Shown: piece after piece, positions 1-64,000 of the stretch
Layout of the letters: every line of letters begins with the position of its first letter
Position numbering within the stretch: position 1 is the first letter of the stretch
Source: the human T2T-CHM13v2.0 reference genome, Homo sapiens
Length of the DNA: 64,000 bases
Assembly (NCBI RefSeq): GCF_009914755.1
Contig: NC_060925.1
Reading direction: 5' to 3' (one strand)
Notes under the pieces: generated by a model
Told to the model about the DNA's origin: nothing
Databases searched by the model: none
Seen by the model: only the letters and a program-made list of their open reading frames with translations
Translations under genes and position numbers: made by a program

Positions 1-506
1 ATCTTCCCATAGCAGGCTATGCAAGGAGGAAACAGTCCCAATTTCCAACTTCCTAGTTTTCTAACGATCCATAGGTTGACCTGTTTTTCCACATAAGGAG
101 TCCTTTCACCCAGAGGCTTCTTCAACCTTGGACCAGGATCAGTCTCTCTTCTCACGATGTTTCCTCACACCTATTTCACAACTTGTCTCTTTACAATTCA
201 CTTTTTCTATTACATCACTCAGTAGGTCAATCTTGCTAGACTAATGGGGAAGAAGGAAAAGGGGAGTGAAGAAGGATGTTTAAGCCCTCTTTGAAAAAGT
301 GCCTTTTCATATTCTTTCCCATAAGGAAAATGCTTCAAATGTCTCACTTCGCTCTCCTTTGCTTTGAAATAGGAGTTTCCAAAGCAGCTTCACACCAATG
401 CCAAAAAAATATCAGTAACGGGCCATTCAGATAGTGACAACAACCCCAAGGAAACATAATTAAGCAAATTTTAAAAATAAAATATACTGGAACTTTTTTA
501 TTTCAG

Positions 507-587
507 GATAAAAGAAAAATACAGGAAGAAATCTCACAGAAGCGTCTGAAAATAGAGGAAGACAAACTAAAGCACCAGCATTTGAAG
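507..587 (+). CDS. PALMD: Palmdelphin coding exon 2 (DKRKIQEEISQKRLKIEEDKLKHQHLK)
   Basis: tttcag| acceptor and |gtaatt donor; 81 nt, phase 0-0; translation matches the recalled palmdelphin N-terminal coiled coil. Exon 1 lies upstream of the window. Confidence 0.95.
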
Positions 588-1742
588 GTAATTTATGGCT
601 TTAATTTCATTTCAATGATTTTGTATTCAAAAATTCTATTGGTACTCAAATTTCAATAGTAAAAAAGCTTTAGGAAAGAAAAAAATTTCAAGATAGTTTG
701 ACTAACATTGTAATAACCATAGGGGAGGCCAACAAGCTAGTAACATTTGCATATGAGATTAATACCTTCTAGCAAACATGTGCAAAGTTGAACACATGGT
801 TTTATTACTTTTATCCTTTATAACTGAGTTTCCCAATTTTCTTGAGCAACCTTGAGAATTCAGCCTTGAGAATTTGGCCCTGCTCGCAGTCTTGCTTAAC
901 ATCCCTAGGGAGTGGATCCAGCTAGGAAGTGCCTTTTGAAATCAATGAAAGGCCAGTCATTCCCCCGGGGGTGCAGAACAGTGTCTGGCCTGGTCAAGGA
1001 TGCTTGTATTTAAAAGTTCAGTGCAATGAGTCCAATGTTGTTTGAGTATGCTTCGGGTTTTTGTTTTATTTTGTTTTGACAGAACATGAGATCATAACCA
1101 GAAATAACTTTCCATGTTTAAAATCAGATTTTACATCTTTCACTGGGTGTGGCCATTTTGTAATTAAAGCACATTGAGTTTCAACATTTTATTACTTAGC
1201 TTAGTGACAGGATGCAAGCAAATAACAAACAGCAGCTCCTTGTGAAAAGGCCCAAGCAGGAAACTACTTATCTGACAGGGCTGCTATCAATAGATTTAAT
1301 GAATCCCCTTAATGATACAAAGCTGCACACTCAAGGGGTCTACAAATTTAAGTTAAACTTGCTGAATGCAACTGACTTCATTTTTCTAATGGAACAAGTA
1401 CCTGCCTCTGAAAAGAAACATAATTTAAGATTCCAATTAGCCTCATTCTCTGGATTCTGTTTGCTTCTTTGCTTCTAAACAAGTTGACATTTCCGATGTT
1501 TGATGGATAATTTCAAAGCACAGTTAGTCTGCTCCCCTTCCAATATGTCACATTGAATTTACATGAGTAGTATACATAGTCAAGAAATGTAGTGTGTACT
1601 CCTAGGAAATCAATGAAATTTAAAAAAAAAAAGTTCCAAGTTGTTCCAGTGCAATTCAAATGAAGTCAACAGTCAAATCTAGAAAGTTTTTTAGATAGGC
1701 CATTTCTCACTCCAAAACCAGAGGTCATTTGCTCTCCTTTCC

Positions 1743-1811
1743 TCTCTCTCTCTCTCACACACACACACTTGCACAATTTACACACACACAATCACACACA
1801 CAATACACACA
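1743..1811 (+). repeat. (TC)n(CA)n compound microsatellite
   Basis: directly visible. Confidence 0.85.
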
Positions 1812-4470
1812 ATCTGGATCTCCCAATGAACTACTTCCTGCCTCTGAGTAAAATGATAGCTCTCTAGCTATCCTTGAGAATGGGCAATTGTTATCCTTGC
1901 AGAATGGGTAGCCACAAAACAGTGGAGCTCACAGTAGAAGAGAAGATTTAAATATCCCCTTAGTTCGTTCTAGAAGTAAGTTTCGCATGAGAAGCCTGAC
2001 TCACTGAAAGGTCCATTTCTGAAGTAGCACCTCATTCCAGCACTTGCCAAAAACAGTCTGGAAAGTAGTAGATGATCTTCCTTATTGGTTTGCTCTCCAG
2101 AACACAGGAGACCTCTCCTGATCCAATCCAATCAAAACATTTATCATGTTTTGGACTGCCATATACAGTTGTGCAGATTGTGTACTGCACAAAGGTACCT
2201 GAAATGATGGTGCTAAAATCTTGTCCACATTCCTTTGCCAGTCGTGCACTCTGGTTCAGGGATGCTTATACCTGGAGCAAAAGGTTTCAATTTTCTCTGC
2301 ACAAAAGTGCTATCCACTTTCCCAAGCTGTTCACTGGAAAAAAGGGGTGTGTGTGGCATGGAGCAGGGCTAGGAGTTGGGGGAAATGACACATTGTCCTA
2401 ATTTGGGAAATTCAAGATTAAATAAACAAGATAAATGATAGTTGTTTTAATTTAAACTACAGTATAATTATTCTTTAATCTGGGATGGTCAAGAAGGCAC
2501 TATTAAAGGTATGGGATTCAAGCTGAGTCTTAACTGGTAAGTAGAATTTATATGGATGTATATAGGGCCTTTAGTCAATAAATATTTATTAAGTACATAT
2601 TATGTACAAGCTATGAAGCTAGACACTAAGAATATAAAACAAGTGAAATTTGGCCTGCGTCCTTAAGATGGTAACTGATACATAAACTCATAATAACAGT
2701 TATTCTGTGATAAACACTGTATGGGAGGCATAAACTGCACAGGGCACAGAGAAGAAAGAGTGGCTATTTCAGTAGAGCACATTCTTCCAAGTTTTGCAAA
2801 AAATAGTTGTCTATACCAAACAGCAACAAGGCATAATTCCAAAATGGGGTTCAAAATGTGCAAAAGTATTTTTTAAAATAATTCTACAATGTCTTCACCA
2901 AATTAAAAAGCTCTGTTGGCCTCTATAGCCTGTCTCTTATTTTCTTCATCCATTCGTCCTAGTCTTCATGACTATCCTCTCCACTTTCCTGATTGCAAAC
3001 TAGTTCACTATACTTCAGTGACACACATTAAACAACATAAGCATAAACATTTACAAAGTGTTCCTCCTACATCAGAATACACACATTTCAAAATAGTTGT
3101 AGTAACTCCCTCTGATATTCTTTAGCTCCTGAACCTGATGATCATTCTCATAATGTGCTAGCAAGGGAATTTCTGGGACATTTTTTACATCTTAATATTC
3201 AAACTACTCATACAGAGATTTTTTTTCTGTATGGATCTTCTTGCCTAGTAATATGATCACAATCTCATGTTACCAAGAAACACAAAATACAGTCAATCTG
3301 AAAAATTTTTGATTTCCATGAGTCCGTTCAATTCAATCTACGAAAAACCAATTTATTCCTACTCTACTGTAACTTCTGGGTAGATATAGAAGTGCTCAGG
3401 AAAACCTTTTCCTAAAAAAACTGCAGAAAGACCTATCACCTGCATGTCACATATTTTCATTTAGTTCATATGGCTTTCAATTCTGAATTTCATTGTAAAG
3501 TAGATTTTATTATACTCATTAGCCTCATCCACTAAAGCACAAGTCTAAACTGTGACATAAAAGCAAAATAACTCTTTTGATTACTACAGTATATATGTGA
3601 TTGCATCATATATCATTTTGATTGCACATCCAAATTGCATATTTTATATTTAAGTTCAAAGAGTTCTCCACGAGGCATAAATGAAAATTTATGAAGTATG
3701 AACAAAGTTTTACAAGACTAAAATTAAAATTATTTCTAACTAGACTAAAAACCAAGAATATAGCCCCAAGTTAACCTAATCACATCACAAGAATGATTCG
3801 CTACTCTCTATAATTCAGCCTCATAAGACCACCCCATCTGAGTGTTTCTTATATAGCTATGTGTGTCATTGGCTGGAACTTTCCTTATAGGTGGTTTGTA
3901 AGGAGTAAAACTTACTTCTATAGGTGTTACTGTCTTCTTTCCTATGCATTAGCTAAAATTCCATTAGATAAAAATAAATTAGAATCAAAGTAAATTATTA
4001 AAATGCTGCTATATTCAGAGTTTCTTAGCATCTTTGACCCCAGGAGCTGAATCTTGACCAATGTTAATCATATTTACTGGGTCTGCAGGAAAACATTTTT
4101 GCAAACAGCTAAACAGCTATAATAAATGGTTAAGATAACACTGGGGTAAAGAATCTCTGGCCACAGAATGGAGTAATACAAATTGCTCTTGTGATGTATA
4201 TCGTCCACATGCAGTTGCTTAAGATTCTGAAAAGGCCAGTACAAATGTGATGATCTGGGGTGAAGCTGTTATTTACTAAATCTAGTGGTTTTCAAACCAT
4301 GTTCTGTGTATCCATAAGCTTTCAGGCCCCTTCACTTCTTCAATTAGAGCAGTCCAGAATTCATCTGTTTTCCAAACTATAGTTCCATATAACATTTGTT
4401 TGTAATGTTGTAAGTTATAATGTTATATTGGTTTTTTTTTTAAGAAAAAAAGATTTAAAAGTCATTGCCT

Positions 4471-4662
4471 CAGTAAAAAATAATCATCCTTTGGTAATTA
4501 TCTATCACAACTAAACTTAATTTTAAATGTTTTCTTAATTCAGAGATACTTGTATCTCAGTGGTATCAGTAAAAAATAATCATCCTTTGGTAATTATCTA
4601 TCACAACTAAACTTAATTTTAAATGTTTTCTTAATTCAGAGATACTTGTATCTCAGTGGTAT
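4471..4662. repeat. Perfect 2 x 96-bp tandem duplication
   Basis: 4471-4566 is identical to 4567-4662 on manual comparison. Confidence 0.95.
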
Positions 4663-5829
4663 TTATTCTAGCATCCTTAAAAAAACACACCCACACACAA
4701 ACACACAAAGTTATTCTTACTTACTCTCATTTAAATTTCAATATAAGAGAAAGAAGTCCCAGAAAATAAAGTTCCCATTCTCTCCTCACAGATTTTAAAT
4801 ATAGTGAATCCCCAATGAATAATTAACAATGAATAACTGAACAAATAATTGATAGGGCAGATTGGATACATAATGAGAGCCCTTTTATTCCAGGAGAAAA
4901 AGAGAAACTTGAGCTCCTTGAAAATAACATGACCATACATCTGATGCTTCCCACTTGAGATGTAGACTACATGCTAATTAAAGCCCATCCAAAATTTACA
5001 GGTCTTTTTCATTTGTTTTAAGTCTTCTTAGGTCTTTAAACTCCAGGTCCAGGCGTTTAATTTCCTCATGCAAATTCAAGAGGAGTTTTTGTTTTTTCCA
5101 TCTGGTGAAATGTAATTTTTTGTGTGTTGTTAAAGTTGACAAAAACTCACCAACATTTAGACAGATCAGTAAATTTTGCGCTTAAGAATGTCTATAACCA
5201 GGGAGATTCTGAGAAGAAAGAAGGGGAGCTAAGTAGGCAAAACAATAAACAGCTGCCACACAGCCTAAGAATAACACTGAATATGTTTAAGTTACAACAG
5301 CAACCTTCTGTTTTGCCCACCATTCCAATTAATCCCACTAAAGATTTTTTTAAAGCAGTCATTGCATGCTCTCACCAGGGGGAATATCAAAATAGCTTCA
5401 AGAAGCTTTTGACTTTGTTTAGGACACAAGATATATACCCATCAATAACAGATGACACTAAAGACATCATATTATGAGGTCCCATTATGACTGTGATAAA
5501 CACACAGTATGGCATGGTTCTGAAGACAGAAAGTGAGGGTCAGGATGGGGCTGCCAGGAGTATGGGGGCCAGGGATCTTCATGCCAAAGGAGAGACCCAA
5601 ACTAAACCTTGAAGTATAAATGGGATTTAGATGCATAAAACCTGGCTTTGAATACAGTCAAGAAGGTTACAATGAAAGAAAATACCAGATTTATTCAGGC
5701 AAGGCACTGACAGAAAATAATTCCTCTTTAACGTGTCACCTATTGAAATTCATAAGATTTGAAAGCAGTAAGAGATTTTGGAAATTATTGACCAATATAA
5801 GAACATATCTTTATGTTTCCTGACATCAG

Positions 5830-5954
5830 AAAAAGGCCTTGAGGGAGAAATGGCTTCTAGATGGAATCAGCAGCGGAAAAGAACAGGAAGAGATGAAGAA
5901 GCAAAATCAACAAGACCAGCACCAGATCCAGGTTCTAGAACAAAGTATCCTCAG
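5830..5954 (+). CDS. PALMD: Palmdelphin exon 3 (KKALREKWLLDGISSGKEQEEMKKQNQQDQHQIQVLEQSIL..)
   Basis: catcag| and |gtatgg; 125 nt, phase 0-2; contains the paralemmin-family KALREKWLL motif. Confidence 0.96.
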
Positions 5955-6070
5955 GTATGGCCCTCACTGAGATACTCCACAACTACCTTTATTTTGACTT
6001 TATCCCATGTTGTGCATAGACATGCCATTCTCACTTTCAGGGGCATAATCAAATCTTCCATTTGAATTTC

Positions 6071-6358
6071 TTTTTTTTTTTTTTAAGGCACGCTTTCACA
6101 CTGTCACCCAGGCTGGAGTGCAGTGACATGATCTCGGCTCATGGCAACTTCCACTCCCAGGGCTCAAGCAATTCTCCAGCCTCAGCCTCCTGAGTAGCTA
6201 GGATGATGGGCACCCACAACCAATGCTTGGCTAATTTTTGTATTTTTGTAGAGACAGGGTTTCACCATGTTGCCCTGGCTGGTCTAGAACTCCTGAGCTC
6301 AAAGTGATGCACCTGCCTCGGCCTCCCGATGTACAGGTGTGAGCCACCATGGTCAGCC
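6071..6358 (-). mobile_element. Alu (AluJ-like) with TSD cttcca.atgaatttc; 5' end duplicated
   Basis: polyT followed by antisense Alu dimer. Confidence 0.9.
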
Positions 6359-9300
6359 TTCCATATGAATTTCTAAAAAAGGGATTACAGGTGTCAGCCA
6401 CCGCGGTCAGCCTTCCATATGAATTTCTAAAAAAGACTAGGGAAACACACCAAAAGGCCACAGTAGAAATTTTACTATAAGTATCACCTGAGTATAGCAA
6501 CACTAGATTTATTTTTAAGTGCATATTGATGACTTACTCATACCTCTCTGAGCCTATTTCCTGCAGAATGGTAGTAACAATGCCTAACTTTTAAAAAATA
6601 CATGCGCTAAACTACCAGCACCTACCTAGCACATGGTAGGTACACAAACAAAAGTCCTTCTTCACAGCCCCAGCCCCTACTCTCACCTTAGGACAGGTGA
6701 CAAGTCTACAGGTGTGTTTACCCGGTCCTTCCATCATATTTCTCTCAGGCACCCTCCCCAGTCACAACCATGATATTGGAAAGAAGGTTCTATAGGAATA
6801 CTCTACTCACAGTTTCCCTCTTCTAGTTCTTTGATGATTTGGTCACAGGCGTTCACTTCATTTCTCAACATCCTTTCCTGCTTATTTTGTGAGATCAGTA
6901 CCGTCAGGCAACTGCTGGTGTAAGAAGTAATGTTCTAAAATTATCTTGGCTTGAAATAAGGTGATGGACAAGAAAAAACTGGAAAGCTCAAATGTAAGAT
7001 GGGATTATTAGTATTATCACATGCAAAAAAGCACAAAAGAAACAGATACGGGAAAGGCCAGAATCATTTTCTAACCTACAAAGGGAAAATATTTAAAAGA
7101 TGGAATTTCTTGTGTTATAATCACGACAACAAATTAAAGTCTACCCATCTTTGAATATAGACGACTTTCAAAACCTCATTCGCTATAATGTATTGCCTTT
7201 AGTGAGGACTGTAGAAAAGATCTGAAACACAAAAGTATTTGGTATCTGTGCTACGACCGCATTTTGTCCATACTCACTGCACTATACAAACAGATCTCAT
7301 TAGGCTTAAGACTGACAACATGAAGAAAGTCTTCCTCTCTTCAAATGATTTCCATTTTACTTGATTAATTACATGCACTTGTATATTGAATAGCTAAAAT
7401 AACTGACTGTTCATCCTTATCTAGATGTTTTTGAAATTAACAATTCTTAAAAGGTTATATAATTGAAATGTTTGCATTTATAAACCCCTCAGTTATTTAC
7501 TCAAAGATTTGAAGTGCTTCTAAATAGTTGATAATAAATACTTTAAAAATAACCCAATAAATCAACTCTATAGTTTGGAAAACTCAATTCTTATCAAGGC
7601 ATCCCTTAGCAAGACATTCTCACCAAGATCCCGGCATAAGTGGGTGATTACTTTCTTTATTCCTCAACACAGAACCCTTATCTCTGAAGGAGTCCTGAAT
7701 TTAATCCCCGTAAACCTTTCCCACTGCACAGACACCTACTTGCTTCCCCTCAAAACCTCCTTTTAGAGTCTTTCCACACACTGAACACCTACAACTTTCT
7801 CTGCATCTGATGATAATTGAAGTGGCTACATATACTCAAACTCCATTAACAGGCTTGGGCAGCATTCTGAGTAATCCGAGTATTAACCAGGACTCTACTG
7901 ATTGCTTTTAGGCCTTGCCTGAATGCTCTGAGAAGCACACGAGCTCCCAGAAGTATTGACAGTGGCTTGTCTAGTTAGAGCTCCTTCCTAACCAAAAATT
8001 AAAAAGGAGAAGGAGGAGGGAGAGGAAGAGAGAGATAGATTTAATAAGCCATAGTATACAGCAGGCACTTTACATATATTGTCCCATTTAATCTTCATAA
8101 CCCGGTGAGGGTAGGTATTATTACCTTCACTTCTTTCAGAGAAGTTAAGGAATTCACACAACTAGGAAGTGGGAGGTCAGGGACTGACTCATTTGACTAC
8201 TCCACAGTGCCTGTGAAATGATGGCACACAGCAGCCTCTGTGGACTGAAAAGGTATTCTCTCTTATAGAAAATCTTTGAAGTGTGTTCTGTCCCTTTGCT
8301 CTCCTTTCTCCAAAATCTCCAACCACACTTAGGGTCTCCTTCTATGTCCCCCTATTCTCTTTGGTAAATTACTGATTCCATGTTTGTTCATTACCCAATT
8401 TCTCGCATCTCACTACAACTTTTAGATCTTCATGATGCTAAATCCATCAATACTCCTTTGTGAATACCAAATGAGTTTAGTCCTTAAATATAAGTAATAA
8501 TAATAGTAATGGTTCATTTTTAAAGGAACTTGTATAATTTACAAAGCACTTGAACTTACATTAAGTCATCGAAAACAACAATCCTAGAAAGAAAGTGCCA
8601 ACACCTCCATTTCACAGATGAGGAAATAGGCGCAGAGAAAGAAAGTGACTTAATTAAGGCCACAGAGTCAGTAAAGGGTAGACTTAGATCTCAAAGCAAG
8701 CCAGGTTCAGTGCTCTCCAGCTGAAAAATGAAGAGAGCTGTAAATGCAAATGCTCTAGAAATAGTAAAACACCTAACACAGACAAGTATCTCTAATAATC
8801 AGCAAACTGCTTTGTTTAAGGAATGATCCTAAAAAGATGTATTTGCAAAAAAAAATAGTAAAGAATTTGTTTTCTTGTGACCTATAGAGGCAGGTTTATC
8901 TGGTTAAAAATATAACAGCAACAGAATGTTCCAAAGCAACACACAGAGAAAAAATATCTATGCCTTGTCTGTATTAAGCAACCTCCCCTACTGCCCAGCA
9001 TTATAAAAATCACATTGCCAAAGCAGCTTTACCTGATAATGGAACGTTTTCTTCTCAGATGTTTGTAAAGCTGCTAAAAAAAACAAAAACAAAAAAACAA
9101 AAAAACAAATCAGGTGCATGTTTTTAAATTCAATCTTTCTCCTAAACAAGTACCCACAGTGCTTGAGAAGCTCTTATTACCAGCTAAATCAGTACAATTT
9201 CCTGTTAGCACTGAGTAGCAATGGAGCCAACTGATGAATTTGAACTAGGGAGACCCACTCACAATCCCTAAGCAGGGAAAGTAACTCAAACTCTGAATGT

Positions 9301-12300
9301 GATTTATCACTTGACTTACGTGCCTGCTCGAGGGTGACATTTGCCACTCTGCCAGGCCCCCTCAGCTAGAGGATAAGATTTTAATGGGAACATCAAAGTA
9401 GAAATATTGCTATTACCGTGGAGTCCATAGCAGGGCCAGACTTTGCCCATGAACCTTTCTTTCCTTCTACTTCTAAGGCGTTGTAAGATGAACTGAAATA
9501 GCGTTGCCTCTGGCATTCAAATCCCTCTTCTGCTGACATAGTACACAGGCTTGGCCATGTTCTTTCATTTCTTTGAGCCTCAGTTTCCTTGCCTGTAATG
9601 TGAGACAGTTATAGCCACTTCACAGGACTGCTGTGAATACAGAGTGCCTGACACATGGAGGTGTACAAAAAATATTAAATACTAGTCCTTACTAAAAGGT
9701 GAAATTAGAAGAACAACACTGCACGGATCTTTATCCAGGTATTTTTATTTTTTGGCCAAGTTCTCTCCTTTCTTTATGCTAGTACAAAGAGTGTTTTTCT
9801 TGGAGTAAACTGAGAATACCAACCAATGAGGATTCTTTCCATTTGGAAATAATCTATGATTTTTTTTATGGCTTAAAGTCTAGAATGCTACCATAGAGGT
9901 TAATTTTTGTGGAACATTTGCTGTGGACCAGGCATTGTGCTAAACATTTCATGTACATTATTTCATTGAGTTCTCACAACTACCCTATTAGGTAGGTAAC
10001 ATTTAACAGATGAGAAAAATTGACACTTACAGAGGCTAACTCACCCTAAGTCATACAGCAAAACGTAAAGAGCCAGGATTTAAAACCTAATTAAAAGTCC
10101 TAATCATAAAAATAAAATTGCACCTCAGAGCCTGTAGAAATTTTTTACAAATGTTAAATGCTGTAAACTCTATACTTTTATAGCATTTTTAAGTTTCCAA
10201 TCTATGCTACAATTTCACTTTTATGTGTACCACTTTATGTAGACATTTACCTGAATATTTAACATATTAAAGACATTCAGAGGGTACCCTGACTCACACA
10301 TAACCTTTAAGTAAAGCATATCTGCTTATTCATCCTGTCGTTGTCTCCTCCAAAGAGAGGCAACATTTCAGAAAATAAGTGGGTTTCCATGGTTTCTGTC
10401 TCTGAGTTACATTCTTAGCTTTCAAACAATATTGTGGAGTATTTTGCCTTGTGCCCTGATTAATACCTTAGGAGGAAATGTTCCCAGGGGAAGCCTATAT
10501 TGAACGTCTCCTTCTGAATCACTTTGCTTAAATAGAGTTTCAATTTGCCTCCCAAAAGAGCCCTGCGCTTACTGCGACCACTGAACCATTTACTGCCTGA
10601 TTGTAGGCACAGGTGCACTGATTTTTCAGTCCAAATATCCATGTGCACAAATTTATACCTGGTTTAGAAATCTTGTCCTAACACTTTCCTTGCTCTCCTC
10701 TATCCAATAGCCCACACCCAAAATGACACCCCCAGTAAGTCTCCATAGGAGGTATGCCCCCAGCAACTTGTTCACATCCTGGGTTCTTCTTTCCTATCCA
10801 GCTGCCCTGCAGTTGTCCATGACCTCCCTTAGCCAAACTGCCCTGTGCCAAGCTCCCGGCCAGACACTCTACTTCTTGAACTGTGTCCAAAGACCTCTGA
10901 CTTTAATTGGAGCACACAGAGCGCCTGACAGAAATGTCATAAGCATGAAATGTAAAAGGTCAACTGCCGAGGAGAATGATGCAAATACACTGCATTCCCT
11001 TTGGGAAGGATAAGCTACTTATGATTAAATGTTCTCTAGCACGGATTTTTTTTTTAATACTCCAAAGTGCCCTTCTGACCTTCTGCCTTCTTTTAATGAA
11101 CTTTCATTTGTCCCCCAAATAGTTAGAAACCGCCTTCCACAGATGATACAAATGGGCAAAGGTGTATGTGAAGCCTTGGATGTCTGTGTGACTACGTGTC
11201 ATGAGAAAAGCCAAGTGGGCTGGTACAGCAGCTATAGCCACATCCCACATAACTTAAGGAAAATTCCTCCACAAAAGGAGCTGAAACCCAGGAAAATGCA
11301 TTCTGCTCAATATCATGTAAAGCAATAATTTACTCAATTAACTAAAAAGAGAGCAGGCAAAATTCAATTCAAAAGAGAACCCAAAACATTGATGTAGAAA
11401 TATAAAAGTTAAATTTTTTTGTTACTGGTTATCATTTATCAAAGTTTATCTTATTATTATTTCCATCCAAGTTTAACCCCTACTTAATGCTTTTAACTAC
11501 CTGTGCAGGTCAATTGTACCTTAATGAAACTAATGTTTCCTCAAACACGGGTGAGATATGCTACGTGAAAAATACTACATTCTAGATGTTTCTGCCTTCC
11601 TACCCTAACCCGTATCTAATACCACATAGCAGAGAGATAGACAAGCTGCTCTTTTATGACAACATAAGAAAAAAAAAGAGGCGAAAAAAAACTCTACCAT
11701 TTGTTTCTTATTAAATTTGCTGTTGCCTAGAGACACTCAAGAAATTATTCTAAGGTAATTACATGAGTCAAAAAATTTCCAAGCATGTTTTTCACTCTCC
11801 ATATTTGACTAATTGGTTTACCAGATTTGTAATAGTTCATCTGTTGTTGTTTTCAATTTCCCAGATAGTCTGATTATTTTTAATTCAGGAGCTTCACTTT
11901 TAACAAAAAAAAGCCAAGTAAACCAAACTTAAAAGCAAAAAAGGGAAGAAGTCTACCCACTCCAACCCTCCGAAACACACACATACAAGCCCCTAGTACA
12001 ACGCCTAGCACATAGTAGGAATACCTGTGAATACATAGCTTAATAAGTGAATGAATGAGTAAAATAGATGACGTATAGATGAATGTTAGTACTTAAAAAT
12101 ACTACCTTTCTAAGAGGACCAGCTAAAGAAGCCTAGATAATGACTTGAACATTAATGAACTGAAAAGGAAAGCCTTGAAACTCTTTTAAAAATAAGAAAA
12201 GAATAAACATCCAGCTATTTTGAGTCAAGGGCAAAGTTAAATGGTAGTAGTGCCCTGGTTTTTTAAACAATTATCAATGGCATGTTTTAACATCTCACCA

Positions 12301-14574
12301 GCACTTTGTTTACTTTCTCTCCATGTTCCCTTCCTCCATATGCCCTTTTATTTCCTTATCCTGACCTTTCAGCATTCATTCTTGCTCATACCTGCCAATC
12401 TCATCTATATGTTAGTAGAAATAAAGATTAAATGGTTACTGGCCCCCACCATGATAAGCTGAAAAGTAGATTGCAATAAACTCTGAGGGTCCTCCCTCCA
12501 CTCCACTTCAATTTATTTAACAACAGCTACTCTTTATGGAGCACTATTCTGAGAATGACAATTCTCTGAGGGAAGTCTAATTAGCCTCATTTTGTACATA
12601 AGGACACTAAATCATAGAAAGCTATAAATCTGGCAACAGTCATGCCAGGAGTCACACATAGGTCTTTCTGACTCCAGACCCTTCCCACCAGACCTCACAC
12701 TGCTTATTCTTGATTCATTCCATGAACATTATTGAGAACTTGCCATATGTAAGTCTTTGAGTCTTACAGAGAAGATTCCATATAAACTCCCACCCAAAAA
12801 AAAAAAAAATTTGTTTTTCTCTCTTTAAATCCCTTAACTTTTCAAAATGCATTTACATTTATTATCTCACTTCAAATGGTATTCAGTGCCTTGAAATACA
12901 AATATGACACCATTAGCAGAGTTGTCATAAATCTTTGGCTGTGCTGACATGAGTAAAGACAAAACAAAGGAGCAACTGAACAATCCAGAAAGTGGGAGGT
13001 GAATTAGTTTCAGTGACCCGTTCTCCAAGCCTTGGTCATAAAGGATGAATGTTCAAGAGCAGCGACTCATTGTAATAGAGAAAGGATCTGTGCTGCCTGC
13101 CACCAGGCCTAGACTTCTGCATTCTGCAGGAGAGTTTCCCGTGACTAATTTTACCAGCTCAAAAAACTTCCACACCCACCCCCTTGCGATGCATCTTTTG
13201 TCTGCCATAAGGCAAATGTCACTTCGTCCATTTAGACCACCCAAGGTTATCTGATTCTTGTTGGTTATTCTATGTTTTATTAGGATTGGAATTTATATTT
13301 GTTGATCTTCAAACAATAGAGTCCTGTTCCTTGGTATCAAATATGAACAGTTAACATCAAGAAACAAAGCAAAAATGAAGTAGATAAAAAATAGAAAATA
13401 TAGTGACTGCTGTATAATATAGTCAGGGATAAATGTTAAGGGTTACCAAGGCACAAAGCCAGGAATTATTTCTGAAAGGAAAGAGTCACTATCTACATCA
13501 TTGAATACTTTTTGCCATTTCATTATATAATTACAAGTAGTTTATTCATAGAAATGTTTTTCTCTACAATTTATTTTTAGGAAAAGAAAAGAGGCTTACC
13601 AGAATCATGGATAAGTATATCTTCAGTTAACTTGCCATGTCCTGGCCACAACAGTAGTTGATGGTCACTTGGGAAACTCATGACAGCTGGGTACAAGTCA
13701 AATTATTACAATTACTTCACTCCTATTAAATGTTTGGCATGTACTACAAGGTCCTCTACAAGCCCTAATTTAAAAACACACACACCTAGTTTCTGTCCCA
13801 CCAGAGCAGTTGAGAAGCCCATAACAAACCAATCCTTCATATCACATCAACCTTGAGACTATATGTTTATTTGCATTCATTTGAAAATGACATTTGTTTA
13901 ATAACTTGTGCATGATAGTGGCTGATTCTCTGAAAACCAGTTTGGTTTCTTATTTTTCATGGCAAATGAAACCCTCAATTTGCAAAATATTGTTCTGATT
14001 AAGAGGGTTTGCTTTTCTACTAAATCACTCTCTTCTAACGTTGCATGCCTACACGGCAGTTTCAAATTAGGATACTATCATCTGCCCATAAGATAATTAT
14101 TAATATTTGCAGAGTTATATTAGGAGATGAGATTCACCCATGCAAAAGCTATTCACATATAATCAGTCAGCTTTCTAAACATCTGCTCTGTTCCCAACCA
14201 TCAGAGCAAACTAATGCTTGTTTTAATGTCATTGTTCCCTTGCCTCTCTGCTTCTTGTTATCTTAAAACTGCTGCATTGTATTGTTTGTCCTATTCTTAA
14301 ATGCTCAGGATTAGAGGCAATAGATCTGACTTGTGGCAAACTTAGTGTTTGCTGTATGCCAAATGCCCTTTAATTCTCTGGCATGCTTACCACTAGCATG
14401 TGACAGTTTGCACTAGTAGGCTAGATCTTCCTTATTATACACATGCCCTTTGACAATGGCTGGTTCTAAGGCAGTTCTTCTTCTTCCTTTTTTTTAAGGA
14501 CACCAGCCATATTGGATAGTTTTTGTTCTCACCTACTGTCTATGCACTGAATTATTCTTCATCTTTTTTGATAC

Positions 14575-14865
14575 GCACTTTTTAAAAATTTTTGTAGATG
14601 TAGGGGGTACAAGTGCAGTTTTGTTATATGGATACACTGAATAGTGGTGAAGTCTGGGCTTTTAGTGCAATCATCAGCCAATATATTCATTGTATCCATT
14701 AGGTAATTTCTCATCCCTAATACCCCTCCCACCCTCTCACCCTTCTGAGTCTCCAGTGGCTAGTATTCCACTCTATATGTCCATATATACACATTACTTC
14801 ATACCCACTTATACGTTAGAACACGTGGTATTTGTCTGTTTCTGAGTTATTTCACTTAAGATAAT
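14575..14865 (-). mobile_element. L1MA-type 3' end fragment
   Basis: gggggtacaagtgcagttttgtta..agtggtgaagtctgggcttttagtg..tgagttatttcacttaagataatg. Confidence 0.75.
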
Positions 14866-16300
14866 GATTTTATTTCAGCTTAGTGAAGAAAATATGCCTG
14901 ACATATAATAGGTCCTTAATAAAGGTTTGTTATATTTTGATGAAATTTATTAAACCCCAACTTTAAAAAGTAAAAAAAGAAAAAAAAAGCTCACCTTCTA
15001 ATATATTACATGACCCTCAACTTTATTAAGAAAATGTAGTTTGGCACTACCATTGGCCAAATTATCTACAAAGATGAAATATCTTTAACCTCTGACCCAT
15101 CAGTAGTAATTTATCTGCCTATTACATATGACTAACACACTGCAGTCAAGATAACTAAAGTCAACTGTATGTACTCAATAATAGCCATTGAATTTCCAGA
15201 GAGATTATTTTAGATGAGTTATGATTTAAAAAAGTAAAAAGACCTTTCATTTTTCACTGCAAACCTTAACCATTCAGTAGTAGCCAGCTGTCAACACATA
15301 TCATGCCAGATTTGATACATTTTTTAGAAACACATAAATCCTTTAACCACTGAGAGCAAAGACTGATTAATTTTTCTGTTTTTCTAGTTAACAACCTGAA
15401 ATGCAAGATACTAATGAGTAATTCTGCAAATCAATGAAAAAAATTATGAAAAATCTCATAAAATGTGTCACACTACAATTCATTCCCCATAAAGTTACAC
15501 AATAGTCAGCATATGGGTTTTGTCACTTTAAAAGGGTCCTCAAGAGCAGTGCCTTAAATGAGATAGAAAGGTTCATTTCTCTCACATACATCAAATCCTA
15601 ACTGGTAGACATTCAAGCAGAGGAGAGCATCAATGTTACATGAGGTTATCTAGAGGCCCTATTTCTTTCTGCCTTGTTGCTTTGCTACCTCCTAAGGGAT
15701 GCCCTTGGCTATACAGTCAAAGCCAGCTCACTACCTCATCTGCATTCCACTTCAGGAAGGGAAGATAAATGGAGGACAAGCAGTTCAATTTTAACGGCAT
15801 GACCTGACAGTTGCAGATGTCAATTCTGCTAATACCCTGTTGGCCAGAATTTACTCACATGGTACCATCTGAATGCCAAGGACACTGGGAAATGTAGTCC
15901 ATAGCAAGGTAGCCAGGAAGTCGTATAAAACTCAGGGCATTCTATCACTAAAAAGAACAAAAGGAGAATGGACTGGGGATGGGGTGTGGAGAGAGGAAAC
16001 GACAGGTTGTCAAAAAAGACTAGGATGTTCTTTCTGCTCACATTTACTAAATAGACATCATCCTCATACATATTATTACAACTCTTCCAGTCATGCTGGA
16101 TCACTGTTGAGATTTTCTGTTTAGATCAGTATTTGCAAGGACAAGTGTGTCCCTGAATCTATATTAGTACCATGCTTGCTAAAGTTGCAGATCAAACACC
16201 CAAATGGACCTGCTAGATTTTTGTCTTCCAATGGTGTTGTCACAGGTGGTCCTCCTCTCTCAAGCAAACTAAGAAGGAGAAAAGGGTAAGTCCTTTTCTA

Positions 16301-16592
16301 TTTTTTTTTTTTTTTTGAGACTGTCTCACTCTGTCACCCAGGCTGGAGTGCCGTGGCATGAACTCACTGCGACCTCTGCCTCCCAGATTCAAGCGATTCT
16401 CCTGACTCAGCCTCCCGAGTACTGGGATTATATAGGTGCGTGCCACCATGCCCAGCTAATTTTTGTATTTTTAGTAGAGACAAGGTTTCACCATGTTGGC
16501 CGGGCTGGTCTCGAACTCCTGATCTCAAGTTATCCACTCGCCTCAGCCTCCCAAAGTGCTGGGATTACAGGCCTAAGCCACCACGCCTGGCC
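16301..16592 (-). mobile_element. Alu (AluS-like)
   Basis: full antisense dimer with polyT. Confidence 0.92.
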
Positions 16593-17031
16593 CAGTAACT
16601 CATCTTTACTAAGGAACTCCTCTACATCAAGCCCTGTTGTAGGGGTTTATGAACAATTACCTCAATTAATTCCTTAAGACAACCTTTAGTGAATACTACT
16701 ATTATTCCCTAAATGAGAAAAAAAGCTTGGAGGGGTTAAATGATTAAGCCAAGTGTATTAGCTTTGAGATGGGTTCATTTTCTGTTTCCATGGGTAGAGC
16801 TGTAAAAAGTCTTTTTTTCCCCTGAGAAAGTGGGCTTTCACAAAAAAACTCACAAAATATAGGTAAACCACCAGCTGTTTCCTGTTCTCCCAAGATTTAG
16901 TGGGGAAGAAAGGGAAGAGAATCTCTAGGGGAGAATCAAGCTAGAATTGCTCACCACTCTAGGCAGAATTCAATACTTATCAGAGGCAAAGACATTCTGA
17001 GAGCCTGTGAGTCCCAAAAGAAACTGGATCC

Positions 17032-17169
17032 AGCTGGACATGGTGGCTCACACCTGTAATCCCAGCTTTTAGGGAGGCCAAGGCAAGGCGGGAGGATCTC
17101 TTGAGCCCAGGAGTTAAAGACAAGCCTGGGCAATACAGGGATACCTTGACTCTTAAAAAAAAAAAAAAA
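17032..17169 (+). mobile_element. FLAM / Alu left monomer
   Basis: single monomer with A tail. Confidence 0.8.
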
Positions 17170-18932
17170 TCCTTCTTTATCTAGCTTGGGGAATGTTGGG
17201 GGTGGGGGTTTGGTCCTAGCACTTCCATCGACCGGCCTCAGAGGCACATCAGTAGTGGCATAACACCTGCTGACTCAGGCCATCCCAGAGAAATAGCCAT
17301 TGGACCCTCTCTTTAGGTGTAGTCCTGGCTTTTAATAAGAGAGTTTGGGCTACTGAAACGCAAGTAATTCATCAGTCCCTTCAAAGTATAGATAAGAGCC
17401 AGTCATAAACTTAATTTCATACCTAGCATTGGTAGTTACATTGAAACTGCAGTAATACAATCAAATTGCATTAGCCAGCTTTATATTTAAGACCTACTGC
17501 TTTAATTACTTTAAACAACACAGTCTTGTGTGGAAGCAAAGAAAGTCTTGCTATAAAGTGGCATTAGCTTAGGAAACCCCAGATTCTTTGAAGGAGACCG
17601 TTCTAAGAACTCCTACCAGAACCAAAGTCAAGCAGCCAAAAGGAAAAAAAAAGATAAAGCCCGGACTTCAATCCTTGTTAGATGGACTAACCCACTGAGC
17701 AGAAAAATCCCCAGTACAGAAAAATAACCCTAACGAAGATTAGGACAGAAATATTACCTTTGTATATAATGGGTCAACACGTTTACACACTCGTGGGCCC
17801 CAGCTATCATTTCAATCTTCACTTCCTTCATTATCATAGAAAGTAAAAAATCCCTTAATACTGCTGAGCTAAATGAATGTTGTGTCTAAGCTCCTAAGAA
17901 TCAATTTTTTTAAGTTTTCTTTCTACAGTGGCTAATTGGAGAGGAGTTAAGAGTTCAGACTCTGTAAGTAAAGATCTGATTTCAAATTCCATCCTGCCTC
18001 AGGCTGCCTGTGAGACTCTGGGCCGGTTGCCTTTCTAGGTGCCCAGCTTGCTCATCTGTCAATTGGAACTAACAACAGTGCTCATGGGGGTTGCTGTAAG
18101 GACGAAATAGGCCAGTGCCTGGTGCAATGGAAATATGCAATATGTGTTAAATGTTATAAATGCTAACACATGAAGTACTGAAAGGTAGGATGATGACTTT
18201 TGAATTTTGGTTTGTGTGGTTTTTCCCCTCATGAGTTCCAATCTGTTTGGCCCCTAATGGCAAACTCTATCAGGTTGTGAGTCCTTGTTAACTCCACCAA
18301 AAGCTGAGAGAGATAAATGGACCCTTAGCAGCAGAAAAATTGCCTTCTGAAATAACCTCTTCCTGATGCATCCAGCATTTATGTGCTGTCCTTTTTTCCA
18401 AGACAAAAAATTGCATGTTGGAATTGGATTGGAGACATTATCTCGTGATGATTAAGGGAGGTTATTACTACAACAGTTCATGAAATGAAAGCTACCTGCT
18501 TTTACCCAGGGAGCTCTTGAAAATAACCCTCTTTTTCCCCAGTGAATAGGCAAGGAAAAGCAAGATTCCAATAATGGATAGCATTACAAATCCTTTTTCA
18601 TGTACTCTGCTTATCTAAATTGGCACATGATGCCTGCCCACCATCTCTCAGAAATTGTGAGAGGTACTGACTCATCCATCAAGCCCCACCTAACAGCCTG
18701 GGAGGCACCAAGGAGGATATTTCTCTTTCTCTGCTGCCTGTTCCTCACCAAACTGAATCAGCATTTCAAGGAGCTCAATTCCCATTCTGAAAGGTAATAC
18801 CTTCTAAAGATGGGGACGGCAGCACTTATGGAAATTCTAACCCATCAGCTGAAAGATAGGCATGTGAAAGTTAGAGAGTTACCCCACAGTAACCTCCCCA
18901 AAAGCTCTCCATTTGAAAAAATTTTAATTTTA

Positions 18933-19287
18933 CATATATATGTATATACACCCACACATAAACACACATACATACACATATATGTGTGTATATCTATGTA
19001 CATGCATACATGTATGTGTATATGTGTGTATATATATGCATATATATATATATTGCCTTCTGGAAAACCTCTTCCTGATGCATCCAGCATTTATGTGCTG
19101 TCCTTTTTTCCAAGACAAAAAATTGCATGTTGGAATTGGATTGGAGACATTATCTCATGATGATTAAGGGAGGTTATTCCTGCAACAGTTCATGAAATGA
19201 AAGCTACCTGCTTTTACCCAAGGAGCTCTTGAAAATAACCCTCTTTTTCCCCAGCAAATAGACTATATATATACATATATGTGTGTG

Positions 19288-19326
<39 letters not shown>

Positions 19327-19516
19327 ATATATATATATGTATAGAGCCCGGACTTTAATCCTTGTTAGATGGACTAACCCGCTGAGCAGAAAAATCCCCA
19401 GTACAACAAAATAACCCTAAGGAATATATATATTTTTTCTATAGTGGCTAATTGGAGAGGAGTAAGAGTTCAGACTCTGTAAGTAAATATCTGATTTCAA
19501 ATTCCATCCTATATAT
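18933..19516. repeat. Composite locally templated insertion with (TA/TG/CA)n linkers
   Basis: three patches match 18339-18549, 17654-17737 and 17920-17995. Confidence 0.92.
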
Positions 19517-19825
19517 TTTCCCAATACTTCATTTATACTTGCCAAATTTTTTCTCTTCCCCAAAACTACCTTTGGGAAGGGATTAGGAATGAGTCCCTAA
19601 TTTAAGTCTTGCATTGTTTAAGCTTTAAATCAGGGCCGAATATTCTCTTAACTATGAATGGTCATTGAACAAGGAAAAACAACAGATACACAAACGTATA
19701 TGTATCTTGGAATGGGAAGGAATAATGAGGAAAAAAATAAAAATATAAAAGAAATGGATATAAACAAATTCCTTATAAAGTACCTATCAAGAACTTACAC
19801 TATACCAGGCATTCTTTTAGGTATC

Positions 19826-20048
19826 CAGGATTCCTCAACCTCAGCACTATTGACACTTTGGGCTAAATCATTCTTTGTTGTGAGGAAACTGTTCTGTGCA
19901 TGACAGGACATTCAGCGCCATCCCTGGCCTCTACCCACTAGATGTCAGCAGCACCCCTCACCCTCGCCAAGTTATGAGAAGCAAAACTGTCTCCAGACTT
20001 TGCCAAATATCCCCAGGGAATAAAATCGCCTCTGGTTACGAACCACTG
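19826..20048. mobile_element. MER20 (hAT-Charlie)
   Basis: ctcaacctcagcactattgaca..catccctggcctctacccactagatg..gtctccagac..gaaccactg. Confidence 0.85.
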
Positions 20049-20922
20049 TACTAGATACACAAAAATTGCCCTGCCTACTAGTTGCAATTTTTGTTTTATG
20101 CTCCTTAAGGACAGTCAGTCCTCAAAAACTCAGTGCATTATCTGGTGTACAGGTTGTCAAACCTCCTCTTCTCCATTGCTGGGCTACTGCTGACTTCTGA
20201 CCAAGTGGAGGAGGTTGCGGGGGTTCTGGGAGCATCCAGTTCCTTACTCTCAGTTATGCTTTCTAAGTCTCTCATCATTTCCATTAGCATTCTGATCTTT
20301 TAGAAAGCTTTTCTAGAGCAGCAAATCTCTAACATTCATCTGATATTTATATTGTCCATAAATATTTGAAGTATCAAATCAACATACAAAAATAAGAAGT
20401 CAAGTTTTGCATTGAAGTGGAAATTTTAGGAAATGTTCTACATCAGTAGGCATCTCCTGTTAGAGGTTTGTGATTCTAAGTAATTAGTACCAAGATGTTT
20501 CCTAGTTATCCTTTTCAACTCAGAGTTGGCTGTGACTAAGGGATAAAGAATGGGAGGGAGGTGTTTGTTTATGTTTAGTTTTCACAAACATGTCATGATG
20601 TATTGTGAGACCACAGCGACTTATTAATGCAACTTTCATCCAGTGACTTGAAAACCTTCAAAAATATTCATTAACAGATACGCTGATGAGGTTTGCAGGC
20701 TTTCAACCTCATATTCTTACCATATTAGTCTAAAGAGATTCTTGGGATGAATCATATGGCATTACATTACCCACGGCTTTATCTTCAGAGAGAAACAACA
20801 ACAAACACCAGTGCATTTCAAAATTCCCTAAGGTGTCATTGGCCAAGCAGACCAGGAGCTTTGTCTCTATGCCCCAGGAAAAGAAAGGGGCAGAGACAGG
20901 AAGAAACTAGCTGAAGTCATCG

Positions 20923-21313
<391 letters not shown>

Positions 21314-21329
21314 CTATGAAGTTGTTAAC

Positions 21330-22640
21330 ATTGACCAGATCTCTAAATGTTGAATTGCTCCAGATTCAGGCCTTGGAATTCTTATCTCCTTCACTTTCTA
21401 GGGAAACTTATCCACTCCTGTGGTGATAAATACCAACTCCCAAATGTATATCTTCAAACCCAGACTTCTCTGAGCTCCAGTCTTGTATATCCAACTGTCT
21501 TCTCCATATCACACTTGATTGTCTCAAATTTAACACATCCCCCACAAATCCCCTTTCTTCTCTCTCCCAGATTTCTTCAGCCAATTGTATTGCATGTTTC
21601 CAATTATTCAGGTCACAAACAGTGGAATCACCTTGACATCTCCCTTTCTCTTATCCCCTGCATGTAATCATCAACAAATTCTGACAGCTCTTTCTGTCAA
21701 ATATTTCTAGAATCCAACCACTTCTCACCCTTCTACTGGCAACCAACCTGGATTACACCATCTTCATCTAGATTTTTAGCACAATTGACCTCCATGTTTG
21801 CCCCATCCAGTCTATTTTCCACACAGCAGCCAGTGTAACTGTTTACATTTCAAGTCATAGCATGTTTCCTCTCTGTTCAAAATTCCAATGGCTTCCCCAA
21901 AGCCCTTCCATGCACAAGGCCCTGCCTATCTGGTCATCTGCCTCCTCTCTGACTTCATTTCACCTTTCTACTCTCTTGGCTCTTCCTTCGCTCTCTATAG
22001 TTACTCTTCCATCTCTCTGGAGCACACTCCCTTTGAAACCCTCATGTTTCCCGCTCTCACTTCCTTCATGTCTCTGCTCAAATGACACTTTATCAGAGAA
22101 ACTTCCCTCACCACACTGTGTGAAATAGTGCCCCCTCCTCAGGCTTTCTCTATATTCTTTATCTTGCTGTTTACAGCCCCTATCCTGCTTTTCTCATCAA
22201 AAATATTTTTTCTTCATAAATAAATGTGTTTATGTGTATATATATGTATGTACATACATCTGCAATATATACATATTTGTATTACACATTTATTAATGCA
22301 GGGATTGACAAACTATGGCCCAGGACCAAATCTAGCCCTGGCCTGATTTTGTACAGACACAAGCTAAAAATGGTTTTTATATTATTAAAAGGCTGTAAAA
22401 GAAAAAGGGGAAAAAAGATGAATAAGAAACAGAAAGCATATGTGGACTGCAAAACCTAAAATATTTGGCATCCGGCCCCTTATAGAAAAAGGTTGCCAGC
22501 CCCTGTATTGTCTCCCACTAGAACATAAACTCCTTGAGCTCAGGGACTTTGTTTTGGTCACTGTAAGATCCCCAGCACATAGAAGAGTGCCTGGTTCAAA
22601 GTAGATGCTAAGTAAATATTTTTAAAAGAATGAATGAATA
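21330..22640 (+). mobile_element. L2 LINE remnant (boundaries approximate)
   Basis: pyrimidine-rich L2 body ending gtgcctgg..agtagatgct.agtaaatattt..gaatgaatgaat. Confidence 0.75.
22299..22505. mobile_element. MER58A (hAT-Charlie) nested in L2
   Basis: cagggattgacaaact..gcaaaacctaaaatattt..agaaaaaggttgccagcccctg termini. Confidence 0.8.
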
Positions 22641-22655
22641 AAGACAATGAGTTTT

Positions 22656-22951
<296 letters not shown>

Positions 22952-24811
22952 CAACACTGAGTCTTAGTGAGGTCAGGTGACTTGTCTAAGGTCACACAGG
23001 AAGCTGGCAGATGAACCAGGTTTCAAACCCAGGTCCACCTGATTCCACAGCTAGGCCCTGATGTGCAAGAGCTGCTTGAAGCAATGATTTGAACCTTCTT
23101 GTTTTCTACCAAAAGGCTTTCCTTTGTAGACTGTCTCTAACAGGCAAATTAGGTAAGCACCCTGTGGGACAGGGGATGAAAAAAGAAAGACATACAGTAT
23201 GTTGCAGAAAACTTTTAAAAATTATATCATAACATATTTACATCTGATATCAACCATATTCAATGTACTTTCATATACATCATCTCTTAGTGTCACCACA
23301 TATCTGTCTGTATATGGTAATGAGCGTAATCTGTAATTATGCTCATTACACACATTACAAAACAGAGTTTCAGAGAGGTTAGGGGAACTGGCTTTCACAA
23401 GAAATGAGTAGCAGAGACAGAATTGAATCCAGATTTATCACTTTTAGTGCAGAGCTTTCCCCTTTACCAAATTGGACCAACATATATCCCCACAGCTCTG
23501 CTGAAGGGTAAAAGTGCTGCCATGGATGTGGAGGAATTTTAATAAAATGGCAGTCACAGTTCAGTCACTTCTAAGAAACCAGGGGCTACTCCATTTCACT
23601 TAGAGGTCTGTGGCATACAAGAAAACCTCCTCAGTTATAAACGGCAATCTACCAATGGCCAGAGGCAGCAGCAAAGTAAGAACTTTGAAACTGAAGCAAT
23701 GAGCAAGAGAGCTGTCAAGCTGACCACATCTTGGGCTTTTACTGGTGTGACAATAGTGCAGCATTTTTGAGCTGCCAGGCCCATGACCATCTTCAAGAAG
23801 GAAGCCAAGAAAACTGACAGTTCTCTTAGCTGACACGAATATCCACAGCTGTCACCTCCTGGACCAGCTGCTGAATCTAATCAGCCATCCTCTGAGGCAG
23901 CTGACTTTAGAGCCTTAGTGTATTTGGCTGAGAAACCATGTGTGTTACGTGGCTGCCAAGGGCCAGCCTTCTGCGTGATTGCCAGTGTCTCTATGTTTTT
24001 ATAGAGGAGAGGTCACGATGCTGCCCCCTGGAGTTCATTTGAATCTGACACGCAGCTGTACACTGGCCAAGATACCAGCTCAGAATGCTTGCAACAGTCT
24101 AGTTTCAAATGTCTGTCTCTTTGTTGCTGTAAGTTCCTTATGCTGTGTCAGGCCATGTGTGCCCTACCCCCCGCCCAGAAAATGTAGCCTCTATAAACAG
24201 CAGCAGTTGAAGCTACTGTACTATATTTGGTCCATTTCTGCATCTCTTCACCCTCCTCACTATAATATGGCCCAACTCTTAGGAAACTGAAATTAAATCA
24301 AAGTGTCATTTTCAATGGTAGAATATGCAAGAATTTTAAGTACTAAATGACTATGATTATTAAATCAGTTTAATAATTATAATGTTTTCTTCAAATAATT
24401 TATATGATGACTTGGATATGAAAACCTGATGAACTACATAATAACTACAAATGTACCATTCCTTTCGGTACAACTTTAAACTTATGTCTCTGTATTTTAA
24501 AAATCTCTTTTATTTGGAAATAACATTAGTAATTGCAATGAAGAACATGGAGCAAAGTTCAAATGCTTTACCTAATATATTCCTTTGTCAAAAAAAGAAA
24601 ACTTGAAAATCGTTCAAAGTCGGGCATTAGGTATCTTCCATATATTAAGTATCATGCTTAGTGTGATGCTAAGTGTGACATTATATTCTTAGAAAGTGTC
24701 TGGCTACTTACATGCATATTCCAAGGAAACTTTATATATGGGGAAGACATATTTGAGAACTCCGCATTTGTACTGTGTTAAGCAATAAAAAGTATACCTT
24801 TTTGTTGTCAG

Positions 24812-24926
24812 GCTTGAGAAAGAGATCCAAGATCTTGAAAAAGCTGAACTGCAAATCTCAACGAAGGAAGAGGCCATTTTAAAGAAACTAAAGTCAATTG
24901 AGCGGACAACAGAAGACATTATAAGA
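24812..24926 (+). CDS. PALMD: Palmdelphin exon 4 (..LEKEIQDLEKAELQISTKEEAILKKLKSIERTTEDIIR)
   Basis: tgtcag| and |gtgagc; 115 nt, phase 2-0, in frame with exon 3. Confidence 0.95.
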
Positions 24927-25065
24927 GTGAGCATTAACCAATTTTAAAACTGTAATTCTCTCTCAAAATGAATCCACAAATACTATATAATTTTTCAAAG
25001 CATATCCACATTTAGATTCTATCTTTTAAACTGTATTAATCATGGAGAATTCTTTTTTCTTACAG

Positions 25066-25099
25066 TCTGTGAAAGTGGAAAGAGAAGAAAGAGCAGAAG
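25066..25099 (+). CDS. PALMD: Palmdelphin exon 5 (SVKVEREERAE), 34 nt
   Basis: ttacag| and |gtatgt; phase 0-1. Confidence 0.93.
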
Positions 25100-25211
25100 G
25101 TATGTTTTTGAATAACTTATTTTATGTTAAACTAAGTTTTTTTGGTAATTTGAAATTGTTCCCATTGTAAATATATTCTAAATGTATTTTGAATTCATAT
25201 TAATTTTACAG

Positions 25212-25325
25212 AGTCAATTGAGGACATCTATGCTAATATCCCTGACCTTCCAAAGTCCTACATACCTTCTAGGTTAAGGAAGGAGATAAATGAAGAAAAA
25301 GAAGATGATGAACAAAATAGGAAAG
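25212..25325 (+). CDS. PALMD: Palmdelphin exon 6 (..SIEDIYANIPDLPKSYIPSRLRKEINEEKEDDEQNRK)
   Basis: ttacag| and |gtatat; 114 nt, phase 1-1. Confidence 0.94.
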
Positions 25326-26911
25326 GTATATGAGAAATCTGTGTTGAAGGGCATGTTCTTAATTTCAGATTTTACAGTGTCAAATATTCACAACTTGCTA
25401 TGACATATTATTCTTCCAGGTTAAGCAATGGTTCACTTTACAAAGTTCTGTGAGTTATGTGAGTCACCGCATAGGTGAGGATAATGAGGGTATAATAATA
25501 GCATTTATTCCATGCATTTTATTCCCTAACAAACCAGACAGGGATAAGGAAGATAGAGACCCAAAGGAGACAAGAAGCTCTTAAAAGCATAGATTCCCTG
25601 GTCAAAAATATTTCTCCTGACATATTCCATCCAATAGAACCTCTTTGGGGGTTACAAAGATCTTTTTTGAAAATGAAAATATTCCTTTGGGAAGCTTAGG
25701 CCTTATTTACCTCCATGGGAAATTGAGTTACATAAAACTGATGCTTCAAAGCTTCTAGAAAAATGAAGGTTTGCATTAGAGCAGAGAGGAAAACTTTGAA
25801 TTTTACAGTGGAAGGAAAAGCTACTCTTTATTTGCAGATGGTAGTCATTTATTCATTCAACAAATATTTAGAGAATAGATACTGTGTGCCAGGTTCAGTT
25901 AGGCACATAGTAGGTATTCACTAAATATATCATGGTAGGGAGTGCAATACAGAGAATAAAGCAGAGAAGCTGGACAGGGAGAGTGCAGATGAGGGGTGTT
26001 GTAGTTTTTCTTGGGTAGTCAAGGAAGGCCAAGAAACCACCAGGCTATAGAGGAGGTAAGAAATACAAAATGGGTTCAGAAAGAAAGGTGGGAGGACACA
26101 ACAAAAGCAAGCTGTAATTTTGCACAGAATTCTATTCGCTTTACCTTTCCTATTGAAATTCCAGCCATAGGGATCTTACTTAGGTCATGAAGCAAATCTC
26201 AGCTTCCCCAGTTCTCTCCAGTCCATTTGTCTCAGTGCAGCTGATATTGCTGTACTTTTTAGCCCTTCCTCTACTTGAAAATGGGAGTGAAAATGAAAAG
26301 AAACATAAGGCAGAAAGAGAAGTGTGTGATTGTAGCCTTCTCCCTCCCGTTTCCATCCCAGTTCTACATTTAAACAGCCTCTCCACTGTGAAAACTTTAG
26401 AACACACCTCTATAATTTCACCAGGCTGCTGGCCTGTACAACAAGGATGTAACTTTATAAAATATACTGTACTAGGCACTTTGCCCACTGTGATGCACAG
26501 TCCAACATATTCTTCTTGACTAAAGAAGAGATTGATTCTGCCCATTGAGAAATGCAAAAGAAAGTATATCCATCTTGCTGAATTTATTAATAGGAAAGAG
26601 GATATCTTTTTCGGTTCCCCATTGAAATTCTTTCCGATTTGGAACCATCAGCTTATCTTCTCTAATCAACTTCTCTTCTTCAACCCTTTCCATTTTTCAG
26701 TACAATTCCCTACACCATTACATAAAAACCCGTGTTATTCCAGTTGGTCATGATATCATTAATGAGTAAAATCAGAAATTTAAAAAATAGACAACATCTC
26801 ACATACAAGAACATGAAGGGTCTACTTAATATAAAAATAAACACAGTGAAAGCAGGTTAGTTTACAAAAGAAAAGTTAACTAAATCAAAGATCAAATTTG
26901 TTTCTTAACAG

Positions 26912-28009
26912 CTTTATATGCCATGGAAATTAAAGTTGAAAAAGACTTGAAGACTGGAGAAAGTACAGTTCTGTCTTCAATACCTCTGCCATCAGATGAC
27001 TTTAAAGGTACAGGAATAAAAGTTTATGATGATGGGCAAAAGTCAGTGTATGCAGTAAGTTCTAATCACAGTGCAGCATACAATGGCACCGATGGCCTGG
27101 CACCAGTTGAAGTAGAGGAACTTCTAAGACAAGCCTCAGAGAGAAACTCTAAATCCCCAACAGAGTATCATGAGCCTGTATATGCCAATCCCTTTTACAG
27201 GCCTACAACCCCACAGAGAGAAACGGTGACCCCTGGACCAAACTTTCAAGAAAGGATAAAGATTAAAACTAATGGACTGGGTATTGGTGTAAATGAATCC
27301 ATACACAATATGGGCAATGGTCTTTCAGAGGAAAGGGGAAACAACTTCAATCACATCAGTCCCATTCCGCCAGTGCCTCATCCCCGATCAGTGATTCAAC
27401 AAGCAGAAGAGAAGCTTCACACCCCGCAAAAAAGGCTAATGACTCCTTGGGAAGAATCGAATGTCATGCAGGACAAAGATGCACCCTCTCCAAAGCCAAG
27501 GCTGAGCCCCAGAGAGACAATATTTGGGAAATCTGAACACCAGAATTCTTCACCCACTTGTCAGGAGGACGAGGAAGATGTCAGATATAATATCGTTCAT
27601 TCCCTGCCTCCAGACATAAATGATACAGAACCGGTGACAATGATTTTCATGGGGTATCAGCAGGCAGAAGACAGTGAAGAAGATAAGAAGTTTCTGACAG
27701 GATATGATGGGATCATCCATGCTGAGCTGGTTGTGATTGATGATGAGGAGGAGGAGGATGAAGGAGAAGCAGAGAAACCGTCCTACCACCCCATAGCTCC
27801 CCATAGTCAGGTGTACCAGCCAGCCAAACCAACACCACTTCCTAGAAAAAGATCAGAAGCTAGTCCTCATGAAAACACAAATCATAAATCCCCCCACAAA
27901 AATTCCATATCTCTGAAAGAGCAAGAAGAAAGCTTAGGCAGCCCTGTCCACCATTCCCCATTTGATGCTCAGACAACTGGAGATGGGACTGAGGATCCAT
28001 CCTTAACAG
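26912..28009 (+). CDS. PALMD: Palmdelphin large exon 7
   Basis: taacag| and |gtaata; 1098 nt, phase 1-1; corresponds to ORF 26923..28053; paralemmin motifs ALYAMEIKVEKD, GIKVYDD, EPVTMIFMGYQ, GIIHAELVVI. Confidence 0.98.
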
Positions 28010-28053
28010 GTAATAAAAATGACAAGGCATGCCACTGCTGTTCAGTCATGTGA
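28010..28053 (+). CDS. PALMD: Alternative PALMD C-terminus by read-through of the exon 7 donor: GNKNDKACHCCSVM* (CaaX plus palmitoylation cysteines)
   Basis: The frame stays open into intron 7 and ends in C-x-C-C-S-V-M-stop, resembling the lipidation tail of paralemmin-1; AATAAA follows at 28206. Confidence 0.8.
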
Positions 28054-31000
28054 CCAGCTTCTCTTGTGCTAATGCAGTCTTGCTTTCAGGCTTCTCTGAC
28101 CACCTCATAAACTAATACGCACTGAGATTTTTTTATTAATGCTGATAGAGATTATTATCACCACAGTAAAGTGATTAAGTCACTTCAAAAGATAAAGAAA
28201 GTAAAAATAAATCATTGCCTTATTTGATATTGTATTGAGGAACTTTAATAACTTGAATTTCATCTTCTATCATGGTATGGTGCTGCTTGTGAGTGTATTT
28301 GGGTCACTAATATGTTGGATCATCAATAACATATCTTTTTCCACTAGAATCTGATGACTACTTTATTTGTGCCTCACTGTGATTTAAACTTCTTATATAA
28401 GTTAACAAATTGCCTTAATTCTGCAAGAAAGTACAAGAAACAAATTTTATTTTCAGAGTATTTTATTACCTTGCTGTATCTTGTTTCTCTATATGTCTAT
28501 AGTTTCATTAATTTTATTTTCCTAATTTTTCTACATTTTAAAATAGAATGTTAGTTTATTTTATGTTTTCTATAACCTTTAACTTTGCATAGTGTTCCCC
28601 AACTTAGCATATTTATCTTTTCTATTTTCTATATATTTGCATTTCTCATTCTTTGCAAAATTTTTATAGCTTTATAGCTAACCAGCTATTTTAGCATTGA
28701 GTGGAAAATAACTTTAACACTTTTTTTCTACAAAAGTGATAGCTTCTCAATTTTAGATTTCTTGTTATCACTTAAATACTATATTCTAGTTATCATTTAT
28801 AAAGAATAAATAAGAACCTAACAAAATCAGTTATAATAGCTGTACTTACCTTGGCTAAAGATGTAAATCAAATTACCCTGACATACAATTTCTGTATGTT
28901 TGCTAGGGATAGTAATTTTAAATGTCTCTAATGGAAGGATTCTCATTAAAAAGCAATAAATATTAAGTACTGGCTAACTTCACAAGTCAAACTTGATAAT
29001 TCTATGGCAGTGTGGTAGTACCTGCACAATTACCTACACAATTCAATAATGTTTCTTCCTCTACAACCCATAAGCCCAATATTAGGTAGCTAATAATACA
29101 GTAAAATGAACCTTCTCCCATTATTTTAAGTAGTTAAAGTAGGTATCCCAATGATAAATTTAATTACCTGAAGAATTTCTAAGCTTTTGGAAAGTATACA
29201 CGTATACAACTTCCTCAATCAGAGTTGAGTGATATGTCCCACAATGGAAAGTTGCAGATACTAAGTTTCTTTCCATCTTAAGAGAGAGCTTTGGTCACTG
29301 ATCAAACTTTGCCATCTTAAACTCATTTTAAAAACAAAAAACACAGAAGACTTAGAAGAGAGGAACACACTGTTTACGGTCAATAGCAGTGACATTATCC
29401 ACTATAAAACCTCCCTTTTCTGAACTTGGATATTAGCCAGCTCCTCCTGAACACCCTTATTTCTTCTCCTCTAACCTTGTCAACACATTTACCCCATGGA
29501 AAATGACAGGAAGTGACTAACATTTCCAGACAACACTAATCATGCCCCTGAACTAAAATAATGAAAACAGGAAAACCTATTCCAGACAAAGTAACAATAC
29601 AGAGTTCTGTATTATCAATCAAAGTATCTTATAAACAGAATGCTCCAAATTCCTTGCCTTCCACCATGATATTGTTTTACATTGCTGTTTTCCAATTCGG
29701 CATACAGACTACAGAGCTGATGTGTATTTTTTAAGTAGGTTTTAAAAATAAGTAAGTCACAGTGTCATATGCCCTCACATGCCATCCATATACAAAGAAT
29801 ACATAACCACCTACGTACTTCCATTTCACAAACACCAAGTGGGTTGAGCTTCTCCCCATAACTCCCCCAAAAAACGCTTATGATACTTGAAAACTCACCA
29901 TTTAGGTCAATTCCTTTATTTATGGTATAAATCCCCTATTTAATATAAATAGCCCTGGTAGGCATAATAGTTAAGAATTGTTAGTCTCTTTTCCCTTGGT
30001 ATAAATATGGTTATCAATACCTTATCTAAGAGCAATTTTAATTTGGAAAACAGCGTGAAGAAGAAAGAAATGGAAAAAGGTGGACCCTGGAGATTCAAAA
30101 GACAAGATTTTTTTAGTCAAAATTTTGAACAGAGTAAGACATGACAGAAAAATTCAGGCAACATTATGTCCATCTGCTTAATGTAAATATAACATATTCA
30201 TAGGATAAAGCTCAATGCCAGACACTTCCACCATTGCATGGCCCCAGCCAGCTTTGCATGGGAACTCACTGCTACCCCTACCAATCAGGGGGTAGTAGTT
30301 GGCTTTCTTTGGTAGTCCTCACCAACCTATTCTTGTACTTCCAGCTCTATTCTGTCCTCTTAGAGGTGTCAGTGGCATTCCAGGATGAAGTGGTGGGGAT
30401 CTCAGCTCTGGGAGTTCATATGCTACTGGTGCTGATTGCCAACCTGCAACAGCCATTAGAGTCCAAGGGATAATGAGAGTAAGGAGACTTCTATCAAGTT
30501 CAGCCAGCTGAAACCATGCATCTAAAATGCTATGGGAAGAAGAGGCAGGGATCAGACAGGAGCAGAAAATAGAAGTAAAAAAGAGAGCTGATGGCCCAGG
30601 GTTTTTAGCTGCTAAACCAAGCCTTCTATTGCCAACATGCTCTGGCCCCATGCATTTACTGGAACTCACACTACCTACTTGCCATAGGCTTGAAAAAAGG
30701 AAAGAAAGGAAAGCAGACTCTAGCAAACTTCTCTGAATGTCCACAGCACACAGGATGTGCCTGATTTACGGAATCTTACAGTGAGGAGTGACTGTAAGAA
30801 AAAGCAATTTGCCCGTGACTTATAAGAGACTCAAAAAGCCCCTCACTCCTACTCTCTTTTGTTGGTAGGGGCAAGATAGAGGTCCATAAAATCCAACAGT
30901 ATAAACTTCATAAAGACTTGCCTTCTGCCTTCTGCCTTCTGTTCACCTTCTGCTATGTAACTACAGCCTCTGCCAGCAATCGAGACCTGCTTGCTACAGA

Positions 31001-32155
31001 GCACATTCTCTCAGTTCATCCTAAATTCTAGGGAATATTCTTGGCCCTGCCACTAGAACTGATCATCCCTGTTAAAGTTTCAAGGGAAATAATGCTCTTT
31101 AGCTTCATTGAAATTAAAATATTTCATATAAGTGGAGTGACAATTAAAATAATCATGGTCTTGTTACAGAATTAGATCCCATCCCTTCTCATATTTGTGC
31201 AAAAAGGTTTCTTAGGTATGGGGTCATTTCCATTGTCAAAAGGTAACCAATATATGGTATACAAATGAGAAAACATGTCTTCCATTTTACTTTCCATGAG
31301 ACAAAATTGTGCAATCAGTTACATAGCTTGTTCTTGGGCCATATTACATGTGAATGTAATATTAGATCATTAACATAATCTTTAGATCAGTGCCTTGAAA
31401 GCATCTATCAACTTTTGGAACATGACTAAGGCAGCTCTACACTGAAATCCTAAATAATAAGAATAGAATACCAGAATACTCATCCAGAATACCAGAAAAG
31501 TGTTATACATTCTAAATCTACATTTTAAAAAATGCTTTCTACATTCAATATATTATTAGCAGAGGAATATATCCAAAAAGATATATTTGCCATTTTAAAA
31601 CATACTTATATCTTGACAAAGACATTTTATAATCACTCCAGCTTTTAATAACTTGTTCCTGTTGTTTCATTCGTAAAGAAATTTGTTTTTGTTATTGTAT
31701 ATCCAAAGGCCAGAGCTCCTTTGGGAAAGGAAGTTGAATGAGCTGAAAGCAAACACGATCATGAAATAGAGTTTAAGTGTAAACACCATTTTATTTTGGC
31801 AGTACATAACTCAGAAATGTATGTAAAACAGTCATCAACCTATAGGAATCTGTATGTATGGCTAATAGGGAAACTGTGCATTAATCCTGTATTTGTTCCA
31901 CTTGTACTGTTTGCTCTACTAATTTTTCTAATCTTTATAGAAATAGGTTCCTTCTAGTTCTGAACCTGCTTCTGCCCTAAGTTAACCATAGCTTATTATT
32001 TCTACTATCTTTTTGTGCTACTAAATCAATGCTCACACTGTTGGATAAAACCATCTGAGGTATGTTCTAAACTTTCCTGCATTCTATGAATGGCCATTTA
32101 GAGTAAAAATTGAGGATTTTTTTTATAACTCTCTTTTTTTTTCTTTAATTTGCAG

Positions 32156-32199
32156 CTTTAAGGATGAGAATGGCAAAGCTGGGAAAAAAGGTGATCTAA
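32156..32199 (+). CDS. PALMD: Palmdelphin terminal exon 8, coding part (ALRMRMAKLGKKVI*)
   Basis: long polypyrimidine tract with tgcag| acceptor; phase 1; TAA at 32197-32199. Confidence 0.96.
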
Positions 32200-32492
32200 G
32201 AGTTGTACCACCTATATAAACATCCTTTGAAGAAGAAACTAAGAAGCATTTGCAAATTTCTCTTCTGGATATTTTGTTTATTTTTTCTGAAGTCCAAAAA
32301 ATTATCATTACAGTGTACCATATTAAGCCATGTGAATAAGTAGTAGTCATTATTTGTGAAAAATTCCCAAAAAGCTGGGGAAAACAAATGTGTAACTTTT
32401 CCAGTTACTTGACACGATTCAGTGGGGGAAAACCAGCATTTTTTATTCTATTGATACCAAAGCATTTCTAATAAGAGCTTGTTAAATTTAAG

Positions 32493-32654
32493 AATAAAGT
32501 TATTTAAAATATTCTGAGTATAGTATATTAACTGGCATTGTAATTTTGATGATACAAAGATTGAAAGATCATAGGAAAGCATTGCCCTTCATCACAGAAG
32601 TATTCAACTCTGACAAATAAATATGTCATCCTGAATTAATAATGCCTTAATAAA
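32493..32654 (+). terminator. PALMD: PALMD 3'UTR polyadenylation signals (AATAAA at 32493, 32616, 32649)
   Basis: three canonical hexamers 0.3-0.45 kb after the stop; GT-rich element (gttggtttggt) downstream of the last one. Confidence 0.75.
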
Positions 32655-32966
32655 AGTACATCCTCCTGCTAACTATCACTTCAGTTGGTTTGGTAGAGAC
32701 TTCAAACCCTTGCACATATCCAAAAGGTGCATCCCGTAATGATCCTCAGATTTGGGGTCTGAGTTTGGATAGTCCGGCCAGTGCACAGATGATAACCGGC
32801 ACATTCATTCTTCTTAAATTATCATCCTTTCTTTCACTCAGTTCAATGTGAACCCTGTGGTGCAATGACAGACTATGACCTCAGGGTGTTGGATAGAGGA
32901 TGTCCCATACCCTCAAAGAGCACAGATCTGGTCTAATATTTCACTGATTCTTGTGAACAAGTTAGA

Positions 32967-33181
32967 CAGGGGTGGCCCATCTTTTGGCTTCCCTGAGCCA
33001 CATTGGAAGAATTGTCTGGGCCACACATAAAATACACGAACACTAACAGTAGCTGATGATCTAAAAAAAAACGCAAAATAATCTCATACTGTTTTAATAA
33101 AGTTTATGAATTTGTGTTGGGATGCATTCAAAGCCATCCTGGGCCACATGCGGCCCGCGGGCGGCAGGTTGGGCAAGCTTG
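32967..33181. mobile_element. MER30 (hAT-Charlie)
   Basis: cagggg..atcttttggcttccctg..ccacattggaagaattgtc..cattcaaagccatcctgggccacatgcggccc..caagcttg. Confidence 0.85.
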
Positions 33182-34091
33182 AGTTCGAATCTTAATATTA
33201 AAACTAATAGGAATGTTTACAGCATATTACTTCTAAGTATTCTTGCCAAGATATTCAATCCTAATTTGAAGCAGAGTACTCCCATGACAATAAATTCTTT
33301 CCTACCCTGCCTTATTTTACGTCCCTCCTTCAAACCCCCTCGAGATCCACTCCTACACACCTTCCCCTGAATCATGCCAGTATATATTATCCAGCTCATC
33401 CAAGTCTTTCCATGAGAGTCTGTTTCCTCCCAGGACAGAAACTGAATTTCCCTGCTGGGACTATGTATGATCAGACTTTATCTTAATTATTGGTCTGAAG
33501 GTAATGAGAGGTCAGAGAAGCAGATGATTCTGAGGAGGACATGCATTAACCTGCAAAGCCTCCATTCCAGCTGAGTGGTTTTGCAAGGGGCAGCTGTTCT
33601 CTAGCGGGAGAGAGCTACTTCTGGTGGCCTGAAATGTTCTGGGAAACCTGGAGGTTCAAATTTTTGAAGTAAATTACTTTCAACAAATATCCCTATTCCA
33701 GGTCCAGGGACTCTTTCCCTTTCATGGCTCTAAGTTTAGCATAAGTGACCTCTCAAACCTGCACGTTCCTTTGTTGCCCTGCCACCCTTAGGATTGAAGC
33801 ATGGGTTTTATTTTCACACAGTTTGCCTTCTGTCTACAGCAGACATAGTTCTCTTTAAACATTGCCATGATGCCTGCCTGGCTTTCTGGAATGCCCCGAA
33901 ATAGTTGGCTGGTCTGAGCCTAATTCTTTTTCTTCAAAGATTCTAAGGCAATTATCAAAAAGCAGCCAACTTCACAGCACATGTCAGTACATGATAATAT
34001 TTTGCCCCATACTAGTCAAGTGCAGAGCTACTTTATAACCTACCTCTTCCCTTTTTACCTGTACCTCATCTCAATCCAGTATAAGGGAGAG

Positions 34092-34398
34092 TCTTAGTAA
34101 CTATAATAGTACAGAGACAAGGTACTGCCTTCTGTTCACCTTCTGCTATGTAACTACAGCCTTTCCAGCAATCGAGACCTACTTAGCAGGTATTTTGTAC
34201 CTGAGTACAAACCATGGGTTATAACTGAACACAATTTGCTGCTCATATTGGTCCAGGTTTGGCTATTAAAATCTCATTCAGTTGGCTCCTGTGCCCCTTT
34301 GACTTATCCATATAAGTGATTTTGCTTAGTTACTTCCTTACTTTCTGGCATTACAAGATTACCCAGTCTCAGCTTCTTAGTAACTATAATAGTACAGA
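34092..34398. repeat. Composite locally templated insertion flanked by 24-bp direct repeats
   Basis: patches match 30932-30992 and 35910-36091. Confidence 0.9.
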
Positions 34399-36377
34399 CA
34401 GCCAAAGGTTGTTACCATTAACTTATCACACAGTCCTCATTGCCCTCTGACCAGTGAGTGGACTGTCCAGTTCCAGAGTCCCATTCAGAGCATCTGCTCT
34501 GTAGAGCCACTCTTGGTTCCAACAAGAAGTACAGCCTGAAATTAGGACTTGGGTACAGTAGTTTGAGAAGTGATCCCAGGAGTAGGAAGAAAAGCACAGG
34601 AAAGAATGGTAAATATAATGGTATGTAATAGAAGTCAATGCTTTAGGCACCAGAGACTGAATTTTACTATAATCTCAAAAAGAGTGTACAGAAAGCAGCT
34701 AACATTGTCTGTCTGAAGGAGAGAACTTTAGGGCATTTATCCACCAGCTCAGGTCCCTCATTGAATGAGGGAGCATAAATTCCCCCACACTTCTGGATTG
34801 CACTTGCATGAGAGTCACACAGGTTGCCTTAGTGCCCAGAGTGAAAAGAAGAAAGAAGCACGGAACATGCCTCTAGAAGGATGGTAAGTCTGAACTCACT
34901 TGGAACTGTCCACTGCAGCTATGGTGCTGCAAAAATGGACCATGGGGAAATGACACAGGCACCAACAGTGTCTGCCACACTAGCTGTATAACCCTGGGCA
35001 ACAAACAACTTACCTGAGCCTGTATCCTTATCTATAAAATGAGGTACATGTCACCTGTCTAACACAGTCATGTGAGGACTCAATTTGTCAGCGAATTAAA
35101 AGAACCAGGTGTCCTGCCCATCATCAAGTCTGGCTGAGGTGTCACACATGAAGGTAGACACCATATACCCTTATCATTTCATATCTTGGTGTTTTGTATG
35201 TTTAGTGCTCATTTTAGGTCAATGGGGCATTTCAAGTTAAGTGGAGTAGAAGTAAGTAAAGGAAAAGTTTGGGGAAGGGTAAGTGAAATAATAGTTCAGG
35301 GTATTTTTTTCCCAGAGACATTCAGTTGGTCCAGCTCTATTTGTTGAAACACTATTATTTTTCACATTGAATTACCTGGACCCGTTTGTTAATTAGTTGG
35401 TCCTAGAAGTGAGATCCTACATATGGAGTCTCTGCTCTATTCCATTCATCTGCATATCTCTCATGAATACTGCACACTTTATTTATACTGGTTAATATTG
35501 TAGTTTTATAATAAATATTGGAATCGAGTCGGGTTAGGTCCTCCAATCTTATCTTGTTTTTTTAATACACTTTAAAAACAGTTTTAGATTAACAGAAAAA
35601 TTGAGAAGACAGCACAAAATTACCACATACCCTGTACCCAGATTTTCCTATTTTAACTTCTTACATTAGCATTGTACATCTGTTACAATTAACAATCCAG
35701 TAGTGATACAATATTATTAACTAAAGTCTCAAACTTTATTCAGATTCCCTTAGTCTTTAGCTAATGTCCTTTTTCTGTTCCAAAATCCCAAAAAGAAAAC
35801 CATGGTACTTTTAGTTGTCATGTCTCCTTTTGCTCTGCTTGGCTGTGACTCTTTTTCAGACTTTCCTCGTATTTGGATGACCTTGACAGTTCTGAAAATT
35901 GCTGAGTATGTATTTTGTACCAGGGTACAAACCATGGGTTATAATCCAACACAACTTGCTGCTCAAGTTGGTCCAGCTTTGGCTGTTGAAAGCTCATTCA
36001 GTAGGCTCCTGTGCCCCTTTGACATATCCCTGTAAGTGATTTTGCTTTGTTTTTTCCTTACTTTCTGGCACTACAAGATGACCCAGTCTCATCCTATGTA
36101 TTTCTTACCCCAGTTCTGGAATCAGCAACTTATCCAAGAGTTTCTGTTGCTTTTATTGGAGAATGATACAGAAAACAAAATCTGGGCACTAGGCATGCTC
36201 ATTGCTACTTTGTCTTTTTAAATATTGTCTTGACCATTTAAGGTTCTTTGTCTTCCCATGTGAATTTTAGAATCAGTCTGTAAACCCCTTCAAATGAGGC
36301 TGCTAGGCTTTTGATTGGAATTAAATTTATAGATCAATTTGGAGAGAATTTTCATTCTAATATTGTTTGCTGATCCA

Positions 36378-37335
36378 TGACCCCAAGAAACCAAAGGGCA
36401 AGATATCTACTTATGCCTTCTTTGTGCAGATGCGCAGAGAACCTAAGAAGAAAAACCCAGTGGTCCCTGTCAATTTTGCAGAATTTTCCAAGAAGTGCTC
36501 TGAGAGGTGGAAGACCATGTCTGGGAAAGAGAAGTCTAAATTTGATGAAATGGCAAAGGCGGATAAATTATGCTATGATCAGGAAATGAAGGATTACATA
36601 CCAGCTAAGGGAGGCAAGAAGAAGGATCTTAATGCCCACAAAAGACCACCATCTGGATTCCTCCTGTTCTGTTCAGAATTCTGCCCAAGATCAAATTCAC
36701 AAAGCCTGACATCTCTATTGAAGATGTGGCAAAAAAGCTGGATGAGATGTGGAATAACTTAAATGACAGTGAAAAGGAGCCTTACCTTACTGCATTAGTC
36801 CAGTCTCATGCTGCTATGAAGAAAAACCTGAGATGGGGTAATTTATAAAGGAAGGAGGTTTAATTGACTCACAGTTCCGCATTGCTGGGGAGGCCTCAGG
36901 AAACTTACAATCATGGCAGAAGGCAAGGAAAAACAAGCACCTTCTTCACAGGGTGGCAAGATGGAGTGAGTGCCAAAAGGGGAAATGCCAGACACCTGTA
37001 AAACCATCAGATCTCATGAGAACTCACTATCACAAGAACAGCAACCGCCCCCATGATCCAATTACCTCCACCTGGTCCCACCCTTGACACGTGGGGATTA
37101 TCAGGATTACAATTCCAGGTGAGATTGGGTTGGGGTCACAGAGCCAAACCATATCAATCACCAAGGCAGCAAAGCTGAAAGAGAAGTATGAGAAGGATGT
37201 TGCTGACTACAAGTCTAGAAAGCTTGATGGTGCAAAAGGTCCTGCTAAAGTTGCCCAAAAACAAGTGGAAGAGGAAGATGAAGAAGACGAGGAGGAAGTA
37301 AAGGAGGAGGATGAATTAAAAAAACTGTTCATCTA
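36378..37335 (+). pseudogene. HMGB3 processed pseudogene (5'-truncated, frameshifted, split by an LTR)
   Basis: intronless [54 protein letters not shown] and [30 protein letters not shown] plus acidic tail; these residues are HMGB3-type rather than HMGB1/2; frameshift near 36690; start codon missing. Confidence 0.93.
36791..37156 (-). mobile_element. THE1 (THE1C/D-like) ERVL-MaLR solo LTR inserted in the HMGB3 pseudogene
   Basis: ends gccaaaccatatca (reverse complement of the TGATATGGTTTGG LTR start); typical gtttaattgactcacagttccgcat..ggggaggcctcaggaaacttacaatcatggcagaagg; degenerate 5-bp TSD cttac/atcac. Confidence 0.88.
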
Positions 37336-40300
37336 TTTTAAAAATGCTTTTCTATAATGACTTTGTGTCCTACACCTCTGATAAGTTCAATTAATTTTAG
37401 CATTTTTTAATATATTCCTTAGGATTTTCTACTTAATGATCAGGTTGTCTGCAAATAAAAACAACTTTACTTCTTCCCTAATCTTATGACTTTTATTTCA
37501 TTTCATTGCTTTATTGCACTAAGGCTTTCAGTACAATGTTACATATAAATGCAGAGAGCAGGCATTCTTTGCCTTGTTCTGATTTTTCAGAGGGGAAGTA
37601 TTATCTTTCACCATTGAATATAATTTTGGCTGTAGGTTTTTCCTGGATGCTATTTATTACGTTGAGGAAGCTTCCACTCCTAGTTTGCTAAGTTTTTACT
37701 ATGAATGTGTTTTGAATTTTGTCAAATGCTTTCTCTGCATTTACTGAGATCATCAGAAGGGTTTTCTCCTTTTTTGTCTAAACTGGTGAATTTCATTGAC
37801 AAATTTTTCAGATGTTATGCCAACAGCGCATTCTTTGCATAAATCTCATTTGGCTTTGATGTATTACTCTTTGTGTAAGTTGCAGAATTTAATTTGCTAA
37901 TATTTCATTAAGTACTTTTTTAAATTATGGATTTTCAGTTTATGGTCACGGGGAATATAGTCTGTAGTTTCCTTTTCATGTGATGCTTTTGTCTGGTTTT
38001 AGTATCAGGGTAATGCAAGCCTTATAATATTAGTTGGGTAATGTTCCCTACTGCTCTATTTTCCGAAAAAGTTTGTGTACTCTCAATATTAGTTCTTCCT
38101 AAATGTTTGCTGGAATTCATCAGTGAAGACATTTGGACCTGGAGTTTTCTTTCTGGGAAGGTTTTTTAGTTACATATACAATTTTTTAATTTTTATTTTT
38201 AATTGTGGTACAAATACATTAAGATAAAATTTACCATCCTAACCATTTTTATGTGTACAATTCAGTAGTGCTAAGAAAATTAACATTGTTGTGCAACAGA
38301 GCCCTAGAACTTTTTCCTCTTGCAACACTGAAACTCTATACCCACTGAACATCATCTCCCCATTTCTCCTTTCCCATCCCTGGCAACCACCATCCTACTT
38401 TCTGTTTCTATGAGTTTGACTACTTTCAATACCTCATCTAAGCGGAACCATACAGTATTTTTCTTTTTGTGATGGCTTATTTCACTTAGCTTCACGCTGT
38501 CCAGGTTCACTCCTGTCGTTGCATGTGACAGAATTTCCTTATTTTTTAAGGCTGAATAATATTTTACGATGTGTTTATACCACATTTTCTTCATCCATAC
38601 ATGGGCATTTGAGTCGCTTCTGCCTCTTGGCTATTGTGAATAATGCTACAATGAACATGATGTGCAAATATTTCATAGAGATCTCACTTTCAATACTTTT
38701 GGGTATATATCCAGAAGTGGAATTGCTGGATCATATGGTAATTCTATTTTTAATTTTTTTGAGGAACATCCATACTCTTTTCTGTAACCGTTGTTCCATT
38801 ACATATTCCAACCAACAATGCACAAGGGTTGCAATTTCTACAAATCCTCACCAGCACTTGTTATTTTCTGGGGTTTTTTTATAGTAACCATTTTCATGGA
38901 TATGAGGTGATATCTCATTGTGGTTTTGATTTGCATTTCTCAATTATTAACAATTTTAAACATCTTTTCATACGTTCGTCAGCCATATGTGTATCTTCTT
39001 TGGAGAAATATCTATTCAAGTCCTTTGCCCATTTTTAAATTTTGTTACTTGGTTTTTTATTGTTGGGTTGCAGGAATTCCTTATATATTCTGCATATTAA
39101 CACCTTATCAGATATAAGATTTGCAATTATTTTCTCCCATTCTGTGGGTTGCTTTTCACTCTATTTCTTTTGATATATAGGAGTTTTGAGGTTTGATGTA
39201 GTCCCATTTGTCTATTTTTGCTTTGTTGCCTATGCCTTTTGTTGTCATATCCAAGAAGTTGTATGACTAAATCCAATGTCATGAGCTTTTTCCCCATGTT
39301 TTCTTCTAGGAGTACAGTTTTAGGTCTTCAGCTTAGGCCTTTCATCAATTTGAATTAATTTTTGTATATAATGTAACATAAAGGGCTCACTTCATTCTTT
39401 TGTATACGGATATTCAGTTTTTCCAACACCATTTGTTGAAGAGACTGCCCATTCCCCACTGAGTGATCCTGGCACCCTCATCAAAGATCATTTGACCATA
39501 GACAAGAGGGCTTATTTCAGGGCTGTCTGTTCCATTCGCTGATCTATATGTCTGTTTTTATGCCAGTACCACACTATTTTGATTATTGTAGCTTTGTAAT
39601 ATGTATGTAATTCAAAAATCACAAAGGGTATAGATATAGAAAATTGTACTTTTTGATAAAAATGCAGATATTCCTCACTAAAAATATATACTCTTCCTGT
39701 GTTAATTCTTCCAGCATAGAAATCTTTAAATGACTATTATATAATTCATACCTTAGAGGTAAAGGTGGTGTATATTTATGCAAATTCTCTGCATCCTTCT
39801 CAATACTTATTACCTTTTTTTATTACAGCCATTCCAATACAACATTGATGCAAAGTGACGAGAACAGACATACACTTGTCCTGTTCCTGATCATAGGGGC
39901 AAAGTGTTCAGTCATTCACCATTAAGTGATGTCAGTTGTAGGTTTTCCTTAGATGCTTTTTATCAGGCTTCACACGTGTTCAAGGGTCAACCAGAGAGAG
40001 ATGTGGGCAAACAGGATTGGGGATCCCCTCTCTAGCATTTTCCTTTTCAGGATCACCCACTGACTCCAGCAGCTTCAGTTGCCCCGGCCATCAGTCCTCT
40101 GATTTCCTATGCTAGAGAAACTGCAGGTTTTCCACTGGATCCTCTGCCACCCAGCACTCTACTGACTACAACTGCCCTGATGCTAAAATGTAGAAACAGA
40201 GCTCACTCCAAATAGTTTTCCTCCTCTGCATGTGGATTTCTCTCCAGGAATCTTCCTAGAATTGTTAGAATTCTTTCTATATTCGATACTATAGAAATAC

Positions 40301-41613
40301 GTATTCTTATTTCTTATGTGATTTGCAGATACAAATACATTCTCCCAGTCTGTGGGCTGTCTTCATATTCTTGATGCTGTCATTTGAAGCACTTAAGTAT
40401 TTATTTATAGCATAGTCCAATATAATCTTTTTTTTCCTTTATCCCTGTACTTTTTGTATTATATCTAAGAAATCAATGCTTAACCCAAGGTCACAAAGAT
40501 TTAGCCCTGTGTTCACTCTCTGAGGCCTTCAGGCAGCTGCTTTCTGAAGTTTACACTGGTTTTGTGGAGAAGGGTTGATTTGGTAGGCTCTTACTCAGAC
40601 ATTACATGCCATGCAAGTCAGATATTTAGAATGTGTGATTTCAGGAAATTCTTATCCCAAGAGTTTGACTATCATACATCAATGTCTAATTGAAAAATCC
40701 AAAAGTGTGTTTAGGTCTTCATAGAAAACCCAGAGCACAGTACAATTTCTTTTACATGTGAATAAGATATCACATGAAAAAGATATACTCTTTAGCACAT
40801 GCTCTAGGAACTTCCTCTCCCCTAAAACAGAGGTATATGACCAGGCATAATATACAATTACATTAACTTCTTTGACAACAAAATAATAAATTAGATGGAT
40901 ACCAAATTTATGGCCAGCAATACCCCCAGTTTTTTTCTACCCAAAGTGATAATCCAAGAGCAGTAACAAGATAATCTTTTTACTGAGATGAAATTCACAT
41001 AATGTGAAACTATTTTAAAGTGGACGCTCAGTGACATTTCTTATATTCACAATTTGTCAACTACCACCTCTATTTAGTCCCAAGACATTTCACCCCAAAA
41101 TAAAACCTTATACTAATTAAGCAATTACTTTCTATTCCCTTCTTGCCCCACACCCAGTGCCTGGTAACCATCAATCTCTCTTCTCTCTATTGACTTACCT
41201 ATTCTGGATATTTTATATAAATGTAATCATAAAATGTAAATTTTGTGTCTGACTTCTTTTACTTAACACAATGTTTGGAGGTTCATCCACATTATAGCAT
41301 GTATCAGCACTCTATTCCTTTTTATAGCTGAATAATATTCCATTGTATTTATATACCACAATTTATCTGTTCATCAGTTGATGGATATGTGGGCTGTTTC
41401 CATCATTTGGTTACTGTGAATAGCACTGCTATGAACATTAGCTTTTTTCCACTTTTTTTATTGTGGCAAAAAATACATAATAATGATAAATGCTATTAAA
41501 GTACAGTTCAGTACATTACGCATATCCACAGTGTTGTACAACCATCACTACTATCCATCTCTGAAACTTTTTATCTTCCTTAACAAACTTTGTGCCCATT
41601 AAACCCTAACCTT

Positions 41614-41984
41614 GGCCAGGTGTGGTGGTTCACGCCTGTAATCCAGCACTTTGGGAGGCTGAGGCAGGCGGATTGCTTGAGGTCAGGAGTTCGAGGCCAG
41701 CCTGGCCAACATGGTGAAAGCCCGTCTTCACTAAAAATACAAAATTTAGCCAGGAGTGGTGGCACATGCCTGTAATCCCAGCTACTCAGGAGGAAGAGGC
41801 AGGAGGATCACTCGAACCCGGGAGGCAGAAGTTGCAGTGAGCTGAGCCCACAGTAAGTTTGTCAAACGGGTCAAAGTTGTCTGCAGCTCCACTTAGCCTA
41901 GAATCCAGTCATGCCACTGCACTCCAGCCTGGGCGACAGAGCGAGACTCCATCTCAAAAAAGGAAAAAAAAAAAAAAAAAAAAA
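41614..41984 (+). mobile_element. Alu (AluS-like) carrying a 62-nt non-Alu insertion at 41847-41908
   Basis: Alu dimer, A tail, TSD aaac(c/g)ctaac; right arm interrupted at gag|..|tcatgccactgc. Confidence 0.92.
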
Positions 41985-42546
41985 CGCTAACTTCCCATTT
42001 CCTTTCTCCCACCAGCTCCTGGTACTCGCCATTGTACTTTCTGTCTCTGTAAATCTGACTAGTTTAGGTACCTCATATAAGTGAAATCATATTAATACAA
42101 TAGTCGTCCTGCGTCTGCTTTATTTTATTCAGCATAATGTTTTCAAGATGAATATCAAATATTTTTTATAAAAAGTATACATTTTACATGCAAAATTTAT
42201 TAAGTTTAACACTGCAATCAAATGGCAAAGACATCATCAAAAACATGTACGAAGCAAGCACCTTTTGCTGGCATCACTTCATTGGATCCTCACAGCTGCT
42301 CTGTGAGATGGGCTTTACAGATGAAAGAATAGAGCCCAGGGAAGATAAGTGACTTACCCAAGGACATGCAGCTTGTAAACCAACAAGCAAACATGCACAT
42401 TCAGGTCTTCTAATTTCCAGTCCTTTTTAATTTACAGGATCAGCTGCCTCCCATCCCATTTATAAGGATGGTCAAAACAAAAAGATACCAATGTTGGACA
42501 GCAAGTCAGGGAAGGAGCTAGAACTTGATAAACTAGCTTTTGTAAG

Positions 42547-43409
42547 TGATAACGGGAGGGAAGTGCTGGGAAGGGCGTGGTCCCTTTAAATAACAGGAAA
42601 GGAGGGAAAGGAAGTGCTGGGTAGAGGAGGGCGTGGTCCCTGGCGAGGGCTCCACCCCCAAACCCGTGCCCACGGGTCTAAGTGAGGACAGGCACCCCTG
42701 CCTTCAGCGCCCAAATGTTGCATTTCCTAAGACCACCCTGGCTCACCACGCCCCCATCCTGTGCCTATAAAAACCTCCAAGATTCTAGCAGGCAGACACA
42801 CAAGCAGCTGGACGTGGAGAGGAACACATCGCAGAAGACACAAGCAGCTGGACAGCGAGAGGATGTGGATGGGAGCACGCCAGAGGAAGAGCACACGACA
42901 GATCCCAGCATGCCGACAGGCCACGACTGGCGGAAGGAGGAACAGTTGGCGGAGTTTGGCCGGGGCAATCAGAGGAGAGCCCAGGCAGTCTAGCGGCCCA
43001 ACTCCAGGGGAAAACCATCTCCCTTCTGGCTCCCCCATCTGCTGAGAGCTACTTCTACTCAGTAAAACCTTGCACTCGTTCTTCAAGCCCAGGTGTGATC
43101 CGATTCTCCTGGTACACCAAGGCAAGAACCCAGGGATACAGAAAGCCCTCTGTCCTTGCAATAAGGCAGGGGTCTAATTGAGCTAACACAAGCTAACTAT
43201 GGACAGCTAAACTAAAAGAGCACGTGGTAACACATGCCCACTGGGGCTTCAGCTGCAAACATTCACCCCTAGACATTGCTGTGGGGTCGGAGCCCCACAG
43301 CCTGCCCATCTGTATGCTCCCCTAGATTTGAGCAGTGGGGCACTGAAGAAGCCAGCCACATCCCCATTCCACACCCTGCAAGGGGGACAAGGGAACATTT
43401 CCCGTTTCA
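42547..43409 (+). mobile_element. ERV1 solo LTR, LTR1-family-like
   Basis: TG...CA termini (tgataacggg / cccgtttca), GC boxes, TATAAAA at 42766, AGTAAA at 43061; subfamily assigned from memory. Confidence 0.75.
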
Positions 43410-44241
43410 CTGAGAAGGGCATTCCAGGCTGGTAACCATCTGTGACCTGGGTGCAGAGATGAGCTTGGTAGGGGCTGCACAAGGAAGAAAGAAGCAGGAT
43501 GTGGATAGGAACTGTGAATATCCTAATCTGATTTAAAAAGGACTCTTAGAAGAATCTTTCCTTTCATTCCAACCTATAATGGATTATCTTAAACAAGGAC
43601 CTTTGTTCTTTTTTTCCCTGCCTCATGAGAATATACAGATAAATAGAATTTCAGCCAAACACTACATGTGCCCTGAGAGCTTCCTAGTTGGCATCTGCTG
43701 CATTTGTCTTTTCCCACTGCAGCCTGGACTGGTGCAGGATGTGGAAGGGATGAGGTATTGCTTAACACACATTAGAGACAAAATCCTTGACAAAAATAAA
43801 GTACTAAAGTGAATTTGATTCATTTACTTGATAACCCATACTATAGACTACCTTTGCCCTTAAGATTGATTTCTGCAGACCAGAGAATTTTTTTATTGCC
43901 TCAGCTATTAATGCCAGCCCAACCACAATTTTCTAGAATTTCTTTCATTTCTTTCTGAAAAGCACACACATCTTTATTTCATATTGCATCACTTCTTTAG
44001 AAGAAAACATGATTTTGCTCATTGTTTTTGGCAACATTGCTAAAGATATAAAAGCATTTAATTTAACAATAATTACTATCAAAAGAAATAACTTTTGAAA
44101 AACTTCCCAGAGTGTTTATTACAGAAACAAAAAGAAAAACTGAGAGGAGTGAAGACTAGGCATTTGCAATTTGTGGATACCAACCACCCATAAGCAGAAG
44201 AAGAATAATTTGGTTCTAATCAAAAGATTTGGTCTATTTGG

Positions 44242-44577
<336 letters not shown>

Positions 44578-44748
44578 TTATTCGGGGAACTCTGTATGTA
44601 AGTTGGCAAAGACCAAAATAGTGCCAACATATGAAGCACTGAAAAAGAAAAAGTTAAAATATCTTAGCCTCAACACTCGAAATATAGCAAGCCCACATAT
44701 TTGAAGACCAAACACATCAAGACTCATCTTTCCCTTAAAAGAATTTTC

Positions 44749-45040
44749 AGCTGGGCACAGTGGCTCGTGCCTGTAATCCCAGCACTTTGGGAGGCTGAGG
44801 CGGGTGGATTACTTTAGACCAGGAGTTTGGGACCAGCCTGGCCAAAATGTGAAACCCCCGTCTCTACTAAAAATATAAAAATTAGCCGAGACTGGTGGTG
44901 CACACCTGTAGTCCCAGCTATTCAGGAGACTGAGACAAGACTCGCTTGAACCCAGGAGGTGGAGGCTGCAGTGAGCCAACATTGCACCACTGCACTCCAG
45001 CCTAGACAACAGAGTGAGACTTTGTCACAAAAAAAAAAAA
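44749..45040 (+). mobile_element. Alu (AluS-like)
   Basis: dimer with A tail, TSD agaatttt. Confidence 0.9.
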
Positions 45041-46454
45041 GAGAGAATTTTTCTTTGTCAGATGTAGAATATAACTTAAGAGAAATTTATTAACATTTAA
45101 GCTCCTTAGTATAGAAAACTGGAGGAAAATAACTTTAGTACACACTTAATTTGCTATACTAAATTTTTTTAATAAAGACCTTCAAAAGGAAAATTTAGAT
45201 TATAAGTAGCATGGCACATATAGAATATGAACACAGAAAGTTCATATCTAAGCCCTAAGCCACTTATGATAAACACCTATAAAAGGAACAAAAACTAAAC
45301 TTCCACATTATTTTACCCAGTAAAAGATGTAGGCTATTAGTAGAAAGTTGGTTAAGTAAATTCAAAAAATAAAAATATAAAAAAGAAATAATGAGAAAAT
45401 TTTTGAAAAATATTAATAAAATAAAGATGTAGGCTACATAGCTGAGGCTATTATTCACACCATATAGAAATTAGGTTCTCGAGCCAAGCAGAAACTATAA
45501 CATAATCAGAAAGAATACCTAAAGAAATAAAGTATGACTTCCTAAATTTTTTATTTTAAAAATGCCCAGTTTATTTATTTGCTTTGCCTAAGATAGCTGC
45601 ATTCATTATTACAGGGTCAGGGGACTTGTAAAAACAAATATCAATTATTATAAATAATCACAGAAAACAAATAAACTGGAAAATAAACAGCGGTTACTAA
45701 TTTAAGGTTTTAACCCTTACCCCAACCACCCAAAAAAAGTAGCCATTTTTAAAATAAAGATTAAGAGTTGGTGGAATTTAAGGGAAATGCCATCCGGTAA
45801 TGTTACCTAAATACTAGAAAGGAATCAGCACAAGGAAACAGGAACAAAGCAGTGCAGTACTTCGGTATTACAGCGCCACCCACTGGCTAGAAGTCCTCAT
45901 AGCACATATGAGATGTAGCCATAAAATAGATGAATTCTTGAAATAAGGAATATAACACTGACTATTCTGATTCAGTAGAACATAAAAAATGTCTAACAAA
46001 ACAGAACCAGACACATTATATTATTTCTACAAGTAAACAGAATATCTATTAGATATGTTCACAAGGGTTTTATCAATTTTGAAATCCAAGTGTATAATCC
46101 CCAAATGCTGTAAGGACTTAAATTTTATAGCCAAAACAATTAACACATAAAATGCTATTTCATCTCTGTAGCTGAATACATAAATAGTATCTTTAAGTAA
46201 AAGATGCATACTTGCATTTCATTGCTAAGCAATTCATAATATATTTAAATGCTGGTAAAACCTACAATGGCATCTGCTTCACTTCTACCTTTACTAGAGA
46301 AGTAACAAAATACACTGAGCAAAGGATATGTCCAAAAAACTAAACTGAAAAACAGTTTCTAAATAAAGTCCACAGACCATTCAGATAAACTAGTAAAAAT
46401 AGTTTTTCTTTAAAGTACCACAGCACCTTTGTAGTTCAAAATATATTTACCATA

Positions 46455-46733
46455 GGCTGGGCGTGGTGGCTCACGCCTGTAATCCCAGCACTTTGGGAAG
46501 CTGAGGCAGGCAGATCACAAGGTCAGGAGATCGAGACCATCCTGTGAATGGTGAAACCCTGTCTCTACTAAAAATATAAAAAAAATTAGCCCGGCATGGT
46601 GGCGGGCACCTGTAGTCCCAGCTACTCAGGAGGCTGAGGCAGGAGAATGGTGTGAACCCAGGAGGCGGAGCTTGCAGTGAGCCGAGATTGCACCACTGCA
46701 CTCCAGCCTGGGCGACAGAGCAAGACTCTGTCT

Positions 46734-46788
<55 letters not shown>

Positions 46789-46791
46789 TAT
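46455..46791 (+). mobile_element. Alu (AluY/Sc-like) with long A tail followed by (TA)n
   Basis: gagatcgagaccatcctg and gaatggtgtgaacc..ggagcttgcag diagnostic positions. Confidence 0.9.
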
Positions 46792-46804
46792 CGTAATATA
46801 TCTC

Positions 46805-46853
46805 TTTATTATCCTAGTGACATCTGTTGTGATTTTCCAAATCACTATTTATT
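46805..46853 (-). terminator. FRRS1: Proximal FRRS1 polyA signals (AATAAA on - strand at 46853-46848 and 46810-46805)
   Basis: canonical hexamers about 300 nt past the stop, followed on the - strand by the (TA)n/U-rich Alu tail. Confidence 0.6.
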
Positions 46854-47155
46854 TTCTTAAATACCAACATTCTTAAAATCTTGGCATGAAATATTTGAGA
46901 GTTACTTCTCCTGAAGTACAATCTTTCCTTTAAGACCCAGAATTACATATAGGGCATGACATTAATTTATAGTCTATATGACCCTCTTGAATGTTGTTCT
47001 CTAAAGGCTGGACTTCAGAATTCCTCTACAGACATGACCCCAGTCTTCCAAGTGAGAATTCACAAATATGCTCCAGGCAGTCAGGACAGGCTTCAAGTTT
47101 CTTTGGTTTGATGATAATTATCACTTGGCCTGCAAAAGCCAAGGTCTTTGCTTGC

Positions 47156-47248
47156 TCATAGATGGTTGATTGCAGATAAAAATATGATGAGAAAAGTAAC
47201 ATTCCCACAGACATAAATTGCCAACACTGCCTTTTTAAAAGCATGACC
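47156..47248 (-). CDS. FRRS1: FRRS1 terminal exon, coding part (GHAFKKAVLAIYVCGNVTFLIIFLSAINHL*)
   Basis: tttcag| after a 77-nt intron; TGA at 47158-47156; C-terminal hydrophobic helix. Confidence 0.93.
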   Translation of the reverse strand, partial: GHAFKKAVLAIYVCGNVTFLIIFLSAINHL

Positions 47249-47325
47249 CTGAAAGAAAAATTGAGATATGAAAAAAAAAAGTATTACCATTAAGGTTTGT
47301 GTCAATGAACAAGAAAAGGACTTAC

Positions 47326-47387
47326 CTCTGTTTCCACTGCAGTAAATGACTGAAGGATCTGAATTCTGTCATCATCCAATATTTCAA
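47326..47387 (-). CDS. FRRS1: FRRS1 penultimate exon (VEILDDDRIQILQSFTAVETE)
   Basis: tgacag| and |gtaagt; 62 nt, phase 1-0. Confidence 0.92.
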
Positions 47388-47813
47388 CTGTCAAGAATAA
47401 TAACATAAGTTTTTAAGGGCAGCGTTATGCAGGTAAATTAAATTTTTTAAAAAAACCTGATTTGTACTGTTCACCCCAATTTCCAGGGTAGAAATTCTCC
47501 CACTCCAAACTACTAATTATTGCAGACTTCCTGAACAATTAAGCCTCTCACAAATGTGGACAATCTGGCAAGAGCACACATTTGTTAAATAACTTAAAAT
47601 ATGCCTTCTTCTAGTCATTAAACACCACCTCAAAGTCATAACGATCTAAGCTCTTTGGTTTTATTTTTGATTGACAAAATATTGTATATATTCATGGTGT
47701 ATGACATGATGTTTTGATATATGCATACATTATAAAATAGCTAAATCAAACTAATTAACATATGATAACTATCCAGGTTTTAAGTATATATGTATTTTAG
47801 ACAGTAAGCCATC

Positions 47814-48122
47814 AGCCAAGCATGGTGGCTCACACCTGCAATCCCAGCACTTTGGAAGGAAGAGGCGGGTAGATCACTTGAGCCCAGGAGTTTGAGATCA
47901 GCCTGGGCAACAAAGTGAGACCCTGTCTCTAAAAAAATTTAAAAACTTAGCTGGGTATGATAGCACGTCCCTGTGATCCCAGCTAGATGGGAATCTGAAT
48001 CAGGTGGATGGCTTAAGCTCTGGAGTTCAAGGCTGCAGTGAGCTATGATCACACCACTGCACTCCAGCCTAAATGACAGAGTGAGACTCTGTCTCAAAAC
48101 AAACAAACAAACAAACAAAAAA
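47814..48122 (+). mobile_element. Alu (AluJ-like), (AAAC)n tail, TSD acagtaagccat
   Basis: dimer; TSD at 47801-47812 and 48123-48134. Confidence 0.9.
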
Positions 48123-48933
48123 ACAGTAAGCCATAATTCAGTGGTCATCAAAAGCCCCACATATATAAGCCTATCAAGGATCAAAAGTAGCAGGACAGAT
48201 ATGTACTACTCAGCTCCTGAAGCCACCCCAGGCTCTCCTAAGTTTACAACATATACACTAGACAACAAAGAATTTTTGTTTTTAGAAGGCCACCTTCACT
48301 TATTTTGGTGGATGAAAACCAGGCAGGACACAAAGGACATTTAGCCTAGAATCCAGGCTAAATGATACCCATTCCCTACTAATTTCTCCACTCCTAATGG
48401 TGGCTATAGGTATCCTGACCCTGCCTGGCACCAAAACAAACCTTGTCACTAAAGAGCAAAAGCAAAATCAGTCCTTCCTATCTGGCTTGCTCCTAGCTAC
48501 ATAATTATGCACATGACAACCTAAATGATAGCACCCAGTAAATTTGTCAAATAGGTCAAAGTTGTCTGCACCTCCATCCAGTGTTGACTTTGAGTCTCTT
48601 CTTCCTCCATCTCAGGGTTTCCTCAGCTCTAGGCATTCAGAGTTCCCAGTCCATACTGGCTCTAAGTCAGACCAGCAAAGTGAAAGTACTTACAAGGAAG
48701 ACTCCCTGCCTAAAACCTAAAACCTTTCCTTTATATCTTATTCACAACTTCTAATAGTAACAAATGTAAAAAAACAAAGGCAGAAAATCACAATTTCTAG
48801 CACTGGCTGAGTGATCACAAGTTTTTAGTGAGCTAACAATGTAGCAGTCAGCCATTACTATCGGGAAGCGCATTCTTTTCCAATGGTTTGTATAGAAGTG
48901 CTTCTACATAACATGGCTTTTTTACCAGGTTAC

Positions 48934-49077
48934 CTTTGCGAGAGAGCCGATAAGCATGTACCTCCAGAACAACCTCAGTCCCAACATGCCAGGCTACGAA
49001 TCCGGTCATTGCATAGGTTTTCCATGAATCAGGAAGATTCAGTCCTGGTAAATCCATTCCCAGGAACATCGCTGCCA
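48934..49077 (-). CDS. FRRS1: FRRS1 exon (VAAMFLGMDLPGLNLPDSWKTYAMTGFVAWHVGTEVVLEVHAYRLSRK)
   Basis: within ORF 48848..49168; atgtag| and |gtaacc; 144 nt, phase 1-1. Confidence 0.95.
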
Positions 49078-49299
49078 CTACATACAAAAGAAAAAAGTTA
49101 CATTCAAATGTAGTCCCACCAAGAGAGACAATTGTGTGTTTGTGTATGTGTATTATCAAGTAAAACATACTAAAAGAGTTTGAGATAAAAGAAGATTAAT
49201 ATCTAAGACCAAATAGTTAATTCAGACTTTTAAAATTATAAGGCTAGATAGGGCAAGATGGGCAACTGATTATGAATTACCAATTGTGGGGGGCGGTTT

Positions 49300-49610
49300 A
49301 GGGCATATTGCGTAATAATGCTGGAGTTTGGCCTTCTAGTGAACCCATCACCCAAGTGGTGAACATAGTACCCAAAGGGTAGTGTTTCAACTCTTTCCCC
49401 CATTCCGCCCTCTCCTCTTTTGGAGTCCCCAGGGTCTATTGTTTCTATCTTTATGTCCGTGTGTACTCATTGTTTAGCTCACATTTATAAGTGAGAACAT
49501 GTGGTATGTGATTTTCTGTTTCTGCATTAATTCATGTAGGATAATCACTTCCAGCAGCATCCATGTTGCTACAAAAGACATGACTTCATTCTTTTTTATG
49601 GCTGCGTAAT
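49300..49610 (-). mobile_element. L1 (old L1PA/L1MA) 3' end fragment
   Basis: gaacccatcacccaag..gaacatagtaccc..ttataagtgagaacatgtggtat..catccatgttgct. Confidence 0.75.
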
Positions 49611-50232
49611 CTACCAATCCTTAAAAGAGATGCACCCACATTTTCCAGATTGTTTTAAGTCTGCAATATATGAAAGGAGAAAAGTATAGAAACCACAGTT
49701 GATTGGACTCCCACTCTGACAAAGAATCCCATAGACTATAGCAGTGTTAAGGTAGAAGGTGCCTACTTAGGTGTTTATTATACAAGGTATCAAAATATGC
49801 TGCATAAGTATTCCTGACTTTTGAAAACCACCCTGCCCTGGAAGATACAAGCCCCATGGAAAGGACCTGGAGATGGAAAGCTTGAACCCAGCAACCCACC
49901 TCAACCCAATTCACAAATGACCCTCAATTTGAGCTACTCAAATGTTTGGCCATCAGCATAGCTTATTCTGCTGGCAAAGGCAAATACTAAAATAAGTCTT
50001 TAAATGAGAGTTTTAAAGTTATTGTAAAGACCTTAAACTTAAAACTGAAATAATGACTTAAATCATTACCTCTAGAAATTACTTTCTGGATTTCAACGTT
50101 TAAGGCTGATTTCTTCTCAACAACCAATTACTCCAATTACTAATGCATCTAAAAATCATTTAAGCCAAATTACAACTTGTAATATAAGCAGCTAGCAATT
50201 ATATATGAATAAGTGGCATCACAATCTCTTAC

Positions 50233-50291
50233 CTGCTATTATTCTAGCAGCTGTTCCCATACTCCAATGAGTCCAGTTAAACATTTGCCTT
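50233..50291 (-). CDS. FRRS1: FRRS1 exon (..RQMFNWTHWSMGTAARIIA..)
   Basis: tggtag| and |gtaaga; 59 nt, phase 2-1; FNWxH heme-ligand motif. Confidence 0.95.
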
Positions 50292-50545
50292 CTACCAAAA
50301 TAAGAACCAGTCAGTATTCTTAAAAGCAATGGAACTATAATTAATTCCCACTAGAATAAAAAGCATGTAATTTCCTTATTGTCTGGGAATTAGATATCTG
50401 AAATGCATTTTAAAGTATTTCAAAGTAACTATAATTTATCACTGAATTTTATAAAATGCAAAATTTTTCCATTTGAAAACAGATTAGTTTGCCAACTAAT
50501 GATATCTACATTAAGAGAGCATTTATATAGAAAGGCTCTAAGTAC

Positions 50546-50643
50546 CTTGGGTCATGTAAAGGTGGCCTGAAGACTGCCAGAAGAGGCTGAAGAACTGCCA
50601 AAGTCATCACTATACAGCCGAGGTATGGGTGGTAACCTGCATG
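50546..50643 (-). CDS. FRRS1: FRRS1 exon (HAGYHPYLGCIVMTLAVLQPLLAVFRPPLHDP..)
   Basis: gtttag| and |gtactt; 98 nt, phase 0-2; b561 HPxLG..QP..RP motif. Confidence 0.95.
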
Positions 50644-51001
50644 CTAAACAAAGTTACATCATTTTAATGGCCTCAATCTCTCTCATCAATTTAAATCCTC
50701 AAGTTAAAAATAATACACACAGATGTATTCTTAGTATTTTTCCATGGCTTTAAAGATTCAATAATGATGATAATAATAATATGCAACATTCACTGAGTAT
50801 ACACGTTGTACCAGGCATACACTTTACACACACTAATTTTTGACAACTACAATGTTTGACAACTGGTTATCAATATCCCAATTTTACAAATGGGGAAACT
50901 GAGGCTCAGAGATATCAAGAACTATGTCCAAGGTCACAGAGTATGTACATGGTTGTGGTGGAATCCATGTACAGAATGCTACCTTTCCCCATCAGGATGT
51001 T

Positions 51002-51083
51002 GTAGGTTAGTACAAAAGTAGTTGCAGTTTTTGCAGTTTTTTTTCAAGTATTTTAATCCACAATTACTTTTGCACCAACCTAA
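51002..51083. mobile_element. MADE1 (Hsmar1-derived MITE), miR-548-type hairpin
   Basis: inverted arms taggttagtacaaaagtagttgc / caattacttttgcaccaacctaa match the MADE1 TIRs. Confidence 0.88.
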
Positions 51084-51804
51084 TAGATGGCCACCAACAT
51101 CAGAACAGCCATCTGCAGCCCAGCTGGGACTCAGTTATGCATGGGTAAAATTATAACCATGACTTTAGAGATATAAAGGGTTCTATCTAATAAAAAATAA
51201 AACAGCAGCAGCAACAAGATTCTTGCATGTGTTTAGAATGTGCTAGGAACTGTCCTAAGTACTTTCAGTTATTTTAACCACAATGCTCACAGAAAGCCTA
51301 TAAGATAGATACTATACCACCCCCATTTTACAGGTGAGTAAACTGAGGGTCATAGTTAAATAACTTGCTCAAGGTGCCCCAGGTAATAAGTCATGGTGCC
51401 AGGATTTGAATCCAAGGAATCCAGCTTTAGAATGGCGCTCTTAACCTTTGTTCTATCGTATTCATAAATTGCAAAGGCTATAAACTAGACAATTACAAAA
51501 TAAGTGTTACCTTTGTCCAAAATGTCTGAATAAAATAAAGTTCTCATGTCTCAATTCATATCACAAAATCTTCATAACTTCCTTAAAAAGATAGGTTGAC
51601 TGACCCATAAACTACCTAAAAGGCAGGAGGGAGCTTTCCTAGTAATATCTGTGACCCAGGATTCATCAATCTTATCCCTGTAGCACCAGCCCAAGCTCTG
51701 AAATGTGAAATTTTGATATCAAATTCTCATTGGCTATAAAACTGGAAAAGCATAATAAAAGCACAGGCTCTGAACTTAACATATGTCACTTATTCTCAAT
51801 AAGA

Positions 51805-53080
<1,276 letters not shown>

Positions 53081-53149
53081 AAGCATCAGTTTCTTCATTT
53101 GTGACATGGGATTATTATTAATACCTACTATATTTGAGATTTAAAAGAT

Positions 53150-53284
53150 TTTTTAATAAAAATATATAGAGATGAGGCCTCACTATGTTGCCTAGGCTGG
53201 TTTCGAATTCCTGAGCTCAAGCAATCCTCCCGCCTCAGCCTCCCAAAGTGCTGGGATGACAAGTGTGAACCACCACACCCAGCC
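53150..53284 (-). mobile_element. FLAM / Alu monomer
   Basis: single antisense monomer. Confidence 0.8.
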
Positions 53285-53713
53285 TGAGATTTAAATTAGA
53301 TAACACATATAAAGCACTTAGCACCGCTGGGTACTGAGTAGAAATCCAAATTATGTTAGCTTAGTGGTCATCACAGTACTAGTTAGAGAAAACCACTCAC
53401 ATTGTTCATGTTCCTTAGATATCACACATTGAATTGTCACCACTCTATAGTGAGAAAAAATTCACTAAGGCTATAGCATGTATATAACTCATGATGCACC
53501 CTAAAAATACATTTCATTGCTAAGTAATCTGTACTGACATCCTCACTATACCCCAACCTCCAACCATGTGAGAGAGCCATCCAATGATTCAAAAGGGAAA
53601 GAAAGAGGGATCAATGCTGAAATATCTTTTTACCCATCATTTGAAAATAAAACAGCAATCTGTTTTGACATAAAATGGATTTATAAAAAAAACCCTATTT
53701 AAGATATACTTAC

Positions 53714-53800
53714 CCTACTCCAGCCTCCCCTGTATATAAACGGCATAACAAAAGCAATGCAGGTGAGGACAGTTGTGGTGAACATGAGCATCCGATGCAC
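53714..53800 (-). CDS. FRRS1: FRRS1 exon (VHRMLMFTTTVLTCIAFVMPFIYRGGWSR)
   Basis: ttgcag| and |gtaagt; 87 nt, phase 0-0; completes the WFQVHR b561 motif. Confidence 0.95.
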
Positions 53801-54387
53801 CTGCAAGGTAAAATGACAAATTAAGAAGACACTTATCCATGTAAAAGAAAGGTGGTGTTGCAACGGGGAAAATGGGGAAAAGACTATGGGGTAAGATTCA
53901 CTGAAGGCATGCATTCAACTGACATCTAATCACAGTTTGTAGCCAGGTTAAGAAAAAAAAAAAAAACTTAGTATACAATTAAACTTTAAAGAAAACCTTA
54001 AGCTGCCATTCTCATCATTCAAAAGTGTTTGCCAAGACTTCACCTGCACAGAGCAGCAGGAATGGATATTTCACACACAGAGCATATTTACTTGCCAAGT
54101 CCTTCATTTCCTTCCAAAGATATTTATTAAGCTCCACCATCGAGCACAGTGCTATGACAGGTGCAATGAGATAGTAAGGAAACAAACAAACAAAAAATAC
54201 TGTCTCCTGAGGAGCTTCAGATATAATTGAGTCAATACAAGAAAAATATGTGAACTATATAATTCATGATACAAATTAGGAGAATAAGTGTGAAAATAGC
54301 CACTGTTTATTGATTATGCCAGGATAACTGGTGCAGACCAAAACTATCTTGGGGAAAGTAGGAAGCACCCTGTGTATGTGTGTGTGT

Positions 54388-54435
54388 ATGGATGGATGGC
54401 TGGATGGATAGATGGGTGGATGGATGGATGGATGG
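54388..54435 (+). repeat. (GGAT)n imperfect microsatellite
   Basis: directly visible. Confidence 0.85.
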
Positions 54436-55537
54436 AGATAGAGACAGAGATAAAACTATGACATGTATATACACACATCATCAGCATCATAAATTTAAAG
54501 GCAGTGGAGGATTTGAGTTGATAAAGAGAATACACACAGTCTTTGAGCTGGGAATATCCACATGAGCAGATGAGAGAGAGAGAGCACAAGAGCAAAGGCA
54601 CGCAAGTGCAAGCAAGAAAGTAGTCACCTGGCAGCAAACCACAGGCAGAGAAAGAAAGGAGCAAGGTGAGCCAGGTAGCAGTACCGAGAACAAATCAGAC
54701 TGGCCTTCCCAGGCAATAGTGAGAAATGAGGCTCGATAAGGTAAACCTTATGATCTACAAATTTATATGAATATTAAATGTCAAGGATACCCTCTTACAA
54801 AGTCAAAACTGTTCGAACAAGCAGTATTTTTTTCTACAGGCATGTACATTCTAAGTCAACATGAACTCAGTGATTTTCCACTACATATGTAAATATCTAT
54901 ACTCCATGACCCATGAAAGATAAGGTTTGTTTTGCTTTGTTTTGAAGGATACTCATTGGCTCTTGCTATATTCCTTTTAGTAGACTACCTCCCCATCTCA
55001 AGGGAAGGAAGAGCATGAAAAAGAACACGTTCAGTTTCTCTTTCCACCCATACAGGAGATAGATGATCCCAATTGATGAGTTAATCTAACATTCAATGGC
55101 CCACAACCAGAGGAGTGACCCTTGCTTTGAAACACAGTAAGCCCCCACTATTTCTTTCTTCAGCTCCTCTGCATTCCTTGGCCTGACTTTACTCAGTACA
55201 GTGCAGTGGGTGAATGCTCTTCCCACATCTCCCTCTACAAACAGAGGTATAAGTAAAGGTCATTTGGGTCCCAAAGTCTATATTACAAAGGGACTCACAT
55301 GGTCCTGACACATTCTCCAGTCCAGCCTGACTCTTCCTAAAACTGTCTGTATTCTTATCTCTATCAAGCACATTGTGTCCACTCTCAATTGATCAGGAAA
55401 TCAAAGGGAAAAAGGAGGATCCCAAACCTACAACTGCAACCACAAAACGCATACATATACACACATACTTCATATGTTTTCATGTTGCAATGTTCAAATA
55501 CTATGAATATTGCATTGAACTTTTTTCCCTCACCTAC

Positions 55538-55653
55538 CTGAAACCAAGCTGCTTCACCAAGCAAGAAAGCTTTTGACCAAACTGGCTTGAAGAACCGGGC
55601 AACCAGTACACCTATGCTAACAGTAGTCATCCATGCCACAAACATTAAGGCAC
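55538..55653 (-). CDS. FRRS1: FRRS1 exon (GALMFVAWMTTVSIGVLVARFFKPVWSKAFLLGEAAWFQ)
   Basis: within ORF 55385..55684; AG/GT boundaries; 116 nt, phase 1-0; transmembrane helix. Confidence 0.95.
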
Positions 55654-56426
55654 CTACAAGTGAGATAAATGCAATAGTAGACAATCACAAACGAATCAAG
55701 CCATCGCTTAAATGACCAAGCCAAATGCTCAGAAAATATAAACAGCCAGCAAAATACATTCAGCTGACATAAGTACAACCTAAAAAGATGCTATACATTA
55801 TAGTTTTACTACCATTACTCTTTCGAACAGCAAACACTTCTACAGCTCCTATTACGTGCCAGGCATTCTAAATGCTTTACATATACTAATTTAGTTGATC
55901 TTTACAACAATCCTATGATTATGAATAGCAAAACTATTATTCCAGTTTTGCTGAATGGAGAAACAAAGCCATAGAGAATTAAGTAGCTCTTCTGAGGTTA
56001 CAAAGTTGGAATACAAACCCTATCTGGTTTCAGCAACTGTGCTCTTAACCACTGTACTAATAACTGCCTGTGTGTAGTTATTTCAAAATCTTCTCACATC
56101 TCACTCCAAAAGGCAGTGAAAAACAATTAGGCACATTATTTCTGAATCCAATTACTACCAAACTGGAGCTACAACATGAGTAGAAGTAAATCAACAACAA
56201 TAAAGTTACTTTCAAGCTTAACTGTGATGGCATTTATCGAAAACTTTACTATAATGGATAACTCTGGAAAATATAAAGGGAATATCCCAAATAAGGAAAG
56301 TTTCCCCCAAAACACTAAGAGTTTACAGTAGTTTAGTATACCCTACACTACTCCCATACTTTTAAATCCCATCTTTTTAACTATAAGCCAGGCTAGTTTT
56401 CAAATGAAATCAACTTTCATCTGTAG

Positions 56427-56784
<358 letters not shown>

Positions 56785-57255
56785 TGAACTTCATTCTATT
56801 CCTCATTTAGGTATTATATATGATGCCTAAGTACAGCACTACATACTTTGTATGCTCTCAAATACTTGTACATTGATCAATGCAACAATAAAATTGTACC
56901 TTTGAAACCAAACTATTGTTATAATTAATCAAAATCACAGGCCACTCTTTTATTAGCATTTATTTTAATAAATGGTAAAAATTAAGGTCTCATAAAAGTT
57001 AAATTAACCCAGTAACACTTGACCCTGGCTGCAGTTAGAAACAACTAGGATAGTTTTTCAAAATTATAGATGTCTTAAAAGCTCCACTGGTGATTTTAGT
57101 GTGTAGCCAAGGTTAAAACCACTGAATTAGCCCTAGTCTCCATTTTTAATGAAAATTAGCAAACATTAAGATAGATGATGCTTACCAACAGCTGTGTCAA
57201 AAAAAAAAGATGATGCTGCCTGCAAGTGTTAGTGTTTAAACATAAAAGATTTATA

Positions 57256-57614
<359 letters not shown>

Positions 57615-57660
57615 TCAGCAGGTAAGTTGATTCCACAAAGTAGTTACACATGTAACCTAC

Positions 57661-57774
57661 CATGAACCTTCAGAAGGAGTACAGAATGGGATCCTCCTAT
57701 GTTCTTTGGAGAGTCTGTCACATCATATTTTTCATAGGTAATCAAAGGTTGCTGAGAGTGCTTGTAAATTCGAC
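57661..57774 (-). CDS. FRRS1: Ferric-chelate reductase 1 exon (..RIYKHSQQPLITYEKYDVTDSPKNIGGSHSVLLLKVH..), end of DOMON / start of cyt b561
   Basis: minus-strand ttgcag| and |gtaggt; 114 nt, phase 1-1; contains the first heme-ligand His of b561. Confidence 0.93.
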
Positions 57775-58959
57775 CTGCAAATTAAAAACAAAATTAAACA
57801 TGACAAAGAATAATTACTTCCTCAAATAAAAAAGGAATTGAGATACGGGCAGTGCATGGCAACAAAATTTCTTAAGGTAATAAAAAATAATTAAATATCA
57901 ACAGAGATGTCATTCATATGCAAAAGCAACATAAAGATATATGCAAGGGCACAGACTTCCTGAAAAAAGTTAAAGAATGTAGCCAACCAAGAGATGAATT
58001 AAAATGACAACTAGGAATGGAGAATGTATAGTAAAAGAACTGGTGGTATAAAGAGACAAGTTAAATAATAAATTAAAATAAGTGCTGTTAATATGGTCAC
58101 AAATCATTGAAAATGTTAAAAAAAATATTGAAAGAGAATACATATTTTTTAAAAATCTACAAGCCATTGACCACCACCTGCATATAAAATCCTAGAATAA
58201 ACTAACTGAAATTGGGCTGGGGGAAAGAGGATGGTTGGAAGACAAAGAAAAGCATTTTATGATACATTATTTCACACATGGTCAATTTGAACTGACAAAC
58301 CAAAATTCCAAATAGTAGTGACATAAGCAAATTAAGGATAAATTATTTCATTATTACCATTTATTGTGTACAAAATTAAATCAGTGAATGTATAGAATTA
58401 TTCCAAATGTGTGTGGATCTGTGTGTGTTCTTTCTAGGAATCTATCTTACCAAAGATATATGTACAGGAATGTTTATAGCAATGTTTTCTATGCTGGCAA
58501 AAAATAAAAAAGCAAACAAACTAAATATCCATCATTAGAGGAATGAGTAAATAAATTCTGGAACATACATATTTTTAGAATACTGTGCTGCATCAAAAAT
58601 GAGACATTTAATATAACAAATATATATATATGAACCTTTGTCTAAAACAAATGATAAATATTAGACCTCAAACTACATCTCAATAATTTCCAAAAGGAAA
58701 TAAAAGGATACAGGTTATATTATCTGCCCAAAATGCAACAAAACTAAAAATTAACATTGAAAAGCTAGGGGGAAAATTGTCCACCTAGATATTTATAAAA
58801 CTACTCTTTTTAATAACCTTTGGATTAAATAAGAAATTAAAACTAAAATCACATGTCTTCATCAAGATGTATAACAATAAAGATACTTCATAACAAAACA
58901 TGTGTGATGCAATCAAGGTACTATTCAAAAAAAGTTTTTATCATCTTAAAAGCATTTCC

Positions 58960-58961
<2 letters not shown>

Positions 58962-59000
<39 letters not shown>
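58962..59000 (+). repeat. (CA)n microsatellite, about 19 units
   Basis: directly visible. Confidence 0.95.
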
Positions 59001-59004
<4 letters not shown>

Positions 59005-59215
59005 TCATTTCATTCAAGGTGCATTTAAAGTAACAAAATATAATCTGGGAAACCAGAAAAAAAAGATCGATTAAAAATAAAGGTAGAACTTAAGCTAGTA
59101 ACCCTAAAAATCAGAAAAGTCAGTCCTCTAAAAGGATAATTAAAATCCATTGAGTTTTTGGCAACTCTGATCACACAATGAAAGGAAACATCAAAATGTT
59201 AGAAATTTAAAGGAT

Positions 59216-59522
59216 GGCTGGGTGTGGTGGCTCACGCCTGTAATTGCAGCACTTTGGGAGGCTGAGGTGGGTGGATCACGAGGTCAAGAGTTCGAGACCA
59301 GCCTGGCCAAGATGGTGAAACCCTGTCTCTGCTAAAACTACAAAAATTAGCCGGGTGCGCTGGTGGGCACCTGTAATCCCAGCTACTCAGGAGGCTGAGG
59401 CAGGAGACTCACTTGAACACTTGAACCCAGGAGGCAGAGGTTGCAGTGAGCAGAGATCCCACCACTGCACTCTAGACTGCGAGATAGAGCAAGACTCCGT
59501 CTCAATAAAAAAAAAAAAAAAA
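59216..59522 (+). mobile_element. Alu (AluSg-like), TSD gaaatttaaagg
   Basis: dimer with A tail. Confidence 0.92.
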
Positions 59523-59685
59523 GGAAATTTAAAGGGTGACATAGCTGCTAATATAGAAGACCATTTTATATAAAAACACTGTATACAACTTTAAATCAGC
59601 CCCCAAAAATCTCAAAATCTAAACAAAATAGGTGAATTTGGGGGGAGAAATACAGAATTACAAAAATTGACCAAAGTAGTAGTAA

Positions 59686-60013
<328 letters not shown>

Positions 60014-60104
60014 GAAAAATTCTTTTTAATTAGTCAAATATTTCCATCCAACATCCAGACCGTTATATGGGTGAGTTCTACCATACCATTAAAATTTTTC
60101 CTTA

Positions 60105-60424
60105 ATTTGTTTATTTATTTTATTTTATTATTATTATTATTTTTGAGACAGGGTCTCACTCTGTTGTCCAGGCTGGAGTGCAGTGGTGTAATCATAACTC
60201 ATTGCAGCCTTGACTTCCCAGGCTCCAGAGATCCTCCCACCTCAGCCTCCCAAGTAGCTGGGACCACAGACACACACCACCATGCCCAGCTAATTTTTGT
60301 ATTTTTTGTGGAGATGGGTTTCATCATGTTGCCCAGGCTGGTCTCAAACTCCTGGGCTCAAATGATCTGCCCGTCTCGGTCTCTCAAAGTGCTTGGATTA
60401 CAGCATAAGCCACTGTGCCTCGCC
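60105..60424 (-). mobile_element. Alu (AluJ-like)
   Basis: antisense dimer with (TTA)n tail. Confidence 0.9.
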
Positions 60425-61410
60425 TGTTAAAAATTCTTTTTTATTTAAACTCTTCTAGAGCTTACTCTATGAGTTTAGTATAACCCTGAAATCAAAACTA
60501 CGCATGTGTACATTCACACAAGCACCCCACACATTCGCACACATTCACAACGTAAACCAAAATCACTTATGAATATAGATGTAAAAAGCTTAAAGAAAAT
60601 ATTAGTAAATCAAATCAGTTATATATTAAGAGAATAATAAAACATGACCAAGTAAGGTTTATTCCAGGAATGTGAGGATCATTCACTGTCCAGAAATCTA
60701 TTAAAGTAATGATAAAATATCATCTCAATCACTGCCCAAAAGACATTTGATGAAATTCAGCACACATTCATATGAATTCTTATTAAAGTTAGAAACAAAA
60801 GAATATTTCCTCAACACCATAAAGGATATCCACAAGAAAAATACAACAAACAAGACATTTAACACTGAATATCAGATGCATTTTCATCAAAATAAAAAAT
60901 AACCACAAAAATTCTTGCCACCTCATTTACCATTCTACATTATTCAGCAAGAACTAAACAATGCAATGAGACAAGAAAGAAAATGAGGGCTATTAACCTG
61001 CCATTATTTGCACAGGATATGACATTTATCTAGAAAAATCCAAGATAATCAACTGGAAATTAGGAGGCTTAAAATTTAAATAAATATTCAATAATGAATA
61101 ACTTTCCTATATGACAATATATTTAGAAAACGTATGAAAAACAATTCCATTCATAATAATTTGCTTTAGACAACTATAAAATACATAGGAACAAAGTAAC
61201 CAAATATATATGCCCTATATGAAGATATGTAGAAAACCATAAAATTTCATTGAAAGACACATATGCAGGATTGGAATAAATGGAATATCCCAATGTGTTC
61301 CTGCATAGACAGACTCACTATTGCACAGTTATTATTCTCTAACTTGCTCTAAAATTGCATTACAATTTCAATCACAACCCCAACAGGATTTTTAATAGAA
61401 TTTGACAAAT

Positions 61411-61640
61411 CAGCTTGAGCCGGGGAGTTGGAGAACAGCCTGGGCAACATGACGAGACCCCATTTCTACAAAAAATACAAAAAATTAGCTGAGAATGGTG
61501 GCACATGGCTGTAGTCCCAGCTACTAGGGAGGCAGAGGTGGGAGGATGGCTTGAGCCCAGGAGGTCGAGCTTCAGTGAGCAGTGATTGCACCACTGCACT
61601 CCAGCCTGGGCAACAGAGTGAGACCCTATCTCAAAAAAAA
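61411..61640 (+). mobile_element. 5'-truncated Alu (AluJ-like), TSD agaatttgacaaat
   Basis: partial dimer flanked by agaatttgacaaat on both sides. Confidence 0.88.
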
Positions 61641-63085
61641 GAAGAATTTGACAAATTATGTCTAAAGTTTATCTAGAAGAACAGATACATATGAAGAAGC
61701 AAAAATTCTTGAAAAAGAAGGCCAGAAGGGGAATCATGTTCTATCAAAACTCACAAACCTATTATAAAGCAATAGCAATTCTAACTAATGCAGGAATAGA
61801 CAAATATATCAATAGAGGAACAGATACACTAGAAATAATTCAATTTATTGATAGATTTTTAGTATATGATAAAGAGGCTTTTAAAGCAGTGAGAAAACAT
61901 GGACTATTCAAAAAAATGGTGTTAGGACACCTGGTTACTCATCCAGTGAATACTATTTTACCATGGCTTCTTATAAAGCAGAAAATGAGAAAGAAGAGTT
62001 TTATGTAATGAATGCCTAGAGAAGAGAGTGTCAAGAAGAAAAAGACAGTAACTGTCAGGAGCTACAAAAGTGTCAAAAAGAAAATGATCAAGAAAACTAT
62101 CAAACATGACAAGAAAGGCACTGGGAAAGCAAAAATCTTGCATTCATTGAGTGGTAGTTATGAAAAAGAGACTCCAAGCCCAACAAGCCTGAGAGACAAG
62201 TTGGAAGAAAATGTGTTTAAACTCTGAATCACTATAGAGCCATGAACTAAGTATGAACTTAACCTTCATGAAAGCAGAAGTCCATTATGATTTCAGAGTT
62301 CCATTGTGTGGCTCCATTATAATTTTGCAGTCTTGCTCAAAGGGAGTTCATGCTTAGTGCAAGAACCAGCAGTAATAGGTTACCTACAGTATTCCTAAAT
62401 TCTTTAAATAACAGGTCATGTGACAGCTGTGTCTCTACTTCATTAATTATTAAAATTGGTAGATTTCCTCATTGTGAATTACTTAATTACCCAAGTGATT
62501 TCTATCTTTCAGTTTAAACACTCAGTATTTCACATGACTGCTTATCCCAAGACAGGACAATGTCAGCAACATGAAGAAAATAGCAGTTAGAAAAAGGTTT
62601 TAAATGGATAGATTGTTAGGAGACTTTATTGAAATTGGATACATTTTACATTTATACAGGTTACAGAGATTATATGATAGCTTTGAAAATTGGCTTAAAC
62701 CTTACCAAGTCTTACTGCTTTTAAGCAGATTTCAATTTATAAATGGTCCACATACATAAAGCTAAGTAATAGAAGAGGCAATGATTTATGTGATAACTGT
62801 CCTTTGTTCCCCAGTACAAAAAGATTGGAAAATTCATTCCCAGGAATAGCAATCTCCAGGTTTGTTTATTGGAGTGTTTTGTTTTGTGTGCTTTGCACTG
62901 TACCAGTTAAAAAAAAAAAAAATTAGCTTGTGCTGCAAATATATGTATATTTTTGTTAATAAACAGATTCATGTTTATTGGATTATATTGTATTAATATC
63001 TATTACACCTAATACATATTGTATTAATATCTATTATATCTAATACATATTAAGATATTAATATGTATTAATATCTTATGTACTC

Positions 63086-63408
63086 CAGCAGTCCCCAACC
63101 TTTTTGGCACCAGGGACCAGATCCATGGAACACAATTTTTCCATGGAAGAAGGGCAGCGATGGTTTTGGGATGAAACTGCTCCACCTTAGATCAAAATGC
63201 ATTAGATTCTCATAAGGAGCACACAACCTAGATCCTTCACATGCGCAGTTGACAATGGGGTTCGTGCTCCTATGAGAATCTAATGCCACCGCTGATCTGA
63301 CAGGACAGTAATGCTCACTCACCCACTGCTCACCTCCTGCTGTGCGGCCCAGTTCCTAACAGGTCACAGACCAGAACCAGTCCATGGCCCATCGGTTGGG
63401 GATCCCTG
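63086..63408. mobile_element. MER1B (hAT-Charlie) with 8-bp TSD
   Basis: gtccccaacctttttggcaccagggacc..ggttggggatccctg; TSD atgtactc / atgtacac. Confidence 0.88.
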
Positions 63409-63550
63409 ATGTACACTATAAAATACATTAAAATATTTAAAATTTTAATGACATAAAAGTAAATCTAAACAAAGTTCTAGTATTGTTCCCTGTATCCCCT
63501 CGACTGCCTTGCAATGTGCATAGCTTACTTGGGAAAACCCCATCCTAGAG

Positions 63551-63728
63551 CAGTAAGTTATCAAACTACAGCACACATAAAACCACCTGGGATGCCTATA
63601 AATGCAGATTCCATGCACCAACAAAAGAGACTCAGTGGGTCTGAGATGGGGTTCAGGAATCTGCATTGCTAGCAGTCACTCCAGGTGGTTCTGAAGCACA
63701 TTAAGCGCGACACTTGGAGAAACACCAC
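63551..63728. mobile_element. MER5A-like hAT element
   Basis: aaatgcagattcc..ggtctg.gatggg..caggaatctgcatt..ccaggtg.ttctga. Confidence 0.7.
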
Positions 63729-64000
63729 AGAGGAGCCAAGACAGAGATTTTCCCTCCCATGCCATCAGCACAGCAACATCAGCCGGCAAGGGAGGGGGAA
63801 CAATGCTCTATTTTCACATGGATCATCCATCAACTAGGTGTTTCTGAGGGAGTGTTAGAACTATCACTTAAAAGAAAACATGTTCTGATTTCTACATTGC
63901 TAACCTATGAAGAAACATTTCACCTGCTGTATACCCACACATTTAAAATTTATTATACAACAGAATTCCTCCATTTAAATGAAATAGTTTTCCTCTAAAG

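What the first reader, a model, noticed from the sequence alone, without database searches (positions are those of the whole stretch)
18933..19516. Patchwork array: three copies of nearby unique DNA separated by (TA/TG)n microsatellite linkers
Seen: the order is microsatellite 18933-19051, patch A, microsatellite 19264-19340, patch B, (TA)n, patch C, atatat. Patch A (19052-19261) copies 18339-18549 with about 8 differences in 210 nt. Patch B (19341-19424) copies 17654-17737 with about 6 in 84. Patch C (19436-19510) copies 17920-17995 with about 3 in 76. All patches are in direct orientation but out of genomic order (donors 0.7, 1.7 and 1.5 kb upstream), and each begins at a 2-3 nt AT-rich microhomology (at, ata, ttt). 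The flanks (ttttacatata... / ...atatattttccc) suggest the original site was a short AT tract. Inference: one repair event in which a 3' end cycled between slippage synthesis on the (TA)n tract and invasion of nearby templates, as in polymerase-theta templated insertion or MMBIR/FoSTeS. The result is a linker-spacer array recording local DNA. Repeat annotation would report only the microsatellites.
Basis: partly seen in the sequence, partly recalled or inferred. Interest (0 to 1): 0.85.

Follow-up and report, generated by a model that had tools for sequence, protein, structure and literature searches.

The report
Patchwork repair scar in a microsatellite
A TA/TG microsatellite in an intron of human PALMD holds three diverged copies of unique DNA from 0.7-1.7 kb upstream, most likely an old scar of DNA-break or replication repair that copied nearby sequence, which is a known kind of event in an unusually elaborate form.

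Summary
Window 18932-19516 reads microsatellite, patch A, microsatellite, patch B, TA, patch C, TA.

- **Patches and donors.** A (19052-19261) copies 18339-18549 (203/211 columns). B (19341-19427) copies 17654-17740 (80/87). C (19433-19510) copies 17917-17995 (75/79). All are direct.
- **Uniqueness.** In the 3.1-Gb genome each patch matches only itself and its local donor, so they are not a dispersed repeat.
- **Age.** Divergence is homogeneous (p=0.19), 12 transitions to 5 transversions, and not clustered. Pooled divergence is 4.5%, roughly 12-34 My.
- **Order.** B and C keep donor order, so the array may be two copied tracts, not three.
- **Closest known kind.** Repair-mediated duplication (Pace et al. 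2009): 824 proximal captures under 5 kb, mean 162 bp, with some two-donor chimeras.
- **Other signatures.** Tract size, distance and orientation do not fit the Pol-theta or inverted MMB-TI signatures.
- **Comparison.** A second two-patch local capture lies in the same window at about 34116-34374.

One event versus serial events, and SDSA versus replicative switching, stay open because no primate orthologues were available. I read it as a new, elaborate member of a known kind, of modest interest.

The parts
18932..19051 (.). M1: degenerate CA/TA/TG microsatellite on the left of the array, probably the pre-existing target tract
   Evidence: TRF rows 18944-19053. The hub table lists 18908-19059 as masked. 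The CA-rich left half and TG-rich right half are partly self-complementary (I5).
19052..19261 (+). Patch A, a copy of 18339-18549
   Evidence: 203/211 columns, 7 substitutions and 1 indel; the only other genome match is the donor (96%, E=7e-92).
19262..19340 (.). 'AC' plus M2: (TA)n(TG)n(TA)n linker between patches A and B
   Evidence: TRF rows 19264-19343, with a (TG) run at 19280-19326. Not more similar to M1 than composition predicts (133/1000 shuffles score as high).
19341..19427 (+). Patch B, a copy of 17654-17740
   Evidence: 80/87; the only other genome match is the donor (92%, E=3e-27).
19428..19432 (.). Five-base TA linker between B and C. It replaces 176 nt (17741-17916) of the donor.
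19433..19510 (+). Patch C, a copy of 17917-17995
   Evidence: 75/79 columns, 3 substitutions and 1 indel; the only other genome match is the donor (95%, E=5e-26).
19511..19516 (.). Terminal ATATAT before the unique right flank (TTTCCCAATAC...)
18339..18549 (+). Donor of patch A, in continuous unique intronic DNA
17654..17740 (+). Donor of patch B
17917..17995 (+). Donor of patch C

Best explanation
This is a germline repair scar with no evident function. A structure-prone TA/TG microsatellite in PALMD intron 2 broke or stalled a replication fork. The lesion was mended in one episode of templated synthesis that used nearby ectopic templates on the same or the sister chromatid.

A 3' end primed at 2-3 nt of AT-rich microhomology. 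It copied 210 nt from 0.7 kb upstream (A). Further synthesis copied 17654-17995 with a 176-nt skip (B and C), and the ends were rejoined within microsatellite sequence. [quoted passage not shown]

Shown here: the copies, their uniqueness, their direct orientation, the junction microhomology, and homogeneous neutral-looking divergence.

Inferred: a single event, which copy is the donor, the microsatellite as the site of the lesion, and an age of roughly 12-34 My.

Not resolved: two-ended SDSA, with the left end copying A, the right end copying C then B, and annealing in M2, versus a one-ended or lagging-strand replicative switch (FoSTeS/MMBIR-like) running A to M2 to B to C.
For: - **Real, unique copies.** Each patch matches only itself and its donor in the 3.1-Gb genome. 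The 1333-nt donor region matches only itself and the three patches.
- **Search sensitivity.** One search found 38 dispersed matches at 70-85% identity (41 rows in all) for another local patch, so old repeats would have been seen.
- **Fit to the known class** (Pace 2009). That class has donors under 5 kb (753 of 1136 under 3 kb, with a peak near 1.2 kb), acceptor mean 162 bp and maximum 619 bp, microhomology 2-9 nt, filler 1-68 nt, no poly(A), and 20 two-donor chimeras, 5 of them with both donors local. Here the lengths are 210, 87 and 78 nt, the offsets are 0.71, 1.69 and 1.52 kb, and the microhomologies are AT, ATA and TT(T).
- **One age is compatible.** Differences are 7/210, 7/87 and 3/78, chi-square p=0.196 and Monte-Carlo p=0.19. 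There are 12 transitions to 5 transversions and no clustering (p=0.22-0.23).
- **Clustering favours one event or a hot spot.** There are three captures within 460 bp, against 10 unvalidated candidate pairs in 264 kb.
- **Fragility of the target.** TA repeats are described as cruciform-prone break sites (passages of PMC13645644). Non-B microsatellites drive microhomology-mediated template switching in human cells (PMC11161834).
- **Hairpin potential.** M1+M2 joined in silico folds as a CA/TG quasi-palindrome of -47.1 kcal/mol, z=-2.4, with 2 of 200 shuffles as low.
Against: - No orthologous empty site could be examined, so direction, single-event origin and age are all inferred.
- The homogeneity test has little power. 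B alone against A+C gives p=0.08.
- Pace's two-ended model gives at most one tract per end. It does not by itself explain a 79-nt microsatellite between A and B, which is longer than their largest filler of 68 nt.
- M2 is not demonstrably a copy of M1.
- M1 alone is not more foldable than shuffles (z=-1.1). Today's microsatellite sequence need not be the sequence at the time of the event.
- The 3' junction of A has no clear microhomology.
Confidence: 0.6

Rival explanations
1. Serial events. The microsatellite is a recurrent fragile site. Two or three independent repair-mediated duplications landed in it at different times: A in one event, and B and C in one or two others. Each insertion split the tract into the present linkers.
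For: Every patch has microsatellite or TA on both sides, as expected if each insertion hit the tract. B is nominally more diverged than the others, 8.0% against 3.3% and 3.8%, with B versus A+C p=0.08. TA repeats are recurrent break sites.
Against: Overall divergence is homogeneous (p=0.19). With B's ambiguous ends trimmed the p-value is 0.33. All donors lie upstream within 1.7 kb and all are direct, which independent events need not share; the other capture in this window uses one upstream and one downstream donor. Given about 10 unvalidated candidate pairs per 264 kb, this reading needs a very strong local hot spot.
Confidence: 0.25
2. Eroded tandem multiplication. The roughly 1.4-kb unit 17654-19051 (B-x-C-y-A-z-M1) was triplicated in tandem. 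At least four deletions then left only A', M2, B' and C'.
For: The order A', B', C' is a cyclic rotation of the donor order B, C, A. M2 follows A' as M1 follows A (after z).
Against: Half of all orders of three items are cyclic rotations, so the order says little. About 2.2 kb would have to be lost in at least four deletions, each ending exactly at TA/TG sequence, while unit 1 stays intact. No trace of x, y or z (176, 343 and 383 nt) is found in the linkers; one search lists only the three patches as secondary matches. M2 is not detectably homologous to M1.
Confidence: 0.05
3. RNA-templated capture. Fragments of PALMD pre-mRNA (intron 2) were reverse-transcribed and used to patch a break.
For: All donors lie in the same intron and all patches are in the sense orientation of PALMD (hub table).
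Against: There is no poly(A) and no convincing target-site duplication. In Pace's sample none of the 39 proximal duplications examined had poly(A/T) tracts, which marked distant events only. The second capture in this window combines an intronic donor with an intergenic one, so local DNA templating is enough to explain such events.
Confidence: 0.05
4. Dispersed repeat family or assembly artefact.
For: None found.
Against: Only two genomic places match each patch. The copies differ from their donors by 3-8%, with a neutral-like substitution spectrum, which a mis-assembly of identical reads would not produce.
Confidence: 0.01

Closest known systems
[quoted passage not shown] Read here: abstract, sections 4, 5 (parts 1-2) and 14, plus found passages.
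   Same: An insertion of at least 50 bp whose only other genomic copy lies under 5 kb away on the same chromosome. Lengths around 80-210 bp, distances around 0.7-1.7 kb, microhomology of 2-9 nt, filler, no poly(A), and chimeric acceptors from two local donors. The ages also match: their hominid and catarrhine classes are the most populated.
   Different: There are three patches (or two tracts, one with an internal skip), where they report at most two donors. The acceptor is a microsatellite and not a transposable element, so their TE-based pipeline could not have found it. The linkers are microsatellite, and the 79-nt one is longer than their largest filler (68 nt). Their text never mentions microsatellites or simple repeats (0 occurrences).
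'Doublets', short paired local duplications (Thomas et al. 2004). Seen only as cited and summarised in Pace's section 14; the paper itself was not read.
   Same: [quoted passage not shown]
   Different: As summarised, these are pairs and not multi-patch arrays. Further details were not checked.
FoSTeS/MMBIR template switching and MMB-TI insertions (Osia et al. 2021, PMC8421209; found passages read)
   Same: Several template switches in cis joined at microhomology. 'Direct duplication' classes at quasi-palindromes are mentioned.
   Different: The MMB-TI signature is an inverted copy of a template within 100 bp. Here the copies are direct and 0.7-1.7 kb away. Classical FoSTeS/MMBIR products are CNVs of kb to Mb scale (recalled, not read here).
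Polymerase-theta end joining with templated insertions, and breaks at TA repeats (PMC11541566 and PMC13645644; found passages read)
   Same: TA repeats act as cruciform-prone break sites whose repeats supply microhomology. Repair leaves templated sequence.
   Different: The insertions analysed there are 2-15 bp or 'short duplications' next to the break, in somatic or cancer settings. Here the tracts are 78-210 nt, come from up to 1.7 kb away, and are fixed in the germline.
Microsatellite-induced break-induced replication with template switching at an ectopic site in human cells (PMC11161834; 12 of 44 found passages read)
   Same: Non-B microsatellites, including an AT-rich one, trigger recurrent microhomology-guided switches among domains within a few kb, in forward or reverse polarity.
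   Different: The products there are extrachromosomal circles in HeLa clones with hypermutation. Here the product is a chromosomal germline allele with no sign of clustered hypermutation.

Membership tests
Repair-mediated duplication (Pace 2009) | The inserted sequence is at least 50 bp and is found at exactly one other place in the genome | tested here: met
   each patch (210, 87 and 78 nt) matches only itself and its donor at E<=10 in 3.1 Gb.
Repair-mediated duplication (Pace 2009) | Donor on the same chromosome within 5 kb, and not tandem (more than 50 bp apart) | tested here: met
   start-to-start offsets of 713, 1687 and 1516 nt.
Repair-mediated duplication (Pace 2009) | Breakpoints carry microhomology, filler or a deletion, and have no poly(A/T) tail | tested here: met
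   AT, ATA and TT(T) at the 5' junctions, TA/TG filler of 5-79 nt, and no poly(A). The 3' junction of A has no clear microhomology.
Repair-mediated duplication (Pace 2009) | An empty orthologous site in an outgroup identifies the acceptor | not testable with these tools
   No primate genomes are held; one search states that G000 'has no relatives here'.
Repair-mediated duplication (Pace 2009) | Acceptor interrupts an annotated transposable element (a criterion of their pipeline, not of the biology) | tested here: not met
   The acceptor is a microsatellite. This explains why such a locus lies outside their catalogue. Their Table S1 could not be opened.
Pol-theta (TMEJ) templated insertion | A short insertion copied from sequence immediately beside the break | tested here: not met
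   The tracts are 78-210 nt and the templates are 0.7-1.7 kb away. PMC11541566 scores insertions of 2-15 bp.
MMB-TI signature of MMBIR (Osia 2021) | Inverted copy of a template within 100 bp, with microhomology at the junctions | tested here: not met
   All three patches are direct and distant. Only the microhomology criterion is met.
FoSTeS/MMBIR-type multi-switch rearrangement | At least two template switches in one event, joined at microhomology | tested here: inconclusive
   The architecture fits, with 3-4 junctions showing 1-3 nt of microhomology. A single-event origin is compatible but not shown.
Dispersed repeat / transposable element | Many diverged copies genome-wide | tested here: not met
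   as a positive control for sensitivity.
Eroded tandem duplication | Remnants of the inter-patch donor sequence between the patches | tested here: not met
   The linkers are pure simple repeat. One search finds no second copy of the x, y or z segments.

The most novel reading that the evidence does not exclude
Structure-prone TA/TG (quasi-palindromic) microsatellites may be recurrent germline acceptor sites. A stalled nascent strand would repeatedly switch to exposed template within an Okazaki-zone distance upstream, always in direct orientation, and return to the repeat between switches. This would produce a genome-wide class of 'microsatellite-linked patch arrays'. Neither repeat annotation nor the TE-based catalogue of repair-mediated duplications can see such arrays. 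They would be a fossil record of replicative, not break-end, template switching in the primate germline.
Probability: 0.2. Interest if true: 0.55.

Novelty: new member of a known kind. Interest (0 to 1): 0.3.

Why it matters
This is a clean, datable germline example in which at least two, and probably three or four, template switches over 1.7 kb were needed to mend one lesion at a simple repeat. It ties two topics that are usually studied apart: TA-repeat fragility, known mainly from cancer and reporter work, and local capture duplications in primate evolution.

It also exposes a blind spot. The published catalogue looked only inside transposable elements, and repeat maskers report only the microsatellite. 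Two such captures in one 64-kb window hint that the class is commoner than catalogued.

There is no sign of function. The locus is deep in an intron and had no Rfam match.

Tried and rejected
- **Dispersed-repeat origin.** Rejected (control).
- **M2 as a templated copy of M1.** The alignment score of 72 is reached by 133/1000 dinucleotide shuffles and by 83-111/1000 block shuffles. No evidence for it.
- **Error-prone-synthesis signature.** Clustered differences were tested: 2 adjacent pairs against 0.89 expected (p=0.22), and 4 pairs within 3 nt against 2.56 expected (p=0.23). Not significant.
- **Hairpin of M1 alone.** z=-1.1, not significant. Only the in-silico M1+M2 join gives z=-2.4. This is suggestive only, because (TA)n pairs with itself in any register.
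It gave 23 matches per strand, against 78 for the reversed control. All the matches printed were degenerate micro- or minisatellites, and our own locus would not match the pattern. Uninformative.
- **Pilot survey for local non-tandem duplicates.** In 264 kb (the window plus that block) the script found 10 candidate pairs: 5 in the window and 5 in the block. Only the three pairs of this finding adjoin microsatellites. The 5 pairs in the block were not validated, and the one I looked at may be transposon-derived. No rate can be claimed.
- **Rfam on 17000-20000.** 0 matches.
- **Target-site duplication around the block.** Only a shared 'ATTTT' in AT-rich flanks, which is not meaningful.
- **Earlier findings of this scan.** Closed.
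- **Pace's supplementary Table S1.** Closed. I could not check whether either locus is catalogued there.
- **Helitron, Pack-MULE or L1-chimera capture.** Considered from recall and rejected: no termini, terminal inverted repeats or poly(A).

Full report
**What is there.**
- M1, a degenerate CA/TA/TG microsatellite, at 18932-19051.
- Patch A at 19052-19261, matching 18339-18549 (211 columns: 203 matches, 7 substitutions, 1 indel).
- 'AC' plus M2, a (TA)(TG)n(TA) tract, at 19262-19340.
- Patch B at 19341-19427, matching 17654-17740 (80/87).
- Five bases of TA.
- Patch C at 19433-19510, matching 17917-17995 (79 columns: 75 matches, 3 substitutions, 1 indel).
- ATATAT at 19511-19516, followed by unique flank.

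All patches are direct, with offsets of 713, 1687 and 1516 nt. The 5' junctions share AT, ATA and TT(T) with the adjoining TA tract. The 3' junctions share 0, 2 (AT) and 1 (T) bases. B'+C' can therefore be read as one copied tract, 17654-17995, in which 176 nt (17741-17916) are replaced by five bases of TA. Only A is displaced.

**Not a repeat family, not an artefact.** The window's own genome (3.1 Gb, 24 contigs) could be searched. Each patch matched only itself and its local donor (two searches were run at E<=10). The whole donor region 17600-18932 matched only itself and the three patches. The same search run on another local patch returned 38 dispersed matches at 70-85% identity. Old interspersed repeats would therefore have been detected. 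The copies differ from their donors by 3-8%, which excludes a collapsed or duplicated assembly of identical reads.

**Age and number of events.**
- Substitutions are 7/210, 7/87 and 3/78. Homogeneity is not rejected (chi-square p=0.196, Monte-Carlo p=0.19). B against A+C gives p=0.08, or 0.33 after trimming B's ambiguous ends.
- The test is weak, so one age is compatible but not proven.
- The differences are 12 transitions to 5 transversions, with 3 at CpG sites. They are not clustered (p=0.22 and 0.23). They look like ordinary neutral decay and not a burst of error-prone synthesis.
- Pooled divergence is 17/375 = 4.5% (95% CI 2.7-7.2%).
- With the pairwise rate used by Pace et al. (2.2e-9 per year) this gives about 21 My, range 12-34. 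A slower rate would make the event older.

**What kind of thing it is.** The literature search led to Pace, Sen, Batzer & Feschotte 2009 (PMC2671141; I read the abstract, sections 4, 5 parts 1-2 and 14, and found passages). They describe 'repair-mediated duplications':
- They found 1,136 insertions of at least 50 bp whose only other copy is elsewhere in the genome.
- Of these, 824 have the donor within 5 kb and 753 within 3 kb, with an apparent peak near 1.2 kb.
- Mean acceptor length is 162 bp and the maximum is 619 bp.
- Breakpoints show microhomology of 2-9 nt, filler of 1-68 nt and small deletions.
- None of the 39 proximal cases they examined had a poly(A) tract.
- There are 20 acceptors that are chimeras of two donors. 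In 5 of these the second donor lies within 3.5 kb of the first.
- Most events are dated to the hominid, catarrhine or primate stems.

Every biological criterion that I could test is met by each of our patches; the membership table lists them. Their model is synthesis-dependent strand annealing, in which each 3' end of a break may copy a different ectopic template before the two anneal.

**How this case differs.**
- Their pipeline looks only for interruptions of annotated transposable elements, and their text never mentions microsatellites or simple repeats. Our acceptor is a microsatellite.
- We have three patches, or two tracts, one with an internal skip.
- The middle linker is 79 nt of TA/TG, longer than their largest filler.
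- None of the entries listed by six library searches, judged by their titles and abstract starts, describes local multi-patch captures joined by microsatellite. The library lacks most subscription journals, so this does not prove the case is absent from print.

**Mechanism.**
- *The lesion.* Passages of PMC13645644 describe TA repeats as cruciform-prone sites. These are cleaved by structure-specific nucleases and then repaired through microhomology supplied by the repeat. PMC11161834 shows non-B microsatellites, including an AT-rich one, driving microhomology-guided template switches among domains within a few kb in human cells.
- *Folding.* M1's CA-rich half is complementary to its own TG-rich half and to M2's TG run (I1-I5). 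M1+M2 joined in silico folds at -47.1 kcal/mol (DNA parameters), z=-2.4, with 2 of 200 dinucleotide shuffles as low. M1 alone gives z=-1.1, and four unique controls give z=-1.24 to +0.66. Patch A sits about 12 nt from the predicted apex. This is suggestive only, because TA tracts pair in any register and microsatellites change quickly.
- *Two models fit.* (i) Two-ended SDSA. The left end primes at AT and copies A. The right end copies C, skips, and copies B. Both then pick up repeat sequence and anneal there, which would explain M2. (ii) A one-ended or lagging-strand switch (FoSTeS/MMBIR-like) running A, M2, B, C. In this model all templates should be upstream, direct and within an Okazaki-zone distance, as observed. 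By chance that has odds of only about 1/8 to 1/32, so it is weak evidence.
- *Polymerase.* Pol theta is a poor fit as the copying polymerase. The work read scores insertions of 2-15 bp next to the break. The MMB-TI signature is inverted and within 100 bp.

**Rivals.**
- *Serial captures at a fragile tract (0.25).* They explain why every patch is flanked by repeat. They need a strong hot spot and do not explain the shared side and orientation.
- *Eroded tandem triplication (0.05).* It needs at least four deletions, each ending exactly in repeat, and no remnant of the inter-patch segments is found. M2 is not detectably homologous to M1.
- *RNA-templated capture (0.05).* It has no positive hallmark.
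- *Repeat family or artefact (0.01).* Excluded.

**Context in the same window.** A self-comparison of the window found a second patchwork.
- An insert of about 259 nt at 34116-34374 is flanked by a perfect 24-nt direct repeat (34092-34115 and 34375-34398).
- It is made of a copy of 30932-30992 (58/61, 3.2 kb upstream) and a copy of 35902-36091 (166/190, 1.7 kb downstream).
- It has no microsatellite.
- Its second patch belongs to an old dispersed family, but the local copy is clearly the best match (87% over 190 nt, against 70-85% elsewhere).
- The unequal divergences (5% and 12.6%) together with a perfect flanking repeat are unexplained.

In 264 kb the script listed 10 candidate pairs, and only those of this finding adjoin microsatellites. 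The 5 candidates in the block were not validated, so no frequency is claimed.

**Verdict.**
It is wrong or unproven in its particulars: Pol theta, the whole block being made de novo, and three scrambled patches.
- It is an elaborate new member of a known class of germline repair scars, with no evidence of function.
- Orthologous primate sequence would settle single versus serial origin in one alignment. It was not available here.

Noticed in passing
window 34092-34398 (donors 30932-30992 and 35902-36091): A second local patchwork insertion. An insert of about 259 nt is flanked by a perfect 24-nt direct repeat (TSD-like). It is built from a 61-column copy of DNA 3.2 kb upstream (58/61) and a 190-nt copy of DNA 1.7 kb downstream (166/190). 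It has no microsatellite. The second patch derives from an old dispersed repeat, but its best genomic match is the local one. The unequal divergence of the two patches, set against a perfect flanking repeat, is unexplained.
   Followed up: partly
window 4470-4662: A perfect tandem duplication of a 96-97-nt unit (97/97 identical, with the copies overlapping by one base) in AT-rich intronic DNA. The identity implies a very recent event or ongoing homogenisation.
   Followed up: no
L020:1459-1650 versus L020:3500-3594 and 3859-3957: In the 200-kb comparison block, a 192-nt stretch matches two pieces 2 kb downstream (87-88%) that are separated by 264 nt. This is the same 'one tract with an internal skip' geometry as patches B and C. 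It may instead be transposon-derived; genome-wide copy number was not checked.
   Followed up: partly
L021:6857-6993/7163-7299; L023:3289-3649/5699-6059; L024:3402-3717/4601-4916: Three inverted local pairs of 137, 361 and 316 nt (91%, 97.8% and 94.6% identical) lie 0.3-2.4 kb apart in the comparison block. They are low-copy within the block. Their origin was not examined.
   Followed up: no
window 18931-18983 versus 19291-19343: The CA-rich half of M1 and the TG run of M2 are 83% complementary over 53 nt. Patch A therefore lies between the arms of a long imperfect inverted repeat.
   Followed up: yes

What the first reader, a model, noticed from the sequence alone, without database searches (positions are those of the whole stretch)
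18933..19516. Patchwork array: three copies of nearby unique DNA separated by (TA/TG)n microsatellite linkers
Seen: the order is microsatellite 18933-19051, patch A, microsatellite 19264-19340, patch B, (TA)n, patch C, atatat. Patch A (19052-19261) copies 18339-18549 with about 8 differences in 210 nt. Patch B (19341-19424) copies 17654-17737 with about 6 in 84. Patch C (19436-19510) copies 17920-17995 with about 3 in 76. All patches are in direct orientation but out of genomic order (donors 0.7, 1.7 and 1.5 kb upstream), and each begins at a 2-3 nt AT-rich microhomology (at, ata, ttt). The flanks (ttttacatata... / ...atatattttccc) suggest the original site was a short AT tract. Inference: one repair event in which a 3' end cycled between slippage synthesis on the (TA)n tract and invasion of nearby templates, as in polymerase-theta templated insertion or MMBIR/FoSTeS. 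The result is a linker-spacer array recording local DNA. Repeat annotation would report only the microsatellites.
Basis: partly seen in the sequence, partly recalled or inferred. Interest (0 to 1): 0.85.

Follow-up and report, generated by a model that had tools for sequence, protein, structure and literature searches.

The report
Local DNA patches inside a microsatellite
A TA/TG repeat in an intron of the human PALMD gene carries three short copies of unique DNA from about a kilobase upstream, most likely a repair scar of a kind already described in primate genomes and not a new genetic system.

Summary
Window 18933-19516 reads: microsatellite, patch A, microsatellite, patch B, (TA)4, patch C, (TA)3. 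All three patches are direct copies of unique intronic DNA 0.7-1.7 kb upstream, 93-96% identical. In the whole assembly each patch matches only itself and its donor, so it is neither a dispersed repeat nor chance.

[quoted passage not shown] 2009, PMC2671141) and germline multi-template MMBIR-type insertions (Osia et al. 2021, PMC8421209). Both pipelines would miss a microsatellite acceptor. Patch lengths of 78-210 nt argue against polymerase theta (2-35 bp reported).

B and C almost certainly arrived together, with a TA filler between them. Whether A came in the same event is likely but unproven. Divergence of 4.8%, with CpG decay on both copies, indicates an old event of roughly 10-25 Myr. 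No primate outgroup was available.

I found a second two-donor insertion in the same window and two more microsatellite-embedded local patches on chr2, so the kind recurs.

Verdict: a well-preserved member of a known kind. Interest is modest.

The parts
18933..19051 (+). Linker 1: the left part of the acceptor microsatellite. Degenerate compound repeat, CA-rich left half and TA/TG-rich right half, ending in (AT)7.
   Evidence: (I5 quasi-palindrome, 74% complementary). Masked as repeat at 18908-19059. Folds to a -25.2 kcal/mol hairpin, but 18 of 200 shuffles fold at least as well.
19052..19261 (+). Patch A: direct copy of 18339-18549.
   Evidence: (D2), 4 and 10: 203 of 211 columns identical; only 2 genome matches. 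2-nt AT microhomology at the 5' junction.
19262..19340 (+). Linker 2: TA/TG microsatellite containing a pure (TG) run.
   Evidence: TG period 2, 23.5 copies, 91% matches. At most 75% ungapped identity to any register of linker 1 (D1).
19341..19424 (+). Patch B: direct copy of 17654-17737 (extendable to 19427 / 17740).
   Evidence: (D3), 4 and 10: 78 of 84 identical; only 2 genome matches. 3-nt ATA microhomology at the 5' junction.
19425..19432 (+). Linker 3: 8-nt TA filler between B and C.
19433..19510 (+). Patch C: direct copy of 17917-17995.
   Evidence: (D4, D5), 4 and 10: 75 of 79 columns identical; only 2 genome matches.
19511..19516 (+). (TA)3: presumed right-hand remnant of the acceptor repeat, followed by unique flank.
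17654..17740 (+). Donor of patch B. Unique, unmasked DNA in PALMD intron 2.
17917..17995 (+). Donor of patch C, 176 nt downstream of donor B.
18339..18549 (+). Donor of patch A. It ends 383 nt upstream of the repeat.

Best explanation
A DNA break or stalled fork inside a pre-existing TA/TG compound microsatellite in PALMD intron 2 was repaired by copying. A 3' end ending in TA repeat units annealed at 1-3 nt of AT-rich microhomology to unique DNA 0.4-1.3 kb upstream, on the same or the sister chromatid. It copied 78-210 nt, let go, and re-engaged. This left three direct patches interleaved with TA/TG repeat.

[quoted passage not shown] B and C were laid down in one event, with a brief return to TA synthesis between them. 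A most probably belongs to the same event, for example with one broken end copying A and the other copying C then B.

The event is old, roughly 10-25 Myr, and the array has since decayed neutrally while the repeats kept slipping.

Shown: local templating, uniqueness of donors, junction microhomology, age signal. Inferred: the break, the enzyme pathway, and the single event.
For: - **Unique local donors.** Each patch has exactly one other copy in the genome, 0.7-1.7 kb upstream and direct. Donors and patches are unmasked.
- **Fit to the described class** (PMC2671141, sections 6-8): donor within 5 kb (66% under 3 kb, peak about 1.2 kb), acceptor mean 162, median 147, maximum 619 nt, microhomology 2-9 nt, filler 1-68 nt, and chimeric two-donor acceptors.
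- **Germline multi-template events exist.** Events from 3 to 5 templates are documented (PMC8421209, section 10 and discussion passage).
- **TA repeats are known break sites.** They extrude cruciforms, are cleaved and are repaired through microhomology (PMC13645644, passages).
- **Clustering.** At the background density of local unique patches seen in 264 kb, three independent patches within 460 nt has P about 1e-5.
- **B-C collinearity** has P about 0.01-0.03 under independence. All three donors in one orientation within 896 nt has P about 0.004-0.04.
- **Divergence** is homogeneous across patches (chi-square p = 0.48). Of 4 CpG positions, one decayed in the patch and one in the donor, so time has passed on both copies.
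- **Recurrence of the kind.** There is a two-donor insertion with a perfect 24-nt target-site duplication at 34092-34398. On chr2, L028 and L031 carry local patches between (TA)n tracts.
Against: - No outgroup was available, so the empty site, the single-branch origin and the donor-to-acceptor polarity are inferred and not seen.
- The homogeneity test has little power: 8/211, 6/84 and 4/79 differences.
- The 79-nt linker 2 exceeds the 1-68 nt filler range reported for the class. It can be explained equally well by two separate insertions into one long repeat.
- Microhomology is short (2, 3 and 1 nt) and sits in AT-rich context. The exit junctions show none against the donor flanks.
- Differences are not significantly clustered (P = 0.18), so there is no positive signature of error-prone synthesis.
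- The hairpin potential of linker 1 is not above its composition (z = -1.45).
Confidence: 0.6

Rival explanations
1. Recurrent capture at a fragile repeat: two separate repair events (A alone, then B+C, or the reverse) hit the same long TA/TG microsatellite at different times. Linker 2 is simply the stretch of the original repeat between the two insertion points.
For: - TA repeats are recurrent break sites (PMC13645644, passages).
- Single patches sitting inside (TA)n tracts exist elsewhere (L028).
- This explains linker 2 without invoking 79 nt of filler.
- Raw divergence is 3.8% for A against 6.1% for B+C.
Against: - The A versus B+C difference is not significant (Fisher p = 0.34).
- All donors share one orientation and lie within 896 nt (P about 0.004-0.04 if independent). 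A distance preference of the mechanism would soften this.
Confidence: 0.25
2. Polymerase-theta-mediated end joining made the patches: iterative microhomology-primed synthesis and dissociation at a resected break.
For: - Entry junctions have 1-3 nt of microhomology.
- TA-repeat breaks are reported to depend on Pol theta MMEJ, with templated small duplications (PMC13645644).
- The 8-nt TA filler is of the right size.
Against: - Reported Pol theta templated insertions are 2-35 bp, and 5-15 bp in a reporter (PMC7454005, passages).
- The patches here are 78, 84 and 210 nt.
- Pol theta may still have done the final joining.
Confidence: 0.08
3. A tandem duplication or triplication of a roughly 1.3-kb unit (B..C..A..383 nt..repeat) was later eroded by several deletions, leaving only A from one copy and B and C from the next.
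For: - The order A,B,C is a cyclic permutation of the genomic order B,C,A.
- Linker 2 would then be the duplicated copy of the repeat.
Against: - It needs two duplications and at least four deletions, each ending exactly at a repeat boundary.
- Patch-to-linker transitions are abrupt.
- No remnants of 17741-17916, 17996-18338 or 18550-18932 are found in the array (one search returns only the three patches).
- Linker 2 does not carry the characteristic interruptions of linker 1 (at most 75% identity).
Confidence: 0.04
4. RNA-templated repair or retro-copying: pieces of PALMD intronic pre-mRNA served as templates, which would explain why all patches are in the sense orientation.
For: Donors, acceptor and patches all lie in one intron and are all direct relative to transcription (program annotation).
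Against: - No poly-A tails at patch ends.
- The comparable two-donor locus at 34.1 kb draws on one donor inside PALMD and one beyond its last exon.
- L031 is inverted.
- The described class includes inverted copies and is attributed to DNA templates (PMC2671141).
Confidence: 0.02
5. Not a real local event: the patches are members of a dispersed repeat family, or the array is an assembly artefact.
For: None found.
Against: - 2 of 2 genome matches per patch.
- 4.8% divergence with CpG decay on both copies is not what a collapse or mis-join gives.
- Reads and other assemblies were not available, so the artefact is not formally excluded.
Confidence: 0.01

Closest known systems
[quoted passage not shown]
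   Same: - Insertions of at least 50 nt with one other copy in the genome.
- Donor on the same chromosome, mostly under 3 kb away.
- Similar sizes (mean 162, maximum 619 nt).
- Microhomology, filler and sometimes a target-site duplication at the breakpoints.
- Chimeric acceptors from two donors.
- Neutral decay after insertion.
   Different: - Three donors here; the paper reports chimeras of two.
- The material between patches is TA/TG repeat of 8 and 79 nt, against a filler range of 1-68 nt.
- The acceptor is a microsatellite, whereas their pipeline only detects acceptors that interrupt a transposable element, so this locus could not be in their set.
- Their Table S1 and Figure S1 are supplements I could not open.
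Germline MMBIR-type templated insertions (MMB-TI), 'complex' class (Osia et al. 2021, PMC8421209; read: section 10 part 1 and passages)
   Same: - Several template switches in one event (3 templates in their example, up to five overall).
- Microhomology at most junctions.
- The events are present as inherited variants.
   Different: - Their events are read-length scale (threshold 25 bp), detected in short reads.
- Many involve inverted templates or quasi-palindromes.
- Microsatellite calls were removed as noise.
Polymerase-theta templated insertions (PMC7454005, passages)
   Same: Microhomology-primed copying of nearby sequence, with repeated dissociation and re-priming.
   Different: Reported length is 2-35 bp. 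The patches here are 78-210 nt.
TA-repeat fragility (PMC13645644, passages)
   Same: TA repeats extrude cruciforms, are cleaved and are repaired through microhomology. This gives a reason why the acceptor is a TA-rich repeat.
   Different: That work concerns cancer ecDNA and somatic breaks. It does not describe captured patches of unique DNA.
'Doublets', short local paired duplications (Thomas et al. 2004; known to me only through its citation in PMC2671141 section 14 and from recall)
   Same: Short duplicated segments lying close together in mammalian genomes.
   Different: Defined statistically as pairs, without an acceptor structure or microsatellite context. I did not read that paper.

Membership tests
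Repair-mediated duplication (proximal capture) | Inserted segment of at least 50 nt found at only one other place in the genome | tested here: met
   2 of 2 matches each (self and donor); the donor kilobase matches only itself and the three patches.
Repair-mediated duplication (proximal capture) | Donor on the same chromosome within 5 kb, not tandem (more than 50 nt away) | tested here: met
   Start-to-start distances are 712, 1687 and 1516 nt.
Repair-mediated duplication (proximal capture) | Breakpoint signatures of repair (microhomology 2-9 nt, filler, small deletion) and no poly-A tail | tested here: met
   Microhomology of 2, 3 and 1 nt at entry junctions, TA filler between B and C, and no poly-A at patch ends. 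A deletion at the acceptor cannot be assessed without the empty site.
Repair-mediated duplication (proximal capture) | Empty orthologous site in an outgroup species | not testable with these tools
Repair-mediated duplication (proximal capture) | Acceptor interrupts an annotated transposable element (an operational criterion of the 2009 pipeline, not of the mechanism) | tested here: not met
   The acceptor is a TA/TG microsatellite.
MMBIR / FoSTeS-type multi-template insertion | Two or more template switches joined at microhomology within one event | tested here: inconclusive
   B-C linkage is supported (P about 0.01-0.03 under independence). A's linkage is likely but unproven. Microhomology is short.
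MMBIR / FoSTeS-type multi-template insertion | Replicative, RAD51-independent synthesis by the relevant polymerases | not testable with these tools
   This needs genetics or biochemistry.
Polymerase-theta templated insertion | Short templated insert (2-35 bp reported) | tested here: not met
   Patches are 210, 84 and 78 nt, against PMC7454005 passages.
Tandem / segmental duplication | Contiguous collinear second copy of the source segment | tested here: not met
   Only three separate pieces (373 of the 896 nt spanned) are copied, and not in linear order.
Dispersed repeat / transposable element | Many copies genome-wide; terminal repeats, target-site duplication or poly-A | tested here: not met
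   No Rfam family in 17000-20000 (0 matches).

The most novel reading that the evidence does not exclude
TA-rich microsatellites are preferred acceptors for captured proximal DNA, and a single repair event can alternate several times between repeat synthesis and ectopic copying. The result is 'repeat-patch-repeat' arrays.

Both published detection strategies exclude this context: TE-interruption pipelines cannot see it, and read-based templated-insertion callers filter microsatellites as noise. Such arrays would therefore be a systematically hidden class of perhaps hundreds of loci. Their patch boundaries would preserve the entry and exit points of germline template switching at structure-forming repeats.
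Probability: 0.3. Interest if true: 0.5.

Novelty: new member of a known kind. Interest (0 to 1): 0.3.

Why it matters
It is an unusually legible germline repair scar. It has three unique-DNA patches with identifiable donors, and a collinear pair (B and C) that shows a return to repeat synthesis within one event.

It also points to a blind spot. Short local duplications whose acceptor is a microsatellite are invisible to TE-based pipelines and are filtered as noise by read-based callers. Yet a small probe found two more on chr2. A systematic catalogue would test whether structure-forming TA repeats are hotspots for proximal capture in the germline. It would also provide natural junction data for distinguishing SDSA- or MMBIR-type copying from polymerase-theta joining.

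For PALMD itself nothing suggests a functional effect. The array is deep in intron 2 and overlaps no annotated element.

Tried and rejected
- **Dispersed repeat family: rejected.**
- **Error-prone-synthesis signature: not significant.** Differences within 1 nt: 2 pairs observed against 0.78 expected, P = 0.18. Within 3 nt: 4 against 2.3, P = 0.19.
- **Hairpin or cruciform potential of the linkers: not above composition.** Linker 1 gives -25.2 kcal/mol, z = -1.45, with 18 of 200 shuffles as good. Linker 2 gives -5.9 kcal/mol, z = -1.12, with 24 of 200.
- **RNA families: none.** 0 matches in 17000-20000.
- **Background survey, cut short.** I intended about 1.6 Mb and obtained 200 kb plus the window. 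The 264 kb holds only about ten true dinucleotide repeats of at least 40 nt by my eye, among 43 hits of a loose regex. That is too few for a rate per microsatellite.
- **Genome-wide pattern probe.** (TA)6, then 45-105 nt containing a GC-rich pentamer, then (TA)6 gave 660 matches per strand against 712 for the reversed control, so the bare pattern is not enriched. Only the first 100 rows were listed, covering 14 distinct loci. I chose 6 of those 14 by eye for unique-looking spacers:
  - 2 have a significant non-adjacent local donor (L028, L031).
  - 2 are palindromic or adjacent-flank copies (L027, L030).
  - 2 have none (L029: best score 36 against a shuffled maximum of 38; L032).
  - The other 8 were not fetched because they had tiny spacers or Alu/L1 fragments. 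This is not a frequency estimate.
- **Primate comparison, human pangenome and reads:** not available.
- **Literature.** Six searches were run. None listed a paper describing unique-DNA patches interleaved with microsatellites, but I read only the four papers cited, and their supplements were closed.

Full report
**What is there.** Window 18933-19516 lies in PALMD intron 2 (chr1:99,528,933-99,529,516). It reads, left to right:
- a degenerate compound repeat, 18933-19051, CA-rich then TA/TG-rich and ending in (AT)7;
- patch A, 19052-19261;
- a TA/TG repeat with a pure TG run, 19262-19340;
- patch B, 19341-19424;
- eight bases of TA, 19425-19432;
- patch C, 19433-19510;
- (TA)3 and then unique flank.

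Repeat detection and pairwise alignment confirm that A copies 18339-18549 (203 of 211 columns identical), B copies 17654-17737 (78 of 84) and C copies 17917-17995 (75 of 79). All are in direct orientation.

**Is it more than chance or a repeat family?** Yes.
- Searching the whole CHM13 assembly with each patch returns two places only, the patch and its local donor, at E from 5e-26 to 7e-92.
- Searching with the donor kilobase 17600-18600 returns itself and the three patches and nothing else.
- Donors and patches are unmasked. The mask covers only 18908-19059, and no feature other than the PALMD transcript is annotated there.
- No Rfam family matches 17000-20000.

**How unusual is the clustering?** I compared the window plus 200 kb of adjoining sequence against itself (264 kb, 21% masked). 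I kept pairs that are unmasked, at least 50 nt long, at least 85% identical and within 5 kb.
- Seven pairs remain: the three of this array, two at 34.1 kb, one 56-nt pair at window-equivalent 100381 / 103026, and a perfect 96-nt tandem duplication at 4470-4662.
- At the density of the other dispersed patches (3 in 264 kb), three independent patches within 460 nt has a window-corrected probability of about 1e-5.
- The three patches are therefore mechanistically linked, either by one event or by a strongly preferred site.

**Age.**
- Patch and donor differ at 18 of 374 columns, or 4.8% (Poisson 95% interval 2.9-7.6%). That is 16 substitutions, Jukes-Cantor 4.4%.
- The three patches do not differ significantly from each other (chi-square p = 0.48).
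- Across the two copies there are four CpG positions. One is kept in both, one is CG in the donor and CA in the patch, one is CG in the patch and CA in the donor, and one is a transversion. Decay on both copies means real elapsed time, not only copying errors.
- The differences are not significantly clustered.
- With the clock used by Pace et al. (2.2e-9 per site per year; PMC2671141 section 8), 4.4-4.8% between two copies gives about 10-11 Myr. With a slower clock of about 1e-9, which is my recollection, it gives about 22 Myr.
- I therefore predict the array is shared at least with the African apes. How much deeper it goes is open.

**What known thing does it match?** Pace, Sen, Batzer and Feschotte (2009, PMC2671141; I read the abstract, sections 6, 8 and 14, and passages) described more than 1,000 'repair-mediated duplications' in the human genome.
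- 824 have the donor within 5 kb, 66% within 3 kb, with a peak near 1.2 kb.
- Acceptor length has mean 162, median 147 and maximum 619 nt.
- Breakpoints show microhomology of 2-9 nt, filler of 1-68 nt, deletions of 1-15 nt or target-site duplications of 4-21 nt.
- 20 acceptors are chimeras of two donors, and 5 of those have both donors local.
- They attribute these to synthesis-dependent strand annealing at double-strand breaks.

Every measurable parameter of patches A, B and C falls inside these ranges.

Osia et al. (2021, PMC8421209; section 10 part 1 and passages) document inherited MMBIR-type templated insertions in humans. They include 'complex' events from three templates (33 of 103 and 26 of 99 calls in the two subjects) and, in their discussion, up to five templates, with microhomology at 138 of 155 and 135 of 148 junctions.

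Both approaches are blind to this locus. The first requires the acceptor to interrupt a transposable element. The second discards microsatellite calls.

**Why a TA repeat?** A 2026 paper (PMC13645644, passages only) summarises that TA repeats extrude cruciforms, are cleaved by structure-specific nucleases, and depend on microhomology-mediated joining. That work concerns cancer ecDNA.

Linker 1 is a quasi-palindrome (I5) and can fold into a roughly 115-nt hairpin of -25 kcal/mol. Dinucleotide shuffles fold nearly as well (18 of 200), so this is a property of its composition.

Polymerase-theta templated insertions are reported as 2-35 bp, and 5-15 bp in a reporter assay (PMC7454005, passages). 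Patches of 78-210 nt fit the proximal-capture class instead. I therefore favour SDSA- or MMBIR-type copying. Polymerase theta may have done the final joining, and no sequence test can settle this.

**One event or several?**
- B and C are collinear in the donor, 176 nt apart, in the same orientation, and joined by 8 nt of TA. Under independent captures with donors uniform within 1.5-5 kb and random orientation, this has probability 0.008-0.028.
- B and C therefore came in one event. Within that event the growing strand left one donor, added TA, and entered the next donor. The alternative, one continuous 342-nt patch later deleted internally, is less economical.
- For A the evidence is weaker. 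All three donors share one orientation within 896 nt (P = 0.004-0.04 under the same null). A distance preference of the mechanism would produce part of that.
- The order A,B,C is a cyclic permutation of the genomic order. That fits a two-ended repair in which the left end copied A (the donor nearest the break) and the right end copied C and then B, with the two new strands pairing through repeat sequence.
- I put the single event at about 0.6 and two events at the same repeat at about 0.25.
- Whether the 79-nt linker 2 was made in the event, was part of the original repeat, or grew later cannot be told. It is only 75% similar, or less, to any register of linker 1.

**Eroded tandem duplication.** This rival needs a triplication of a 1.3-kb unit and at least four deletions, each ending at a repeat edge. 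No trace of the intervening donor sequence is present in the array, and patch edges are abrupt. I give it about 0.04.

**The kind recurs.**
- In the same window, 34116-34374 is an insertion bounded by a perfect 24-nt direct repeat (34092-34115 and 34375-34398). It is built from 9 nt of filler, a 60-nt patch copied from 30932-30992 (95.1%) and a 190-nt patch copied from 35902-36091 (87.4%). The two patches overlap by 3 nt. Part of the second patch belongs to an old dispersed repeat, but the local donor is by far the best match in the genome. This is a two-donor capture without any microsatellite.
- Elsewhere, I fetched six loci chosen by eye from the 14 distinct loci listed by a pattern probe.
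  - chr2:67.93 Mb (L028) has a 53-nt spacer between (TA)n tracts. It is a direct copy of DNA 804 nt upstream: 46 of 51 identical, score 75 against a shuffled maximum of 35, and only 2 genome matches.
  - chr2:60.23 Mb (L031) has a 40-nt inverted copy (38 of 40) of DNA 1.2 kb downstream, followed by other sequence.
  - Two others are palindromic or adjacent-flank copies, and two have no donor.
- This is a hand-picked handful and not a rate.

**Verdict.** It is a clear new member of a described kind, proximal-capture or multi-template insertions, in a context that existing catalogues miss. Interest is modest (0.3). The bolder reading, that TA repeats are a hidden hotspot class for such arrays, remains open at about 0.3.

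Noticed in passing
window 34092-34398: A second multi-donor local insertion. A perfect 24-nt direct repeat (34092-34115 and 34375-34398) flanks 9 nt of filler, a 60-nt copy of 30932-30992 (95.1%) and a 190-nt copy of 35902-36091 (87.4%). The two patches overlap by 3 nt. There is no microsatellite. The flanking repeat has 0 of 24 differences while patch 2 has 24 of 190, which is unexplained.
   Followed up: partly
window 4470-4662: A perfect tandem duplication of a 96-nt unit (2.01 copies, 100% identity) in unmasked intronic DNA, a few tens of bases upstream of a CA-rich tract. At that identity it is probably very young and possibly polymorphic.
   Followed up: partly
chr1:99,610,381-99,610,436 and 99,613,026-99,613,081 (in L010): A single 56-nt direct pair at 92.9% identity, 2.6 kb apart, in unmasked DNA. 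It may be another small proximal duplication. Which copy is the acceptor was not worked out.
   Followed up: no
L028:3015-3068 (chr2:67,933,514-67,933,567): A 53-nt patch between (TA)n tracts, copied directly from 804 nt upstream (about 90% identity). It is unique in the genome apart from its donor. Same architecture as the finding, but with one patch.
   Followed up: yes
L031:3021-3060 (chr2:60,230,7xx): A 40-nt inverted copy (38 of 40) of DNA about 1.2 kb downstream, sitting between (TA)n tracts. It is followed by about 30 nt of other sequence, including an A10 run and a short snap-back-like self-complementary stretch.
   Followed up: partly
L027:2950-3150 (chr2:51,687,8xx) and L030:2910-3210 (chr2:77,425,9xx): (TA)n tracts lie at the centre of larger quasi-palindromes. 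In L027, short spacers on one side have mirrored inverted counterparts on the other (15 of 15 and 13 of 15). In L030, a 34-nt perfect copy of the adjacent flank lies inside a long inverted repeat. These may be palindromic AT-rich structures or palindromic transposon remnants. They were not resolved.
   Followed up: partly
window 41851-41891 and 48536-48576: A 41-nt direct pair at 90% identity, 6.7 kb apart, spanning the FRRS1 3' region. It was not examined.
   Followed up: no

What the first reader, a model, noticed from the sequence alone, without database searches (positions are those of the whole stretch)
34092..34398. Second composite insertion: upstream and downstream donors joined between perfect 24-bp direct repeats
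Seen: TCTTAGTAACTATAATAGTACAGA occurs at 34092-34115 and 34375-34398. Between them, 34125-34184 copies 30932-30992 (PALMD intron 7, 3.2 kb upstream) and 34190-34371 copies 35910-36091 (1.7 kb downstream; 21 mismatches in 182 nt, no gaps). There is no polyA tail, so this is not standard L1 TPRT. The second donor lies in an L1MC-like remnant, but the gapless match suggests copying of this particular locus. Inference: an older templated-insertion repair scar sampling both sides of a staggered break. The flanking repeats being identical while the patch is ~12% diverged is unexplained.
Basis: partly seen in the sequence, partly recalled or inferred. Interest (0 to 1): 0.7.

Follow-up and report, generated by a model that had tools for sequence, protein, structure and literature searches.

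The report
Old DNA-repair patch from two neighbours
Just past the human PALMD gene, copies of two nearby pieces of DNA sit joined between two identical 24-base repeats, likely the scar of an imperfect DNA-break repair that probably happened 30 to 50 million years ago, an ordinary case of an already described kind of local duplication.

Summary
An exact 24-mer flanks a 259-bp insert built from an upstream donor (58/61 identical) and a downstream donor (166/190), all on one strand, with a 4-nt microhomology join, 9- and 3-nt fillers, no A-tail and no L1 endonuclease site. The downstream piece was copied from this locus: it spans a deletion junction private to the local repeat remnant (47/55 against at most 31/55 in 35 remote copies) and shares 11 of 136 derived sites with it. 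This is a repair-mediated duplication as defined by Pace et al. 2009 (PMC2671141: 824 proximal cases, 20 two-donor chimeras, some with target duplications). This event is not in their table, but an Alu insert 7.5 kb away is. Three similar copies turned up in 236 kb of other sequence. Only mild oddities remain: donors on both sides of the site, and a 24-bp duplication against their 4-21. No primate empty site could be checked.

The parts
34092..34115 (+). Left copy of the 24-bp duplicated target sequence
   Evidence: Exact match to 34375-34398; 25% GC, no CpG
34116..34124 (+). 9-nt filler; possibly a decayed continuation of the duplication (resembles 34401-34409)
   Evidence: No second exact copy in 28000-40000; extension score reached by 256 of 1500 random 14-mers, so inconclusive
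34125..34184 (+). Copy of upstream donor
   Evidence: 58/61 to 30932-30992
34180..34184 (+). Junction between the two copied pieces, at a 4-nt microhomology (TGCT in both donors, TACT in the patch)
   Evidence: Three-way alignment; no GT-AG or CT-AC in any tested register
34182..34371 (+). Copy of downstream donor, spanning the donor's private deletion junction
   Evidence: 166/190, no gaps
34372..34374 (+). 3-nt filler
   Evidence: Not in the donor at this place
34375..34398 (+). Right copy of the 24-bp duplicated target sequence
30932..30992 (+). Upstream donor, in the last intron of PALMD, 3.1 kb before the site
   Evidence: Only two matches in the genome search, itself and the patch
35902..36091 (+). 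Downstream donor, 1.5 kb after the site, inside an old interspersed-repeat remnant
   Evidence: Continuous with the same repeat family on both sides, so it is the source and not the copy
35600..36200 (.).
   Evidence: 2777 genome candidates; 17 of 17 remote loci that align on both sides carry 272-837 extra bases there

Best explanation
This is a same-strand composite copy of two nearby donors between a 24-bp duplication, likely left by one germline double-strand-break repair event of the SDSA type in which each broken end probably copied a stretch from its own side before the two ends joined at a 4-nt microhomology. Shown: the anatomy, the local origin of both pieces, the direction of copying for the downstream piece, and ageing of both copies at similar rates. 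Inferred: a two-ended break; the left end landing 3.2 kb upstream and copying about 60 nt; the right end landing 2.0 kb downstream and copying about 190 nt towards the break; the 24-bp duplication from a filled-in stagger or from a short extension on the sister chromatid; an age near the simian stem. The order (upstream donor next to the left flank, downstream donor next to the right flank) argues against the two resected ends priming on each other, which would give the reverse order (inference). No function is proposed; it looks like neutral intergenic DNA.
For: Local donors are the best genome matches: 87% over 190 nt against 70-85% over shorter parts for the 37 remote matches listed; donor 1 has two matches only. 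Junction-spanning 55-mer: 47/55 to the local donor, at most 31/55 in 35 remote loci. 11 of 136 shared sites differ from the remote majority; differences polarise 10 patch to 7 donor, p 0.63. No A-tail, no TT/AAAA cut context, no splice signals. PMC2671141 predicts and reports two-donor chimeras joined at microhomology, with filler and, in 6 of 39 proximal cases examined, target duplications. Divergence 10.8% (95% CI 7.2-15.3) matches the 54 'All primates' rows I saw in its Table S1 (median 9.9%), and the neighbouring Alu insert is listed there at 9.8%, All Primates.
Against: No empty site was seen, so the pre-insertion state is inferred. The outer junctions show filler rather than clear microhomology. 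The 24-bp duplication exceeds the 4-21 nt in the published sample. The two of five local chimeras I could see in Table S1 have both donors on one side. Sequence alone cannot tell two-ended SDSA from one strand switching three times, or DNA from RNA template.
Confidence: 0.55

Rival explanations
1. Serial template switching by one nascent strand (FoSTeS/MMBIR type): the strand leaves at 34115, copies the upstream donor, jumps 4.9 kb forward to the downstream donor, then returns 24 bases behind its exit. Same class of product, different choreography.
For: All pieces are on one strand and collinear. Local templates and multi-piece inserts are common at germline breakpoints: 871 (53%) of complex sites had a template within 10 kb and 191 had two or more duplications (PMC4617611). 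The layout equals a cycle of templated insertions or local n-jump (PMC7025897).
Against: Return within 24 bases of the exit after two kilobase jumps is easier if a second broken end waits there (inference). The left-right symmetry of donors comes naturally from two ends.
Confidence: 0.27
2. RNA-templated repair in cis: an unspliced, read-through PALMD transcript served as template, reverse transcription started near 36091, skipped 4.9 kb at the microhomology and ended near 30932.
For: Both pieces are in PALMD sense and in transcript order, and the site is 1.4 kb past the annotated 3' end (gene table). RNA-templated repair is reported in human cells (search listing only); 17 complex-deletion inserts were judged RNA-derived (PMC4617611).
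Against: No splice junction, no A-tail. It needs a transcript that keeps the last intron and runs 3.4 kb past the polyA site. Similar same-strand copies occur elsewhere, and none of 39 proximal cases in PMC2671141 had an RNA hallmark.
Confidence: 0.12
3. Ordinary L1 retrotransposition (an independent L1 fragment or a retrocopy with a true target-site duplication), the local similarity being family resemblance.
For: A direct repeat brackets the insert and 190 nt of it is repeat-derived.
Against: Private junction and shared derived sites tie it to the local copy; 60 nt is non-repeat; no A-tail or endonuclease context.
Confidence: 0.03
4. A large tandem triplication later trimmed by three separate deletions.
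For: All pieces are in direct orientation.
Against: Needs four or more events that leave a 24-bp overlap; the two donors' divergences do not differ significantly (Fisher p 0.10), as expected for one event.
Confidence: 0.03

Closest known systems
Repair-mediated duplication (RD), Pace, Sen, Batzer and Feschotte 2009, PMC2671141
   Same: Donors within 5 kb, short insert (published mean 162, maximum 619 bp), microhomology, filler, target duplication, no A-tail, two-donor chimera, divergence of the oldest primate class.
   Different: Donors lie on both sides of the site (4.9 kb apart, against 289-3432 bp for the five published local chimeras); duplication 24 bp against 4-21; the site is not inside an annotated element and one donor is repeat-derived, both excluded by their pipeline.
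Complex germline deletions with templated inserts, 'Ins with MultiDup and Del' (1000 Genomes, PMC4617611)
   Same: Several local templates within 10 kb in one insert, microhomology at template ends.
   Different: Those come with a deletion and are polymorphic; here the host gains 24 bp and the event is old.
Cycles of templated insertions and local n-jumps (PCAWG, PMC7025897)
   Same: A string of copied templates that returns and re-replicates a host segment.
   Different: Described as somatic events in tumours; this is a germline fossil of 283 bp.
Templated sequence insertion polymorphisms, classes 1 and 2 (PMC5110952)
   Same: Templated patch; class 1 has target duplications, class 2 repair-type junctions.
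   Different: Defined by distant donors; class 1 needs an A-tail and TTTT/A site, absent here.
Small tandem duplications from staggered breaks (PMC8355091) and from failed SDSA joined by polymerase theta (PMC8654963)
   Same: Offer routes to the 24-bp duplication with a templated insert at the junction.
   Different: Experimental systems; kilobase-distant donors on both sides were not in the passages I read.

Membership tests
Repair-mediated duplication (PMC2671141) | Donor within 5 kb on the same chromosome | tested here: met
   3100 and 1504 bases from the repeats
Repair-mediated duplication (PMC2671141) | Insert of 50 to about 620 bp | tested here: met
   259 bp between the repeats
Repair-mediated duplication (PMC2671141) | Microhomology, filler, deletion or target duplication at junctions | tested here: met
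   4-nt microhomology, 9- and 3-nt fillers, 24-bp duplication, slightly above the published 4-21
Repair-mediated duplication (PMC2671141) | No polyA or polyT tail | tested here: met
   Longest run 4; a tail could have decayed, but only 3 unassigned bases lie at that end
Repair-mediated duplication (PMC2671141) | One identifiable parental copy per piece | tested here: met
   Donor 1 two matches only; donor 2 singled out by its private junction. The genome search scores only the best 40 candidates
Repair-mediated duplication (PMC2671141) | Empty site in an outgroup or an interrupted element | not testable with these tools
   No relatives are held for this genome; the flanks gave no repeat match
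L1 target-primed insertion / class 1 TSIP | Target-site duplication | tested here: met
L1 target-primed insertion / class 1 TSIP | PolyA tail after a signal | tested here: not met
   No tail; one ATTAAA lies about 110 bases from the junction
L1 target-primed insertion / class 1 TSIP | TTTT/A endonuclease site | tested here: not met
   Edges GGAGAG|TCTTAG and TACAGA|CAGCCA
Class 2 TSIP | Patch from a distant region | tested here: not met
   Both donors within 3.2 kb
Spliced retrocopy | Junction at GT-AG splice sites | tested here: not met
   None in 17 plus 11 registers tested on present-day donor sequence

The most novel reading that the evidence does not exclude
The scar is a fossil of repair copied from the gene's own nascent read-through RNA: an unspliced PALMD transcript tethered at the break was reverse-transcribed with a 4.9-kb internal skip. 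The same-strand bias seen in 6 of 6 events here would then partly reflect RNA templates, and a share of the primate repair-mediated duplications would be RNA-templated in cis rather than SDSA products.
Probability: 0.1. Interest if true: 0.55.

Novelty: new member of a known kind. Interest (0 to 1): 0.17.

Why it matters
Little by itself: one more old, probably neutral repair scar, with no listed functional element. It is a tidy teaching case, since the order of the two pieces records which end copied what. A catalogue of straddling two-donor cases would test whether ends prefer their own side and whether copying keeps strand polarity, two points that the text of the 2009 survey that I read does not report.

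Tried and rejected
Anomalous identity of the repeats: rejected (P 0.04-0.065 by rate used, Fisher p 0.14; identical runs of 38, 20, 20 inside the patch). Longer, imperfect duplication of about 35 bp: inconclusive (256 of 1500 random 14-mers score as well; the shared 5-mer alone is in 1.2% of windows, post hoc). Error-prone synthesis as the source of divergence: not supported (10 against 7). Splice junction, A-tail, L1 cut site: none. Hairpin at the site: none (z 0.20). Paralogue with an empty site: none in the genome search. Hotspot: 3 events in 64 kb against 3 in 236 kb, p 0.12 with the finding counted and 0.29 without, background short-ranged, so not shown. Papers not held: Abyzov 2015 on breakpoint microinsertions and Thomas 2004 on doublets (ids recalled); the second is known here only through the discussion in PMC2671141. 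A search for PALMD or FRRS1 with insertion or duplication listed 10 of 34 papers, none on this site by title or abstract start.

Full report
Observation. The insert between the repeats is 259 bp, a net gain of 283. Nine bases at the left junction and three at the right are not assigned to a donor. The two copied pieces meet where both donors read TGCT. All pieces are on one strand. None of 400 random segments was bracketed by an exact repeat of 16 or more.

Are the donors really local? A search of the whole genome returned the two local donors as the best non-self matches; the 37 remote matches listed covered only the repeat-derived part (only 40 of 157 candidates are scored). The upstream donor region had two matches, itself and the patch. 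Of 35 remote loci, 17 aligned on both sides of 35919-35956 and all 17 carry 272-837 extra bases there, so the local remnant has a private deletion; the other 18 aligned on the left only. The patch runs through that junction: 47/55 to the local donor, at most 31/55 to any of the 35. Patch and donor also share 11 of 136 scorable sites against the remote majority. The donor continues as the same repeat on both sides, so it is the source.

The supposed paradox. Pooled divergence is 27/251 = 10.8% (95% CI 7.2-15.3). The repeat has no CpG, and the patch has identical runs of 38, 20 and 20 with its donors. Of the 24 differences in the long piece, 10 are patch-derived, 6 donor-derived (7 with position 35901, just outside), 2 ambiguous and 6 uncovered; 10 against 7 gives p 0.63. 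Both copies aged alike, so the divergence is time and not sloppy synthesis. The left filler may be a decayed extension of the repeat, but the test was inconclusive.

Age. Divergence gives 27 Myr at 2.2e-9 per site per year and 49 Myr at 1.2e-9 (both rates assumed). The 54 'All primates' rows on the first part of Table S1 of PMC2671141 have a median of 9.9%, and that table lists an Alu insert 7.5 kb from this site at 9.8%, All Primates. The simian stem is the likely time; this is inference.

Mechanism. There is no A-tail, no L1 cut context and no splice signal at the middle junction. The published SDSA model says that both ends of a break may invade different templates and re-anneal at microhomology, giving a two-donor chimera. 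Here the upstream donor follows the left flank and the downstream donor precedes the right flank, so each end would have copied from its own side. Mutual priming of two resected ends would give the reverse order (inference). One strand switching three times gives the same product, and so would a nascent PALMD read-through RNA with an internal skip. The fossil cannot separate these; I weigh them 0.55, 0.27 and 0.12. That it belongs to the repair-mediated duplication class whatever the choreography I put near 0.9.

How common. The same scan (pairs of at least 40 bp and 85% identity, 100 bp to 10 kb apart, either strand) found 10 pairs in the window, 6 of them locus-specific, in 3 events. In 236,476 bases elsewhere (ten 10-kb tiles at round coordinates and 42 repeat-centred loci of about 3.3 kb) it found 14 pairs, 11 set aside as interspersed repeats and 3 locus-specific. 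Two of the three were confirmed as two-copy in the genome; the third is a local piece inserted into an Alu and was not searched. The window is not shown to be a hotspot (p 0.12-0.29). None of the other five events has an exact bracket above 8 bp, so the 24-bp duplication is this event's least common trait. All 6 events are direct (two-sided p 0.03; small sample).

Comparison with print. PMC2671141 (main text parts 1-5 of 8, passages, Table S1 part 1 of 15 plus three searches, Figure S1 part 1 of 24) reports 824 proximal duplications, 20 chimeras among 1136 with 5 fully local, junction classes including microhomology plus target duplication plus filler, and a rate peak at 30-42 Myr. By the offset of the listed Alu insert, this event falls near hg18 chr1:99,934,099-99,934,405; no number starting 9993 and no PALMD or FRRS1 entry is in the table, as expected for a site outside an annotated element. 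I saw two of the five local chimeras; both have donors on one side. The other three may include a straddling case. Passages only were read of PMC4617611, PMC7025897, PMC8082928, PMC8355091 (with abstract) and PMC8654963; part 1 of 4 of PMC5110952; listings only. Later structural-variant catalogues and their supplements were not checked, and an old fixed event would not be in polymorphism sets.

Verdict. Real, well explained, a new member of a known kind. The decisive missing piece is the outgroup empty site. Interest 0.17.

Noticed in passing
window 41847-41908, donor 48530-48576: A 62-bp insert interrupts an Alu; 47 bp match a donor 6.6 kb away at 87%, two copies in the genome. It is already catalogued in Table S1 of PMC2671141 (AluSx, distance 6638, All Primates).
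   Followed up: yes
   Followed up: partly
window and L017, L049, L051: All 9 locus-specific copied pieces (6 events) are in direct orientation although the scan covered both strands.
   Followed up: partly
L017:1164-1335 (donor 1977-2148): A 173-bp piece of a neighbouring repeat remnant inserted into an Alu at 91% identity; a local copy of repeat DNA of the kind that single-copy filters miss.
   Followed up: partly
L051:4898-5285 and 6846-7239; L049:434-496 and 2013-2074: Two further two-copy local duplications, 394 bp at 91% and 63 bp at 90%.
   Followed up: partly
window 4470-4662 and 6351-6435: An exact 97-bp near-tandem duplication, so probably recent, and an exact 31-bp repeat with 54-bp period.
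   Followed up: no
window 30918-30938: The upstream donor starts in a short 7-bp tandem (three units); the patch carries only the last unit.
   Followed up: no

What the first reader, a model, noticed from the sequence alone, without database searches (positions are those of the whole stretch)
41845..41910. Third composite insertion: an Alu right arm patched with two pieces of a FRRS1 intron from 6.5 kb away
Seen: the Alu consensus gagATCgcgccactgc is interrupted by 62 nt. 41851-41891 copies 48536-48576 (4 mismatches in 41; the alignment extends back to an AG microhomology at 41845/48530). 41893-41908 (TTAGCCTAGAATCCAG) exactly copies 48341-48356. The two donors are about 200 bp apart, used in reverse order, and share CAT at the switch point (ctcCAT / gaCATttag). 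Because the host is an Alu, the pre-insertion sequence is known, so the direction of copying is clear and the event postdates the Alu. Inference: microhomology-mediated double template switch, from looped DNA or nascent FRRS1 pre-mRNA.
Basis: partly seen in the sequence, partly recalled or inferred. Interest (0 to 1): 0.75.

Follow-up and report, generated by a model that had tools for sequence, protein, structure and literature searches.

The report
Copied intron patch inside an Alu
A 62-base patch copied long ago from two nearby spots in a FRRS1 intron sits inside an Alu repeat; it is a clean but ordinary scar of error-prone DNA break repair.

Summary
The + strand Alu at 41614-41981 has its own target-site duplication. 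Its right arm carries 62 extra bases (41848-41909) that none of 9 other Alus in the window has. Bases 41845-41891 match 48530-48576 at 41 of 47. In the 3.1-Gb assembly, that site and the insert itself are the only matches (E 3.7e-7). The 16-mer 41893-41908 equals 48341-48356 exactly and occurs at only three places genome-wide.

New detail: the insert aligns to one continuous donor, 48530-48582, broken by a 12-base excursion to 48340-48351. The excursion leaves at CAT and returns at ATCCAG. Donor 2 is one arm plus the loop of a perfect 10-bp hairpin. A 10-base direct repeat abuts both copied tracts.

Divergence of 7 in 66 makes the event old.

Best reading: microhomology-primed, discontinuous copying during repair of a break in the Alu. 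A DNA template and an RNA template cannot be told apart here. The kind is known (MMBIR-type or class-2 templated insertions; non-tandem double duplications). Interest is low to moderate.

The parts
41614..41981 (+). Host Alu (dimeric, with poly-A tail), interrupted in its right arm
   Evidence: Two SRP-like arms on the + strand, 41615-41730 and 41749-41957. It aligns to the other window Alus on both sides of the insert.
41601..41613 (+). Left target-site duplication of the Alu (AAACCCTAACCTT)
   Evidence: Read by eye. It matches 41982-41993 with 1 mismatch and 1 one-base gap, so both Alu halves belong to one ordinary insertion.
41982..41993 (+). Right target-site duplication of the Alu (AAACGCTAACTT)
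   Evidence: Read by eye.
41848..41909 (+). The 62-nt insert. The Alu base A expected between GAG and TCATG is missing. The exact ends are ambiguous by 1-3 nt because AG on the left and T on the right are shared with the donor.
   Evidence: Absent from 9 of 9 other window Alu segments aligned. The BLAST gap is at query 240-301/306.
41845..41892 (+). Tract A: copy of 48530-48577, including the shared AG at the left joint and CA(T) at the switch
   Evidence: 41 of 47 identical over 41845-41891. 41892 is C where both donors have T.
41890..41908 (+). Tract B: copy of 48338-48356
   Evidence: 18 of 19, with the 16-mer 41893-41908 exact.
41904..41909 (+). TCCAGT. It also equals 48577-48582, the continuation of donor 1 at the point where tract A left it.
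   Evidence: Column view. The identical 6-nt run ATCCAG ends at both 48356 and 48581.
48530..48582 (+). Donor 1, in the FRRS1 intron 47388-48933. Single copy in the genome.
   Evidence: The intron bounds come from the hub's gene table.
48338..48356 (+). Donor 2, in the same intron
48338..48364 (.). Perfect hairpin: 10-bp stem (48338-47 with 48355-64) and 7-nt loop. Donor 2 is its 5' arm, the loop and 2 nt more, and it starts at the first stem base.
   Evidence: Present in the MFE and centroid folds, and in the RNA fold of the other strand. It is one of only 2 such loci in 64 kb once dinucleotide runs are dropped.
48358..48367 (+). 10-nt direct repeat, copy 1 (CTAAATGATA). It starts 1 nt after the end of donor 2.
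48521..48530 (+). 10-nt direct repeat, copy 2. It ends at the first base of donor 1.
   Evidence: In the empirical simulation, a shared 10-mer lying this close to two such points had P = 3.3e-4.
42107..47248 (-). Last exon of FRRS1. Its 3' end (42107) lies 198-259 bp from the insert, so the Alu sits just downstream of the gene's poly(A) site.
   Evidence: Hub gene table; not tested here.

Best explanation
A chromosome break inside the right arm of an already resident Alu, at GAG|A|TCATG, was sealed in the germline tens of millions of years ago with a patch of newly made DNA. The patch was made by short, repeatedly interrupted synthesis. That synthesis was primed by 1-6 nt identities on single-copy DNA of the FRRS1 intron 6.5 kb away on the same chromosome.

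The simplest path has five steps:
1. Prime at AG (48530-31).
2. Copy to CAT (48577).
3. Re-anneal at CAT (48338-40) and copy 48341-48356.
4. Re-anneal by ATCCAG onto 48576-81, the very spot that was left.
5. Add T and join the other Alu end, losing one Alu base.

The same product arises if the path is run the other way. It also arises if each break end copies one tract outward and the two meet at CAT.

Shown:
- The insert is real.
- The direction of copying is intron to Alu.
- The donors are single copy.
- The joint identities are there.
- The event is old.

Inferred:
- That a break started it.
- The order of the steps.
- That the template was DNA.
- That the donor hairpin and the 10-nt repeat steered where synthesis started and stopped.

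No function is implied. It is a neutral scar.
For: Insert and host.

Donors unique genome-wide: 2 places: self and donor; donor 341 nt: 2 places: self and the insert; 16-mer: 3 places; the C15 place shares only the 16-mer.

The insert aligns to the contiguous stretch 48530-48582 with a 12-nt gap filled by 48340-48351. The 6-nt ATCCAG coincidence at the point of departure has P about 0.003 allowing 8 registers.

There is no target-site duplication and no poly(A) round the insert, and only 1 nt of the host is lost. That is what two ends of one break give.

Donor 2 coincides with a rare perfect hairpin, and a 10-nt repeat abuts both tracts.

Age: 7 of 66 differences (95% interval 4.4-20.6%). P(7 or more) is 1.5e-5 if divergence were only 1.2%.

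The kind is documented:
- Germline templated insertions with microhomology and up to five templates (PMC8421209, passages).
- Class-2 templated-sequence insertions with microdeletion and microhomology and no TSD or poly(A) (PMC5110952, text parts 1-2).
- Non-tandem and 'double' localized duplications (PMC5829575, passages).
Against: Nothing here shows a break, a polymerase or a DNA template. The same joints fit an RNA template.

The distance (6.5 kb) and the direct orientation do not fit the published search signature of MMBIR-type insertions, which is inverted copies within 100 bp. Nor do they fit typical POLQ inserts, about 85% of which are primed within 10 bp and which are mostly under 25 bp (PMC5068794, passages).

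No single path uses all three local coincidences. The excursion path leaves the 10-nt repeat (P 3.3e-4) unexplained. The two-ended path leaves ATCCAG unexplained.

The Alu flanks show no significant likeness to the donor that would explain why this donor was chosen.

The divergence of the patch (about 5% per lineage) is not clearly less than that of the Alu itself. The Alu is 13.6% from a crude window consensus, with 12 of its 40 differences at CpG. So 'after the Alu' rests on logic, not on dating.
Confidence: 0.65

Rival explanations
1. Same break repair, but the template was RNA: unspliced FRRS1 pre-mRNA, still tethered to the polymerase while it ran through the termination zone where the Alu lies. 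A reverse-transcribing activity copied it from the left break end.
For: Strand logic works. The + strand 3' end left of the break can pair with minus-sense FRRS1 RNA and would make 48530 to 48577 and then 48338 to 48356 in the observed orientation (hub table).

The Alu lies 198-259 bp past the FRRS1 3' end, and both donors lie in an intron of the same gene.

Experimental templated insertions are reported to be enriched for transcribed sequence and to be reduced by RT inhibitors (PMC5110952, text part 2).

The second composite in the window (34.1 kb) also lies downstream of a gene end (PALMD, 32672), with one donor in that gene's last intron.
Against: There is no splice junction or other RNA-only mark. 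The donor is purely intronic.

About half of all sequence within 7 kb of the site is FRRS1-transcribed anyway, so the co-location is weak evidence.

Only the one-ended, left-to-right path is possible on RNA, and in that direction the hairpin does not explain the stops.

Composite 2 also uses an intergenic donor, and composite 1 uses a piece from another chromosome.
Confidence: 0.12
2. The reversed order was already present in the template. The template would be a small circle (about 237 bp, 48341-48577 closed at CAT) or a transient tandem duplication of that segment, and one continuous 65-nt stretch across its junction was copied or captured into the break.
For: The insert is exactly what a read across such a junction would give, in the same orientation and with CAT at the joint. 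The size is in the range recalled for small extrachromosomal circles; that range is recalled, not from a call.
Against: The present genome holds no circle or duplication. The ATCCAG identity at the point of departure and the 10-nt repeat at both tract ends play no part in this model. A canonical back-spliced RNA circle is excluded: read by eye, none of the 4 possible registers of the CAT joint has the AG acceptor.
Confidence: 0.08
3. The donor locus, not the copy, is the rearranged one. When copied, the intron held the 12 nt inside donor 1, or lacked the 163 nt between the 10-nt repeats, and it changed afterwards.
For: The 10-nt direct repeat flanking a 153-nt spacer looks like the footprint of an insertion or deletion at the donor. 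A later loss of the 12 nt would also explain why the insert aligns to a continuous donor 1.
Against: It needs two or three independent rare events at the same few bases. The 12 nt are not flanked by a repeat that would favour precise loss. The 163 nt have no other copy in the genome and no transposon ends (by eye). Even a contiguous ancestral donor would still be permuted relative to the insert.
Confidence: 0.06
4. The patch was made during the Alu's own integration. The LINE-1 reverse transcriptase left the Alu RNA, copied nearby plus-sense nucleic acid, and returned to the Alu RNA.
For: The patch's divergence is compatible with the Alu's age. LINE-1 RT template switching to other RNAs is documented (PMC13174262, passages).
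Against: Documented chimeras are end-to-end concatenations at the element's 5' side, not internal patches with a return to the next base. A return by a 2-nt AG to the exact neighbouring position among many AGs is unlikely. The template would have to be antisense to FRRS1, for which there is no annotation.
Confidence: 0.04
5. Chance resemblance, or an unrecognised repeat family that supplies both the insert and the 'donors'.
For: None found. One further exact copy of the 16-mer exists on C15.
Against: Genome-wide E is 3.7e-7, with only self and donor found. The donor is single copy. The C15 site shares only the 16-mer, about what 3.1 Gb gives by chance. No Rfam family matches in 48100-48800.
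Confidence: 0.01

Closest known systems
MMBIR / FoSTeS-type templated insertions (MMB-TI; PMC8421209, PMC2621351)
   Same: An insertion templated elsewhere in the genome, several templates in one event, 2-6 nt microhomology or one-mismatch 'microhomeology' at the joints, possible return to the original template, and accumulation as harmless germline variants.
   Different: The published search signature is an inverted copy within 100 bp. Here the copies are direct and 6.5 kb away, and no copy-number change or larger rearrangement is attached.
Class 2 templated-sequence insertions / TSIPs (PMC5110952)
   Same: A patch at a presumed double-strand break with an intact donor, no target-site duplication, no poly(A), a microdeletion and microhomology. 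Intronic donors are reported.
   Different: Published cases are 73-414 bp in the experimental system, usually come from distant loci or other chromosomes, are single pieces, and were defined as polymorphisms. This one is 62 nt and composite, its donor lies in cis at 6.5 kb, and it is old and probably fixed (population state not testable here).
Non-tandem localized duplication, 'double' type (PMC5829575)
   Same: Two non-adjacent nearby segments duplicated and inserted next to each other on the same strand. Template switching is named there as a likely cause.
   Different: Those 2 cases were found as differences between living humans and the reference, at larger scale, with the target roughly half-way between the sources. 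Here the target lies 6.5 kb to one side and the pieces are 47 and 19 nt.
Polymerase theta end-joining templated inserts (delins; PMC5068794)
   Same: Reiterated priming, extension and dissociation; priming on 1 or more nt; mismatches near the points where synthesis aborts. Here there is a T>C at the CAT switch and two mismatches within 5 nt of the left joint.
   Different: About 85% of those inserts are primed within 10 bp of the break and most are under 25 bp; only about 3% map to distant sites. Dependence on the enzyme cannot be tested on an old scar.
LINE-1 chimeric insertions by RT template switching (PMC13174262)
   Same: A retroelement copy carrying foreign sequence acquired by template switching.
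   Different: Those are terminal concatenations that arrive with the element. Here the foreign piece is internal, the Alu continues at the next base, and the Alu has its own normal target-site duplication.

Membership tests
Templated insertion by microhomology-mediated template switching (MMBIR-type, MMB-TI) | Inserted bases (10 nt or more) are a copy of sequence present elsewhere in the genome | tested here: met
   41 of 47 and 18 of 19 identity to 48530-48576 and 48338-48356. Only these places match genome-wide.
Templated insertion by microhomology-mediated template switching (MMBIR-type, MMB-TI) | Microhomology or one-mismatch microhomeology at the joints | tested here: met
   AG at the left joint, CAT (now CAC) at the switch, ATCCAG at the return, T at the right joint.
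Templated insertion by microhomology-mediated template switching (MMBIR-type, MMB-TI) | Template is an inverted copy within 100 bp of the insertion (the MMBSearch signature) | tested here: not met
   Direct orientation, 6.4-6.7 kb away (definition).
Class 2 templated-sequence insertion (TSI/TSIP) | No target-site duplication of 5 bp or more, no poly(A) tract or signal at the insert | tested here: met
   The insert is flanked by GAGCTGAG and TCATGCC. Only AG recurs at its two ends, and no A-run is present.
Class 2 templated-sequence insertion (TSI/TSIP) | End-joining marks: microdeletion, microhomology | tested here: met
   1 nt of the Alu is lost. 8 of 9 other Alus have an A there. Joint identities as above.
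Class 2 templated-sequence insertion (TSI/TSIP) | Derived through an RNA intermediate | not testable with these tools
   By the hub table the donor is intronic in a transcribed gene. It carries no splice junction or other RNA-only mark.
Class 2 templated-sequence insertion (TSI/TSIP) | Polymorphic among humans | not testable with these tools
   Only one assembly is held. The 10.6% divergence argues that the event is old and probably fixed.
Polymerase theta end-joining templated insert | Template in the immediate flank of the break (most within 10 bp) and a short insert (mostly under 25 bp) | tested here: not met
   The template is 6.5 kb away and the insert is 62 nt.
LINE-1-mediated insertion (class 1 TSIP / retrocopy) | Target-site duplication, poly(A) tail, TTTT/A target | tested here: not met
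   None of these is present at the insert's ends. The Alu itself has them (TSD 41601-13 / 41982-93 and a poly-A tail).
   For the 68-mer, 2 candidates were found and 2 scored: self and donor. For 341 nt of donor, 2 places: self and the insert. Caveat from the tool: very common words are skipped and only the best candidates are scored.
Non-tandem double duplication (Frith and Khan) | [quoted passage not shown] | tested here: met
   Both sources are intact at 48338-56 and 48530-82, and the copies abut at 41890-92.

The most novel reading that the evidence does not exclude
The patch was reverse-transcribed from nascent, unspliced FRRS1 pre-mRNA while the transcribing polymerase was in the gene's own termination zone, where the Alu lies 200-260 bp past the poly(A) site. 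It would then be a fossil of transcript-templated break repair in the primate germline. The window's second composite (34.1 kb, just past the PALMD 3' end, with a donor in PALMD's last intron) would be a second case of the same thing.
Probability: 0.12. Interest if true: 0.7.

Novelty: new member of a known kind. Interest (0 to 1): 0.3.

Why it matters
On its own it is a neutral scar with no sign of function.

Its value is as an unusually legible example:
- The host is an Alu, so the pre-event sequence and the direction of copying are known without an outgroup.
- The donor is single copy.
- Every joint can be read to the base.

That makes interrupted Alus, and other repeats with a known consensus, a practical probe for a genome-wide census of long-range templated patches. 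Such a census could measure how far templates lie from breaks, whether hairpins and short direct repeats in the donor set where copying starts and stops, and whether donors favour the transcribed strand of the same gene. The last is the test of RNA-templated repair in the germline.

Published detectors look within 100 bp and for inverted copies, so events like this one are outside what they count.

The window also holds two more composite patches within 23 kb. Three 60-kb control stretches held none. That hints at local clustering but does not establish it.

Tried and rejected
Rejected:
1. Repeat family or many loci: whole-assembly searches with the 68-mer, with 341 nt of donor and with the 16-mer.
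2. The C15 copy of the 16-mer as the true donor: its flanks do not match.
3. A known structured RNA gene as donor: no Rfam match at E up to 1 in 48100-48800.
4. A back-spliced circular RNA or a lariat junction as the source of the reversed order. Read by eye, none of the 4 registers of the CAT joint has an AG acceptor, and the joint is far from the intron's 5' end and branch region.

Led nowhere:
5. Homology between the Alu break site and the donor as the reason for donor choice. The left flank scored below the random mean. The right flank's best match (CTGCA-CTCCAGCC against 48566-79) is matched or beaten by 23% of random segments.
6. A long-range 7-bp stem pairing 48338-44 with 48521-27 that would bring the two tract ends together. 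It is absent from the MFE and centroid folds, and the region as a whole does not fold unusually well (z -1.7 as DNA, -0.95 as RNA).
7. One event for all three composites. Divergence of 18/375 against 7/66 gives Fisher P = 0.078, which is inconclusive.

Could not be done:
10. Primate orthologues, human population data and contact maps: no tool here holds them.
11. Print search for this locus. One search (FRRS1, templated insertion, template switch, Alu; any 2 of the 4 terms; 1,011 papers, 8 listed) showed no listed paper that mentions FRRS1. This is not a thorough search.

Full report
**What is there.** The window holds a + strand Alu at 41614-41981 with a poly-A tail. It has its own target-site duplication: AAACCCTAACCTT at 41601-13 and AAACGCTAACTT at 41982-93, read. 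Rfam's SRP model hits both arms on the + strand, at 41615-41730 and 41749-41957.

BLAST of this Alu against the window gave 27 HSPs. The other Alus align to its positions 1-239 and then again from 302/307, with subject coordinates that run straight on. In a MAFFT alignment of this copy with 9 other Alu segments, the extra block sits between GAGCTGAG and TCATGCC. 8 of the 9 others have an A there that this copy lacks; the ninth is gapped in that stretch. So 62 nt were gained (41848-41909) and one Alu base was lost.

**Where it came from.** 41845-41891 matches 48530-48576 at 41 of 47. 41893-41908 equals 48341-48356 at 16 of 16, or 18 of 19 with the shared CAT.

A search of the whole 3.1-Gb assembly with the 68-mer found 2 candidates and scored both: the insert itself and 48530-48576 (E 3.7e-7). 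The donor stretch 48300-48640 likewise found only itself and the insert. The 16-mer occurs at 3 places genome-wide: the insert, donor 2 and one site on C15. The reversed control occurs at 0. The C15 site shares nothing beyond the 16-mer, which is about what chance gives in a genome of this size. The expected number of chance hits within 300 bp of donor 1 is 2.8e-7. No Rfam family matches the donor region.

The tool warns that very common words are skipped and that only the best candidates are scored. Both donors lie in the FRRS1 intron 47388-48933 (hub table), same strand as the insert, in reversed order, 173 bp apart, 6.4-6.7 kb from the Alu.

**Finer anatomy (new).** Laid out in columns, the insert aligns to one continuous donor, 48530-48582. 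The only gap is 12 nt (41892-41903), and it is filled by 48340-48351. The exit point shares CAT (48575-77 and 48338-40). The insert now reads CAC there, a mismatch to both donors.

The end of donor 2 and the sequence at the point of departure in donor 1 share ATCCAG (48351-56 and 48576-81). In a simulation on the window, a run of 6 or more in any of 8 registers has P about 0.003. So the nascent strand appears to have left donor 1, copied 12-16 nt some 240 bp away, and come back to the spot it left.

Two further features of the donor coincide with tract boundaries.
- Donor 2 is the 5' arm, the loop and 2 nt more of a perfect hairpin (10-bp stem at 48338-47 with 48355-64, 7-nt loop), and it begins at the first stem base. 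The hairpin is in the MFE and centroid folds. Once dinucleotide runs are dropped, only 2 loci in the 64 kb have such a hairpin, covering 0.1% of bases.
- A 10-nt direct repeat, CTAAATGATA, lies at 48358-67, 1 nt after donor 2 ends. It lies again at 48521-30, ending on the first base of donor 1. The empirical P is 3.3e-4.

The copied tracts are therefore exactly the two intervals between an outer repeat pair (CAT..ATCCAG / CATCCAG) and an inner pair (the 10-mer).

**Age.** Insert and donors differ at 7 of 66 positions (10.6%, 95% interval 4.4-20.6%). If the copies had diverged only as much as human and chimpanzee (about 1.2%, general knowledge), 7 or more differences would have P = 1.5e-5.

Synthesis errors cannot account for most of them. 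Even the high error rate reported for POLQ-templated inserts in C. elegans, about 1 in 30 (PMC5068794, passages), predicts about 2.

The host Alu is 13.6% from a crude consensus of the window's Alus (40 of 294, 12 of them at CpG). By my recalled, unverified comparison with an AluS consensus, it differs at roughly 6% of non-CpG positions. The patch is thus old, tens of millions of years, and not clearly younger than the Alu. That it came after the Alu follows from the anatomy: one TSD for both halves, and continuation at the next base. It does not follow from the dating.

**Mechanism.** The near-perfect retention of the host (1 nt lost), the lack of TSD or poly(A) at the insert, and the 1-6 nt identities at every joint fit the sealing of a two-ended break by short, interrupted, microhomology-primed synthesis on an ectopic template.

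Three paths give the observed product:
- (a) left to right from the left end: AG, copy to CAT, switch, copy to ATCCAG, return, T, join;
- (b) the same path run right to left from the right end;
- (c) each end copies one tract outward from the 10-nt repeat zone and the two meet at CAT.

Path (b) on a folded plus-strand template gives the hairpin a role: entry in its loop by ATCCAG, then ejection at the stem base. Path (c) gives the 10-nt repeat zone a role. No path uses every coincidence, and I count that as unexplained.

The polymerase cannot be named. The distance and direct orientation are outside the MMBSearch signature of inverted copies within 100 bp (PMC8421209). They are also outside the bulk of POLQ inserts, although about 3% of those map to distant sites.

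**DNA or RNA.** FRRS1 pre-mRNA is minus-sense, so the + strand 3' end left of the break could be extended on it to give the observed orientation. The Alu lies only 198-259 bp past the FRRS1 3' end. The donor is intronic with no splice mark. About half of the sequence within 7 kb is FRRS1-transcribed in any case. The neighbouring composites use intergenic and other-chromosome pieces. I put DNA at about 0.65-0.8 (0.65 without the circle and rearranged-donor variants, about 0.8 with them) and RNA at about 0.12.

**Other readings.**
- An integration-coupled event (LINE-1 RT switching and returning) is unlikely. Known chimeras are terminal (PMC13174262, passages), and a 2-nt return to the adjacent base would be a coincidence.
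- A circle or transient tandem copy of 48341-48577 would also give the reversed order but leaves two coincidences idle.
- A canonical back-splice is excluded by the dinucleotides (by eye).

**Context.** A self-BLAST of the window, filtered for low-copy pairs, returned 10 pairs. Two are tandem duplications. One is a 40-nt, 85% inverted pair 41 kb apart. Seven fall in three composite loci: this one, 19052-19510 and 34092-34398.

- The first composite is a run of copies of 18339-18549 (96%), 17654-17740 (92%) and 17917-17995 (95%). It also holds 90 nt whose only other match is on C7, minus strand, 87%.
- The second joins copies of 30932-30992 (95%) and 35902-36091 (87%). The latter belongs to an old repeat family whose other members match at about 70-85%. 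The block lies between a perfect 24-nt direct repeat.

The same pipeline on three 60-kb control stretches chosen blind (C2, C6, C11) gave 19 low-copy pairs. None of them is non-tandem with at least 85% identity and at least 40 nt. Given three loci in 244 kb, all three falling in the window has P = 0.018. This is a hint of clustering, no more.

**Comparison with what is known.**
- Germline templated insertions with microhomology, up to five templates, and possible return to the original template are described (PMC8421209, passages).
- Class-2 templated-sequence insertions are described: a break patch with microdeletion and microhomology, no TSD or poly(A), and intronic donors among them (PMC5110952, text parts 1-2).
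- Localized non-tandem duplications are described: 26 same-strand, 21 opposite-strand and 2 'double' cases in their Table 2 (PMC5829575, passages).
- Filler-DNA repair of natural breaks in primate evolution (PMC2567098), short-range template switching in apes (PMC7954356), the MMBIR model (PMC2621351) and RNA-mediated end joining (PMC11390984) were seen only as search listings and abstract openings.

This case works like these and is best filed as a new instance of a known kind. It fails the narrow 'inverted, within 100 bp' and 'flank-templated, under 25 bp' criteria, so I do not file it under MMB-TI in the strict sense or under POLQ delins.

I found no mention of this locus in one print search: 1,011 papers held at least 2 of the 4 terms, and none of the 8 listed mentions FRRS1. 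That is not a thorough search.

**Verdict.** It is a real, old, neutral, templated patch. Interest is 0.3: legible and instructive, not surprising to a repair or genome-evolution specialist.

Noticed in passing
window 19052-19510 (sources 17654-18549; C7:132817382-132817471 of the assembly): Another composite patch. It is made of adjacent copies of 18339-18549 (96%), 17654-17740 (92%) and 17917-17995 (95%), out of order. It also holds 90 nt whose only other genome match is on another chromosome, opposite strand, 87%. Neighbouring pieces overlap by 8 and 3 nt in the search coordinates, which suggests microhomology joints.
   Followed up: partly
window 34092-34398 (sources 30932-30992 and 35902-36091): A third composite. 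A block of about 259 nt is built from a copy of PALMD last-intron sequence (95%) and a copy of a downstream old-repeat member (87%, against about 70-85% to that family elsewhere). It is bracketed by a perfect 24-nt direct repeat (34092-34115 = 34375-34398). It lies about 1.4 kb past the PALMD 3' end.
   Followed up: partly
window 4470-4662: A perfect (100%) tandem duplication of 97 nt. It is evidently young.
   Followed up: no
window 6328-6435: A tandem duplication of about 54 nt at 92.6% identity, next to masked repeats.
   Followed up: no
window 63041-63078: An AT-rich nested palindrome (stems of 10-13 bp, loops of 4-10 nt). It is the only locus in the window besides 48338-48364 with a perfect hairpin of 10 bp or more, once dinucleotide runs are dropped.
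   Followed up: no
window 41917-41929 versus 48566-48579: The Alu's right flank CTGCACTCCAGCC resembles the end of donor 1, CTGCACCTCCATCC (12 of 13 with one gap), right where copying left donor 1. It was not used for the final joint and is not significant on its own: 23% of random segments score as high.
   Followed up: yes
controls: C2 60.00-60.06 Mb, C6 50.00-50.06 Mb, C11 30.00-30.06 Mb of the assembly: Three blind 60-kb stretches held no non-tandem low-copy pair with at least 85% identity and at least 40 nt. The window held six such pairs in three composite loci. This suggests that the PALMD-FRRS1 interval is unusually rich in local patch duplications, but the sample is small and the window was chosen after the fact.
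   Followed up: partly
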